A stretch of 64,000 nucleotides of DNA from the NCBI GenBank assembly GCA_951406725.2, contig OX597817.1, forward strand, positions 43,028,001-43,092,000. Reading direction: 5' to 3'. A program made the position numbers and the translations under genes. Below are positions 1 to 64,000 of this stretch, piece by piece (position 1 is the first letter of the stretch; each line of letters starts with the position of its first letter). The notes beneath the pieces were generated by a model, which saw only the letters and a program-made list of their open reading frames with translations, was not told where the DNA came from and did not search any database. This stretch comes from Octopus vulgaris (lineage: Eukaryota).

Positions 1-1013
1 CCAGTCATCAAATTTGATTTTGATTTCACTTGCCTGAGAAAAACTTTTGTGAATAAGATTCTTATCATATTCCCAGAAAAAATCCTACTTTTCATAACTC
101 AAAGATTTTGATAAATTCAGGTAGCAAAAACAATTCCTCGTATATTTCTTTTTTTTCTAATTCGATAATAGATGCAAGCATGGCTGTGTGGTTACAAACT
201 TTGCTTCAAAGCCATGATGTTTTGAAGTTTGGTCCCACAGCATGACCCTTGAGTAAGGGTCTTTTACAGCCTTAGGTTGACCAATGCCATGTGAGTGAAA
301 TTGGAAGACAGAAACTGAGACAAAGCCTATTGATTGTTTGTGTGTGTTGTTGTTGTTAAGCAACAAGACAGGTAAGGGTGATTAAGTGATGGTCTAGGGC
401 TTAGGGGTGGGAGACCCCAGACCTTGGAAAAAAAACTTTGGTCGTCTTGTAGTCGAGGGCTCTTCGTTGACACCCGACACCAGTGGAAGGTGGCCCTCGA
501 AGTCGCTGGAAATGGGGATCTCCAGGTCCAAATTCTTGAACAGCTGTGTGTGTGTGTGCGTGCACGTGCATGTCAATGTGTTTGGAAATGTTATGTCTGC
601 GTTTTTTCATTAACACCACCTGAGTAGTGTCTTTGTTTACTTTACCCAGTAAACAAAAAGTTTTGTAGTTTCAGTGGCTTCTTTGGTTCTCTGGATCAGG
701 AGAATCAGAATACCTAACTCACAAAACATGTGAAAGTTGGTGACAGGAAGAGCACCCAAGCTTAAACATTTCCCCATATGAAATTACATCTGACCTATGC
801 CAGCATAAAAAAAATAAAACATAACAATTATGATTACTGTTTGACACAGAATTTAAACAACCAAGTTACCTTCAAACTATATCAGAGTGTTTAAAAAAAA
901 CAAAACAAAGAAACAATGGATAACATGTTGGATACATTATGCTCCTAAAAAATACTGACTGCTGTTGGAACATCAAGAATCATAGTTCTACATGATCAGA
1001 GCTAACAATAATA

Positions 1014-1554
1014 TTGGGTTGTCCGGAAAGTTCGTGCTGATTTATAGTAGCTTACCTTTCGACTTATTTTAGAACATGGTTGAGTCCATAAAATAGGATT
1101 TGACCACACCTCCATTTAGAGCACAGTTTAAGCTATCTTTTCGTGGAAGAAGGTTTATGTTCCTATAACCTGTGTTAATTTTGTAACCCTTTAAAATGGA
1201 AGATAAGAAAGTTAATTTTTGGCACTGGATGCTTTGGGAACCAGACAAAAATTGCTGCAGCTCAGCTGGGATGTGTTATCCCACCCACCATATTCACCAG
1301 ATATTGCTCCTTCGGATTTCCACTTATTCAGGTCTCTGCAGAATAGCCTTAATTGTAAAAATTTCAATTCCTTGGATGACGTAAAAAGATACCTTGATGA
1401 ATTCTTTGCCACGAAACCACCTCAATTCTGGGAAGAGGGTATTTTTAAGTTAAAGGAAAGATGGAAACACATTGTGCAACAAAATGGTTCATATTTGGTT
1501 GATTAATCTTTTCCTTTCCTTTAAAAATCGGCACAAACTTTCCAGACAAACCAA
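1014..1554 (+). mobile_element. Internally deleted mariner transposon
   Basis: Imperfect TIRs (TTGGGTTGTCCGGAAAGTTCGTGCTGATTT / AAATCGGCACAAACTTTCCAGACAAACCAA) flanked by TA. ORF 1219-1506 carries the mariner C-terminal motif HPPYSPDIAPSDFHLF, joined almost directly to the transposase start at 1196. Confidence 0.9.
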
Positions 1555-2269
1555 TACATGCCAGAAATATTCTTTCATTCTTTTCTTTTATTCTTTTACT
1601 TGTATCAGTCATTTGACCACAGCCACATTGAAGCACCACCTTAAGGGGTTTTAGTTGAACAAATCAACCCCAGGACTTATTCTATCAGTCTCTTTTACCG
1701 AACCACTAAGTTATGGGGACATAAACACACCAACATTGGTTGTCAAATGATGGTAGTGGGGGACTGACACAAACATATACACATATATCATCATCATTGT
1801 TTAACGCCCGCTTTCCATGCTGGCATGGGTTGGACGGTTTGACTGGTGAGCCAGATGGCTGCACCAGGCTCCAATCTGATCAGGCAGAGTTTCTACAGCT
1901 GGATGCCCTTCCTAATGCCAACCACTCTGAGAGTGTAGTGGGTGCTTCTATGTGCCACCGGCACAAGGGCCTGTCAGGCAGTACTGGCAACGACCATACT
2001 CAAATGGTGTTTTTATGTGTCACCTGCACAGGAGCCTATCCAGTGGCACTGGCAACACCCTCACTCGAATGTTGTTTTTCACATACCACCGGCACAAGTG
2101 CCAGTAAGGCGACGCTGGTAACAATCACATATGAATGTATGATGGGAGCTTCTTCTAGTTTCCTTTTACCAAATCCACTCAGAGGCTTTAGTCTTATTTA
2201 TTCGCATACTTCAATTACCAACAGCAGTTTACTCAACATATTCTAATAATATATTAAATGGCAATTTAC

Positions 2270-2578
2270 CTTTTTATTTTCATCATCTGTGGTCTGTGAA
2301 TTATTTGAAACCATCAATTCTACAATGGCTGTAGGTTTATCAATTTGTTCAATGTGTCTTGCTTGAGATTTTAAATCAATTCTCCAAGACATTTGCTTCA
2401 AACAACTGTTCCATTGTGTTTGTTGTACTTGAATGTCATGAATTTTGTTCCTTTGATTCTTCCAGAACTTACGGACGGCATTAGCTCGTTCTTCATTCAT
2501 TCCACTATCAGCCTTTTTAATTTGAGATGTCAAGAAAGCTTCCAGTTGATTGAAATCCATGTCAACGGCAACCATACT
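2270..2578 (-). CDS. COMMD1: COMM domain-containing protein 1, exon 2
   Basis: SMVAVDMDFNQLEAFLTSQ...KFWKNQ...WRIDLKSQARHIEQI matches COMMD1. AG acceptor at 2580-2579, GT donor at 2269-2268, 309 nt in phase 0. Final exon not seen. Confidence 0.9.
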
Positions 2579-4146
2579 CTTCAGAAAAAGAATAGAAATG
2601 TATGGAAAAAATTTAACGAAACAATATCAGAGAAAGCAGTTAACATAATGGTTAACAATTAGAATTTTAGTTCTGTACCTCTTCCGTCTTTCTACTTCAT
2701 TCCCTACATTCCATTATTACCTGCATCAATGTTATAATCTTTTATCTTTTACTTGCTTCAGTCACTGGACTGCAGTCTGGTACTTATTCTACCAGGCTCT
2801 TTTTGACAAGCTGCAAAGTTATGGGGAAATAAACAAACCAACACCAATTGTCAAGCAGGGATGGGAACATACATACAAAGATACACACATTTATGTATGT
2901 ATGATGATGATGATGATGATAATATATATATGCACAAAAATTTCAGGAAATTTTGGAATTTTAATAAAAGCATATTATTCTACCTTTGGTATTCAAGTAC
3001 TATTTTTTCTCACCTTTGCATTTGTGTGCTTGTGTGTGTGTGTGTTTATGCAATGTATATATAATGGGTTTCTTTCAGTTTCCATCTACCAAATCTTCTT
3101 GCTAGGGTTTGGTTGGCCAGGGGCTATAGTAGAAGATACCCAATGTGCCTCACGGTGGAACTGAACCCGGAACCATGTGGTTGGGAAGCAAGCTTCTTAC
3201 CACACAGCCATGCCTGTGTCCCTTTTTAGTTGTTGCTTGTATAGCTTCCAAGTCATGATCATCCCATCTCTTTATATATCTAGAACTACATTATTCAATA
3301 TATCTTTTTTTTAAACATGAGTGTTATTTCTAGTAGGTTGAGCACTTGTGTAGAGATCCTTTTTGACTCAACTCCATTTAAATGGTCTTCTGTGATATTC
3401 ATACAGCATAAAAATGGCTGGAACTACTAAGAAACAAATTATAATTTATTGTTACTCCAGTATTAAAAGATTTACTTCGAAATGTATGAAATAATACATT
3501 TTATACTCAGATTAAAGGGTGATGTACTGAATGTTGTCTGTAAAATTTTTAATTTATTGAAATTTCTCTGAGTTAGAGATAGAAAAGAAAAACCTAGTAA
3601 CAGCAATTGGTAGCAACTCTCAGAGAGAAGGGGAGATAATTTCAAGTATTTAAGACTAAATTTCTCAATTTACACGAAAGGTGAACAGTGATCTTTGCAG
3701 ACAAGAGACGGACATATTTCAGTCATTTGATCTCATCAGCATAATATAGTCTAAATATGCCTGAAGAATTTTATATACAGAAGATAGGATTCAAATTTAT
3801 TAGAATTCTAAGGAGAGTTACAAAAAACTGGAAGACGCTTGTCGTCTGTATATATGTGTATGCGTGCCTGTATGCCCTTGTATTGACGTCATATGATGGT
3901 TGTATATGATACTGTTTGTTTCTAGTCTTCTGTGAAAAACATGTCTGGCCATGGAGAAACTTTGCTTGGAAACAGGTGAGAGTTGGCAACCAGAAGGGTT
4001 TCCATTTGTAAAAATCTACCTCAATAAACTCTGTCCAACCCATAAAAACATGAGAAAGTGGACAGTAAACAATTCATGATCATATCTATAATAAGATGTG
4101 TTCGAGTGTATTGCTTTTAAAAACATTAAGTAGGTGCAATATCGCA

Positions 4147-4274
4147 GTATGGCTATGTGGTAAGAAGCTTGCTTCCCAACCACATAGAGCCGGGTTCGGG
4201 GCGGACCAAAGTGTTGTGAATGGAATTGGTAGACAGAAACTGAAAGAAGCCTATCATGTATATGTGTGTGTATG

Positions 4275-4325
<51 letters not shown>

Positions 4326-4530
4326 GTGTGTGTCTGTGTTTGTCCCCACTCCATTGCTTGACAACCAATGCTGGTGTGTTTAGGTCCCCATAAAACTTAG
4401 CAGTTTGGTAAAAAGAGACCGAGAGAATAAGTACTAGGCTTACAAAGAATAAGTTCTGGGGTCAATTTCTTTAAGGTGGTGCTCCAGCATGGCCACAGTC
4501 AAATGACTGAAACAAATAAATAAATAAAAG
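4147..4530 (+). mobile_element. tRNA-derived SINE family A (representative copy)
   Basis: GGCTRTGTGGTAAG head, central (TA)n/(TG)n, and CCAGCATGGCCACAGTCAAATGACTGAAAC tail. Related copies at about 2745-3215, 20745-21330, 22590-22895, 33745-34118, 41715-42090 and 60880-61258. Confidence 0.8.
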
Positions 4531-5004
4531 AATGGGATGAAATCAAAAACATAATCAAAATTATTAACATAATATAACAAGTGTGAGAGTTATGCCGTCA
4601 ACAACCCTAACTAGGAAAAAAAAAACAACATTTTATTAACGTATGAAAAAATATCACCATATTTTATGAGAAAACTGCTATCTCAGATATAATGCAACCT
4701 CCATTTTTTGTACCTAAGAATGAGTAAAAATATTTTATTCTCTTTTCATTCTTTTATACATTTCAGCCCAAAGACTCTAGCCATGCTGGAGCACCACCAA
4801 TGAAAAATATTGAAGGCTGTCCATGGGACTGTCTTCTTTCACTGTTGTTTTTTATTTCTTCCCTTGGACTACAATATAATGTTACCTCACACTTTTGAAC
4901 ATATCTACAGATTGGTGAAATTTTGCAGAACTAAGTTTTTATGATACAAATCCCTGGTTCTCAGCCATTTTCTTTTTTTTATCTATTGACTGAAGTGAAA
5001 TCAT

Positions 5005-5335
5005 TGTCGTGGCCGATGCCAGTACTGCCAGACTGGCACCATTTGAGTGCGGAAGATGCCAGTCCCACCATACTGGTTCCTGTGCCAGTGGCACATATAA
5101 TGCATCATTTGAGCATGGTCGATGTCAGTACCGCCTGAATAGCCCTCGTGATGGTGGCACGTAAAAAGTACCCACTACATTCTCGGAGTGGTTGGCATTA
5201 GGAAGGGCATCCAGTTATAGAAACCTTGCCAGATCAGATTGGAGCCTGGTGCAGCCTCCTGGCTTGCCAGTCCTCAGTCAAACCATCAAATCCATGCAAG
5301 CATGGAAAGCGGACATTAAACAATGATGATAATGA
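5005..5335 (+). mobile_element. Retroposon family C (RTE-associated SINE-like element; representative copy)
   Basis: GGCACGTAAAAAG..., GGTTGGCATTAGGAAGGGCATCCAG and an (ATG)n tail. Related copies at about 1790-2130, 13321-13760, 15740-16190, 32795-33015 and 61870-62160. Confidence 0.7.
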
Positions 5336-6159
5336 TGGATCTTTTTGATTACTATTTTACATTACTGAACCCTCGTAGCCATTCAATATTTAAAAACTAG
5401 TTTTATAGATACTTCTTTCAAAGTACCTGCCCCCCCCCCCCCATATTCACTTGTATAGTTTGAACTGTGTAAAACGTTTGAGAAAGAAACTAAGCTATTT
5501 CTTACACTAATACATCTAAAGCAAAATTTGTTATGGTCTTTTAAAATATTTTGCTTGCATGGACCCCCAACTTACTATTTTGCTTGTATAGACCTTAAAA
5601 ATCTTACGTGGACCCACAGGCCGCGGTTGAGGACCAATGATTATGATAAAATTTAGGGGAAAACGCTTTAGGGAGGAGTTTTGAATCATTCCTTTTTGTT
5701 CTTTCTGGAACTTAAACATTTTCCACTTTTTTTTTTTTAGATGTATGTTTGAAGCACCAACATTATGTATTTCTGCAAAATGCCATTTAAAAATATGCAT
5801 TTTAAAGAGAGTTATAAGAAAACAATGAGGGAGTAGAATAATCCGAAACTTCCCCTCCTTCTACTTTTAATGTTATCAAAATAATCGCAATCTACACTTT
5901 TGAAAACGATCTCTGCAAAATTTCATTTAAAAAAACAAAAAAGAAAACATACATACAATATTTGTTATGAGGAAACAAAGTCCGGTGTTTTCTATCAAAT
6001 TTCTCAAATTACAGAAATGATATTAAAAATCAAAATAGAAATAAGAACATTTCAAAATGTAGAATGTTCTGCTAGTTGTTATACATACCAATGTTGATTC
6101 AAACATGCTACTTTTTTTTTTTTTTTAATCAAAGCGAAATGATCAAAAGTTGACCATAT

Positions 6160-6508
6160 TCTGAGCGCCTTGTTTCCCTGGGCATGGATTCACTGAAGCT
6201 TCGGCGTCTGGCGACGGACTTGGTAAACACCCACAAGGTTATCAACCACCTCACCAACAACTGAACACCTTTTTGATCTCCATGTGTCTAACACACGTGG
6301 ACATGCCTACAAAGTCAAAAAACAGCACAGCTCCCATGACTTTCGGAAACATTTTTATGCTTCCCGAAATCCGTCGAAACTACACCTGATTATATATACA
6401 CTTTAGATGAGTTGTAGTGCACCTGAGCACTGTACACAATTATTATTATTATTATTATTTAGATGAGTTGTAGTGCACCTGAGCACTGTACACAATTATT
6501 ATTATTAT
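6160..6508 (+). mobile_element. CR1-like LINE 3' fragment with tandemly duplicated tail
   Basis: Degenerate RT C-terminus (..SLKLRRLATDLV...NTRGHAYKV..RKHF) followed by two copies of TTAGATGAGTTGTAGTGCACCTGAGCACTGTACACA(ATT)n. Confidence 0.65.
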
Positions 6509-7435
6509 TTAAAAGTTGTACGATTTCAAACATAATTTTGTAAAAGGAATAAATAGAAATTTGAAGAGGATATATTTCAGTTTTTTTTTTTGATAATATT
6601 AAAATTCTAAATAAAATCTTTGAAAGACGCAAAATGAGCATTCCAAACTCATACGAAGCGCCGATTACATAGGGCCTCAACCATGGTATTTAACAGCGAA
6701 TCCGTCGATGTTAAAACAAGGGTACCGAATTACAGAAAATACAGTTCTATATTATATATTTCTTTGTTGCCCACAGGGGGCTAAACATAGAGGGGACAAA
6801 CAAGGACAGACAAAGGGATTAAGTCGATTACATCGACCCCAGTGCGAAAGGCAAAGTCGACCTCGGCGGAATTTGAACTCAGAACGTAACGACAGACGAA
6901 ATCAGTTGTATATTATAAGCAGTAAGAATAGTTGTGTAGAGTAACAATGTATTCTCTCGTACTCATATCAACGAAAATAGCCTTTCGCAGTTAAAGAATT
7001 CTGTGATACTTGATGATAGGTATATTACTAGCGGGTTTTGGCTTGCTTATAGACACAAGTGCTCATTCTCAAATCACCCATTCATTTTGAATGATAGTAC
7101 TTCTACTTGGATGGCTGTTTTTTCTAGCTACTTCGCAAACTGTCTACTCTCCAGTCGAAATTGAGAGATTAGAAGTCATGTTATTAATGAAGTAAAGAAT
7201 AAATTATATTGGACAACGATCTAACACTGTGGGTACGCTAACCTACGCTAAAAGATGAAAAAGAAAATAATATGCGATAGCAGAAGGTTACCACATAAAA
7301 CAGAAAGTCATTCAAAGGACTTTTATGTCAATAAATATATAAATAAAAGTTTTTAGAAATTGTAACTGTAATATAATTGAAGGGATATCAGCTGATTTGA
7401 AGGGGTGTGTCTTGAAGATTGTGTGTAGTTTTTAC

Positions 7436-7603
7436 CTTTATAAGAGCTGTACATTTTGTGACAAGATGTTCAAATTCTTCATCCGATAGTTTGGGATATA
7501 TTTGTTCTTTCAAGACTTCATTACTCAATTCTTTTTCACCAAAATAGTTTCTTCTAGCTAAACCATTCAAGAGTGCCGCATAACAACGACGTGAATCAGC
7601 CAT
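7436..7603 (-). CDS. COMMD1: COMM domain-containing protein 1, exon 1
   Basis: MADSRRCYAALLNGLARRNYFGEKELSNEVLKEQIYP...ALIK followed by GTAAAA donor; joins exon 2 in frame. Confidence 0.88.
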
Positions 7604-8369
7604 TTTGTACCAAGTGCTTGCTGATTACCTCCCTTCATAAATTTGACCCTTTCATCTGAGCAGTGTAATAGGAATATTTAAATCTGAGTGAAAAAAATCA
7701 TGAAAGGAAATACAAATAAAGTAGAAATAATAAATAAATAGAAAAGTGCGCCCTTCCTACAACACTTGCCTTAGCCCTGACGCTACAGTACGCCATTTAG
7801 TTTGGTGTATGATGAGGAATCTGACCACTCACATAAAAGAAAAGTTTTTAATTGACTGAAATATTAGTTGGAAAATAGTGGTTAATATAAGACTTTATAA
7901 ACTTTCGAGGGAATGTGAAATAATTCTATTTTGAAATTGGTTCTCGAAGCACAATTTCCAAAAACTGGGACGAAGACCAACTTCCTTGTTTATTTTCTAT
8001 TGCGAAAAAGGGATTTTTTTTAAATTAATGGGTTGTAATATAGGAATGTATTAACTGAGGAAACTAAAGTAGAGTATGTATTACTGTGCATTTCTATTCA
8101 ACTTCATATGAAAATATCAGCTCCTCGTTCCTAGGTCCCAAGTAAATGAAAATATTTACCTTGCCAGAAATAAACGTTTCCCAGGCCCAAACCTTCAAAG
8201 TGTTTTCCAACAAAACGCAACCATTAGGAAACAAAAGTGAGATAACAAACAGCAGAGTGTCAGCTAGACACAATAAACCGTGTAGTGTGAAGTTTTCATT
8301 ATTTAAGTTGGACTAACCAAATATTTTGTGATCAAGATTTAACGCGAACAAAGGTACCCAGCTATATAT

Positions 8370-8597
8370 TTCTTTATTGCCCACAAGGGGCTAAACATAG
8401 AGGGGACAAACAAAGACAGACAGTGATTAAGTCGATTACATCGACCCTAATGAGTAACTGGTACTTTATTTATCGATCCCGAAAGGATGAAAGGCAAAGT
8501 CGACCTCGGCGGTATTTGAACTCAGAACGTAACGGCAGACGAAATACGGCTACGCATTTCGCGCGGCGTGCTGACGTTTCTGCCAGCTCGTCGCCTT
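8370..8597 (-). mobile_element. SINE family B (representative copy)
   Basis: Core CCCCGAAAGGATGAAAGGCAAAGTCGACCTCGGCGG. Related copies at about 6760-6900, 11560-11668, 21047-21272, 28913-29143 and 41070-41285. Confidence 0.8.
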
Positions 8598-9594
8598 GGG
8601 TACCCAGCTATATATCAAATGATAAAAGAGGAGTTAAAATGAAAAGCCCCAATTACAAAGAGAGCTCTGTCGCAAGAAATATTCATTGCGAACAATATCT
8701 TCCTAAGAAGACTTATCTCTTGTGTAAGTCAGCAAGCACCAGTATTACTGGACGTATAACATACATTGCATGAAATTAAGAGCATTTGAGTGCCAACTAG
8801 TGAGTGATATATGTACAGAGCTTTTTATTCAAAATCTAGTGTCGCTATGAATTTGAACTGAAACTGATGAGGAATTAATTAAAGAAATTAATCTTGTTCC
8901 TCAATTATATTTAAACAAATTAATAAAGTTTTCACCTTTCTCCCATAAAAACTATTTCACTTTTTGGTCATCAGGAAAAGCAAATACTTTCATTTTCATG
9001 GGGCCCTAGAAAAGAAGAAATGTCAAAATATCTATGGAATCAATTTTATTTACCAACGTATACTAAACGCACTGCTCACATTAGCTTTTAGATATTTTTA
9101 ACATCTAACTGTAATTTGTCGTATCAGGAAATTTTTCATTACTCAAACCAAATTTTTATATAGTCATGAAATATGTTGCCAATTAAGAAAAATATCGATT
9201 ATATGAAACGAGTGCGTTATATAGTATAACGCTGCCTTGTTGGCTATTAACATTTTGACTCACACCGTTTTAACATATAACGGTAGATTCAGTTGAAAAT
9301 AGAGCTAGTCCCTCGTTGCTTGCTACAGTTGAAATAGTACTATTTCACCAACAAAATATAGAATTTCTCTGTTTCTTGCTCATCATCCTATGATTAAGAA
9401 TTTTCGTTTTTCCGAACAGAAGCATAGGCTGTTAGTACTTCGGAACTAAAAGAGGATTACGGATAAAAGAAAATCAGAAAGAATGGAAAAAAAACAATCA
9501 AAGTAATTCTGAGTTGTTTCTTTATGTATACTTATCAACTTAAATAATACGAAATTATATTTACTGCAATAAAAAGAAGAAAAAAAACTGCCTT

Positions 9595-9686
9595 CGCCCA
9601 CAGGGGGACTCGAACCCACGACCCTCAGATTCCTTCTTAGAAAGAGTCTTAAAAGTCTGATGCTCTACCGACTGAGCTATGCGGGC
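9595..9686 (-). tRNA. tRNA-Lys(TTT) with 19-nt intron (9631-9649)
   Basis: GCCCGCATAGCTCAGTCGGTAGAGCATCAGACTTTTA[AGACTCTTTCTAAGAAGGA]ATCTGAGGGTCGTGGGTTCGAGTCCCCCTGTGGGCG. Folds as a cloverleaf with the intron at canonical 37/38; oligo-T Pol III terminator at about 9580-9587. Confidence 0.9.
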
Positions 9687-10615
9687 GCAGCTGGGAAAGG
9701 AGTTTGTTTTAATATATTTAAACCATAATTACCACTCGATTTTAATATTATATATTTAAGTATTTTAATCATACTAGTAGTAATTTGCCGACGAATATGA
9801 TTTGTATTTTTAAAGTCTCTAATGATATTTTCAGTTATGTGAAACTATTGTTATTTTTTTTATTTTGTTCGTTTCAGCCGATACTTTAAGATGATAATCG
9901 ATATTTTTTTTTCTTTTTAATGGGTAATATCGATGCTATTTTAGAAATTATTTGAAGTTTGAAGTTTATAATTAATAAACTTTACCGATTCTTGTCAGGC
10001 AACAAAGTTTTTTAAAAATCATCGTATATAATAACCCTAGTAACTATTTATATGCATCATTATAACGTTGTATAGGCTCTATTGTGAATCGTGGGTCCCA
10101 GCCATTTAAGTTCATCGTCGAGTATTTTCCTTCTTTAAATACTGAAATCTGATCGTATAATTTTTAAAGGAAGACACGATGACGACGTAAACAAAAGCAG
10201 GAAAGTCTACGTTGTCACTCTTAACGCTCTTTGATAATCATGATGGTATTCTTTCGTTAAAAACAGCCTGTTTCTAACGGAAGACTACCATAATGATAGT
10301 CATCCAAATCGTTGATTTCAGAATGGATAATTGGATTTCGAAGCTAAGTGGATCGATCAAGTACGTTATTATGTATTGAAAGGGTTACCGAATAAATCAA
10401 AATAGTGAATGCTTTCTTTGACAAAACTTTCCTCGTCCAATCTCTTTTACAATCGGCAAAACTACCTTGCGGTATTGTTTCGTTCCTTAACGTTCGAATC
10501 TACGGTACTACTTCACAACAGTGGTCCCGGTGCGCGCACTTGCGTAGTCACGCATCCGCGCTAACTAGTCATGACTAGTTGATTCTTACTTTGTGTTTTT
10601 GCTTTATTTAAAAAA

Positions 10616-11040
10616 TTGGCGATCTTTCGTTCTCTAGTAGACCTTTCCGTCGATTTCCGTAAAAATTTTTTTTTTTTTTTACATATGGGCTTGCGGGAAC
10701 TTTTGAAGTAATATACATACATATACACATACACCGAGTAAAAAATTTCAGTTATCTCTTTCTTTCACACATTACTCTGTCTCTTCACACATACTAACAG
10801 AAGCACTTCACTTACACAACATACTGTCTGTCTCCCACACCCCATCAAACACACACACATGTACATCAATGCTTCCCATGCACGGTAACTTCAAAAGAAC
10901 TTCCTTCGTCATACAATCGCTTTCTCTTAGTCTCTTTCGCTCTCATTACTTCAAAAGTTCCCGCAAGCCCATACGTAAAAATAAAAATAATTTTTTACGG
11001 AAATCGACGGAAAGGTCTACTAGAGACGAAAGATTGCCAA
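10616..11040. mobile_element. MITE with ~95 bp terminal inverted repeats
   Basis: TTGGCGATCTTTCG...GGGCTTGCGGGAACTTTTGAAGTAAT at the left is mirrored at about 10946-11040. Confidence 0.85.
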
Positions 11041-12087
11041 ATAATTATTTACTTTGTGTTTTTGTGTTTTACTTACTTTGTTTATCAAAAATTTTTTACT
11101 TCATGTAAAAAAAAAATTATTTTTTTTGTGTTTTATTTACTTTGCTTAGGTAGTCGTCGGCAATCTTGCCTAAATAATATTAACTTGAACTATTAAAATA
11201 AAAATAAACTTTTGCAAAAGATTCGCTAACTCTCGTCGACACGAGTGTACATTCTTCTAATCTCGAATTCTCTCGTTATTTCTTGTTTCTCTATCAACGA
11301 CGCATTGTTATTGTTGTCTCACGTAAGTTCTTCTTAACTATTTATTCTTCGTTTCGGTTGTCTATACGTTTATTATACCTTATCTGTCGATTCAGTGTTT
11401 AATAGCAGTTATCTGAAGTAATTTAACGTGTGGTTACGAAACAAAATGCTCTCTTCGCACCGCATTTCTTTACCACGTGCTTCTATATTAAAAACCGGTT
11501 TAAAGCTGAGCCAATTCGCTATCGTTCTATCTGCTAAAACTTACATATAGATATACCTGTTTCTTTATTACCCACAAGGGGACAAACAAAGACAGACAAT
11601 CGTATAAAGTTGATTACATCGACCCCGAAAGGATGAAAGGCAAAGTCGACCTCGGCGGAATTTGAACCCGTTTTCGGCATTTAGGGTTACGCCGAAAACG
11701 GGTGGTATGAGTATTCTTTACCTTCGCCCACTTAGACGAAACAATAACTTTTTCCTCTTTATTCAGAGAGGGAAGGGCAGTGATCATGTTCCTTTATATT
11801 TTTAAAGGATTCTCCGTGACTGGTAGGAAGAAATGAGGAAGTTATCTTAAAATGGTACTCCTGGCCCGAACCTTAAAACAGAGTGAACTCTACTAAAGGT
11901 ACCCGAGAACCAGGTGATGGTGTTAGGCGTTGTACACTACTTAAAGTGTTAAGAATGTAGAGACAGAACAAATAACAAAGCATCTCATCCCGTGTAACAA
12001 TTCCGTCAATTTATTCACATAGACTGGTTCTTTAGATAATGAGCTTTCTACTGATGGATAACGAAGGGAAACAAACTAAAAAGAGTA

Positions 12088-12520
12088 CCGTAAATCCTCG
12101 AGTATAATACGCAGGGGTTTTTTAGGGGGTTGTACCCCTGAAGCACCTAAACCTTGTGTATAATATGCACCCCCTTCTTTAACTTGAGTCAAGGAGGGCT
12201 ATATAACGTCCTTGGTTTGTAAAACTGTATATAGTAACGTCCTTTATTATTATTGTATATATAACATAATACAAACGTGTAGCTTTTTTGTGCATTTTGT
12301 TTGCAGAAAATAAAGAAATAACAGTATTAACGTTTAATAAATGTTGCTAACTGCAAGTTATGGATGATTTAAGGTATTTTCGCGCCCGACATCACAAAAT
12401 ACGTCTGAATAAACATTGCCGGACATTGCTTAGAAAATAATTTTCATTTTCAACCTCGTATATAGTACGCACTAGGGATTTTGACTTTTTAAGGGGGGGG
12501 TTATACTCGAGGATTTACGG
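12088..12520. mobile_element. Tc1/pogo(Tigger)-like MITE
   Basis: TIR CCGTAAATCCTCGAGTATAA / TTATACTCGAGGATTTACGG with TA on both sides. Confidence 0.85.
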
Positions 12521-13459
12521 TAAATCAATGTGAAAGAATATCAATCGTTAACAAGCGGTGATGATTGAAAATCGTCAATAAAGTAAAACTTTTGCATTAT
12601 CAAACTGGCGGTCTTTGGCTTTTAAGTACATATAAACGAGGAATTGATAAGGAAAGAAAAAGCAATTCCGGAAAGTACAAAATTGGACTTGGGTATCCCG
12701 AGTAAGCGAAACGAATATGTAAGTGCTTAAAAGTCCGTTAATTAATGTCATTATTATAAATTTCTTTTATTTATGAACAGCCTAATTCTTTAAAGTTATT
12801 AATGTGAAAAAAGAAACTGCTTCGATACTAGGTCTATCAACATTAGGATGATACTGAGAATATTGGTATTTTTTTCGTTTCAAGTTACCCCTACTCCAGC
12901 ACACCTGTGATCAAAGCCCTTCCAGTTATAGTCATCCCGACTGACGGAGCTTCCTTTTCGAGGCCAGAAAATATTTCACTCTGAACACTAACAACTACTA
13001 GATCTCTACAAAACTTAAGTGAGATCTACTGTGGGTACCCCTGCACTTAGGATGGGGCTTTAGCTAAACATACAAACAATGAAATTGCTCAGCAACACCC
13101 TCTAACTTCTGGTCTGAAGACATGTCTGCTCTCTCTCTCTCTCTCTCTCTCTCTCATTCGGCTGTGTGAGTGAGAATCTGCTTCCAAACCACATTTTTCA
13201 GGGTTGAGTCCCACTGGATAGCACTATCAGCAACTGTCTTCCACTATAACCCCAGGCCAGCCAAAGTCTTGTGTAGACAGAAATTGAAAGACGCCCAACA
13301 TATGTTTGTCTATATATATATCATCATCATCGTTTAGTGTCCGCTTTCCATGCTAGCATGGGTTGGACGGTTCAACTGGGGTCTGTGAAGCCAGAAGGCT
13401 GCATCAGGCAGTGTTTCTACAGCTGGATGCCCTTCCTAACGCCAACCACTCCGTGAGTG

Positions 13460-13750
13460 TAGTGGGTGCTTTTTACGTGCCACCCGCACGGGGTGCCAGA
13501 CGGGGCTGGCAAACGGCCACGGACGGATGGTGCTTTTTACGTGCCACCGGCACGGGGACCAGGCGAGGCTGGCAACGGCCACGAACGGCTGGTGCTTTTT
13601 ACGTGCCACTGGCACGAGGCTAGTCTGGGTGGCGCTGGCAACGGCCACGAACAGATGGTGCTTTTTATGTGCCACTGGCACGGGGGCCAGTCGGGGCGGC
13701 CCTGGCAACGGCCACATTCGGATGGCTCTCTTACGTGCCACCGGCACTGG
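13460..13750. repeat. GC-rich ~60 bp tandem units inside a family C element
   Basis: About five units of GGTGCTTTTTACGTGCCACCGGCACG...GGCAACGGCCAC. Confidence 0.8.
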
Positions 13751-13782
13751 TAACTCAACTGCAATTTCCATTGATCAATTTC

Positions 13783-15636
13783 GATTCTGATTCTGATTCT
13801 AACTTGCCTCAACCGGTCTTCACAAATAGAGTTTTGTGTCCCAAGAAGGGAAGGTATGCATAAGTGGGCTGGCTACATCCCATGTAGAAGGCCACGGGTT
13901 ATGGTCTCACTTGTCCTGCCGGGTCTTCTCGCGCACAGCATACTTCCAGAGGTCTCGGTCTCTAACCATTTCCTCAGTGAGACCTAAAGTTCGAAGGTCG
14001 TGCTTCACCACCTCGTCCCAGGTTTTCCTGGGTCTGCCTCTTCCACAGGTTCCCTCAACCGCTAGGGTGTGGCACTTTTTCACACAACTATCTTCATCCA
14101 TTCTCGCCACATGCCCATACCAGCGCAAACGTCTCTCTTGCACACCACATCTGATGCTTCTCAGGTCCAGCTTTTCTCTCAAGGTACTTACACTCTGTCG
14201 AGTATGAGTACTGACATTACACATCCATCGGAGCATACTGGCTTCATTTCTTGCGAGCTTACGCATATCCTCAGCAGTCACGGCCCATGTTTCACTGCCA
14301 TGTAGCATGGCTGTTCGTACACACGCATCATACAGTCTGCCTTTTACTCTGAGTGAGAGGCCTTTTGTCACCAGCAGAAGTAAGAGCTCTCTGAACTTTG
14401 CCCAAGCTATTCTTACTCTAGCAGTTACACTTTCAGCACACCCACCCCCGCTGCTGACTTGGTCACCTAGGTAACGGAAGCTATCAACTATTTCTAGTTT
14501 TTCTCCCTGGAAAGTGACAGAAGTTGGTTTCAGAGCATTTTCAGTGTTTATTGTTCCTGAGCATCTGCCACATACAAAAACCATCTTCCTAGTTAGCCTT
14601 CCTTTGACATTGCTGCACCTCTTATGTGTCCATAGCTTACACTTGGTGCATCTTATAGAGTTTCTACCTACACCTTTTCTACAGATCGAGCAGGGCCATC
14701 TACCTGAAGGCATTTGTGATTTGTCTACCTTCCTACTTATTACGACTTTGGTTTTAGCTAGATTGACTCTAAGGCCCTTCGATTCTAAACCTTGCTTCCA
14801 CACCTGAAACTTCTCCTCCAGTTCTGATAGTGACTCAGCAATTAGAGCAAGGTCATCAGCATAGAGGAGCTCCCAAGGGCATCCTGTCTTGAATTCCTCT
14901 GTTATTGCCTGGAGGACTATGATAAATAGGAGGGAGCTGAGGACTGAGCCTTGGTAGACCCCTACCTCTACCCGGAATTCTTCACTGTACTCGTTGCCAA
15001 CGCTCACCTTACTAGCAGCGTCCCTGTACATGGCTCGCACAGCTCTCACTAACCATTCATCTATCCCTAGTTTCCTCATTGACCACCAGATGAGGGATCG
15101 GGGGACCCTGTCGAAGGCTTTCTCCATGTCAACAAAAGCCAGATACTTGGGCTTGTCTTTGGCTAGGTATTTCTCCTGCAGCTGCCTTACCAGGAATATA
15201 GCATCAGTGGTACTTTTCCCTGGCACGAACCCAAACTGCATCTCATCTAAACTAACTCTCTCTCTAATTAGTTGGGTTATGACCCTCTCCGTAACCTTCA
15301 TCACCTGATCCATCAGCTTGTTACCTCTGTAATTATTTGTATCTAGGGCGTCACCTTTACCTTTGTAGCAGTTGACTATTATGCTGCTACACCAGTCATT
15401 GGGTATGACTCCTTCTTGTATCACCTGATTAACTATACGGGTGACTAGGCTATAGCTGACACTACCAGATATTTGAGCATCTCTGCAGTGATACCTGATG
15501 GGCCTGGGGCTTTCCCTGTCTTCATGCTTCTAATTGCCTTAACTACCAAGGAACTATCAACTCTGATAGCTGGTCCCTCTGTTGGGTCAACATTCAGCAG
15601 ACTCTCTTTATCCCATTCATTTTCTTTATTCAGCAA
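13783..15636 (-). mobile_element. 5'-truncated RTE-clade LINE; RT ORF 13907-15424 with a frameshifted upstream part
   Basis: QFGFVPGKSTTDAIF, QGSVLS, LLYADD, a C-x2-C/PHD-like insertion, and RLRWYGHV..GRPRKTW. Ends in a short tandem-repeat tail (GATTCT)x3. Confidence 0.95.
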
Positions 15637-17779
15637 CCTGAGTGTGTGTGTGTGTTTGTCTTCTTGTTTTGACATTACATGAATTATAGTTGTAAATGAT
15701 TATCACTGTGATGCAAGCAGTGTCATTTATTACCCTGCTTGCGAAGACCTGTTGAGGCAGGTGAAATTGAAATTAAATTTGATGACTGGCGGGGTGCAAA
15801 GAGCACCATCTGAGCGTGATCATTGCCAGAGCAGCTAACTGGCTTCCGTGCCGGTGGCATGTAAAAAGCACCATTCAAGCATGATCGTTACCAGCATCGC
15901 CTTACTGGCACTTGTGCTGGTTGCATGCGAAAAAACTTATGAGCAGCTGGCATGTAAAAACACCATTTGAACGTGGCTGTTGCCAGTACTGCCTGACTGG
16001 CCCTCATGCCGGTGGCACGTAAAAGCACCCACTACACTCTCGGAGTGGTTGGTGTTAGGAAGGGCATCCAGCTGTAGAAACTCTGCCAGATCAGATTGGT
16101 GCCTGGTGCAGCTATCTGGTTTGCCAGTCCTCAGTCAAATCGTCCAACCCATGCTAGCACGGAAAGCGGACATTAAATGATGATAATGATTCTGCAGCAA
16201 CATGTCTGGCCATGGAGGAAATATTATCCTGCTTGGAAATAGGTGAGGATTGCTGGCAAGAAGGACATCTGGGCATAGAAAATATGCCTCAATAAACTCT
16301 ATTTGACCTATGCAACATGGAAAAGTGATCATTAGAACAGTGCTGATAAAGACTACAGTGGGATTACTCCTTGGTGCTGGTGGGTTACATGCCACCCTTA
16401 CTCAGACAACTCCTCTTGTCAATTAAATTCAAACCACCACCTCAGACCCCATAGTAATCATAACCCTCCACTTTTTGTCTTTTTAACTCTAACTCTGGAA
16501 TGTCTGCCTTCTAGAATTTCACTTTTGCTTGTGTCTTTTCCTGCAGCTGTCAACTTGCAACTGTTCAAGAGGAATATTAACAGCTTTGATTTCACCAGTC
16601 TTGTGGGGCCTGTGAAGATAATAAGCACAGCTCCTTCCTCTAGACCAAACCATTAAAAAAATATAAACATGGATTCAACAAGGTAATTCTCTACACAATC
16701 GCTAAACCTACTAAACATTTCCTTCAAACCACATTATAACATCTTTAAAAAAAAGAGGACATATCCTAAATACTTTTAAAACAATGGATTGATCACAATT
16801 GCAATGCTTTTAATTAGGGTTGACTTTTGTCAACAATATGTTCATCCATTTTTGAGAGTGGGGCATAATCTAAGAGGGATGTAATTGCTATTTTCGTTGG
16901 AGGTAATGTTTTCACATACCAGGCTTTGACTCATACATAGAAGGCTGTAAATAGAGAAACTTTGGCTTAATCTTGATCAGGGTTATTAATTCTCCTGTGG
17001 TCAGTATGAGAGAATAATATGTCTGTTCATTTTGTAAAGGTATTAAAACATAGAGAGAAGGTAAGCCTTTTGAAAATTTTATTAACAGGTTGATTGTCAC
17101 AACCAACTAGCTTTGGTTGTTTTAAACGTGTAATGATTTTAAACTCAACAGTGGGAAGAGGGTACTGAATATTCTCGAATCTCATTATCTTCCCACATAA
17201 ATCAAGTTATGTGCTTGATAGACAAATACTCTATGACAATGAACAGTCTTCAGCTCATCCACAAATTTTTCTTTGCCAATTTTACAGTTTTGACACCCAA
17301 CAACACCTTGACACTCCCCTTTTGCTACCAATAATTTGTTCATTTTTACTGTACTAGACAGCACACAGATTCTTTCTGAATATGAGTCTTTCCTTTGTCC
17401 TAATTTCAGCCTTTTAACTTAAATAATTAACTCATTTCCTGCATTGAAAAGGCATTAGGTTACATATAAGTTAGTGTTCAGATCCTAATGTGTACATATC
17501 CTCATTTCTCTAGGCAAGACATTATATGATTCAGTCTAACTGAAGAACAAACACTAAGCTTTCTGGGGAGGTGCTATTATTGTCTAGCAACAGGGTAAAT
17601 TGGGCTTTTATTTGCTTAATGTTGCAGTAAATCCAAATGAGTCACTGGTTTTGTATATGCTTGACTTCGTGACAAGCAGCACTTAAGTTCTTTCTTTTGG
17701 GGAACAAAAACATTTCTGTGATCAAATAGAAGAAAACTCATTTTGCCAATAAATGCAAGTCATCATCATCATTGTTTAA

Positions 17780-17991
17780 CACTTTCGTTACCAACCCAGC
17801 TGAAACCGGCTCTGGCTCTGAGAACAAATGTCTTGTTTTCAAAAGTTCTGAATTAAAATCTTCCACCAAACCTTAGTCACAATTTATGTTCCTAACTCTA
17901 GCTGAATAAGTTATTTTACTAGATTCTTTGTTATATCTAAAATAATTGAAAGAAATACAGAGTATCTCAAAATAAATACAGTAACGAAAGG
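17780..17991. mobile_element. piggyBac-like MITE
   Basis: TTAA-C(A/C)CTTTCGTTAC ... GTAACGAAAGGG-TTAA. Confidence 0.8.
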
Positions 17992-19284
17992 GTTAATGTC
18001 TGTTTTTTGTACTTGCATAGGTTGAGTTCTCCAGTACAGTGTGTTGCCACTTAATCATTTGTCATCTCCTTCACGAGTTCAGTCTCCTGAGATTACCATT
18101 CATTGCCTCTTCCATATTTTCCTTCATTTTCTGCAAGTTCTGTCCACTTGGAATTCTTGACATCTCTTTATTCAAATATCATCATCCATATGAATTACAT
18201 GTTTGTGTCATTGCAGTCTTCTCCTTAACTCATTGCATCTGATTCCAGTTTTTTTTTTTCCCCAGTTGATTTAAGTTCTTTTGCACAAGCATACTACTAA
18301 TATTACTCTTCCAGTGAAGCATATTCACCTCATTTTTTTCCAGTTTTTTCTCATCCTCTACTATTCAGTACTGTGTTTCACTATCATGCCCTATCACACC
18401 AAGTACACAAACACTATACAATCTGCCCCTCACTCAGAGATTTTCTTTGTTGGCAGCAGAGGTCATAGCTCCATTTTTACTCTGGCGATGTCTTTGGTGC
18501 ACCCACTTTCACAGCTGTTTAGATCACCTAGATAGTTAACAGAAGCTATCAACTATTTCTACAGATAGTTAACAGAAGCTATCAACTATTTCTACAGATC
18601 CCTCTGAGCATAGGAAATATTTTATTTTATATATATATATTTTTTCTAATTATTCCTGTATATCTCCTTCATACAATGTCCTCTATGAGCCTGCCTGTAA
18701 TCTCACTGCATTTCCTACTCGCTTTTTACATTAGCTACACTGTGTAACATTCCTACTTTTTTTTACTGTATATTGAGCTTGTTCCATTCCCAGATTGCAA
18801 TAATTTTTTCTTCATTACTGCTAATGTAAACAATGTCTTTGCTTCCACATTCAAATTTTCTTCTATGATTCTATAATTCTTTCTGAAGGATATCTAGCCA
18901 TAGAAACCATATCGAAGTAGATATTGGAGCTTAGCACAGTCATCTGGTTTGCCAACTTCTTTTGAACTGTTCAACCCATGCCAGCATGCCAGATGGGTCT
19001 TATGTAGTGATAGTGATGATGATTCAGCTACAAGCACTAGGTCATCATATTAAAATAATCAGATGATATTACAGCTAACATGAAAGGTACTGAATTGTGA
19101 TTTGGGACAAACTTCAGTGAATTTAGCTTTTTTCTTGTAGTTTTGCTTTCCATTTATTTGTATTATTTCTTTGTCTTACATTAGTTTAAGAATGTAATGA
19201 GAATTTGCTAACCATGATCATTTAATAATTGATTATTATTGATTTTTATTGATTATTGATTTGTCTTATTACAGAGATCAGTCA

Positions 19285-19354
19285 ATGGAGCAGCAAAATA
19301 AAGACGGTAACCAGGCAGCTGCAAGAAAAAGTGCCATGATTTATATATGTGGAG
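19285..19354 (+). CDS. POLR2K: RNA polymerase I/II/III subunit RPABC4 (RPB12), coding exon 1
   Basis: MEQQNKDGNQAAARKSAMIYICG then GT donor. An AG acceptor about 10 nt upstream of the ATG implies a 5' UTR exon further upstream. Confidence 0.92.
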
Positions 19355-20483
19355 GTAATTTATGATTTTGTTTTAGATTGTATTGACTGCTTTAAAGGTC
19401 ATTCCAACTGTGTATCAGGATCATATTATACAATCTTCTTGAACTCAGCACTGCAAGTTTACAAAGCATTTATTTAATATTATTTACAACCAAGTGACCA
19501 GGACATAAACAGTCTTTGCAAGAAATAAATAATAAAAGTTGTGGCAGTTGTGTACCTTAATAGCTACTGAAAGGATATTCATATTCATAGCTTTGTTATT
19601 TTGTTGATTTGGATAGGAGAAAAGTGCTGTGCCTGCAGATTTTGTCATCAATGTTGTTGAAATTTCTCTTTCAATATTTGCAAGATAACAGCTTCATGAA
19701 AACCACACTGGTAGTCATTGAGGAAGAAGAGGTTCATGGAGATAAAGGTTGTTTCCATCACTTTCATGCTGACTTGAAGCATGAGCTGAAGCTTTCTGTA
19801 GCAGGCCGATGTAAACAACCTCAGTTACAAATCATGATTTCCTGTCTTAGACAAAAGCTAAATGACACCAGGTGGGTTATATTGCTAAACAGAATAGACG
19901 AATGCACTAATCCTATTTTGAAAGAATTGTTCTCATTTATCTTGACATTAGAAACTTTTATCAGTAGTTTTAGTTTTGCTCTTATGTGCTTCAATATGTT
20001 CTAGAAAAGGTACAGGTGCACAAAATGAAAAGTGGCCACACAATGTATGCATAATGTGATTGTAAACATCGGATCTTTACCTTTTAACCGACAGATTTTT
20101 AAAATAATTTTTTGTAACTAAACACTTTCAAATTTCGGACACTGGTAGAATATGTCATATAAAACATCTTTTACTCTTAGCGTTTTTGAGAAAAGCTTAT
20201 ATTTAGGAAGTTATTTCACATTAAAGTTGTCGTATTTCAGTAATTTCAACCAATCAATGACGTACATTCAGCTGAATAAAATTACTGCTGTTGTTTGTCA
20301 ACAACAACTATCAGTGGAATATATTTCGTTTGTTACTGTTATTTATGACATCATTTGTGCATTTGTACTGGTTTTAGGGTTAGAGTTGTCATAAATAACA
20401 GTGATAAACAAAATATATTGATTCTAAGTTTTGTTTCAAAGCCTTTTCTATAACTCAACAAAATGTTTATGGTTTATTTGTAG

Positions 20484-20576
20484 AATGCCATCAGGAAAAT
20501 GAAATCAAAGCCAGAGATCCAATTCGTTGTCGAGAATGTGGTTACAGAATTATGTACAAGAAACGAACAACAAGAA
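20484..20576 (+). CDS. POLR2K: RPABC4 coding exon 2
   Basis: [31 protein letters not shown] zinc ribbon, followed by the U12 donor GTATCCTTT. Confidence 0.95.
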
Positions 20577-22205
20577 GTATCCTTTTGCTTTTGTCTTTAA
20601 ATTTGAGATGGGTCTAGATGGCTTACGGAATACCTGATTCTAGGTAACACTTGGTAATAACAAAAATCAAAACGTGTAGAGCATCACTTTGCAGTAATTG
20701 GTTGTGTTCCTTAAATTTTGGATAATTTTCTGGACGGATATCTTTTACTTTCTACTTGTTTCGGTTATTGGATTGTGGCCATGCTGTTGACTCCAGTACT
20801 AATTTTTAAAATCTAGTACTTATCGTAATGAGATCTTTTGCTGAACTGCTAGATTATGAGGATGTAAGCAAACCAACACCTATTGTCAAGCAACAGTGAA
20901 CACAAACACCTGCACACACATATAAGGCAGATGATGAGGCTTCTATACAGTTTGTGTCTATCAAATTCATTCGTAGCATTGGTGAGCCCAAGGTTTATAG
21001 TACAAGACACTTGCTCAAGGTACTATGCAGTGGTACTGAACCTGAAAGGCGGTGAGCTAGCAGAAACGTTAGCACGCCGGGCGAAATGCGTAGCCGTATT
21101 TCGTCTGGCATTACGCTCTGAGTTCAAATTCCGCCGAGGTCGACTTTACCTTTCATCCTTTTGGGGTTGATAAATTAAGTACCAGTTACACACTGGGGTC
21201 GATGTAATCAACTTAAACCGTTTGTCTTGTTTGTCCCCTCTGTGTTTAGCACCTTGTGGGTAGTAAAGAAATAGGTACTGAACCTGAAACCACGTAGTTG
21301 CAAAGCAAGCATCTTAGCTACACAGCCATTCGTTATTTCAGAAGTGGGCAGTGTCTGTAGGATCTGTTTAATCGCTTTTATCCTTCTCTTACAAAATATT
21401 GCATTGTACTGTGTCAGAAACAACAGAAATGATACTTATTCATTTTCCTTCCAAGGTTGAAGGCTAATTAAACCAGTCTCTACATGTAACCTAGTAAAGA
21501 AAAAAGTCACATAACTATCATTTTATTTAGTCGACATGTTACAGTAGAACATGTTAAGGAAGAGTATAATTTGATGGATTTGACATCAAATGTACACCTC
21601 TAATACTCTCTCTTTTACTTGTTTCAGTCATTTCACTGTGGCCATGCTAGAGTACCGCCTTTAGTCAAACAACTCGACCCCAGGACTTATTCTTTGTAAG
21701 CCTAGTACTTATTCTATCGGTCTCTCCTTTTGCTGAACTGCTAAGTTATGGTGGCGTAAACACACCAGCACTGAACCATAAAAAACATTTGATTTCATTA
21801 ATGAAATCTAGTCTAAGTACTAGTTGAATGTTGTTTGTTCCTTCGAGTCACGCTTGGCTCATAAGGGCTAGTTTTATTGGCATATAGGTTTCCCCACCTG
21901 GACGAGATGCCAGTCCATTGCAGGTGAGCTGCTAGATGCAGGAGGAGAAAGTTGTGGCAAGAGTCAGCAGAAGTTTGCCATTACCTTCTGCTAGGGCCAC
22001 ATGGAGCTTAGATGTTTCACTCATAAACACACACATCGCTTGGTCTGAGATTCAAACCTGTGATCCCTTGACTGCAAGACCGCTGCTCTAACCAATAGGC
22101 CATGTACCTCCACACAAGTTGAATGTTAATTGCTATTAATTGTATATCAGGTAAAAATCAGCTTTTTAAATGATTTCCAAAGTTATGAACCTTAACCCTG
22201 TCCAG

Positions 22206-22228
22206 TGATTGTGTTTGATGCTCGGTAA
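22206..22228 (+). CDS. POLR2K: RPABC4 coding exon 3
   Basis: (M)IVFDAR*. U12 branch point CCTTAAC at 22190-22196, AG at 22204-22205, AATAAA at 22272. Confidence 0.92.
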
Positions 22229-24027
22229 CCAGAGAAGGATCCTTTTGCAGCTTCATTTGTAAATAGCCTTGAATAAAGCCATGTATATATAACTTTCATT
22301 TACTCAGTTTTCTTATTCATTTTTGTTGGAAAGTTCTTAAATAAGATCAATTGAGGATAGTTCCATATCTATGTTATTTCAAGCAAAATGTCTAACAGTA
22401 AGCTGTTTTACTACTTCACTTTTCAAGATGAATCTGTACAGTCATTAATTATTGAGTGTTCTATTTTTTTTAGATGAAACTATAAATTGAGCCTTTATTT
22501 TTAAATTATGAGCAATAATGCTCTTATCCCTTATGCCACTAATTTCAGTTTTTGTTGCAGAACACTTATACAACACTTTTTAAAATTGGAGCACCACCTT
22601 TAGTTAAGCAAATCGACCCCAGGATTTATTCTTTGTAAGCCTAGTACTTATTCTATTGGTCTCTTTTGCTGAACGTAAACACACCACCATTGGTTGTCAA
22701 ATGATGTTGGGAGAACAAACACACATATATATGATGGGCTTCTTTCAGTTTCTGTATACCAAATCCACTCACAAGGCTTTGGTCAGCCCGAGGCTATAGT
22801 AGAAGACATTTGCCCAAGGTGCCACACAGTGGAACTGAACCCAGAACCATGTGGTTCGTAAGCAAGCTACTCACCACACAGCCACTCCTATGCCTATTGA
22901 GAATCTATTTCACATAAAACATGGGTGTTGGTGCCACATAAAAAGCACCTGTATCAGTGCCGCATAAAAGTACCTTGTACACTGTAAGTGGTTGGCATTA
23001 GAAAGGGCATCCAGCTGTAGAAACCATGCCAAAACAAACATGGAACCCAAGCAGCGTAGCAAAAGACGTTTATAACGCTATTTCTGTAAATTGCCTCAAA
23101 GAAAGCAGTGTTTATATTAAATGTTTTGAACATAGAAGGTAATCATTTACCTATCAAAGTGTATTAGCATTTAAGGTTAAGTACACATTTAGGACAACAC
23201 TTTTTAACCTATGTAATTTCTAGTGTCAGCTACTATCTCGGGTCAGGTAAAATTTCCCCCATCATTCCTGATGATTTTATTTAATATAATTTATGCACCC
23301 TTAAAGTTTATTTTTATTCTTGTGAGAAAAATGCATAAATTACATTGGTTTATACAGTATATCACACAGGAGAAAAACAAGGCATCATGTTCATATAGAT
23401 TCATCATTTATTTACCAAATTGGAAGTTGTGAGAATTATAAAGTAATTCACAGCAAAAATAGGTTTTCTGTTCTTTAAACCTCTTTGATGTTTAAGATGG
23501 CATATGGACTTATATTCACAAGATAGACCAGCTTTCTGTAATTAAGAAGAAAAAAAGTTTCAATGAACAATGAAAAATATTAGACTTTATGAAAATATCA
23601 AATGTTTAACCCTTTTGTTATAATTATTACGCTGGAACAAAGTTACGTGAAATTCTGAGGTTTTAATTGAGATCACTGTATAAGTTTGTATCACAGAACC
23701 GAGAACAACCTCATTTGGGTTAGTGTCAAAAGCGTTGACGAATTTGTACACATTTTTCACATGAATAAATCAACTTTTTGTGTGGCAATAAATTTTTTTT
23801 AAATAACAGAAAAAAACAAGAGGCTCTAGAGATTGAGATACAAAGGTATTGCAGAAAACTGGAGGCTTTAACTTCTGGACCCTTATTTATGCAATGACAT
23901 ACGAGCTTGGATGAAATTTTCGATTATAATACAGGTGGTTAATTTGGGACAAAGGGTGTTTCTTAGCAGAAAGACTCGACCTGAAGATTATGTAACATTT
24001 AATGATTTCATGTTTAGCATAAGAATA

Positions 24028-24138
24028 AACTCGCTCAGTTTTAACTTTTCTTCAATGAGAGCCAGAGGCATTTACTGACAGCAGGCAACTGTCTGCACAC
24101 TGCACCATCAGACGCAAATTACCACATCATTGCAAGTT
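24028..24138 (-). ncRNA. SNORD16: Box C/D snoRNA U16-like, copy 1
   Basis: Terminal stem AACTTGC/GCGAGTT, C box ATGATGT, guide GGTAATTTGCG(T) followed by D' CTGA, GACAGTTGCCTGCTGTCA element, D box CTGA. Confidence 0.88.
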
Positions 24139-25411
24139 TGATCATCTTCAAGCACTACATAGACAAATATAAATGTAATTAAACGGTAAGCTATTGTAGT
24201 AATGATATATTAATCCTGGTTTTAAGTATTGTGATACATATCTCTGAAACATTACAATATTCCAAGAATAATCAGTCATAAAATCTTAGAATCTGTTATA
24301 TCACAATACTACACAGTGGCTGAGCTACGAAATCCTCATTGGCACTGTTATATTGCAATACTACACAGTGGCTGTGTGAGCATCTCATCCTCGTTGCCAC
24401 TGTTATATCGCATGTTCGGATGACCTCTACTCAACTCTCAACGTCTAGGCTTCTCCCTCTATATCTACGTGTTGGGCTAGTCTACTTCATCGTCTGGGGG
24501 TGTTGACACAACAGAATCATAAAATCACACCAAAGTATGAGGCAAGGATAAATAATTGTCACCATACATATGTTAAAAAGAAATTAGAAAAGCACAAGCC
24601 ATTGGAAAACAACTGATTATTTAACATTGTGAAATCCTCCTATTTAGGCTAGTTTATTAATAAGCTGAATAGACGGCCTTCATACTAAAATCACAATTTA
24701 GGTTTTACTACAAATAGTAACAGTACTTTTAACCACATCTACAATATCCCAGTCAAGATACATTATTCTGCCAGCACACAAACCTAATTACTTTTGCTGA
24801 TGATTATTATGATAAAATTACATCTCTTCTTTCCTGGACAATTTCTTTGCCATAAAAATTTTTATTCCTTGTTTTATCTAATCATATTTTATGCTACACA
24901 TTTATTTTGCTGTACTTTACAATTTATAACCAGTTGGTATTAGTTTCATTAAAAAACTACAATAACAGCAAAACTTTGACTACACTCAAGCTTAATCCTT
25001 CTTTTGCTGGTTACTGTTATGGTAAATAAAGATCATGCAACTTTGCTTATTCCCTTGCACCACATAAAACCAGAGTTCAGTAAGGTATCATGATAATTTT
25101 GTTTGCTTACCATACTGGTATAGGTTGAACAACTTTTAGAGATAGTGTTTTACAACCAGAAGCCTTTGTAATAACTTCTTACAACTTGGTATATCAATAT
25201 TATGTACATCAGTCTAAACCCCAAATTATTAAAATACAAGAATAAACTTTCCATATTACATAAATTTTAAAAAATCAATTTTTCAGTTTCAATGACAGTT
25301 TAAATCAGATTATGCAAATAGTTTCAAACAGTTAAATTTGGGATGAGGTGACTGGTATTGAAAGGCTACCCTGAAATTCACATAACATGTTTAAGTAGAA
25401 GCATTTATATA

Positions 25412-25522
25412 AACTCGCTCAGTTTTAACTTTTCTTCAATGAGAGCCAGAGGCATTTACTGACAGCAGGCAACTGTCTGCACACTGCACCATCAGACGCA
25501 AATTACCACATCATTGCAAGTT
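25412..25522 (-). ncRNA. SNORD16: U16-like snoRNA, copy 2
   Basis: Essentially identical to copy 1. Confidence 0.88.
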
Positions 25523-25997
25523 AGCATCAGGTTTAAACACAACACAGGCATCAATGTAATCAGATGTCATGGTTACAATAAACAGACTTGCTTTTGGTGA
25601 GAAAGAGTAAGAGAAAAATAAAACCATATGGATATTTACCTGCAAATTTTACTAAAGAAAAAAACTACAAAAAGGTCAAGGGATAACCTTTTTTTATTTT
25701 ATGATGTCCATGTCACTAATTGCAATTAATTTTATTACTAAGACCCATCAAGCTGAGCAAAATCACAGTTGTGGCAGATACCAGTGTCAAGCAAATTGGC
25801 ACCTGTGCCAGTGTCACGCAAATGGCACCCACTCTCAAAGTGGCTGGCGTTCCAGTTTTCAAAATAATCTAACCTCAAGTAAATACACTATAAGCATTTA
25901 AATAAACAAACCTATTTTTTAGTTATTTTCAGCTCAATCATTACAGGACTGAGGTTTTGACTTGGAAGATTTTTCAACAAGACGGTAAGAGTAAATG

Positions 25998-26108
25998 AAC
26001 TTGCTCAGTTTTAACTTTTCTTCAATGAGAGCCAGAGGCATTTATTGACAGCAGGCAACTGTCTGCACACTGCACCGTCAGACGCAAATTACCACATCAC
26101 TGCAAGTT
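25998..26108 (-). ncRNA. SNORD16: U16-like snoRNA, copy 3
   Basis: C box GTGATGT; guide, D box and stem intact. Confidence 0.87.
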
Positions 26109-26900
26109 AGCATCAGGTTTAAACACAACACAGGCATCAGTATCTCATCAGTTGTCATGGTTACACTAAACAGACTTGCTTTTGGTGAGAAAGAGTAAGA
26201 GAAAAATAAAACCATATGGAGACCATCATTTGCTACTAAACAATTATCATTACTTCTGCTGAACATAATTATGGTGGCCAGTGTAAGTCATAACATCCTA
26301 TGTGACATAAATTCACCTGCAAGCACATTTATCACTCAGTCCTATGCCACCAGAATTGAACCACTCATATTTATATTCAAAGGAAGATATGAACTCTAAT
26401 CTGAAGAAAGAAACTTTAATCCATTTACCATTTATTCATATTTTGTAATGTCCACTATTAAAATTGATCTGAATATTGTTGAATTTTTGCAATTTATTTT
26501 GGAAATTATCTTGCCTTCAAAACTTCTATGCATACTTGACTATGTTGTTTCTGAAGGGAAAAAATTAATTTACTACCTGTAAATCTTATTTTAAAAATCT
26601 ACAAAAAGGTCAAGGGAAAACTTTTTTGTTTTTTGCTTATGATGTCCATGTCACTAATTGCAATTAATTTTATTACTAAGACCCATAAAGCTGAGCAAAA
26701 TCGCAGTTGTGGCAGATACCAGTGTCACGCAAATGGCACCCATTACACTCTCAGAGTGGTTGGCATTCCAATTTTCAAAATCGTAAATACACTATAGGCA
26801 TTTAAATAAACAAACCTATTTTTTAGTTATTTTTAGTTCAATCATTACAGCACTGAGATTTTGATTTGGAAGATTTTCAACAAGATGGTAGGAGTAAATA

Positions 26901-27011
26901 AACTTGCTCAGTTTTAACTTTTCTTCAATGAGAGCCAGAGGCATTTATTGACAGCAGGCAACTGTCTGCACACTGCACCATCAGACGCAAATTACCACAT
27001 CACTGCAAGTT
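26901..27011 (-). ncRNA. SNORD16: U16-like snoRNA, copy 4
   Basis: Boxes, guide and stem intact. Confidence 0.87.
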
Positions 27012-27484
27012 AGCATCAGGTTTAAACACAACACAGGCATCAATGTAATCAGTTGTCATGGTTACAATAAACAGACTTGCTTTTGGTGAGAAAGAGTAAG
27101 AGAAAAATAAGACCATATGGATATTTACCTGCAAATTTTACTAAAAAAAAACTACAAAAAGGTCAAGGGATAACTTTTTTTTATTTTATGATGTCCATGT
27201 CACTAATTGCAATTAATTTTATTACTAAGACCCATCAAGCTGAGCAAAATCACAGTTGTGGCAGATACCAGCGTCAAGCAAATTAGCACCTGTGCCAGTG
27301 TCACGCAAATGGCACCCACTCTCAAAGTGGTTGGCATTCCAGTTTTCAAAATAATCTAACCTCAAGTAAATACACTGTAGGCATTTAAATAAACAAACCT
27401 ATTTTTTAGTTATTTTCAGCTCAATCATTACAGGACTGAGGTTTTGACTTGGAAGATTTTTCAACAAGACGGTAAGAGTAAATG

Positions 27485-27595
27485 AACTTGCTCAGTTTTA
27501 ACTTTTCTTCAATGAGAGCCAGAGGCATTTATTGACAGCAGGCAACTGTCTACACACTGCACCATCAGACGCAAATTACCACATCACTGCAAGTT
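27485..27595 (-). ncRNA. SNORD16: U16-like snoRNA, copy 5
   Basis: Boxes, guide and stem intact. Confidence 0.87.
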
Positions 27596-28376
27596 AGCAT
27601 CAGGTTTAAACACAACACAGGCATCAGTATCTCATGGTTACACTAAACAGACTTGCTTTTGTTGAGAAAGAGTAAGAGAAAAATAAAACCATATGGAGAC
27701 CATCATTTGCTACTAAACAATTATCATTACTTCTGCTGAACATAATTATGGTGGCCAGTGTAAGTCATAACATCCTATGTGACATAAATTCACCTGCAAG
27801 CACATTTATCACTTAGTCCTATGCCACCAGAATTGAACCACTCATATTTATATTCAAAGGAAGATATGAACTCTAATCTGAAGAAAGAAACTTTAATCCA
27901 TTTACCATTTATTCATATTTTGTAATGTCCACTATTAAAATTGATCTGAATATTGTTGAATTTTTGCAATTTATTTTGGAAATTATCTTTTCATCAAAAC
28001 TTCTATGCATACTTGACTATGTTGTTTCTGAAGGGGAAAAATTAATTTACTACCTGTAAACCTTATTTTAAAAATCTACAAAAAGGTCAAGGGAAAACTT
28101 TTTTTTTTATGCTTATGATGTCCATGTCACTAATTGCAATTAATTTTTTACTAAGACCCATCAAGCTGAGCAAAATCGCAGTTGTGGCAGATACCAGTGT
28201 CACGCAAATGGCACCCATTACACTCTCAGAGTGGTTGGCATTCCAATTTTCAAAATCGTAAATACACTATAGGCATTTAAATAAACAAACCTATTTTTTT
28301 AGTTATTTTCAGTTCAATCATTACAGGACTGAAATTTTGATTTGGAAGATTTTCAACAAGATGGTAGGAGTAAATA

Positions 28377-28487
28377 AACTTGCTCAGTTTTAACTTTTCT
28401 TCAATGAGAGCCAGAGGCATTTATTGACAGCAGGCAACTGTCTGCACACTGCACCATCAGACGCAAATTACCACATCATTGCAAGTT
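28377..28487 (-). ncRNA. SNORD16: U16-like snoRNA, copy 6
   Basis: Boxes, guide and stem intact. Confidence 0.87.
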
Positions 28488-29279
28488 TGATTATCTTCAT
28501 ACAACATGTATCATATTAATGTAATTAAAACAAAGCTGTCAGAGTAACAATATTAACTCCGACCCTATGATGTATTGCAACATAGCTATCAGCAAAAATC
28601 TCACTATGGATAACAAAAGTTACTCCATTTGCTATTAACAATATCCATCCATAAAACCTTAGTTAAGTAAATTGTATCAAAATATCAAGCAGTTATTGGA
28701 TTGAGTTACAAGAAACACCTAACTTCAGATTAAATAACTGTCATCACTGAAAAACCAATCGGGAGTACAGTTTGGCCACCAGATTACTCAAGACATTATG
28801 AACACTTTCACGAAACGATGATGTTCTACTGCAACAGTTATGATGATGACAAATCTATGAAATAGTAGCTGTAAAAGGACTTCCTCAGGTTTCTTACTGA
28901 TTCCTATATATATTTCCTTATTGCCCACAAGGGGCTAAACACTGAGGGGACAAACAAGGACAGACAAAGGGATTAAGTCAATTACATCGACCCCAGTGCG
29001 AAACTGGTACTTTATTTATCGACCCCGAAAGGATGAAAGGCAAAGTCAACCTTGGCGGAATTTGAACTCAGAACGTAACGACAGATGAATTACTGATGAG
29101 CATTTCGCCCGGCACACTAACGTGTCTGCCAGCTCACCGCCTTAATTCCTGATTCCTATATATTGCATCCTTTTCCCCATGAATTGCAATTTCTATCAGA
29201 ATTATAACTGATCCCCTCCATGAAATCTTATAACAACATTTCATAGAGGGGATACTATATCATATTTCAACGTTAAATC

Positions 29280-29388
29280 AACTTGCTCAGTTCCAATGTT
29301 CTTCAAAGAGAGCCAGTGGCATTGTTGACAATAGGCAGTTGTCTGCACACTGCACCATCAGACGCAAATTACAGCATCACTGCAAGTT
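29280..29388 (-). ncRNA. SNORD16: U16-like snoRNA, copy 7 (divergent subtype)
   Basis: GTGATGCTGTAATTTGCGTCTGA; the region before the D box is GAACATTGGAA; unique flanks. Confidence 0.82.
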
Positions 29389-30089
29389 AACACCTCAAAG
29401 AAAAAAAAAACCTTTGAATTTTCCATATCCAAGACTAATTCAATGAGACACCAAATATCCAACTTAATTACTTTATATGTAAATTCCAAAAATAATTTGG
29501 TAGAAATTGATGTGATAATTGATATAACCATAATTTATACAAGTTACTTCTCTGGCTATTTCTGTTGGGTGTTCAAGCCAGTATAGGTAATATTTTGTGT
29601 TGTATTACCACAAGATGAATTACCAACTGCATGCCATTACCAGTTGTCAACCAGGTAGACTCAGAAGTTTGTAGCATGCAAGAGTTTTAACATCACTTGT
29701 CACCAATCCTGTACCTCAACTTAATAGCATGAATTCTCATTTACCACACAGTGGGGTATTTACTATACAGGGCAAGGGGGGGCTCCGAAAGGAGTCTCAG
29801 GGAGTAGCATCCCTGCCTTCCTGAGCTAGTTTTCCACAACATTTCTTAAAGTGATCAACCTTGGTTGCTATGGCATTGAGGTAGATTTAGCCACCCCCGT
29901 TAACGCAGACAAAACATTTGCTCCTTCAATATCATACACTTTCCAACCTGAATCTCTCAGTTAACACACTGAGAAGACCTAAGAGGCACTGCAGATAATT
30001 TTTTTCTACTTAGTTTTAAATTATCATACAAAATAGCACGTAAAATTACAGAATCCTTAACCAAATTTAATGAATTCTTCGCTTCAATT

Positions 30090-30199
30090 AACTTGCTCAG
30101 TTTAAAACTTCTTCAATGAGAGCCAGTGACATTAATTGACAGCAGGCAACTGTCTGCACACTGCACCATCAGACGCAAATTACAGCATCATTGCAAGTT
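30090..30199 (-). ncRNA. SNORD16: U16-like snoRNA, copy 8
   Basis: ATGATGCTGTAATTTGCGTCTGA...CTGAGCAAGTT; unique flanks. Confidence 0.84.
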
Positions 30200-30769
30200 A
30201 GCTCTACACTATAGTACAAAAATATCACCAAACAAAGAGGGAAAAATTCTTGTTCCTGAAATGACAGGAATATGTTGCAAACTTAGCCTTAATAGAATAT
30301 TACTAGTGGTAAATACGTCTACAACAAAATACTTTCTTACATCTTGTATTCATATCATACACCAAGCAAATAAAATCAAAAATCTTTTAATTATTCCCAA
30401 CCGGCATCAATATGGTATTGAAGAGTAAGTTCTCAAATAAACATTGAATAATGTGACACCAGAATATTGAATATTCGTGTTCTAGAATGTGTAATATTTT
30501 TTCACACTACTAGCCATTGAAAACACAAATGAGCTGAGCCAGGTGCACTGAAATGTGAAAAGTCATCATAGCCTATCTCATTAGTTTTAAAAATAAACAG
30601 GCATGGATGTGAGATAAGTTTGCTTTCCAACCACATGGTCTTGAGTTCAGTCCCACTTTGTGGCACTTTGGTCAAGTGTCTACTAATGTCTTCTTGTCTT
30701 GAGACAGCATTCACCCAGGGTGGGTTGAGCTGGCTTCATTCATCCTCAATGCTGCATCTCTCACAAACG

Positions 30770-30985
30770 CAGATCAGGCCTGGCAATTTGAGGCTAACGA
30801 CCGCATGATCTCCAACCACTCCTTATTCCAGCGGCGAATGCCATAGACATAGGGGCCTAGGTTGGGTTCCAGATCAGCCTTGACTGTTGTTAGCCAGGTT
30901 TTTCGTTGTCCACCACATCGCTTTCGCCAACCCTGAAGGGGAGCTGGGGCAATTGCTTCGTAGATGAATTCTGCTGGTCTACTAC
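30770..30985 (-). mobile_element. RTE-like LINE 3' fragment
   Basis: GWRKRCGGQRKTWLTTVKADLEP resembles an RTE C-terminus. Confidence 0.6.
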
Positions 30986-31307
30986 TGTAACCATGAGCCA
31001 ATCAAAACCTTGAAAAGACTTGGCATAAATAAATGTCTGTATGTATTATCATCTCCTTGCCTTGATGTTGTGCAATAGTGGTAAGCAAGTGTCACCATCG
31101 TGCAAGCAGTGTCCATTTCAAATCTTGCATGAAAACATGTTGGGGTCATCAGAAATGTCTGCTTACGATAGAAAATGTGTCTAAACAAATTCCATCTGAC
31201 CCATGCAAGCATGGAAAAATGATATTAAAACAACTATTTTTATATATGTATTACATAAATCTATAAAATTAGCAGAATTATATAAAAATACTTGCAGCAA
31301 TACCAAT

Positions 31308-31413
31308 AACTTGCTCAGTTCCAATGTTCTTCAATGAGCCTGTAGCATTTTGACAATAGGCAGTAGTCTGCGCACTGCACCATCAGATGCGAATTACAGC
31401 ACCATTGTCAGTT
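31308..31413 (-). pseudogene. Degenerate U16-like snoRNA, copy 9
   Basis: C box mutated (ATGGTGC), guide GTAATTCGCAT, 5' stem disrupted; D box intact. Confidence 0.7.
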
Positions 31414-32287
31414 GATGACACAATTAAAGTATCAATTATAATTGAAAAAAATTTACATCCATTTTACAGTTGTTGAGAAAAGAATTAAGCTTCACGTAGA
31501 GCAGGGATCGGCAACTTTTCATCAACTGGAGGCCACATTATACCATTTCCAAGTGGGAGAGGGCCACATGCATGAAATATTACTTGCCCACTTTTTGTTT
31601 CTATATATTTTCTGCAGAAGTCAATTATAATCTTCTTTGGGATTTATTCAAAAGCAAATAACTATTCCCTTTTGTTTCTAATTCAAGAGTTCCATATGAT
31701 AATAAGGACTAACTGCTATGAAAATGCAGGTATGACTCACTTTGCAACCACATGGCTTCAAGATCAGTCCCATTGCATGTCTTTCTCCTACTATAACTCT
31801 GGGCCAAACAATGCCTTTTGAGTCTATTTGATACATTGCATGTTTGGGCACATGCTCCATTGAATTTTGTGTAACCTCCACCACTGCTCAACAGCTGGTG
31901 TTGCTTTGTTTATGCTCCTATAATTTAGTGATTTCAACAAAAGAGACAAATAGAATAAGTACCAGAGTTTAAAGAAAAAAGGAAAACTGAATGAAATTAG
32001 GGTATTTTTGCCATAAATATAATGGGTATTTGGGACTAATGGCTAAAAACACATTACATTATATATTGACTTTATATATCACTATAGTTTTAGCTTTTTT
32101 TTTTTTGTCAAGTTACATTCCAAGTACTACTGTAATACATTGTTATATTTGTTTTACAAAATCACTATATAAACTTTTAAGAGACATAGTGCGTTTTTAA
32201 TTAGAAATATTGTAGCAAAAAAAGTATCGATGAAAAGAACTTACCATATTCTGTATACAAGCAGGCTAAAACCTTCTGTATGTTTTG

Positions 32288-32365
32288 CTAAACGCAATTA
32301 AATGGCGGTTCACCACCATCGTTATATTTTGCAGCAATGACAGTTCTGATGTCTTTCATGGTAGT
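32288..32365 (-). CDS. GIY-YIG-like protein / snoRNA host gene, coding exon 4 (exon continues to a donor at 32245)
   Basis: tttag|TTMKDIRTVIAAKYNDGGEPPFNCV*, then 43 nt of UTR and a G|GTAAGT donor. Confidence 0.75.
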   Translation of the reverse strand, partial: TTMKDIRTVIAAKYNDGGEPPFNCV

Positions 32366-35318
32366 CTAAAAATTACAAAAATACATGTTAGCATATTTAT
32401 TAAGCATATAAATTGTCATTTTGTTAATAATATATTCAGTAAGTACATTAAATAAGAAAACTAAAATATTGTAAAAAATTATTACATTTTCTGATTACAA
32501 TTCAAAATGGAAATATTGAATTCTTAGAATCGATAACACTGTAGAAGCCACTTATTGAGATCATTTTAGGATAGAGCCTTTTAGATAACAGTAACTGGTA
32601 GATAACATTAAGCAGATGATATAACAATATTCTGTGCATGTCTCAGAGCCACTAATTTCAATAACTAAATGATAATAATGATTTAGTAACACTGAACAAG
32701 ATCATCATCAGCTGCTATCAATTCATTTGAAGAGTGGCATAGCATTTTTACTTATTTCACTTGACATGGTCCAAACTTTAGCAGAAATAGTACAATATGC
32801 CAGTGCTGCCTTGACTGGCTCTTGTGTCAGTGGCATGTAAAAAGCACCCACTATACTCACGGAGTGGTTAGCGTTAGGAAGGGCATCCAGCTGTAGAAAC
32901 ACTGCCAGGTCAGACTGGAGCCTGGTGCAGCCTCCTGGCTTCCCAGACCCCAGTTGAACTGTTCAACCTATGCTAGCATGGAAAACGGACGTTAAACGAT
33001 GAAGATGATGATGATTCAATACATTATAGCACTTAGATTTGTACTTCAGGATATCATCATCATCATTTAACATCTGCCTTCCATGCTGGCATGGGTTGAA
33101 AGTTTCTACAGGGTCCATGAATTGGAGAACTGCATCAAACTCCACTATCTGCTTTAAAATGGTTTCTATGGCTGGATGCCCATCCTAATGACAACCGTTT
33201 TACAGAGTGTATTGGGTGCTTTTTTCTTGGGTGCCAGCACTAGTGAGATGGCCATACAACTAGCAAGATTAAAAAGACCCCCTTAACTGAGCGAGAGCAC
33301 AACTGGTGCTCTGACAGCAACAACATTGAGGGTTCCAGTTGATCCAATCAATGTTAACAGCTTGCTCATGAAATTAACAAGCAAGTGGCTAAGCACTCCA
33401 CAAACAGGCATACCCTCAACATAGTTCCCGAGGAGATTCAGTATGATACAAACTGTGACAAGGCTGGCCCTTTGAAATAAAGATACCACTCATTTTTGCT
33501 GGTTGAGTGAACTGGAACAACATGGAATAAAATGTCTTGCTTAAAGCCACAACGCACTGCCAAGAATTGAACTTTGCAACATTACAATCGTGAGCCAAAT
33601 ACTCTAACCACTAAGCCATGTGCCTTCACTGGGTAGGAGTATAGTAAAAAGAGAGGCAGCATAATGCTAGATGTTGAGTGATTGAAGTAGGATATAGGGA
33701 TGGGAAATGGTTTCTTGCTGTAAAGGAGATACAGTGCTACCCTCTTTTACTCGTTTCAGTCATGTGACTGTGGCCATGCTGGAGTACCGCCTTTAGTCAA
33801 GCAAATCAACCCCAGGATTTATTCTTTGTAAGTCTAGTACTTATACTATTGGTGTCTTTTGCTGAACCGCTAAGTTATGGGGACATAAACACACCAGCAT
33901 TGGTTGTCAAGCGATGTTTGGGTGGGGGGGACAAACACAAACACATATATATATATATATACATACAACGGGCTTCTTTCAGTTTCCATCTACCAAATCC
34001 ACTCACAAGGCTTTGGTCGGCCCAAGGCTATTGTAGAAGACACTTGCCCAAGGTGCCATGCAGTGGGACTGAACCCGGAACCATGTGGTTCGTAAGCAAG
34101 CTACTTACCACACAGCTACATAATATAAAGGTGGGTGGGAGTAATTAGGGAGAAACTGGAAAGAGTAATAAAGATGATGACGCCAAGGTATAAGAAGGTA
34201 AATAGAAGAGAAAGTAGAAGTAGATCAGGAAGGGTGGGCAGGTAGAGTTTGCAAGAGCATGGGGTAATTGTAAGAAATGGTTTGAGATGAAGGCAGTGAA
34301 CTGTAAATGAGGACAATACTAAATATGGAGGGGAAGGTGATAAGAAGCAGGGGTGGAGGTGACGACAAGCAGTACAGAAAGGTTGAAAAGCAGCAGCAGA
34401 ATAATAACCCACTGACAACGCCTGTCGTAAGTTTTTAAGTTTTCCAATCAACAAAATCTTTAGCAACAGGTGGGTAACCAGTGGGTTATAGTTTTATAAC
34501 ATAGTCAATTGCTAGTTGTGTCTATCTTCCAACATCCATGATTCAACATGCCGATCCTGTGGAGGAAACCTGTGGAAAAGGTAGACCCAAGAAGACACGG
34601 GACAATGACAAGTGATTAAGATCTTTGGGGATTTACTGGGCATAACTACAGATTTCTGCCCCACCCCTTTGGAAACACCCGAGTGGGGAATAGTTCTCAA
34701 AAATAACCCCCAATTGTTTTCCCCCAAAATTCCTATGTCCTCAGAATCTACATAGTCTGAGGTATATTTGTAGAGAATTTCATTTAAAAATATCCAGTGA
34801 ATTTTCTGAAATTCCCCACCCTCTCATAAAACACTTCCTCCAAAAAAATTTTGCATATTCAGAATCTACATGATATAACACATAGTCATAGAAAATTTCA
34901 TTAAAAAATATCCATTTTTCTGTTTATGATCATCCAAAGTCAGCGGGGTGCAGAAATCTGTAGTTATGCCATGCCATTTACTGTACATGAGAAGACATGT
35001 GAAATTAGTTTCACTGACCAATGCCAGTGACACAGAGTGGTTGGCATTAGGAAGGGCATTCAGCTATAGAAACCAAGCCAAATCAGACTGGAGCCCTGTA
35101 CAGCTCTCTGGCTTACCCATCCCAGTCAGCCCATCTAACCCATGCCAGCTTGGAAAACGGATTGCTAAATGATGATGATATTGATATATATATATTGCAA
35201 ATGTACATTTGTGTAAAATCAACTTGCTTGAAAAATGTTTGTAAAAACAACCAATAATCCTAAACACCTCAAAGCAGACTATGTACATTTTTCCAATAAT
35301 AAACGGAATACAAATTAC

Positions 35319-35600
35319 CTTAAAATCAGGATATGGAATCCACTTCAGAGCAAGCAATCTCTTACGATCGGTCTTAGAAACTGATGACAAGTATTTGGTA
35401 ATTGGTTTGCATGTCTTGCAGGGGCCAAATAAGCGGTTTAGTTCTAAACGGATATCTCCTTCACCAACATACAGCGTTATCCATGTTTTACTAAATTTAT
35501 ACCAGCGAAGTACTATATAAACACCTTCCATGGAATTTGGCCGTGCGTCATACCTCTGAAATGTTGCATTATACAAACTGTCTACGAATGCTTCTGTTTT
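35319..35600 (-). CDS. GIY-YIG-like protein, coding exon 3
   Basis: cttacag|KTEAF...EGVYIVLRWYKFSKTWITLYVGEGDIRLELNRLF...KWIPYPDFK|gtaatt; 282 nt, phase 0 at both ends. Confidence 0.8.
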
Positions 35601-36084
35601 CTGTAAGAAGAGAACATTTCAAAACTTACATTTCACTAAAGATAATGAAACAGATTTTAGCTAAGATCCAAAAGGACATGATACAGAGAAAAAAATAATC
35701 TAGTCAGTACAATCCTGGAATAGCTTCTAAAATTTTTAGTTAACAGTAGAAGTTAATAGTTAGAGTTAACAAACATGAATAACTAATAATTACTAGTTAC
35801 ATCAATAATCATGCAATAACACATCTTTAAAGCTTAAAGTATGACAAGAAACACAGTAACATTTCTCTATTCTACTTGTTAAAAATGAGCTAGATAAATG
35901 AAGAGGGAGCAGACACTTAAGTCTACATAGAGTGATGTATTTCAATATTTAGTTTGAGGATTTGTACATGGCTGCTGGGAGAAAGAGGAACCGCAGAAAT
36001 TCCAGAGTTGTAGCACAGTCCTACATAGTACGATCTGTGCAAAACTCTTAGCATGGAATGTGGGAGATGAAACACAGTATAAAT

Positions 36085-37175
36085 ACAAAGGTGGGCTGAA
36101 AAGTTCATAGGCTATGAAGGAGTGATGCTAGAGTTGTGAAATCTCACACACATAATTTCAGCTCTTCTTAATAACTGCATTGTTTCTTTCCAAGTAAACT
36201 GGCAGTTCAAAGACTTCGAAAGTAAGCAGTAGTGACTTCTCTTGAAAATGAATTTGACCTTGTGGTGCTATCAAGTACCTGCAGAATGAGTTTAGCCACC
36301 AATGGCTTTCATGCTGACTTGGTTGTTACATTAGGGGATGATGCTCCAGCTTTATCAACAGTGCAAAAGTGAACAGCTGAATTTAGGAGAAGGGAGGGTG
36401 TTGAAGGTGGCCCAAGATCTAGACGTCTTGCAACTGCCACCATGAAGGAAAACATTGGTCATGTTCACCAAATAGTGATGGATGACAAATAGTTGACTAT
36501 AAATCAAACAACCAAAGTTATAAGCATATCCTGTGAGAGAGAGTTGAGAATATTCTACACAATGAACTTAGCATGATGAACATTTCTGCTCAATGGGTGC
36601 CACATCTGACAGCTGTTCAAAAGCACATCAAGTTGATTACATCACCGGAAAATGTGATACCGTTTGAGGCAGAACCAGCTGGGTTCCTTGAACATTTCCT
36701 AATCCAGGATGAGGGTTAGGTTCATCACTTTGAACCAGAGACAAAGAGACAATCCATGCAAAGGAAACATCCCTTCTCACCTGCTCCAAAGAAAGCCAAC
36801 ATCATTTCATCTGCAGGGAAAGGGATGGCTTCAGTATTTTTGAAATGCAAAACGCATTGTGTTTATCTACAAAAAGGCAACACCATCAGGACTGCTGTGC
36901 ATAATTGTAGCTTTGAACTGGTTTATCACCTTATTCTCCCAATTTAACACCATCTATCATGTCCCACAACATGAAAAAACACTAGACTGGGAACCAGTAT
37001 CGGTGATAACATAATATCCAACAGGATGAAAGCTCTTTCACCAATGGGATCCAAGCACTGCAACACCAATGGAAGGAGTGTGTAAACCACAAGGGGGACT
37101 ATGTTGAAAAATAAACCTCATTTGGTCACATTCTATGAGTATCTTGGTCAACCTATGATCTTTTCGGCCAACCCC
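36085..37175 (+). mobile_element. Decayed mariner in host-gene intron 2
   Basis: Remnant WVPH, QDE..VHHFEPETKRQSMQ and GDYVEK motifs; TIR remnants GGCTGAAAAGTTCATAGG / CCTATGATCTTTTCGGCC; many stops and frameshifts. Confidence 0.8.
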
Positions 37176-37728
37176 CAGTTAAATGGTCTTCTTTTGGACA
37201 CAATCTAACAAGGTTTCAAACCAACAAATGAGCAACAGCTGGAAATCATAAACAGGCAATTCAGTTAAGCTTCCATATTAGATACAGTTGAAGGATTTGT
37301 TTCTGTCACCATTGCTTTCATGGAAATTCTTAATGGCAAAGAACCAATAGTCAAGAATAGACCAAATCTTAAATAGATCTAGATCTATGGAAGCCCATAC
37401 AAACAATAACTGTCAACTGATCTATGTAAACTAATAACAATGACACAACTGGCCAAGTCTTATCATTTATGTTAACACAAGCTACACAGATCCAAGTGAT
37501 CGGATATTGGTATTACAGGTAAGCAAATGTTTCAAAGCAATATTTTTTTAGTTCAATCACTCAACAACATGCTTGCAAGTCATCCATCTCAATTCAGTTA
37601 CTTCAATCAGTTTGTCGAGACATCTTAAAATGGACTTCATAATGCTATTTTAATTTATGCTGCTTTGCTGAAAAATGGAATACTTTTTCTTAGACAAGGC
37701 ATTTCATCAGCTCATATGCAATACTTAC

Positions 37729-37792
37729 ACTGTCTAATGGAGCTTTTGTTTTGTTTACTTGAGCAGGCGCGATAGTGGCCCCACCAGCTGGC
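37729..37792 (-). CDS. GIY-YIG-like protein, coding exon 2
   Basis: tttctag|..PAGGATIAPAQVNKTKAPLDS|gtaagt; phases fit exon 1 (phase 2) and exon 3 (phase 0). Confidence 0.72.
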
Positions 37793-38737
37793 CTAGAAAT
37801 AACAATAAATATTAGCATCAGACAAGACTTAGAGAAACAAAAAAGTGGATGCATTTAAATAGACTGGTCAAATTAACTGAGAGAAATGGTTAATGAATAA
37901 AATAAGGAAGGATTTACCCTAACTACTTTCATTATTATTTCACTTTTCTAGAAAGAGCAATTGTTCTTTAATAACATTTCTTCTATTGAGATTGATCATA
38001 ATCATTTAACGCCTGTTTTCCATGCTGGAATGGGTTGGACGGTTTAACCAGATCCAAAAAACAGGAAGATTGTATCAAGTTCCAATGTCTGCATTGGCAT
38101 AGTTTCTATGGCTGGATGCCAACCACTTTAACAGTGTAACAGTCTGACATTAATTGAAAAAAAGGAAAAATACATTCGCCTAGAATTTCAGAGAAAATAA
38201 TTAAAATTTTCTCGAAAATATGTTCCTTTAAATGCACACACACACACATCAAGTGGCAAAAGTAGGCTAGAAAAGTTACGAATTGGAAGATTGTTTGGCA
38301 ATATGGAAATTAGATGTGTTGACATTCATTTTTTTAAAAGTTGTCAGTATTAAAAGTTATTGGTATTAATTTATGTTTACATAAGATTAAATTCCAAGTA
38401 CATAGAATTTTGCATTTCAAATTTATTAGAAATTGTGCTAAGGTCGAACTTCAAAGATTTAAGATTATTCCAACATAGTGTCTTATTTGCCGCAACAAAA
38501 AAGCCCGAAGTTCTGACAAAATAATCGGTTTTACTAAGATTGAAACTTGCCATCAAGTACCTAAAAAGAATAATTGTGTGTAAAAAGTGAACAGCTAATG
38601 AAATGAAGTCTGAACTGGAACAAAAGCTCTAGCTCCGAGAGGTAGAATTTCATATAAAGCTAGCAAGAGATAGATCGTAAGATTGCCATATATATATATA
38701 TGTTAGAAGTATTAGGGGTGATGTACAGATTTGATAC

Positions 38738-38932
38738 ATATGAAAGAAAATAGTGTTCAGAATGCTGGATGGTTGTAAAAATATATATTTATTTACATAT
38801 CCCATATTATTTCTACATATTAGCGCTACAGGAGTAGTTGAAAGCGCTTATATGAAGAAATAATATGTGATATGTAAATAAATATATATTTTTACAACCA
38901 TCCAGCATTCTGAACACCTTTTGCTTTCATAT
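38738..38932. repeat. Near-perfect ~195 bp palindrome (hairpin MITE-like)
   Basis: TGTTCAGAATGCTGGATGGTTGTAAAAATATATATTTATTTACATATC is mirrored at about 38869-38916, with a short loop. Confidence 0.9.
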
Positions 38933-39745
38933 ATATATATATCAAGACTTCTCACAATTTTTTAAATCTTATGACGAGTTAAATGAATTGGATTTGGGGA
39001 TAGAAGATAGCATATGAAGTTAAAGCACAAAACCGGTCATTGTAATACGGTCTCGATCGTTTAGTGGGTATTCACCAAAGTTTTATCAATACTTTCTATA
39101 CGGGAAAACTATCATACACGTACTAGCGTAATCATCTCGTACGAGACTTAGGTGTCTATTCAAATGAGTAAAAATATATTATAAAGAAAGAAATACATGA
39201 ATAACTTCCAAAAATCCAAAGTGTCTGGTAATATTGACACGTGACAATTTCTTAGAACTTAAAATACATTCCTCAGTGCAGCTATTTATAATACTTTCTT
39301 AGAAGCCCCTTAAATTTGAGACAAGGGAACAGTCGGTTATACTGAATCTAATACTTTGGTGCTATATTTCATCGATCCGAAAGGATTAAAGTTGATCTCG
39401 GCGGAATTTGAACTCAGAACGTTTATGTGCAAGAATAAATATTTCCTTATAAATTAATAATTATGAGAAATAGATAAAAAAAACAAAAAAAAGCTTAACG
39501 GAATAAATTTGAAGAATGGTGTTAGTTTGAGAATTAAATTTTCAGTAACGAAGATGATCTCTCCTGTTTAACTAATTATTTAAATAGGACTCTGGATATA
39601 TGGAGGAGAAACGAAGAATAAAAGTGACGAGAGTTAAAAAGGGAGTGAGAGAGAGAGAATATGAGGAGACATGTGCTACTTTGGGTGTATGGCCACCATG
39701 TTGTAAAATAAAGTAGAAAAATTACGCGATTTTCGACCAACTTAC

Positions 39746-39780
39746 GGTTTGTAAGCTTGCTTATTCTTTTTGCGTGCCAT
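39746..39780 (-). CDS. GIY-YIG-like protein, coding exon 1 (alternative in-frame ATG at 39786)
   Basis: MARKKNKQAYKP|gtaagt with an in-frame upstream stop. Confidence 0.72.
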
Positions 39781-39895
39781 AGTCATTTATCAATATCACA
39801 AGAGTTGGTCTGCTTTAAAAAGGTTAGAGCAACAAAAAGACAAAGTTTGCGGAACTCTCAGAGAACAGGTCAGGTAGAGATGGAGAGCCACGCTT

Positions 39896-39910
39896 GAAAA
39901 GGAAGGAGGA
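39896..39910 (-). promoter_or_regulatory. TCT/5'TOP-like initiator
   Basis: TCCTCCTTCCTTTTC contains YCTYTYY, about 120 nt upstream of the ATG. Confidence 0.55.
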
Positions 39911-42900
39911 GATAATTGCAACGTTCAACTACGCCTGCGTCATTATACTATGGAATGAAAGAATAGTCAGAATTGCAGAAGTATGGATGGACAGATATTC
40001 GTGATTAATTCTCAGTAAACCACGAAAAGCAATCTCTAGTTTTTACTGATAGGAACAGGACTTTGTCAAATCTCTAGAAAACCATAGTCGACGAATCACA
40101 TGAAATATCTATGTAAAAGAAGTAGGAATTTAAGCGTATTTCCCTACCGACTTTGTTTCCTCACTACTATCACAGAAATGGGAATAAGTGGCACAATTGT
40201 GTAATCTCTAGTTGTTACTGATTGGAACAGGACTTCATTAAATCTCGAGAAAACCATTGTCGACAAATCATATGAAATATATATGTAAAAGAAGTAGGGG
40301 ATCTTTTCACTTTGACCGGCAGATTTAAGTGAAATCATCCGAAGTAGGAATTTAAGCGTATTCCTCTACCAATTTTGTTTCCTCATAACTATCACAGAAA
40401 TAGATATTAGTGGTAGAGGACGAGTGGCACAATTGTGTAGCTATGCCAATTTAAGTATGGATGCTAGTACGACAAATAATTCTAGTTCTTTTCTTGACGA
40501 TCATTTTGTTTTCACTTCCCCGAGTTTTGATTTTCTTTAAGTTTTACAATTGAATGATTATAATAATAATGTTTCCAATTTTTGGCTCGGTACAAGAAGT
40601 TTTTGAGAGTGGGGCAGTCGATTACATCGAACCCAGTTCTTGACATGGACTTATTTTACCGACCCCGAAAGGATGAAAGGCAATATCGACCTCGGCGAAT
40701 GAATGAAAATAAGAAGAATAATGCTCTTGCAGTAAGAATGTTAATTAAATGATGATAATAGCAATAATATGTTAAAATACAAATGAAGAAAACATTATTC
40801 TGTATTGCATAGAGAATTTTTGGCCCATATTCGACAACCACCAGGCTCATTATGTACCAAGGTTGGAAAACATGAGCAGAAGTTTAAAAACTAATCATTG
40901 ACAAAAATCCTAAAAGACAGTAAAAACGGCACAATATACTCCCATATCGCCTTCTTTTTTTTAAGGATTAATTTGTAATCATCAGAATTTAGCGCGATTT
41001 CTTTTCAATTATAGTAAATAGAAATGGAGTTGAGAAGAAAGTAGGTCTATTGCAGAATAACTAAAATAATAATAATAATCCTTTCTACAAAAGACACAAG
41101 ACCAGAAATTTGGGGGGAGGAGACTAGTCGATTACATCGCCCTCGGTGCGTAACTGGTACTTAATTTATCGACCCCGAAAGGATGAGAGGCAAAGTCGAC
41201 CTCGGCGGAATTTGAACTCAGAACGTGCAGACAGATTAAATACCACTAAGCATTTTGCCCGGTGTGCCAACGATTCTGCCCGCAGCGCTCTTAACAAATT
41301 CGTTTTTCGTTTATCGCACAATTTTTGTTTTTGCATATTAGCTATTCTTTTGCTTTCCGCTCAATCACAGTGGCCTATAGGTAACCGCCAGATGTACTAG
41401 AAATAATAACCAAGTCTCCTTCATCAATCGGCAAAAATCAAATCGCTTCCAAACAAATACACTTTTTCTTTAAGCATTTCTATGTAAGAAAGATGGAAAT
41501 AAATTAATGAAATGAAATAACTTTTAAACATTTTAAAAATTACATTATAGACCGAAAGTTAAAAAAGCAGGAGACACGGAATATCAAACAGGTTTTGTTA
41601 AAACATCTATTTGATAATTATATAAAGAGCCATTTAGAAAGTACGAAATTTACTTTAAAAAAGGTTGTGACAAAGGATATAAAGCAGTAATAATTCAGTT
41701 CCAAAACCGGTTGAATGTGTGGTTTACAAGCTCGTTTTGCAACTATGTGCGTTTGGGTTCAGTTCCACTACGCGACCCATTGAGCAAGTATTTACTATAG
41801 TCCCGGGCCGACCAATATGCTGTGGGTGAATTTTGCAGACGGAAACTAAGGGAGCCCGTCGCAAGTATATATATATATATATATACATTTGTGTATTTGA
41901 ATTTGTCTCCTACCACGGCTTGACAACCAGTGTTGGTTTGTTTGCGACCCCATGATTCAAGGGTTCGACAGAAAGAGCCCAATAGAACAAGTACCAGACA
42001 TAAAAATGTCATTGGGGGGGGGGGTATTCTACTAAACCCTTTACAGTGGTATCCAAGTGTGACAAAAGTCCAATGATTGAAACATCTAAAACAGAGAAAA
42101 TAAGTTTTTCCTTGTGGTGTACCTGAGCACTGTATACAATAATTTCATTATTATCTCAGCAGAATTAATTCAGGTCAATAATCATACCAATGTCTTTTAA
42201 TTTCTTGCTTATATTTGATGATCATTTCCAAGAACAACTTTAAATGAGCCCAGAAATAGTACAGGTGAAGAATTTTTCCACCCTTTTGAATGTTATACAT
42301 GAGCCAACAAATTCATCATTGAACCGTGTTGTAGACTTTATACATCACTTTCTGTGTGTCATTTCTTGGAAGTTTGCTCACCTTTAGAGTATTGTACTTC
42401 AGATCCACACCACAACCACTGCACTGTCTGAAATTTTTTAGATGTAGTTGTAAGATGATGAGCTGCCAGAATCATTGGTGACCAGTGATAAAGTCACAAT
42501 TTTGCTTGGGAAAAAAAGATACAATTAATTTATGGTGGCCAGTAATAAAGTCACAGGGAAAAAAGTCACAATTAATTTATGGGATCTAGATGAAACCCCC
42601 TCAGACACACACACACATACATCCCCACCTGGACAAAACCTGTGACTTTTTTTACTTGGATTCGAACCATTAGCACACCAGGCAAAATGCTCAACAGCAT
42701 TTCATCAATCTTTATGTTCTGTGTTCACATTCTGCGAATGTTGACTTTGCCTTTCATCCTTTTGAGGTTGATAAATAAGTACCTGTTGAAGACTAGGAAC
42801 AATGTAATTAACTTACCATCTCTCTTGGAATTGCAGGCCTTATGCCAAAATTTGAAACCAATATTCTAATAGTTGTAACCTTTGTATAACTGTAACGCTT

Positions 42901-44627
42901 TGAAGCATACACCAATTTGAGTTGGCTAAAATTTCCTGTGTTTCTGAGGTGAATGTTTCTTACACATTCACTGCTGTTTTCTGTTGCTATACATTCATCA
43001 ATAATAGCTGGATAGCTTCTGTGGTTGCTTGACCAAACTTCCCTTGACAATAGTAATGAGCAAATCATTTATTCCTCCCGCCTTTTTTTTTTTTAGGAGG
43101 CACATGGCTTAGTGGTTAGGGTGTTGGACACATGATTGTAAGATTATGGTTTTGATTCCTGGACCAGGTAATGCATTGCCTTCTTGAGCAAAACACTTCG
43201 TTTTTGCATTACTCTAGTCCACTTGGGAGATATGGATGATCCTGTGACGGACCAGCGTCATCCCATCCAGGGAATATATATGCCAAAGAAATGGGGAAAT
43301 CAGCCCTAAGGTCCTTATGGAGTAATGTGGACAAACCGTAACCTTTTTTGTTGTTTTTACAATTAACGTTAATTTTCACCTTATTTGATCCTTTTCCGGG
43401 ACAACCTGTAATGAGGCAGTACCTGAATACCGCAAATTTTGAGTTCTAGATGTGGTCTTCCACAAGACTACAGCTTTGTGTATTGAATTCTTCTCTGCTA
43501 CAGATCTTCCTTCACCTTATGCATTTCTTATGCTAAAGCAACAAATAAATTAATAAATAAATATGTATCTTTTCCTCAATTTTAAATTCAAACTTCTAAT
43601 CTTACCAAGGAGAAATGATTATCTCCCTTTTATTAACTGCCTGATTGGGAACACTGCAGACTCAAATTAGTTTATTTTAAAGTTCATATATTTTCTATAT
43701 GTAGCTATTATATATGAGTATCAAACTGAAATGAAAATACAAGAAGTAGAAGTATTGGGGTGAAACGTCCCAAATGCAAAACTGTCAAATGAGGTGTGAC
43801 AATGCACTGGCACCAAATCCTTTTTCAGTGTCAGAAATGAAGAGGAAAGGACCTTCACTTTAAAATTATTTTACTTTAACATATCTTTTGTACATGTAGT
43901 AATTTTAAATGGACAAAAAGTTAAAGCAAAAGTGACATGCTGTTTAATCTTGGGTTAGCTTTGATCAGGCAGATCTAAGGTCAACAACATTGTAGCAATG
44001 CCCCAGCTGAGATTTAAACAATGGCTCTCAGATTTTCCCAGTCTAGAACCGTGAACTAATGTATCTCCATAAAATGTATTAAACCAATGTGAATATAGCT
44101 TGACCATTCAGCACTGGCTAACTTATTATAGCTGAGGCTGCAGCCTTCAAAGGAAGTGTACAAATTTTCTCATAAAACAGTCTGGCTGAAGATTCTAGAA
44201 CTTCTGGGCCAACAGTAATAAAAGGCGAGCAAATTCAACTTTAAAAAGAGCTAACCCAGGTTTATACAGATCATGTTACTCTTCCCCCATCTGGTAGTTT
44301 CTCACTTCTCTCACCTTGCCAAACTTAATGGACTACAGAGCCAATAGCAGTCATGGGGAATCTATGTTACTTGTCTCAGTATGTTGCTCTCTCTTTCCTT
44401 CTTCACTTACGTAACATACATTAATTACATGCAGTGATTTGAATTCTTTGCATTCCTTTGATAATATTAACAAGAAAGTTATACATAGAAGATTCCTGTT
44501 AGGTTCGTTAAACATTGTTACATTAATTTATTGAACATACATTTGTAAATATAACAATGCCATGTTAATAGGGTATTTGAAAACTGAAACTTTAGTACAG
44601 TTCAATTTTTAAGAGATGAGGAATTAT

Positions 44628-44891
44628 GTACATTATTTACATTTGATGGATATTTGTGCTCATCTTGTTATCTGGCATAGTGGTTAAGAGCATGGGCTAC
44701 TAACCCAACATTCCGAGTTCAATTCCAGGCAGTGACCTGAATAATAATAATAACATTGAAAAATACCTAAGGAATAAGAACCCAGGTTTGAAATTTCCCC
44801 AAGACACCTGAAGAAGGCTGGAGTGTATATCAGCCGAAATGTGTTAGTAACAAACAAGATGAGGACAAATATTCGTCAAATGTAAATAATG
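44628..44891. mobile_element. Penelope-like inverted-repeat remnant with a tRNA-like insert
   Basis: Terminal inverted arms CATTATTTACATTTGA..CTCATCTTGTT / AACAAGATGAG..TCAAATGTAAATAATG, with an internal CTGAAGA-stem-GAAA motif. Confidence 0.55.
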
Positions 44892-46099
44892 AAACTTCAG
44901 TGTGGTCATTGTCTGCACATACACCTACCTCACACTGAACAACCTTCAAAGAAATGATGTCTAATTACCACACTAAAGCATTCTAGTCATGACCATCCTG
45001 TCTTTTTAATTATAACTACATTATTTAATGTACTATTTTCCTTTTAAAGATGTGTACTGTAATATGAAGGAAATTCAGGTACTTTTTTATTCAGGTTGAA
45101 TGACTTTCTGTTATTGCTCACTGGTCAAGCAGCCATAGTAGTTTGCTTTTATTTCATTGTTACTGCTTGAAACCTTCTACAATAATCTGCAATTCCTTGT
45201 CATTTCCTCCGTTTTCATTTACATTTCAATTTCATTAACTGTGAATATGTACACTTCTACTTATTTAAAGATGAAGGACATTCTTGGCTTGCTAATTCAG
45301 TGGAATTCAAACAAGAAACCTGGCTGGGTTGCTTGCAACAGAGTTAACTTCATTAAAGGAGCCCAAAAACTATGTAGTGGTATTGAACCTAGCAACAGAT
45401 TAAGTCAACCAACCAAGAGCTCAGAATAAAAAAAAAGGCCAGAAGATATTTCATCCAATGTTCTATTTATCTGCCAGTCCACTGCCCTGGACTGAGCCTG
45501 TATTTTACTGATCCTAAAATGATGAAAGACAAAGCTGATTTTTTACTATTTGAACCCAGAATATAAATACTGCAATGCATTTAGTCCTTTATTTTAATAA
45601 CTTTGCCACTTCACTATCTATACACATATAGAAATTTTTTTAAAAATTCATATCCACATACACATGTCAGTAAACATAAATGATGTCAAATGCGCATCAT
45701 AGCAAAGATGGCAAACTGGTTGCAATATAAGAGCATTGATAAAATATCTTGTAGCATTTGTTCTGGCTCCATGTGCTAATTTCAAATTCTGCCAGAAGGA
45801 AATGAGTGATGACATGTAGCTGAGTAAGTTGCAGCAGTGGGGAGGGTGAGGAGGCAGATACTATGCATGAGGAGGTGATGGAGGAGGAAAGTTAATTTGG
45901 TGGCTCAGTGATGGGTGTGTGATCAACGTAAAGTGTGGGTGGAGAGTAGAGTATTGATTCATGAATGAAGTATAGAAATAGAAATGGTTCTTGGTAGTAG
46001 GATGAATAAGTGGTATCATGGAAGAACAGCAGTTAGAGAGATGGTGAGTGGTGGTGGTGGTGTCATGAAGAAAAGATTGGGAAAAGGGCCCAGTTATGC

Positions 46100-47560
46100 A
46101 TGAATACCAGTCTAACTTTGCCCTTTGTTGGCTGCACCATTGCCATTAGAGGTAGCACTCCACTCACCACCTCCTCCTTCAATGGGATAAGGACCCCATC
46201 TTAATCCACTTCTCTACCTCTTCTTCTAACTTGCCCCTGGCATGTCCTTTCAGAGTATGCTGGTAGCAGCTCACCTTGTTCTTCTGTGTCAGGAGTCCTT
46301 CTTTCCAGTGCCACTTTATTGTCCATCGCTGAGCATCAAACGCTGCCCGAAAATCCTTGTCTTCAATTGCATATGCAGTGCAGCTCCTCACAGGGCTCTG
46401 CTCTTACTCACATTCCTGACTCACAGTGCACAATGCCTCCATGGCACCAAACAAAACCACGTCTCCTCCAACACTGACATCTCCAAGGTGGTCGATTGTG
46501 TCCATCCCCATTACCACATCAATCCCGTCTATCATGTGGTTGATCACGATCGCCTGAAGCCTTAGCGTTGTGCCTCACACTGCTATATCCACATCACTGC
46601 TACCCTTGCATTTGATTTCACTGCCATTGATCACCTGGACGCTACTCATCCCCTTCCATTTCTTTGTCACCCTCAGGGTTACAAGTGTCATCATGCAGCC
46701 CATGTCCACTAGGGCCTTGAATGTGTTTCCCCTGACCACATTTCAATTATGAGCAGTGACTTCACCGACACCTCTACTCATTTGCGGAGGAAATTTGAGA
46801 GGCTAACAACTTCCCTTGTGGCCTTTTCCCTGGTTATAATTTCAGGCGATATGCTCAGTCTGTTTGCACTGGTAGCAAACTGGTCAAGGCTCTGCGCAGT
46901 CCCTCACCATGTGCGGTCCTTGGCAGTTAAAACACTGACCTGTGAACGATTACTGTCATTCCACAGTAGGCCTCTTTTTGTCCTTCACCAGTCATCGCGC
47001 AGATTTGCAGGCTTCTGCAGCCACCATCACTACTGCCTAGTGTTGTGTGTCAACACACAGGCTTGAATGATGAGCTCGCTCATTGCCATTTTGTTGCCCC
47101 CTGACAACTGTTGTAGTTGCACTGACATGTCAGGAAAGCAATTCACAAAAGCCAGTTGAACTACTTTCTCAAGTCCCTCACTGGTAAGACCAGACAACAA
47201 AACCAGCTTCTGAACCTCCACAGCGTATTCGTTGACCTGTTCCCCCTCTCCATTTGATCATTCCCAGCTTAGCAAAAGCAGGATACTCTCCATCCGTGTA
47301 AGCCTCACTCAAGTGCTGCTCGATCTTTGCCATGCTCAGTTGTTCTTCTTTATCCATTTCGAGGTACAGTGGCAGTGCACTCCCCTCCAAATACAGGGCC
47401 ATGGGGCTCGTTACATCTTCAATGCCTTGTAGCCTGGCCATAATTTTGACCTTTCAAATCCAGGCTACTACATCTTCTTTGCCAAAGAAAAGTCTGGTGA
47501 CATCACTGCCAATCCTTATCTTTGCTGCCATCATATATCAAGGGGACAACAATGTTTGTA
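46100..47560 (-). mobile_element. Decayed Ty3/gypsy-like gag-protease-RT remnant
   Basis: LYLEGSAL..YLEM gag-like segment, zinc-knuckle remnant CYQCKQTEHIA, and LEEEVEKWIK preceding RT; multiple frameshifts. Confidence 0.7.
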
Positions 47561-48765
47561 TACAATTGCCGAAATAGCTTGTTGTGCGTGGGAAATGAAA
47601 AGAGGTTCACCTACTGTCCTCTCTTGTCTGCGCCTGTCTAGTGGTAGTCATTCTAGCGATCCTGCTCTACCCTGTCACCCAGTATAAGCGGCTGCTATCT
47701 CACCAACCTGGGAGTGAATTCCCTGACGTCCATTCGCAATGCCTCAGCTGGCCAAAAGAGGATGTCCCTGTTCTGTTACCCCTGCACTTCCCTTCTCACG
47801 CTTCCTGTTCCATTGACATCATGGCCCTCTTCTTCCGGCTCATCCCCACAGATATTTGCTAATTATACCGCTGAGGCAACAAAAGCTGTCTGCTATTTCT
47901 AGTGAGCCTTCTGTGCATTTAAGAAAATCTATTTCCAATATACAATACTTGTCACAAAAGTGCAATTAACTGCTGTCACAAAGGACATAGTTTGAAGGAT
48001 ATGAAATGATGGTAGTTGAGTTGGTTTCGGACTGCATATAATGAATGCACAGCACTTATTAACAATTGGCAGAATTTTATTTCACTGCACAAATATTTTC
48101 CATGTTGGTCATAAATTAAAGATGCATCAACAAAGTTGACATACTGAAAAGGACAATTCTATAGCTCTTATGAATAGTTGATAAAGAAGGCTTTATAATT
48201 ATGCTGCCAAGACAGGAGAAAATATACACACTGGTGAATTAGAGTTGCTGTCTAGGTTGATCTAAAAAGTCATGAGAGCAATTGTTAAAAGCAGCAAAAC
48301 GAAAATGTGGCTAGCTTAGCTGCAGATGGCCACAAACTGAAGTTTGGTACTCAAGATATACCTATTTATAAGTTTTGTAAAGGAGTGTTCTAGCAACTTC
48401 TAGAAAGATGCATCACATGATGTGTTGATGCTTATTGGTCCATCACTTGGCTGATCACATGTAAAAGCTGTTGCTAAGCTGTGATTTTAACTGGGAAATT
48501 TGCCAATTTGGTTTCAAATCTTGCTACATGCTCATGGTATGTACTGTTCAAGTGCATCTATTACATATGAAGTTTACGTTCTCTGTTACTCTGCCTGTGA
48601 TTCCACTACATCATATGTGTATCCATTGGGTTACAGTATATGGAGCTTATACTTACTCCTTTTCTGAGTATCAAGCAAGAGCATTTTCTTGAAGATATCA
48701 TGGTCCTGTCTTCTTTCTAAAATACTAAAACCTTTGCTTTTGCTAGGTTCTAGGTTTATCTTTAA

Positions 48766-49149
48766 CTAGCAGTATCGCCCGGCGTTGATCGGGTTGTAAG
48801 GGAAATAACTATATAAGCATTTTTAGAGAGTTATAGCCCAAAAATAGCAAAAAAATGCATTAAAAATTGAAAAAAAATTAAGGTAAATTTTTATTTTAAA
48901 TCGTTGACACATCGTAGATATTTTTAGAGAGTTACTTCCCTTATATAAAAGCGAAAAAATGCATTAAAATGGAAAAATATGATGGTAAATTTTTTTTAAA
49001 TCGTAGACGCGCGCTAATACCCAGAAGGGCTTGATATGAATCACGACAATAAGATACCCGGTTTTGGTTAAACTGCACCGCAAAATGTGGGAGTAGTTAC
49101 GAATCTAAATCGTAGGAGACAGACACACAACTTCACTTTTATATAAAGA
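48766..49149 (-). mobile_element. Non-autonomous Helitron
   Basis: 5' TC, 3' hairpin CCCG..CAACGCCGGG followed by CTAG, inserted at A^T. Confidence 0.85.
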
Positions 49150-49585
49150 TGCTTTTTTTTTTCAGTCATAGAGTTAGATTTATGAAGGTCTTCAGTAGAA
49201 AATCCTTCGAATTCTGACTCGCTGCTTGATATAATGAAATTCGTATCCATTTTTTGTCAGAATTACAAATTTTGAAAACACAATAGGAACAAATTTCGGA
49301 AAAAAATCTCCCATAATTCACAGAATTAAAATTACACTTTGATTTTTGTACAAAACTGTATTTGAAGTGTTTACGAAGAATAATACGTGTTTTCACGAAT
49401 GTACTAAAGAGATTTACTCTGATATTCTCATTTAAATATGAATAGGTAAATTCGGGCGGTTTGGTAACGAAAGGGTTAAACGGATGCATACATTTATTAA
49501 TAACTATATATAAGTGTCGTCTGTTTATACATAAACACTGTTTCATACTGCAATTATATATACATATATCTATATATAATATTAC

Positions 49586-50430
49586 TAGCAGAATTGCCCG
49601 GCGTTGCTCGGGGCTGAATTGCTTGAAAGTACTGTTAATGATTGCACTGAATTATGATGATTATTCAGGCAAATATTGATATAAGTTTACGGTGGGAGAT
49701 AAGGACTTAACGATCAAACGTGTGCCATTGCATTGTTTTGGGGGAACCAAATTTCTGATGAGCATTATAGGGGCACCAACTTTAAGTTTGAGAAAGTGTG
49801 GTGGTAGTCCGGGGTGCTCAAAGGAATTGAGTACCTCTATTGGATAGTTGATGACGTCCTCTGGGTCAGGAGTTGTATCGATAGACTGATATACATAGAC
49901 TTCCCCAGGAATGAGTTTTAGCATTTCATCATTAATATGGTGAACAGTTTTATTCCTCGGGGCCAGTATAGCCTTTTTGCCAATCCAATCCATATTCTGA
50001 TAATTAGCTTGTAGATCTGGGAACACTGCATCTCTGAGATCAGAAGGCGTCTTAACAATGTTACAAATGGAATCGATGGCAATATTACCATTTTCATCCC
50101 CTGGTATTTTGCCTTCGCCAAGTGCAAGGAGGGTGTGAGGAAATGCTGCTGATGTGATATTACGTCGCATATGAGCACGCATATTGGTGTGAAGTTTGAG
50201 AGTTACTTCCCTTTATTAAAAAAATATGCATTAAAATGGAAAAAAATGATGGTAAATTATTTGTAAAATCATAGACTCATCGTAGACGCGCGCTAATACC
50301 CAGAAGGGCTCGATATGAATCACGACTATAAGATACCCGGTTTTGGTTAAACTGCATCGCAAAATGTGGGAGTAGTTAGGAATCTAAATCGGAGTAGACA
50401 GACACACAACCTTTCTTTTATATATAAATA
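49586..50430 (-). mobile_element. Helitron carrying a PIF1 helicase fragment (ORF 49661-50182)
   Basis: AILAPRN..V..IN, GLPPHFLKLKVGAPIMLIRNL..CNGTRLIV; CCCGAGCAACGCCGGGC hairpin followed by CTAG. Confidence 0.9.
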
Positions 50431-51496
50431 TTTTCGTCCTAAAGAACTTTGTATGGATTGAATGGTTACCTCTATGGAAATATATACACGCACATTATAC
50501 ATACATGTGTGTATAGATGAATATATAAATACATTTAAATATCTATATACACTTTTGGGCGATCTTTCTGTTTCTTAGAGATAACTTTATCCCGTCCGAT
50601 TCGCTCCAAAATTTACAGGGACATGTAGAATGAGGTGACGATGCTCGTGGGCTACCTTAGAAATCCCTATCTTAAAAGGTGTGGTTGCTAGGGGCCATCT
50701 TCCTCACTCACCCTATTTCCTCCAGTACCCTTTCACTCCTCTTCATTTGACAAGCCACTACGGTTATTTAATGTAAAGTCTTCCTCAAATCACTCTGTCG
50801 CTATTTACTCTCTTCCAAGAACATTTTCACTCACTCTTATCTCTTAGCTTCCCATACATTTTACTCATGTATCTATCAGCGTCATAGACAGAAACAAATA
50901 TTACATCGCCATCGCCATCGCATTCTATTGTCAACCTGTCAACACACACACAGTGAATTACTTTCACTTTATTCGTTGCACACTGTGTGTGCGCGTGTGC
51001 GTGTGCTGTAGACCACACTAAGAGAAGCATTTGACTCATACACCACAATGTGAGTTTTCTCTAAATTTTGCTTAATTGGGGTTGAAATTTTAAAAGTGGA
51101 CCTGGCAAAACCCGATGCATTCTACTCTTAAAAATGCTAGGTAAATTGTAATTGAAGAAATCCTATATTGTAGATTTCTATAACTGACAAAGGGAGGCAG
51201 ATAAAATCTGCCTTTTATAATAAGAGATGCCTGACATTTCCTTTCAAATTTCACTATACATTCAGCCCTGAGAACTATATCATCAACAGCCAGCCTTATA
51301 CTCCTCTGTGATGACCTGTAGAACTATGAATAGGAGAGGACTGACCCTTGATCAACTGAACCTTTATGCTAAATTCACTCACTGCTTCTTTGTATACAGC
51401 TTGTACAGTCTCTTACAAGCCTCTCGTAGCTGCCTAGATTCCTTAGTGACCACTAGATTATTGTGTGTCTTCTTGTATATAAACGGAATCAACGTT

Positions 51497-51527
<31 letters not shown>

Positions 51528-51533
<6 letters not shown>

Positions 51534-52210
51534 TATTATAAAAGGCAGATTTTATCTGCCTCCCTTTGGGAGTTATACAAATCTACAATATAGGATTTCT
51601 TCAATTACAATTTACCTAGCATTTTTGAGAGTACAATGCATCGCGTCATGCCAGGTCCAGTTTTTAAAATTTAAACTCCAATTAAGCAAAATTTACAGAA
51701 AACTCACATTCTGGTGTGTGTGTCAAATGCTTTTCTTAGTCTGGTTTACACCACACGCAAACGCACACACACAGTGTGCAATGAATAAACTGAAACTAAT
51801 TCACTGTGTGTTGACAGGTAGAAAATAGAATGCGATGGCGATGGCTATGGCGATGGCGATGGCGATGGCTATGGCGATGGCGATGGCTATGGCGATGGCG
51901 ATGTAATATTTGTTTCTCTCTATGACGCTCATAAAAGCATTGATGTACATGTGTGCGTGCGTGAGTGTGTGTGTGTCATTCCTCACACACACGCATACAC
52001 ATACATATATGAGAGTGGCAAACACAAACGTTTCAAACAACTACATACAAACACGTGTGTGTTTGTTATTAGTAAAAAAAGGCGCCAAAACCCAACTCAC
52101 TTATCATTCCAACACATTTGCAAAGACACACGGACGGTCGAATAACAATACAGAAAAGGTAAATTGGTTTTTATTTTACTCTGTATATATTTTATTATAT
52201 AATGCCTTTT
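51528..52210 (+). mobile_element. Second Helitron-like family (TCTCTTATTATAAAAGGCAG start) with an (ATGGCG)n tract
   Basis: Other copies at about 53586-54020 (+) and 50760-51227 (-). 5' TC start; the two + copies follow (AT)n. Right boundary is approximate. Confidence 0.6.
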
Positions 52211-52289
52211 ATAATAAGAGATATTATATATAGATATATGTATATATAATTGCACCAAACCGCCCGAAAAAAATTTTGGTTAATGTGAC

Positions 52290-53054
52290 CAAGCCGCCCG
52301 AATTTACCTATTCATATTTAAATGAGAATATCAGAGTAAATCTCTTTAGAACATTCGTGAAAACACATATTATACTTCGTAAACAGTTCAAAAATCGAAG
52401 TGTAATTTTAATTCCGTGAATTATGGGAGATTTTTTCCCGAAATTTGTTCCTATTGTGTTTTCAAAATTTGTAATTCTGACAAAAAATGGATACGAATTT
52501 CATTATATCAAGCAGCGAGTCAGAATTCGAAGGATTTTCTACTGAAGACCTTCATAAATCTAACTCTATGACTGAAAAAAAAAAGCATGTGGTATTTGAT
52601 CTCAACCTAAACAAAGCGAAAGAAACGATAGTTTGTTATTTCCCACAACCTTAAATGAAATTAAGGCCTATTTTGCCATAAATATTATTATGGGTATTAG
52701 AAAGTTACCCAGAATAACAAATTCTATCGTAAAATTTTGTTGTATACCCAATTGAATATTAGCTAATAACCCATTTTCTATAGCGATGTTTGAACAAAAT
52801 TTTAATAATTTTATATATTGTTGAATTTACCTGTATCTACCTGCAATTAGAGTCACTTTGTGACAAAAATTATAGTATAGAATTGGTTGAGAACATTTCA
52901 CTAAATTATCTTCCAAAAATCAGATTAATGTATTCATAAATAAAAAAGTTATAGTTGTTTAATGAAACCAGACTAAATTTATGATTACGTTAGAAATTAA
53001 TTGAAACACATAAGGGGTGTATTTTGGTCAGAAATATAGTAACGAAAGGGTTAA
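52290..53054 (+). mobile_element. piggyBac-like non-autonomous element; inverted partial copy at 49151-49478
   Basis: GTAACGAAAGGG-TTAA terminus; short acidic ORF MDTNFIISSSESEFEGFS. Confidence 0.7.
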
Positions 53055-53162
53055 GAAAAACCAAAAAATATTTTATTCTTTGTAAATGTTGTGTTCAAAA
53101 TAACATTTTCTTTTAAGAATGTGTATATAACAAAGTATGTGTATATAACTACGTGGCTTATA

Positions 53163-53559
53163 TCTTTATATATAAGAGTGAAGTTGTGTGTCTGTCTCTT
53201 ACGATTTAGATTCGTAACTACTCCCACATTTTGCTGTGTAGTTTAACCAAAAGCGGGTATCTTATAGTCGTGATTCATATCGAGCCCTTCTGGGTATTAG
53301 CGCGCGTCTACGATGAGTCTACGATTTAAAAAAAATTTACCATCATCTTTTTCCATTTTAATGCATATTTTTCGTTATTATATAAGGGAAGTAACTCTCT
53401 AAAAATATCTACGATGTGTCAACGATTTAAAAAAAAATTGCCTTAATTTTTTTTCAATTTTTATTGCATTTTTTTGCTATTTTTTGGCTATAACTCTCTA
53501 AAAATGCTTATATAGTTATTTCCCTTACAAACCCGAGCAACGCCGGGCGATACTGCTAG
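53163..53559 (+). mobile_element. Non-autonomous Helitron
   Basis: TC...CCCGAGCAACGCCGGGCGATACTGCTAG|T. Confidence 0.88.
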
Positions 53560-53590
<31 letters not shown>

Positions 53591-54044
53591 TATTATAAAA
53601 GGCAGATTTTATCTGCCTCCCTTTGGGAGTTATACAAATCTACAATATAGGATTTCTTCAATTACAATTTACCTAGCATTTTTAAGAGTACAATGCATCG
53701 CGTCATGCCAGGTCCAGTTTTTAAAATTTAAACTCCAATTAAGCAAAATTTACAGAAAACTCACATTCTGGTGTGTGTGTCAAATGCTTTTCTTAGTCTG
53801 GTTTACACCACATGCAAACGCACACACACAGTGGGCAACGAATAAAATGAAAGTAAATAGCGACAGAGTGATTTGAGGAAGACTAAACTGAAAGTATTCT
53901 GTCTATGACGCTGATAGATACATGAGTAAAATGTATGGGAAGCTAAGAGCTAAGAGTGAGTGAAAATAGAGAGAGAGAGAGTGATTTGAGGAAGACTTTC
54001 ATTAAATAACCGTAGTGGCTTGTGTTAGTAATAAAGTAAACATA

Positions 54045-54087
54045 CACTCATACATACATACATACATACATACATACATACATACAT

Positions 54088-54118
<31 letters not shown>

Positions 54119-54360
54119 TACACACACACATACATACACACACATACATACATACACACATACATACATACATACATACATATACATACATACATATACA
54201 TACATACACACACACACATACACACACACACAGTATTGAAGCTTGAGAACAATCAGATACATTTGCAACACATCTGTTGAAAATATTATTGTTCACACAC
54301 ATACATATACATATATACATACAGACAGACAGACAGATAGACACACACACACACACACAT
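54045..54360. repeat. Compound (TACA)n/(CA)n microsatellite
   Basis: Seen directly. Confidence 0.95.
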
Positions 54361-54384
54361 GATCCAGCATGGCCACAACCTCAA

Positions 54385-54780
54385 GGCTGAAACATATAAA
54401 AGAATAACAGAATATAAATGTGTGCAAAGTACAAGAAATATTAATGCAGTATATGGGGATTGGACAATAAGCGTAAGGCAGTGTCAATGGTGGTTCCAGA
54501 AATCCCGAGCCATAAACTACAGCCTAGAAGACGAGCCTCATCCTGAAAGATCTGTAGAACTCGACAAGGACATCCTGAAAACCCTGGTGGAACAAAATCT
54601 CATCGTAACTGTTGAGGAACTAGCAGAGAAGCTTGGATTTGGTCATTCAACCATTCATTGAGTCCTGTGTGCTATCGGAAAAGTCAGCAAATTGGGTCAA
54701 TGGGTTCCTCACGAACTTTCCGAGTCTAATTGCATGCAGAGAGTGAATGTATGCTTTTCTTTGCTGTCACATCTCACCAC
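54385..54780 (+). mobile_element. Mariner transposase N-terminal fragment
   Basis: RNINAVYG..SVRQCQWWFQK..SLEDEP..ELAEKLG..GQWVPHEL with an internal stop. Confidence 0.85.
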
Positions 54781-54795
54781 TACTGCGCTATGTAT

Positions 54796-55429
54796 ATCTA
54801 TATATATAAAACTGTAGTTGTGTGAGTGTCTGTCCCCTTCGATTTAGATTCCTAACTACTCCCATATTTTGCGGTGCAGTTTAACCAAATTCGGGTAGCT
54901 TATAGTCGTGATTCATATCGAGCCCGTCTGAATATTAGCGCGCGTCTACGATGAGTCTACGATTTTAAAAATAATTTAACAATTTTTTATTCCATTTTAA
55001 TGCATAATTTTTCGTGTGTCGATGGCGGCGGAGTTGGCGTCCACGCTCACACCTGCACCTGTGGGGAAGGGAGTGTAAGGAAATCAACGTCGTAATGCGT
55101 TGTCAAGGAGACCAGTGTTCTTTTAGAACAACGACTTCATGGCTTGAAGACACCAAAACAGAAATGGCAAAGAAAGCGTCTACATGAGTCTACGATTTAA
55201 AAAAAAAATTACCATCGTTTTTTTTCCATTTTAATGCATTTTTTCGCTATTATATAAGGGAAGTAACTCTCTAAAAATGTCTACGATGAGTCAACGATTT
55301 TAATAAAATTTACCATCATATCTTTTCCATTTTTAATGCATTTTTTGCTATTTTTTTGCTATAACTCTCTAAAAATGCTTATATAGTTATTTCCCTTACA
55401 AACCCGAGCAACGCCGGGCGATACTGCTA

Positions 55430-55430
<1 letters not shown>
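54796..55430 (+). mobile_element. Non-autonomous Helitron (longer variant)
   Basis: Same termini as 53163-53559, with an extra internal segment of about 200 bp. Confidence 0.85.
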
Positions 55431-55466
<36 letters not shown>

Positions 55467-56354
55467 TGTAAATGTCACTTACATATGAGAACGAGATATA
55501 TAACATTAATTAATGTTGCTTAGCTGCGTTGTTTTGCCCCAGTTCAGCCTTGATAAAATGGATTAAAAGAGTTTGAGATCTAACCGTCATATTTTCCCTC
55601 GTCATAGCCTAGCTAGAATTACAATATCCAAAGTATCATTTCGTTTTTAAGACGGTAGAATATGAATTGAAAGAGATTTGATTCTAATTCTTGCAGCTCG
55701 TTTGACTCCCTCGTTTATGGTGATAATAATGTTCGACTGCTATTTCAAGCGAGGCGTGGAGATGCTCTCTTGCTTCGTAGCAGGTCAAGCGTGATCGATA
55801 TATGATCACAATTGTCTGTTGTATTTTGATCGGAAAAATGTCCTTTGAGGGAAATTTTGAAATATTTCTAACCGTTCAAACGACCATGTAATAGCTCCCT
55901 CTGCGGTTGATTTGGTTTTAACACTCATCTAAATACCCATACTTAATGCTTAACCTAGCGTAAGATCGCCCTTAACCTCGTTGCATTAACAGGTGGATAG
56001 CATTATAAAGAACTAAAATTCTTTGCAAACAATGATCTGTGACTTTTTCTTTCGTGAGTTTGCATTGGTTCTCCTTTATACACCTACAACCCTTAGTCGA
56101 TCTTGACCTACAACCCTTAGTCGATCTTGAAAACATTTTATTCGAAAAACTTGTTTACAACTTTGTAATTTTAAGAAATAAAAATATAACACAACAAACA
56201 CATTGTCAAGCCAACGAAAACACTGACGGAATCCCCAAATGCATTAATTGCTTATACATATAATAATTTAATATTATTTGCAGTATATAAAAGAAAAGCA
56301 TCATAAGAAAAAAAAAAAACAACAAAAGTTTAAGGTGCAATGTTGACAATAAAT

Positions 56355-56381
56355 CGCGGGAAAACCCTCTCAAGTCACGTG
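56355..56381 (+). promoter_or_regulatory. E2F site and E-box upstream of MSH6
   Basis: GCGGGAAA (TTTCCCGC on the - strand) and CACGTG about 90-115 bp upstream of the ATG; motif match only. Confidence 0.5.
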
Positions 56382-56470
56382 GTTTTTGACAACGCGGTAG
56401 ATTTTTGTGTGTATGTAATTTGGATTACAAATACATTCACTTGTGCCTTCGTTGACCGCAAGAAGTAAAC

Positions 56471-56657
56471 ATGGGGAAAGTCAACACGATATTTTCTTAC
56501 TTTTCAAAGACACCCAAGAAAACTACCGAGAATCAGGTGCTTTCTCCGAAGACTCCGAATAACTCAGGTAGCAATAGCAATGTACAAGCAGCATCTAACA
56601 ACACCACACCAACTAGTAGTAAAAAGACGAATGAGAAAAATGGCGAAAGTACTCCTG
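56471..56657 (+). CDS. MSH6: DNA mismatch repair protein MSH6, exon 1
   Basis: MGKVNTIFSYFSK PIP-like N-terminus; G|GTAAG donor. Confidence 0.82.
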
Positions 56658-59277
56658 GTAAGACAGAGATGAATTAGCTGTTTTATATTTGCTGTGATAA
56701 CAATTCATGTTTAATTTTCGTAAAAATATCAGTAGACATGATGTGGTTAGCCATACATTCGTTGTACAGCGTGTCAAGTAGCAATATATTTATCGATTAC
56801 CTGAGAGTGAAATAGAAACACGAGTAAATATAAAAAATATTTACAAATTTTCTATCATCTGTATCTATAAAATAAGTGATAAAATTTAAAATTTGTGTTG
56901 CCCTTAATATTTTGCTGACTTTAGTGGTAGCTTTAATTTTGCTTTAACTAAGTTTTCAACATAAAAAAATATAAAACTCCTTTTCTTGGACTCGAAGGAA
57001 GAATCGATATTTTAGTTTATTGCCTCGCAATCGGAGTTAATCTAGCAATTTTTGTCTGCTTTTTCGACTTTGTTTTAATACCATTTATTTTAACGAGAAT
57101 GGTTTTCTAAATATGACTGAAAACAACCTGCTGTCTGCAGTGAAAGGGTCTTTTAATTCGGTATCATACCCATGTGGTGTTGTTAAGTTAGGCATGTCTT
57201 GGGCCACTACAGGCCAAAACCAAAGTATGAAAACTTCCACAGTCGATACAAATCTAAAGGAATGCATGCAATGTTATAGAGAAGTAGTTCATTTGATAGT
57301 TTATAAAGGGTCGTAAAAGTTTTATTGTTAGTATCGCAGGCAGTGCCTCAGCACGGACTAAGTCGAATGACTGAAACTAGTTAATACCCTTAAATTTTCA
57401 TAGTTTATAGTAGCGGCGTAGCTAGAGTGTGTGATCCTGGGACAAGATCTTGATTTTGCTCTTCCGTCGGCAAACAGCCTATATAGGCCCAGAAGTGCTG
57501 CGACCATAAAACCGTCTCCTGGGGCGGACATCTCCTCCTCGTCATTACCCTACTGGGTTTATATAACCTTGTCATTAAGTATCATGGTCCCTTATATTTC
57601 GCTCTCCACATTCTGATGAATAATTGCCAACTTAATTGAAGTCTTCAAAAAGAAAAAAAAGCACATTTTTCAAGGAGAGGTGCGATTCTGCATTAGCCCC
57701 GTCTGTGAATTATATCATTTTCCTTTAGGCGAAATTCTGGTTTAAGCAGAATCTCTTTATACTATCATCATACTTATAAACTGTTGCGTGTAAGCAATAT
57801 AAATAAAATACCGGCATATACCTCGCTACATTCAGAAATATTTACGGTTTGAGAAACACCTTAATCCAAATTTATTCAGATAAAGTAATTAATATCAAAA
57901 ATTTGGATCCTGAATTTTTCTCTACTTACACACTAGGGATAGCTGCAAACTGCAGACTGTTTTAGTTTAAAGAGAATAAACGTATTCGGTGTCTTTAATT
58001 CATATGTCAGAAGAGAAACAGTTTTGAAATATATATCATTATATAGTTCAATCATTTTAGCATTGTAGTTATTGCCAGAGAAAGAACAACCTGTCCTCTC
58101 ATCCTCTCTTTTTACCTTACACTGACCCAAATTTTCCAGCCTCTACAAAACTTAGAAACCTACTAGCCAACGAGAAAGCTTCTAGGGGGTTACTCTATCT
58201 GCTAGAAATAGGACACATTGGATAATGTAGTTCTCGATACATAGTCTAGAAATAGACTGGGTGGTTACGTTTGGAATGCATTTGATTAAAGGGTTGATAA
58301 ATCAGAGCTGACATGGAACAAAACAAAAAACACACAGCTCCCATGTGAAGATGATATTGCAGTTACCTCTTCCCACAGCTAGCTCCCAACACAACTAAAA
58401 ATAGCAGCCACTAATTTCTACACCATACTGTCTTAATTGCTACATCAAATACAAGCAATCATGACACTGAACAATATAAACATGTCACATAGAAATACCA
58501 GGAATTACCTTCAGCTTCTTTACAACTTTCATCAGAATGAGACGATTGGTCGTGGCTGTTAGGAAGCTGATGATTTGGTATGGCTGACGGGACATTCAAC
58601 CTCTTTTGATGCTGGAGGAAAATGCATGTGCATGTAGAAATATACAAGTACAGATAGACATGTAGATAGATAGAGAGACATTACACATGCATACAAACGT
58701 TACTAGATGCTCACAGAGAGAGAGAGAGGCAATGAGAGAAGCATTAAAACAAGAGAAAACATTCTGACATCAAATAAATTAGTGACACCAAATAGGCAGT
58801 GCCAAAACGTCTTATGCTTAACTTTCACACAACAAAGTAAAAAGAAAGCAAAACAACAGACAGAAGCAGACAACACATTTCTCCAACACACACACAAACG
58901 CAAAATAATCTAAATATAAAAACAGTAATAAATCTATAAAGTGGAGGCACAGTGTTTAGGGCAGCGGACTCGCGGTCGAAGGATCGCAGTTTCGATTCCC
59001 AGACTGGGCGTTGTGTGTGTTTATTGAGCAAAAACACCTAAAAGCTGGCGACCTCTGTTGTACTCTTTTGCCCCCAACTTTCTTTCACTCTCTCTTCTTG
59101 TTTCTTGAGTAACGCTGTGACAGACTGGCGCCCCGTCCAGCTGAGGGAACACATACGCCACTGAAACCAGGAAACTGGACCCATGAGCCTGGCTAGGCTT
59201 GAAAAGGGCGCATAAAAAAAAAAAAATCTATAATAGATTATTTGGGCTATCTGGTGTCCCTCTCTTTTTAGCAATTA

Positions 59278-59442
59278 CTGTATTTTAACATGTATAAGGA
59301 ACCCCCTAATTTTTGGGGCTTAAAATTTGGTAAAAAGGTTTTGTAAGGGATTATAATACTATCCATGTATAAGAAACCCCCATATTTTTTAACCTAATTT
59401 TTGACAAAAAAAAAAGGGTTCCTTATACACATTAAAATATGG
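59278..59442. mobile_element. Short Tigger-like MITE
   Basis: TA-CTGTATTTTAACATGTATAAGGAACCC ... GGGTTCCTTATACACATTAAAATATGG-TA. Confidence 0.75.
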
Positions 59443-60533
59443 TAAATCTCAAACTTTAATGAAAACAAAACATCACATCATCAAAGCTGCACATGGATCA
59501 TTTTCAAAAATTCTCAAAATGAAATGCCACATGGATATGAGAAGAAGCACTTCCTTACAACTCAATATCCATACCATCACTTGTCCCAAACCAACATACA
59601 CCATCTCTTCTACTTAATCCATATAAATTAAAAATGAACGAAAATAGCGTCTATGTACCCTGTACCGGAATGCACACCATCATATATAAGTGTGAAACAG
59701 TTAGTTTAATAATCCAACTGAGTTCACATTCCTTCCGTTTGCTTTTTCATCACCAGCACTGGATACACAAAAGCAGATTAAGCTGAAGAAAGATATTTCT
59801 GTGGATTCACCCTTCAATTCTATCCAATCTTTGCAGTTGTTGTCTACCACCCATTCCCTGCCCCCATATACTTTTGCAATCCACCCCTATCTACTTCTAC
59901 ACACTTCATACCTTGAGGGGCCACCTGGATACTTTATCATCACTATCTCTGAAGCTCCAACTGATCATTCTCACTTCTCTCTACTTAAAGTGAGCAACCA
60001 TGCAGCTTCTCTACAAGAATCTGTTCTGCCCTCCCTCCACCTCTTATTTTAACCCCTCATCACCTGCCATAGACCTAGTTCCCCTCCCTAAGGGTTTGTA
60101 ACCTGGTGCTCCAGCATGGCCACAGACAAATGACTGAAACAAGTAAAAGAGAATATAGCATTTTGGGTTGTTTAATGTAGAATGAGATAGTGGAGTCATT
60201 ATTTTAATTATAAGGTTTCCTGAAATAGAACTAGGTTTTTTTCTTTTTCAGTTACAGTAACTTAAAGTTAAATGAACCAACAATGGCAATTTTTAGGAAT
60301 TCTACCAGTTTTCAGATAATTTCTGGACAATGGGATTCCTACCTTATGTAGAAAAATAAATACAATTAAAAAATGTTCTTAAGACAGATAATGTCTAGGT
60401 ATGATGCTGAGCTGAATGATCAGTTCATTTATAACAACACTTTTGATATATTGTTACCATGGAAACAGAATTTTTCTCTTGGTGTTTTCAATTAATTCAG
60501 TTCCTAATGATATATGTTTTTTTTTTCTTGCAG

Positions 60534-60702
60534 AATTTGAAGTTGGTGATATTGTATGGTCAAAGCTTGAAGGTTATCCATGGTGGCCTAGCATTGTATG
60601 CAACCATCCAACTTCTAAGGTTCACATCAAGAAAGGCAAAGTGACAGAGATTCATGTTCAATTCTTCGATGACCCAATTTCTAGAGCTTGGGTTAAAGCC
60701 AG
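60534..60702 (+). CDS. MSH6: MSH6 exon 2 (PWWP domain)
   Basis: FEVGDIVWSKLEGYPWWPSIVCNHP...IHVQFFDDPISRAWV. Confidence 0.92.
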
Positions 60703-61368
60703 GTAGATTTATTCATTTTGCTTGTTATTTTTATTATTTTGTTTCACTATTAAAGGTAAAGGTTACCTTCTTGAGTCAGGCCGACTCACAAGGGCCAGTT
60801 TCTATGATGTATAAATTCCCCACCTGGATGGGATGCCAGTCCATCGCAGTGTTTCACTATTGTCGTAGAACTCTTTACTCTTTTGCTTGTTTCAGTCATT
60901 TGACTGCGGCCATGCTGGAGCACTCCCTTTAGTCGAGCAAATTGACCCCAGGGCTTATTCTTTGTAAGCCTAGTACTTATTCTTTCGGTCTCTTTTGCCG
61001 AACCGCTAAGTTATGGGGATGTAAACACACCAGCATCAGTTGTCAATCGATGTTGGGGGGACAAACACAGACACACAAGCATACACACACACACACACAC
61101 ATATATATATGACGGGCTTCTTTCAGTTTCCGTCTACCAAATCCACTCACAAAGCTTTGGTCGGCCCAAGGCTATAGTAGAAGACAGGCAGTGGGACTGA
61201 ACCTGGAACCATGTGGTTCATAAGGAAGCTACTTACCACACAGCCACTCCTGTGCCTATTTATTCTTAATAAGGGCACCCATTTTATAAGCATACTCTTA
61301 TGACACCACCCTTCATTTCTCTCTCTCTCTCTTTCTCTAATCAGTTTTTATTCAATACTCCATTTTAG

Positions 61369-61562
61369 ATTTGTGAAGCCATTTACTGGGGCTGATGCCA
61401 AAGAAGCTAGAACTGGTGGCCAGTTTTTCTCAATGGATATGTCTCAAAGGAAAGCAACCAATGATGCTGACAAGGCAATGAAAATGACAAAAGAAGATAG
61501 ACTTGGGCTTATTACTGAACTTCAGCCGTCTGAAGATGAATTTGAAATGGATGACTTAGATG
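61369..61562 (+). CDS. MSH6: MSH6 exon 3
   Basis: FVKPFTGADAKEARTGGQFFS...ADKAM...RL; phases consistent with neighbouring exons. Confidence 0.88.
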
Positions 61563-62495
61563 GTGAGTTGGTCTTCAAATATCAGGTGTAATGATTCTTT
61601 TAGGCTGGTTTTTTAGATGGTGTGAGAAGGTTGTTGCAATGTGATTGGTAGCATAGACAATGTTTTAAAACAATTTTAGGTGATGTGTGTTAGGATGCAT
61701 TTGTTGCATTTTGGACAAAGAAGAGTGGTGATAACAATTCTGATGGAAGATTTGAAATCGTATCATGAAAATTGTTTGAAAACAATTGTTTGAAAGCAAT
61801 TATTCGAAAAACAGTTATTCGAAATGAATATCATTTGTGTACTTGATTTTTAATTTCATCATTTTTCATCATCATCATCATTATCATTGTTTAATGTCCG
61901 CTTTCCATGCTAGCATGGGTTGGACGATTTGACTGAAGTCTGGCGAACCAAATGGCTGCACCAGGCTCCAGTATTGATCTGGCAGTTTCTACAGCTGTAT
62001 GCCCTTCCTAACGTCAACCACTCCAAGAGTGTAGTAGTGTAGTGGGTGCTTTTACGTACTGCTGTCAGTCAAGCAGTACTGGCGACGGCCATGCTCAAAT
62101 GGTGCTTTTTATGTGCCACCTGCACAGGAGCCAGTTCAGCAGCACTGGCAACAACCTCATTCAAATATTTTGTCTAAATAAAATAAGAAATTTAGAATAA
62201 TAAACATTTCGTATAATTGTGTTTTTGAATAATTTCCATTCGAATAAATGTTTGTCAAATAATTGTTTTGGAACAATTATTTTTGAACAATATTCACATA
62301 ATCTTTGAAACAGTTTTCATGTTTGTTATAGAATCTTATGGAAAATGTGATTAGAAAATAAGGAAAGAATAAATATTTAAAGTCTTGTAAATGGTTACTG
62401 CAGGCCTATGAAAATGTTGATATTGGGTGTGGTGGACATTGGCATTCGTTTTTTTACATGTCACTTTATTGTTATTTTTTATATTGTTTTATTAG

Positions 62496-62587
62496 ATATG
62501 TTTGATGAAGAAATGGAAGAAGGTGATTCAGATAAGAGTAAGGAAAATTTGGATGTATCTAAAACAGTGAAAGAAAAGAGTTCTAAG
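62496..62587 (+). CDS. MSH6: MSH6 exon 4
   Basis: Acidic linker MFDEEMEEGDSDK; AG/GT boundaries in phase. Confidence 0.78.
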
Positions 62588-62879
62588 GTAGGATTTTAGA
62601 AAAACGTTGACTCTAGTTTACCTAACAGCCCAACCAAACAGCTTCTTTCTCCATGGTTGACCAGTGACTAATTTTTAATACATTTAATCACACCAACAAA
62701 ATCTTTTGTGACCATATTGTTATTAAATGAAGGTGCATGTTGTAGTGGTTTAAATATTCAGCTCATGATCACAGTGTCATGGGTTCAACTCCTGCACTGG
62801 GCAGCTTATGTCCTTGAGCAAGACACTTCATTTCATGTTGCTCCAGTCTAAAAACTAGTACCAGCCAATTGTTGGTGCA

Positions 62880-63130
62880 GCTCTCTCCTCCTCTCTCCCT
62901 TATGCTCTCCCTCCTCCTCTCCCTTATACTCTCTCTCCTCTCTCCCTTACGCTCTCTCTCCTCTCTCCCTTACGCTCTCTCTCCTCTCTCCCTTACGCTC
63001 TCTCTCCTCTCTCCCTTACGCTCTCTCTCCTCTCTCCCTTACGCTCTCTCTCCTCCTCTCTCCCTTACGCTCTCCCTCCTCCTCTGCCTTACGTTCTCCC
63101 TCCTCCTCTTCCTCCTCCTCTCTTCCCTAC
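62880..63130. repeat. Pyrimidine-rich minisatellite (CTCTCTCCTCTCTCCCTTACG)n
   Basis: Seen directly. Confidence 0.9.
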
Positions 63131-63654
63131 ACTCTTCTCACCTGTTTCCAAGCAAGGTGTTATTTCCCTATGCCCAAATAGGATTTTCATGGAAGACGAA
63201 GTGAATAACCATGCTTGTATGATGCTGCTGCTGCTCATTTATATCCATCATCTGATGTCTAGACAAGAGTACACACAAACACAACAGGTTTCTTTCAATT
63301 TCCATTTACCAAATCCACTCACAAAGCTTTGGTTGGAATGGAGCTATAGTAAAAAAAAAACTTGCTCAAGGTGCTATACAGTGATACTGAACTCAAGACC
63401 ACAGGGTTAGGAAGTAAGCTTTTTAATCATACAGCCACATTTGTGCCTATATCTGCTATATGTGCCATGTATCTATAGCCAGTATATTTTTGTTAAATAG
63501 AATGTGGACCTGTTTTTGATTATTAGTTAGGGGTGTTACTTTTTTTTTGCTTCAGTGTTCTTACATAGATGAATACATACATATCTGTTTTCTCTGTGTT
63601 TGAAATTTTATGTCAAACAATTCTTATAAGATTTTAATTTGCTTTATTTTGTAG

Positions 63655-63748
63655 TCCAAGGAAGATGAAAGCAAAAGTTCAAAGCCACCCAGACGTAATG
63701 CGAACAAAAGACGCAGAATTATTGTAGAAGCAGACAGTGGTGATTCCA
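63655..63748 (+). CDS. MSH6: MSH6 exon 5 (gene continues beyond the window)
   Basis: SKEDESKSSKPPRRNANKRRRIIVEADSGDS, containing an NLS-like KRRR; A|GTAAG donor. Confidence 0.78.
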
Positions 63749-64000
63749 GTAAGTTTCTAGCATACTGAATCTTTGTTACCTTCTTCTTGATACTTGAGAT
63801 ATGCCAATGTCTTTGACTAGTGTCTAACACTCATGAAGCACACTTGATTGACATTTGGTGGGGAAATGATTCATTATGGTCTCCGGTTCAGTCCCACTGC
63901 ATGGCACCTTATGCAAACAGCCTTTTGAGTGGATTTGGTAGATGGAAACTGAAAGAAACCTGTTGTGAGTGTGTGTGTTTGTTTGCCCCCTCCTGCCCCA

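Follow-up and report, generated by a model that had tools for sequence, protein, structure and literature searches.

Nine U16 box C/D snoRNA copies within a single 3'UTR intron of an Octopus vulgaris gene

All nine copies of the U16 (SNORD16) snoRNA found in the 64,000-nt stretch of Octopus vulgaris DNA analyzed here (the window) share one intron of a protein-coding gene, as seen in the gene's main mRNA. The RNA and its target are textbook, and the copy number and the switch of host are ordinary; it is the layout that is unusual. Animal C/D snoRNAs usually occur one per intron, and are thought to require an intron of their own because their release relies on splicing plus trimming from both ends. 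In the main mRNA of this gene, the arrangement is not one snoRNA per intron, but that of a polycistronic intronic cluster, with several snoRNAs in the same intron.

The array and its host gene

The units are arranged in tandem on the minus strand from 24028 to 31413, and the nine ~110-nt units reported in the initial annotation agree with this in number, strand and coordinates. Its assignment to the U16 family was confirmed by a search with the Rfam SNORD16 model (RF00138), in which seven of the nine copies exceed the gathering score of 45 (50.1-55.1 bits), and copies 7 and 9 reach 43.6 bits (E 1.7e-5) and 27.1 bits (E 0.43), respectively. Existing automatic genome annotations probably label the copies SNORD16 already. 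The copies and the parts of the host gene are as follows, in window coordinates.

24028..24138, minus strand: U16 copy 1, the 3'-most; 52.3 bits; boxes all intact; 18S guide of 11 bp
25412..25522, minus strand: U16 copy 2; 52.3 bits; body equal to copy 1, flanks unrelated
25998..26108, minus strand: U16 copy 3; 54.2 bits
26901..27011, minus strand: U16 copy 4; 52.3 bits
27485..27595, minus strand: U16 copy 5; 50.9 bits
28377..28487, minus strand: U16 copy 6; 55.1 bits
29280..29388, minus strand: U16 copy 7; 43.6 bits; old and diverged; boxes intact; 10-bp guide
30090..30199, minus strand: U16 copy 8; 50.1 bits; boxes intact; 10-bp guide; 89-91% identical to copies 1-6
31308..31413, minus strand: U16 copy 9, the 5'-most; 27.1 bits; C box ATGGTG; terminal stem broken
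39746..39901, minus strand: host exon 1; ATG at 39786; splice joint 37791-39745
37729..37792, minus strand: host exon 2, coding; from RNA contigs
35319..35600, minus strand: host exon 3, coding, GIY-YIG-like core; from RNA contigs
32245..32365, minus strand: host exon 4; 43 nt from the end of the stop codon to the last splice junction
23536..32244, minus strand: host intron 4; 8,709 nt, GT...AG, in the 3'UTR; holds all nine copies
23300..23535, minus strand: last host exon, 3'UTR; AATAAA at 23412-23407 and 23318-23307; position of the 3' end approximate

RNA contigs of three runs (X7, X14 and X5) join exon 4, at 32245, directly to the last exon, at 23535; the bridging evidence is that loose contig ends at 32245 in these runs match the sequence with which the exon at 23535 begins. 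Because exon 4 is spliced straight to the last exon, everything between them, including the nine copies, belongs to one intron of the main mRNA. RNA contigs were examined over 27620-40200, and among the 15 joints listed (there are 213 weaker ones besides) none connects exon 4 with an intron-internal position. In X14, unspliced contigs run across several spacers, and host introns 1-3 are also covered by RNA contigs. A contig start at ~39901 lies in a C/T tract and is 5'TOP-like, which is a weak hint only, since contigs cannot mark a transcription start.

The initial annotation proposed a non-RPL4 host, and this was borne out: a 46-kb scan around RPL4 recovered five SNORD18 and no SNORD16. It overrated the host switch itself, because other animals carry U16 in RPS23 or in an RRM gene, and in animals U16 moves freely between hosts (RPL4, RPS23, the RRM gene and the GIY-YIG-like gene of octopus). 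In three of the ten two-copy animal contigs with placeable exons, two U16 copies lie between adjacent RPS23 exons. The array had also been described as absent from the ORF track, which needs amending in that host exon 3 does appear in the stop-to-stop ORF list. The placement of all copies in one intron was not part of that annotation.

The host gene product is a GIY-YIG-like protein of 154 aa (model pLDDT 86.9). Its structural matches all have Z < 8, with GIY-YIG proteins on top, namely T4 EndoII (Z 7.2, rmsd 2.7, 95 aligned), R.Eco29kI (6.7), UvrC (6.0) and I-TevI (5.5), and ESM Atlas features for the GIY-YIG fold score 0.95. The protein may thus have a GIY-YIG fold, but it differs from GIY-YIG nucleases in the modest Z scores, in the lack of a Pfam GIY-YIG match in 19 members, and in the expected helices, which have no invariant Arg or Glu in an alignment read by eye. 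GIY-YIG catalysis depends on a conserved Tyr, Arg, Glu and Asn; because the Arg and Glu columns are not conserved here, the host protein is probably catalytically inactive. A two-sequence fold prediction was set aside (pLDDT 39.9).

Boxes, guides and targets

The D' and D boxes (CTGA) and the C' box (TTGAAGA) are present in all nine copies. The C box reads RTGATG in eight copies, where the next letter, as in the Rfam consensus, is T or C and not A; in copy 9 it reads ATGGTG. Six copies have a perfect 7-bp terminal stem, copies 1-2 have one G-U pair in it, and in copy 9 only 4+1 bp of the broken stem are left. The full box C/D set of C, D', C' and D boxes plus terminal stem is found in eight of the nine copies; the elements described in the initial annotation hold throughout for D' and D, in eight copies for the C box, and less uniformly for the stem.

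The guide GGTAATTTGCG, which forms 11 bp with 18S, is that of copies 1-6 only, and copies 7-8 pair over 10 bp. These eight copies form 10-11 Watson-Crick pairs with the genome's own 18S and place the +5 nucleotide on the equivalent of A484/A436 (by the D'+5 rule, the first A in the 18S sequence GCGCAAATTACC), and copy 9 fails to do so. Shuffled guides reach a maximum of 8-9 bp on 18S (for the guides of copies 1, 7 and 8). On this pairing, the eight intact copies are likely to direct 2'-O-methylation to the 18S adenosine that corresponds to human A484. The target given in the initial annotation is thus retained, together with the quoted guide for copies 1-6, but that guide is not shared by all nine copies. 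Human U16 is reported to guide Am484, and its depletion lowers the mark (PMC3035437); Am484/U16 is the described counterpart of yeast Am436/snR87 (PMC8817022). With vertebrate U16 (RF00138, clan CL00046), yeast snR87 and Arabidopsis AtU16, the octopus copies share a model match over all 100 positions, a D'-box guide, an internal stem and the equivalent 18S adenosine (Am484/Am436/Am438).

A search for a second guide at the D box, in copies 1, 7, 8 and 9 against 18S and a 5.8S/28S stretch, gave none that beats shuffles (best runs of 3-8, versus shuffled means of 5.5-7.0). The assigned stems show a single compensatory pair, in the internal stem of copy 7, which is not beyond shuffles (34/500), and an RNAalifold consensus showed no covariation and paired the boxes unrealistically.

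Copy 9 has two guide mismatches to 18S, one of them at the +5 position, and is probably decaying. Its guide also matches 5.8S over 13 consecutive nt (12 Watson-Crick and one G-U); both of its guide changes perfect this pairing, whose run of 12 stands against a longest run of 11 among 20 shuffles. Copy 9 might accordingly be read as drifting toward a new target, which we consider improbable; its C box is broken and, to our knowledge, no methylation occurs at the 5.8S position matched by its +5 base. Retargeting to the U96 site was rejected, since the +5 base is position 69 of the Rfam model and not the SNORD96 Gm75 site, which we take to be model position 74 from the human numbering. Gm75 is given as the SNORD96 site in PMC7812721. 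The other two genome matches to the copy 9 guide pattern lie inside a repeat, without a C box or snoRNA match.

Duplication history and selection

Copies 2-6 derive from tandem duplication:

25406..28487: recent tandem duplication; period ~1,487 nt, 97% identical; gave copies 2-6 with an older duplication beneath

The older duplication beneath it measures 450-590 nt (~86%). Judged by sequence, copies 2-6 are not independent, because 25406-27011 and 26895-28487 are tandem duplicates that are 97% identical with their flanks included. The flanks of copies 1, 6, 7, 8 and 9 are distinct, and sequence differences separate copies 1-2, 3-6, 7, 8 and 9. The identity of copies 1 and 2 without shared flanks points to conversion or crossing-over inside the RNA, and conversion of this kind can imitate selection.

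Copies 7 and 8 are old copies whose flanks have diverged to background while their key elements are kept. Compared with copy 6, copy 7 (83-87% identical to copies 1-6 and 8) differs at 1 of 44 key positions and 15 of 67 others (P 0.002). For copy 8 the counts are 1 of 44 key positions and 8 of 67 others (P 0.065). The single key difference in each is apparently an aligner gap in C', which is intact by box inspection. These comparisons support selection on the RNA for copies 7-8, and the conservation of their key elements despite diverged flanks suggests that mid-intron copies matter. Selection had been proposed initially for copies 7-9 from their differing flanks, and this reading stands for copies 7 and 8 and falls for copy 9, which looks decayed. 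The nine-fold amplification was also overrated as remarkable, as tandem copies occur elsewhere in this genome (six of U14, five of U18). SNORD15 has only three matches, so not every snoRNA family is amplified; a SNORD36 search returned no match, and the control of the same search was likewise unrecovered. The five U18 copies appear to lie in a single RPL4 intron of 6,975 nt, whose flanking exons join in frame.

Release of the copies and related systems

Our best inference, to which we give an even chance, is that the U16 copies are released endonucleolytically from the polycistronic intron, and it is favored because no excess of hidden splice sites was found. The comparable stacking of U18 in RPL4 and of paired U16 copies in RPS23, and the conserved mid-intron copies 7 and 8, also speak for it. 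Each copy would be bound by core snoRNP proteins while still within the pre-mRNA or the lariat; with most copies lying kilobases from the 3' splice site, this assembly would be helped by the 7-bp terminal stem. An endonuclease would cut the spacers between copies (EndoU is a candidate, and an RNase III-like route is equally possible), and exonucleases would then trim the products to ~100-nt RNAs. The array would have grown inside the intron through unequal crossing-over and gene conversion, and would serve gene dosage rather than new targets. The genome contains an EndoU gene, which says nothing of its use at the array. The sequence beside the copies is not conspicuously rich in U (U fraction 0.32-0.50, against 0.34 intron-wide), and BLAST found no common spacer motif.

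It is rather unlikely, in our estimate, that each copy has an intron of its own after all, bounded by rare 3'UTR mini-exons or recursive sites, with the resulting isoforms destroyed by NMD and only the exon-skipping mRNA visible. The NMD rule sets a stop-to-junction distance of 50-55 nt, and here, where 43 nt separate the stop codon from the last junction, an isoform with any additional 3'UTR exon would be an NMD target and hence invisible; human multi-snoRNA hosts are described as yielding many NMD isoforms (PMC4233243). Copies 1 and 2 do have real-range acceptors downstream, at +54 and +48 nt (95th and 97th percentile), no spacer is free of acceptor-like sites with a score of at least 6, and CAG/GTAAAT occurs at 27128 and 25639. 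However, seven of the nine copies have no real-range acceptor at +25 to +65, and candidate sites are not enriched over control introns or antisense strands: acceptor-like plus AG/GT recursive-like sites number 2.5/kb in the array intron versus 4.6/kb in the snoRNA-free host introns 1-3 at the stricter cut-off, using splice-site models whose training sets held just 14 acceptors and 14 donors. The listed joints and the unspliced X14 contigs described above also argue against hidden introns. Conversely, an AG-ending motif lies ~40 nt downstream of the U18 copies, directly in four of the five and displaced by an insertion in the fifth.

Somewhat less probable still is an intron that is not cut internally, where exonucleases would stop at the outermost snoRNPs to give one U16 per transcript or sno-lncRNAs, and the extra copies would be largely redundant and homogenized by recombination. 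Two snoRNAs in one mammalian intron give sno-lncRNAs (PMC11028025), and the recent origin of copies 2-6, the conversion of copies 1/2 and the decay of copy 9 are in keeping with redundancy, but the old internal copies 7 and 8 retain boxes, guide and stems (with the one compensatory change), and this is difficult to account for in copies that do nothing. We regard an independent promoter in the intron, giving a separate polycistronic or non-coding array transcript, as very unlikely. Independent clusters are the plant norm according to the same source (PMC11028025), and spacer contigs are present in the RNA runs; however, pre-mRNA also gives spacer contigs, the coverage extends to introns 1-3, all copies are in host orientation, and the parallel U18 case sits in RPL4, a classic host gene. 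Finally, the 97% identity of the two copies of the 1.49-kb unit could indicate a transposon fragment or an assembly artefact, a reading that is already largely refuted and has next to no probability. In the 2.8-Gb genome, DNA and Rfam searches gave at least nine and at least eight U16 matches (both lower bounds), all within the array and not spread over the genome in many copies as a dispersed SINE or transposon would be, so the unit is not a dispersed transposon fragment; the initial annotation had named such a fragment as a refutation of its reading, and no dispersed copies were seen among the genome matches listed. The flanks differ among copies 1, 6, 7, 8 and 9, nine of the 16 listed RNA-contig differences are the other unit's letters, and X5 has both letters at 28036 and 28061.

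The endonucleolytic reading can be set beside known systems. In frog, U16 and U18 each occupy their own RPL4 intron. These are the two families stacked in single introns in octopus, where EndoU is also encoded. In Xenopus, XendoU was identified as an enzyme that releases intronic snoRNAs (PMC11961692). The human genome has one U16, in an intron of RPL4, and three U18 copies in other introns beside it (PMC3035437), whereas the nine octopus copies have a canonical CTGA D' box and share one 3'UTR intron of an unrelated host, and octopus RPL4 holds only U18; the Rfam definition of the SNORD16 family does not include the host. With Drosophila H/ACA and plant (rice) intronic clusters, the array has in common several snoRNAs per intron and a release that needs more than splicing and trimming, but it repeats one box C/D family nine times, in a mollusc; the Drosophila clusters are described as H/ACA, with C/D genes one per intron (PMC3089462). 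Mammalian sno-lncRNAs likewise involve multiple snoRNAs in one animal intron (PMC11028025), but these are two in number, with no internal release described, versus nine copies of an rRNA guide in octopus. A literature search, with most subscription journals outside it, found no description of an octopus or mollusc array or of this locus, including under animal C/D clusters per intron.

Nine distinguishable copies in one intron provide a natural test of an endonucleolytic C/D route in animals, versus sno-lncRNAs and versus NMD-hidden introns. Octopuses may routinely stack box C/D guides in single introns and release them by endonuclease, in a plant-like manner and possibly through the EndoU pathway, which was discovered with these two snoRNAs, U16 and U18, in frog oocytes, although we put this forward tentatively and think it somewhat doubtful. 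If true, a plant-like polycistronic route would be operating in an animal.

The U16 array

Nine copies of a 106-111-nt unit lie on the minus strand of 23500-32000, and their outer ends agree exactly with the nine-copy array at 24028..31413 of the initial annotation. Here they are numbered from the 3′-most (copy 1) to the 5′-most (copy 9). All 100 positions of the Rfam SNORD16 model are matched in every copy. At 50.1-55.1 bits, seven of the nine exceed its gathering score of 45, and copies 7 and 9 reach 43.6 and 27.1 bits, respectively; the array members belong to SNORD16/U16, as had been claimed. Each copy contains a terminal stem, a C box, a guide, a D′ box (CTGA), a 5-bp internal stem, a C′ box (TTGAAGA) and a D box (CTGA). 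The window occupies positions 43,028,001-43,092,000 of contig C4. Searches of the 2.8-Gb genome gave at least nine matches by DNA (query copy 2) and at least eight by the SNORD16 model, those listed all falling inside the array. The array is real, and its novelty is the genomic layout of known SNORD16/U16 members; no paper on it was found in the main texts of a limited set of journals.

Copies 1-6 are 96-100% identical to one another, and the identities of copies 7, 8 and 9 to these six are 83-86%, 89-91% and 77-79%, respectively. Flanks beyond the recent duplication show ∼50-65% identity, which is alignment background. Copies 2-6 derive from a 1,487-nt tandem duplication (97%) over an older one (86%). 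The body of copy 1 is the same as that of copy 2, but its upstream flank resembles that of copy 6, a mosaic that, judged by sequence comparison, points to recombination within the RNA-coding body. The duplication is probably real, because assembled RNA contigs carry the letters of the paralogous unit at 9 of 16 listed differences, and one RNA run (X5) has both letters at two sites.

The initial annotation also proposed selection on the RNA of copies 7-9. This is supported for copies 7 and 8, whose differences fall mostly outside the key elements: copy 7 differs at 1 of 44 key versus 15 of 67 other positions (P 0.002), and copy 8 at 1 of 44 versus 8 of 67 (P 0.065). It is not supported for copy 9, which has six key-position differences, the C box among them.

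The copies lie within a minus-strand gene whose four coding exons together encode 154 amino acids:

Coding exons of the host gene
39786-39746, minus strand, exon 1
37792-37729, minus strand, exon 2
35600-35319, minus strand, exon 3
32365-32245, minus strand, exon 4

Contigs of four RNA runs were aligned to 27620-40200, a stretch that ends short of copies 1-5. Among the joints listed, beyond which there are 213 more, GT-AG junctions connect exons 1-2 (runs X14 and X5), 2-3 (X7, X14 and X5) and 3-4 (X14 and X5); assembled contigs of this kind drop rare forms. A loose contig end at 32245 in X7, X14 and X5 matches the start of an exon at 23535, and therefore in the main mRNA a single intron of 8,709 nt, 32244-23536, is spliced out together with the nine copies it contains. 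The end of the stop codon is 43 nt ahead of the junction between exon 4 and the last exon.

Exon 3 of the host protein is 98% identical to Octopus bimaculoides and 81% to Argonauta hians. The protein belongs to a mollusc family. At an E-value limit of 0.001 it has 19 relatives, including one repeat artefact; those named come from a bivalve (Solemya velum) and a gastropod (Babylonia areolata). The predicted fold is GIY-YIG-like, with no Pfam match; the ESM Atlas contains similar bacterial proteins, and the catalytic residues are apparently absent. The host (32245-39901, minus strand) is possibly a 5′TOP gene; we see no link between its protein and snoRNA processing.

Neighboring genes are COMMD1 (2243-2623, minus) and a PWWP-domain gene (60419-60703, plus); facing the 3′ end of the host is an exon whose match to the Maelstrom domain is weak (19594-20001, plus; E 0.0065). 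A tRNA-Lys(UUU)-like gene (9595-9686, minus) has a ∼20-nt intron after the anticodon loop, which is unusual for this isotype in animals; at least 40 similar full-length genes occur in the genome, clustered on contigs C9 and C6. By eye, we also recognize a 540-aa LINE reverse-transcriptase frame (13907-15529, minus), a mariner-like transposase fragment (1216-1506, plus) and a Helitron/PIF1-like helicase fragment (49661-50212, minus).

Guides and predicted rRNA targets

Against the genome's own 18S gene, copies 1-6 form 11 Watson-Crick pairs through the D′ guide and copies 7-8 form 10, compared with a maximum of 8-9 for shuffled guides. In these eight copies the fifth base upstream of D′ opposes the first A of GCGCAAATTACC, in keeping with the target originally predicted by the D′+5 rule. 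We take this A, predicted to be 18S position 685 when numbered from the Rfam start, to be the Am484 equivalent, relying on membership of the Rfam family together with rRNA numbering. No rRNA target was found for the D box. Human U16 guides Am484, and its knock-down lowers this modification (available text of PMC3035437); the Am484/U16 pair is the counterpart of yeast Am436/snR87 and plant Am438 (PMC8817022, in part).

The guide of copy 9 (31308-31413, minus) has mismatches to 18S at +2 and +5. It forms 13 contiguous pairs with 5.8S rRNA (post hoc chance 0.004-0.04), where its two guide changes both convert G-U to Watson-Crick pairs; copies 7-8 pair with the same stretch as well, three of their pairs being G-U. 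We considered retargeting to the Gm75 site of 5.8S and rejected it, since the base pointed to is G69 (model position 69) and the C box is broken. Copy 9 is more likely decaying than retargeted.

U16 hosts and other snoRNA arrays

Scanning metagenome contigs by pattern yielded 47 loci, and 42 were examined after five second windows on the same contig were dropped. Hosts include RPS23 introns, an RRM-domain gene and, in contig L075, RPL4. Ten two-copy contigs have placeable exons; seven (L043, L046, L051, L054, L059, L071 and L075, with L051 and L059 apparently the same sequence) have one U16 per intron, while in L036, L050 and L053 both copies lie between adjacent RPS23 exons. The distance from U16 to the next exon is 500-1,900 nt in the RPS23 hosts measured (L050, L051), versus 65-82 nt in RPL4-hosted L075. 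Host switching of U16 among animals is ordinary, and same-intron pairs occur in other animals, with nine per intron being extreme.

Within the octopus genome, RPL4 (contig C3, ∼75.04-75.05 Mb) has no U16 within 46 kb by Rfam scan, only SNORD18 copies, which agrees with the non-RPL4 host first proposed.

Other arrayed C/D snoRNAs in the genome
C3:75046562-75051771, plus strand, five SNORD18/U18 copies in RPL4 (four pass the cut-off of 41 and the other scores 40.5)
C2:106457186-106461623, six tandem U14 copies and one truncated copy in 4.4 kb

The five U18 copies share one 6,975-nt RPL4 intron, whose flanking coding exons join in frame at the DNA level. A motif ending in TTAG, a possible cryptic acceptor, follows each unit by ∼40 nt, although in the fourth unit an insertion has shifted it. 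Further C/D-like elements lie upstream of the U14 array. U15 has three genome matches; two copies are 14 kb apart, with a SNORD52-like match beside the second (C21:35140543-35155052). Tandem amplification of rRNA guides is common in this genome, and so the nine-fold number, although correct, is by itself unremarkable, contrary to the initial emphasis. Frogs are described as having more snoRNA copies than humans, with snoRNAs that change hosts (PMC6984369, in part), and the available text of the giant-squid genome paper simply counts snoRNA loci (PMC6962438).

Proposed release from a shared intron

According to the available text of PMC11028025, snoRNAs are released by splicing, debranching and exonuclease trimming, the one-per-intron rule predominates in animals, two snoRNAs in one intron give sno-lncRNAs, and some snoRNAs of frog oocytes are freed independently of splicing. 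Drosophila C/D loci are one per intron, and it is the H/ACA loci that cluster (PMC3089462, in part), unlike the nine C/D copies in one octopus intron. We favor, with moderate confidence, a mechanism in which an endonuclease would free individual U16 copies from the shared intron, because trimming alone cannot free internal copies, copies 7 and 8 look constrained, and a test for hidden splicing was unsupportive. An enzyme of this kind, XendoU, was identified as releasing intronic snoRNAs (PMC11961692, in part); an EndoU gene is present on contig C28, but we found no tie to this intron, and the copy flanks are not strikingly U-rich.

Hidden, NMD-targeted splicing inside the intron (compare PMC4233243, in part) would also separate the copies, and by weight matrices trained on splice sites of the octopus genome (14 acceptors, 14 donors), copies 1 and 2 do have an acceptor in the real range 25-65 nt downstream. 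The other copies do not, and the density of acceptor-like or AG|GT sites in the intron is no higher than in control sequence; we regard this explanation as less likely than endonucleolytic release. Somewhat less probable still is that trimming leaves a single copy, or sno-lncRNAs, as for two snoRNAs in one intron; the apparent constraint on internal copies 7 and 8 argues against it. The layout of the array departs, in a way that can be tested, from the rule of one snoRNA per intron.

Follow-up and report, generated by a model that had tools for sequence, protein, structure and literature searches.

A mollusc family of stand-alone proteins with a predicted, degenerate GIY-YIG fold, and an octopus member whose gene carries nine SNORD16-type copies in one 3'UTR intron

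The described proteins that the octopus protein matches best in structure are GIY-YIG nucleases ending on an asparagine: T4 endonuclease II (EndoII; 2WSH), R.Eco29kI (3MX4), the N-domain of UvrC (1YCZ) and I-TevI (1LN0). They share with it the predicted succession of hairpin, helix, linker strand, helix and terminal Asn, and T4 EndoII is, like the octopus protein, small and single-domain. The available part of PMC1564403 describes the terminal Asn as being of the UvrC/I-TevI type and absent in Slx1, and the portion of PMC3045582 at hand names the GIY Tyr, YIG Gly, Arg and Glu sites compared below as catalytic. The octopus protein is only 11-14% identical to these nucleases, has no Pfam match and does not appear to keep the Arg and Glu sites; unlike theirs, its gene is a nuclear one of an animal, has introns and a TOP-like promoter, and carries snoRNAs. 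Nearest by language-model features (0.93-0.95) are small stand-alone bacterial GIY-YIG proteins of the ESM Atlas (PF01541 in 12-46% of members; PF19239). These are of similar size, the 0.95 match being to a cluster with PF01541 in 12% of members and the structural match to a GIY-YIG cluster reaching a TM of 0.58/0.62; no match at the sequence level came up in the profile search, where the named hits were all molluscs, or in tblastn against plasmids and phages, and the taxa listed in the Atlas do not speak for a gene transfer.

Among animals, SLX1 and ANKLE1/LEM-3 are the known host-encoded GIY-YIG proteins. As far as the accessible text of PMC13179284 goes, two are annotated in human, SLX1A and ANKLE1, and a dead look-alike is found inside ANKLE2, whose uncharacterized domain 1 (Unc-1) has a GIY-YIG-like structure without the catalytic motifs and is reported as non-enzymatic. 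Unc-1 belongs to a large protein of several domains and lacks a clear GIY or YIG motif, whereas the octopus protein stands alone and its motifs are recognisable; it is likeness, not homology, that is compared here. SLX1 and ANKLE1 have their own loci in the octopus genome (SLX1_C on C30, a LEM-3 domain on C15), and the protein described here is without RING, ankyrin and LEM domains and does not match PF21202 or PF22945. Penelope-like endonucleases show no similarity to it (HH probability 0.15%, HMM scores below 0 with 12 octopus copies), the present gene being single copy with five exons.

The second point of comparison is the 5'TOP snoRNA host, that is, ribosomal protein genes and the GAS5 type, which likewise have a pyrimidine-rich region at the initiator and a C/D snoRNA within an intron. 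TOP initiation is presented in the available part of PMC6954239 as a mark of translation genes and snoRNA hosts, and one snoRNA per intron is the predominant rule in animals according to the section seen of PMC11028025. The octopus gene differs from such hosts in that all copies lie in one 3'UTR intron and the host encodes a protein with a predicted nuclease fold.

The window is a stretch of 64,000 nucleotides of Octopus vulgaris (GCA_951406725.2 OX597817.1:43028001-43092000). The gene lies on its minus strand and comprises the following features.

39896..39912, minus strand: pyrimidine tract, 17 nt pure, a TCT/5'TOP-type initiator seen in the sequence, with a candidate C+1 at 39901
39746..39901, minus strand: exon 1, with a 115-nt 5'UTR without upstream ATG; ATG at 39786 (NCBI) or 39780 (initial annotation); 5' end approximate; junction in 2/4 runs
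37729..37792, minus strand: exon 2, 64 nt, basic N-terminal arm; junction to exon 3 in 4/4 runs
35319..35600, minus strand: exon 3, 282 nt, phase 0 at both ends, residues 36-129 with the putative GIY-YIG hairpin, 'arginine helix' and linker strand
32245..32365, minus strand: exon 4, 121 nt, with the 'glutamate helix', the terminal Asn, the stop (ends 32288) and 43 nt of 3'UTR; junction to exon 3 in 3/4 runs
23536..32244, minus strand: intron 4, 8,709 nt, GT..AG, in the 3'UTR, holding nine SNORD16-type copies
23300..23535, minus strand: exon 5, non-coding, AATAAA at 23412, 23318 and 23312; 3' end approximate; junction in 6/7 runs; contig X6 reaches 23401

The gene and its spliced transcript are real. 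RNA contigs cover the three coding junctions (intron 1 in 2/4 runs, intron 2 in 4/4, intron 3 in 3/4) as well as the 32245/23535 junction of the 3'UTR intron (6/7 distinct runs), and exon 3 is present in 20 of the 24 listed runs, from 12 studies; X7, the sole run recorded as RNA-seq, shows introns 2 and 4 only. The initial annotation had proposed an unannotated four-exon gene for a protein of about 152 aa that hosts a snoRNA array. Its four coding exons all lie where it had placed them, with AG/GT ends and matching phases, and from ATG 39780 they give an open frame of 459 nt (152 aa and the TAG stop); contig junctions bear them out. A fifth, non-coding exon has to be added, and an in-frame ATG 6 nt further upstream, at 39786, gives 154 aa. 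That frame shows 0 differences from NCBI protein P0003 (XP_029635761.1 / CAI9720917.1), so the gene is annotated after all, if named only 'uncharacterized'. The array is indeed within this gene, but at 24032-31410 it falls outside the interval that had been assigned to it.

The genome has a single copy of the gene; a further weak match, on C11 (E 0.78), looked like chance. A processed retrocopy lies 3.1 Mb away, in which intron 3 is missing and exons 3 and 4 abut (0/200 shuffles reach either score). It apparently also lacks intron 4 (3/1000 shuffles in a targeted test) and gives no significant match to exons 1 and 2.

The 5'TOP-like tract upstream of exon 1 is one of only 2 pure pyrimidine runs of at least 17 nt on the minus strand of the window, vs. 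12 on the plus strand. Back-calculation from the ends of contigs gives 39901, 39921 and 39876, close to the tract; this is a weak hint of the start, because contigs cannot map one. The initiator may be where transcription starts.

All nine SNORD16-type copies found in the genome are in intron 4, on the sense strand.

31312..31410, minus strand: SNORD16-like copy 1, 27.1 bits, degenerate, C box and both guides altered
30094..30195, minus strand: SNORD16 copy 2, 50.1 bits
29284..29384, minus strand: SNORD16 copy 3, 43.6 bits, below the cut-off of 45, second guide altered
28381..28483, minus strand: SNORD16 copy 4, 55.1 bits
27489..27591, minus strand: SNORD16 copy 5, 50.9 bits
26905..27007, minus strand: SNORD16 copy 6, 52.3 bits
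26002..26104, minus strand: SNORD16 copy 7, 54.2 bits
25416..25518, minus strand: SNORD16 copy 8, 52.3 bits
24032..24134, minus strand: SNORD16 copy 9, 52.3 bits, 496 nt from the 3' splice site

The two antisense elements match those of the Rfam family, and the copies expanded through recent tandem duplications (1.6-kb block, 97%). SNORD16 changes its host between animals: RPS23 is the host in 14 of 38 loci of animals other than octopus, and a G3BP-like gene also serves. No mini-exons were seen between the snoRNAs in the 15 of 24 contig joints shown, contigs being apt to drop rare forms. One other joint, 30639-31187, has CT..AC ends and comes from one run, with a 24-nt side and repeat-rich bins. 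Rfam miRNA rows in the introns scored far below their cut-offs. The family profile gave 0 matches in 11,506 segments of 60 SNORD16-pattern metagenome loci, most of them short.

The protein is, with high probability, a GIY-YIG fold as judged from its model. AlphaFold predicts a single domain of 154 aa (pLDDT 87, pTM 0.84) with elements E60-69, E74-84, H85-93, E118-124 and H132-142, which reproduce the layout of the fold: a sheet of three strands from the hairpin and the linker, plus an arginine helix and a glutamate helix. In a VIA structure search the top 7 of 19 rows were GIY-YIG nucleases, namely T4 EndoII (Z 7.1, rmsd 3.2, 102 aligned), Eco29kI (6.5), a plant Grx N-domain (6.0), UvrC (5.9), I-TevI (5.4), PD-T4-3 (4.4) and Hpy188I (4.1), the next row having Z 2.4; with the distant relative P0025 the top 6 rows were GIY-YIG proteins, best Z 5.6, and all these values are below 8, where the tool warns that a match may mean only a common arrangement. 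Foldseek found no match in the PDB at E<=0.001 (EndoII at rank 4, E 0.6), and its best viral model had E 0.021. The two VIA searches agree with the fold guessed in the initial annotation, and its statement that the protein is not SLX1, ANKLE1 or a Penelope endonuclease stands.

A profile search returned 19 hits, the named ones all molluscs; one repetitive protein, P0021 (7 stretches), was left out as a low-complexity artefact, and 18 family representatives were kept, those with a name being Argonauta, the bivalve Solemya and the gastropod Babylonia. The gene has relatives in three mollusc classes. The exon 3 frame is 31-50% identical in non-octopod relatives, and both intron positions flanking it are apparently common to them. 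The octopus protein is basic (pI 9.8) with a Lys-rich N-terminus; the pI is near 6 in 2 of 22 relatives. Many of the conserved positions are aromatic.

No GIY-YIG family appeared at E<=1 in Pfam (12 members) or NCBIfam (22 members), and none of that name in PHROGs (12 members), where the rows are unnamed. Word-indexed homolog searches, which are insensitive, gave 2 and 4 hits, and with P0005 as query they returned P0005 alone; a search of PDB sequences using the family profile returned 2 rows (E 0.66), and tblastn against plasmids and phages 2, 10, 2 and 1 weak chance-level rows, none annotated as GIY-YIG. The PF19239 profile did not match the genome, its controls being equally empty. Weak PAZ_2 hits in Pfam (E 0.012-0.041, under the cut-off) and an Argonaute row (E 0.59) were taken as chance, and no PAZ chain was listed in either VIA search (octopus and P0025 models). 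Our verdict is that this is an undescribed, conserved, stand-alone degenerate GIY-YIG family in molluscs.

As the aligner gave ranges only, residues were brought into register by sequence anchors against T4 EndoII, I-TevI and octopus ANKLE1, not by atomic superposition. The comparison covers 21 family rows, 11 of them full-length for the C-terminal sites, and leaves out P0005, the C-terminus of which does not align. The references have their Arg 8-10 residues past the YIG Tyr; the corresponding L87, E88 and L89 are Arg in 2, 2 and 0 of 21 rows, and in this register E88 would replace the catalytic Arg. The metal-binding Glu (EndoII E118, I-TevI E75) precedes the helix-end Asn by 8; none of the 11 full-length rows has Glu there, and the site would be taken by R136 in octopods and by hydrophobic or small residues elsewhere. 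These counts at the Arg and Glu sites suggest a likely pseudo-nuclease, and canonical catalysis has very probably been lost, so far as the alignment tells.

Our overall reading, which we hold at a probability of roughly one half, is that of a single-copy five-exon gene for a stand-alone basic protein of GIY-YIG fold, its canonical site likely lost, that is likely a non-cutting nucleic-acid binder made together with the ribosome machinery. The likely missing cutting residues and an intron with nine copies of a ribosome-guide RNA suggest a protein that accompanies ribosome production and binds nucleic acid without cutting it. Such a binding role linked to ribosome production is proposed tentatively, at slightly less than even odds. 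The conserved basic and aromatic residues R55, K121, W68, W75, Y105 and W122 would hold RNA or DNA, and splicing of intron 4 would release the SNORD16 guides. NMD follows a 50-55-nt rule; with a stop codon 43 nt above the last junction the mRNA would escape it, so that one transcript would yield both protein and snoRNAs.

Alternatively, the protein could be a dead GIY-YIG scaffold that binds other proteins in a role unrelated to ribosomes, the snoRNAs being passengers in a well-expressed gene. ANKLE2 Unc-1 offers a precedent, resembling the fold without its motifs and, in the text available of PMC13179284, without nuclease activity. The snoRNA host is labile, and since the gene that carries SNORD16 differs from one animal to another, its presence here may be due to nothing more than high expression; the many conserved aromatics could form a core or a protein interface. 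However, the protein is strongly basic with its Lys-rich N-terminus, a TOP-like initiator is typical of translation-related genes, and an invariant K121 and near-invariant R55 would suit phosphate contacts. We consider this scaffold unlikely, though it is the strongest of the alternatives.

An active nuclease with a rewired site, in which R55 or K121 would take the part of the helix Arg and D134 that of the Glu, cutting DNA (in repair or against transposons) or RNA, is distinctly less likely. An altered active site is conceivable because both Tyr are still present in the octopod protein, as are the YIG Gly, the terminal Asn, the acidic residue at 134 and the two basic ones: R55 is found in 20/21 rows, K121 in 21/21, D/E134 in 10/11, the YIG Tyr (Y79) in 18/21 and N152 in all 11 full-length rows. 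Hpy188I, moreover, tolerates Lys for the YIG Tyr and can take its Glu in trans, according to the part of PMC3045582 at hand. Against this, the GIY Tyr, the proposed general base, is Y63 in octopods and Tyr in 7 of 21 rows, yet Phe in 11 and Leu in 3, and the YIG Gly (G81) is kept in 11 and lost in 10. Within the last helix (132-142), D134 sits at the beginning, two positions ahead of the Glu register, and in P0022 it is Ala. Acidic residues at a helix start would fit a helix cap. The initial annotation had the Arg and Glu losses right in this register; the last helix of the protein does contain an acidic residue, D134, at a position that by this alignment is not the catalytic one.

It is very improbable that such a site (R55/K121/D134) acts on RNA as a ribosome-biogenesis factor, molluscs having turned a prokaryote-type stand-alone nuclease to this use, and in octopus would free the nine guides of SNORD16 type from the polycistronic intron of its own gene; if true, the gene would encode the processing enzyme for its own snoRNA cargo. 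A non-coding snoRNA host with an incidental frame, or a decaying transposon nuclease, is largely refuted: although many snoRNA hosts are non-coding (in the available text of PMC11028025) and Penelope-type GIY-YIG copies are numerous in the genome (148 matches among 150 scored), the exon 3 frame is kept in non-octopod relatives, with intron positions that are apparently shared, the gene is single copy without similarity to the Penelope-type set, and run X14 shows 0 differences in 403 exon nt vs. 38 in 4,841 intron nt (P about 0.04, post hoc).

Of GIY-YIG proteins encoded by the host itself, animals are believed to have very few. The present family would add one that stands alone and is retained in cephalopods as well as in a bivalve and a gastropod, while being invisible to Pfam and filed as 'uncharacterized'. 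It may offer a compact, experimentally tractable example of a nuclease fold that became a pseudo-enzyme. In addition, intron 4 of the octopus gene is a clear exception to the rule of one snoRNA per intron, so it can be used to ask how several C/D snoRNAs leave one animal intron.

The studied gene has four coding exons on the minus strand (39746..about 39901, 37729..37792, 35319..35600 and 32245..32365), whose AG/GT ends and single open frame of 152 amino acids plus a stop read as the initial annotation had given them. A second in-frame ATG, 6 nt upstream of the start chosen there, yields a 154-residue product identical to P0003 (NCBI XP_029635761.1/CAI9720917.1), which is listed as "uncharacterized" or "hypothetical" in Octopus sinensis and O. 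vulgaris. The gene, first described as unannotated, is therefore annotated, though without an assigned function. The O. bimaculoides protein differs at 3 positions, and that of Argonauta hians is 77% identical. Exon 3 is present in 20 of 24 listed public runs (12 studies). All three coding junctions appear in contigs of four such runs: exons 1-2 in 2/4, exons 2-3 in 4/4, and exons 3-4 in 3/4. An extra GT..AG intron of 8,709 nt (intron 4, 23536-32244) is skipped in 4/4 runs of a first set and 3/4 of a second, that is, in 6 of 7 distinct runs (of the runs used for junctions one is on record as RNA-seq, the rest being guessed or unlabelled), and the proposed four-exon structure gives way to five exons, the last at about 23300..23535. 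Only 43 nt separate the end of the stop codon from the last junction downstream, which is predicted to place the stop within the zone that the 50-55-nt rule makes safe from nonsense-mediated decay (NMD).

The downstream neighbour is a COMMD1 gene (exons in window 2246-7624, minus strand; Pfam COMMD1_N and COMM). Upstream lies a divergent PWWP-domain gene (60416-61588, plus strand), which by resemblance we take to be MSH6-like. A 17-nt pyrimidine run (9571-9587) follows the tRNA-like gene listed here with the other window content.

Other features of the window
9594-9687, minus: tRNA-like gene (Rfam 58 bits; no anticodon readable by ARAGORN)
13910-15529, minus: LINE-type reverse transcriptase frame, 540 aa (transposon remains, by eye)
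49664-50212, minus: Helitron-like helicase piece (transposon remains, by eye)
1216-1503 and 54341-54658, plus: mariner-like transposase pieces (transposon remains, by eye)
19591-20001, plus: 137-aa open frame (weak Maelstrom match, E 0.0067, under cut-off)

The intact gene is single-copy in the octopus genome. A decayed copy lies 3.1 Mb from it:

about G000:C4:39945179-39945555 (loci L005/L008), plus: stops and a frameshift

It matches the gene at 150/214 nt in exon 3 (about 70%) and 55/86 in exon 4, either score being reached in 0/200 shuffles, and the two exons adjoin with no intron between. The start of exon 5 follows exon 4 by ~40 nt (3/1000 shuffles; targeted test), and intron 4 is apparently missing as well as intron 3. 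The copy is a processed pseudogene of the studied gene and attests independently to a spliced mRNA in the past, one that germ-line cells likely expressed.

Rfam places seven SNORD16 copies above cut-off in the window, and two more score below it, at 43.6 and 27.1 bits. All nine lie on the gene-sense strand inside the spliced intron 4, which supports the earlier proposal that the gene hosts a snoRNA array. Genome-wide, 9/9 scored candidates of a DNA search fall in this intron, and the Rfam model gives at least 8 matches, all at this locus (52 candidates scored). The array grew through recent tandem duplication. Animals mostly carry one snoRNA per intron, intronic clusters being a recognised class (excerpts of PMC11028025). 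Release of several snoRNAs from one intron may involve endonucleolytic cuts, rare unseen exons, or maturation of part of the copies.

No GIY-YIG family was named for any scanned member in Pfam, NCBIfam or PHROGs. An AlphaFold2 model on 22 sequences (pLDDT 87, pTM 0.84) was compared with 48,161 solved chains. Of the 19 rows listed, GIY-YIG proteins fill the best 7, in line with the GIY-YIG-like protein initially suggested, and the next row has Z 2.4. T4 EndoII is the best match (Z 7.1, rmsd 3.2, 102 aligned), followed by Eco29kI (6.5), plant Grx N-domain (6.0), UvrC (5.9), I-TevI (5.4), PD-T4-3 (4.4) and Hpy188I (4.1); the Grx N-domain and PD-T4-3 are of GIY-YIG type. The model of P0025, a relative covering exon 3 only (40% identical), draws its best 6 rows from the same set (Z 5.6-4.1; next row 3.8), and ESM Atlas also points to GIY-YIG. 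Counting against the fold, all Z scores are < 8, Foldseek gave no match against the PDB at E<=0.001, and against viral models its best row, a GIY-YIG protein, reached E 0.021. On these models, the protein is predicted to have a GIY-YIG superfamily fold. Its nearest look-alikes are small bacterial proteins, without sequence-level support. It is neither SLX1 nor ANKLE1, which have their own loci elsewhere in the genome, and a Penelope endonuclease was rejected on comparison with octopus Penelope-type copies, as the initial annotation had anticipated for all three. Penelope-type GIY-YIG endonucleases form a large family on many octopus contigs (148/150 scored match; many 781-aa open frames).

GIY-YIG catalysis uses the GIY Tyr as base, the YIG Tyr and Gly, a helix Arg and a metal-binding Glu (excerpts of PMC3045582). 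The register was set by sequence anchors against T4 EndoII, I-TevI and the octopus ANKLE1 exon, not by residue-level superposition, and counts refer to 21 distinct rows that include close relatives and so are not independent. The reference Arg lies 8-10 residues past the YIG Tyr, where octopus has L87, E88 and L89 (Arg in 2/21, 2/21 and 0/21 rows). In the references, the helix-end Asn follows the Glu by 8 residues; octopus has R136 at the matching position (Glu in 0/11 full-length rows, not counting P0005, whose end fails to align). The suspected loss of both residues is thus borne out on this register. Tyr occupies the GIY Tyr position in 7/21 rows and Gly the YIG Gly position in 11/21. Conserved instead are R55 (20/21), K121 (21/21) and several Trp and Tyr; among full-length rows the terminal Asn is kept in 11/11 and D/E134, probably a helix cap, in 10/11. 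The protein appears to fall short of an active nuclease at the Arg and Glu sites, and we read it as a pseudo-nuclease. A protein-binding scaffold like ANKLE2 Unc-1 is an unlikely but serious alternative. A nuclease with a rewired site seems improbable.

A profile of three octopod proteins, searched against 1.84 billion representatives at E<=0.001, gave 19 matches, of which 18 were kept (P0021 was dropped as a repeat artefact). Those with names are Argonauta, the bivalve Solemya velum and the gastropod Babylonia areolata; 15 others have none. Exon-3 identity to octopus is 31-50% in non-octopod relatives, beside which an incidental open frame is hardly credible. In ten representatives the sequence resembles a read-through of exon 3 into its introns: Gln stands just before its start in 8/8 long enough upstream (fitting a CAG acceptor) and Val just past its end in 9/10 (fitting a GT donor), which suggests, from protein letters only, that intron positions are shared. 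Among the open papers listed on GIY-YIG proteins in octopus and molluscs and on domestication, no published description of the gene was found, though supplements and subscription papers may list it, and no paper mentions five of its locus or accession ids. A mussel transcript in PMC6215123 bears a different annotation.

A 17-nt pyrimidine tract (39912-39896) includes a TCT-type motif, which we take to be the initiator; the back-calculated ends of three contigs (39901, 39921 and 39876) give a weak hint on the start. TOP starts are characteristic of translation genes and snoRNA hosts (excerpts of PMC6954239). Most likely, a single TOP-type transcript would give both SNORD16 guides and mRNA. Splicing would free the guides for small-subunit rRNA methylation, the target of the SNORD16 family, and the mRNA, escaping NMD, would encode a basic protein of GIY-YIG fold that does not cut nucleic acid but likely binds it. 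By guilt by association, the pseudo-nuclease may itself be tied to ribosomes (probability about 0.45).

Metagenome contigs scanned for the SNORD16 pattern yielded 60 loci, of which 38 have the two-guide type; an RPS23 exon lies upstream on the same strand in 14/38 (12 distinct contigs, probably redundant animals).

SNORD16-type loci in other hosts
L038, L042, L045-L048, L053, L056-L058, L061, L075, L077, L080: downstream of an RPS23 exon
L064:5460-8067, minus: five copies in introns of an NTF2 + RRM gene

The L064 copies, in an exon layout that we take to be G3BP-like, apparently sit two and three per intron, three of them spaced ~165 nt. Together, these hosts indicate that the SNORD16 host gene is labile across animals, and that several copies per intron are not unique to octopus.
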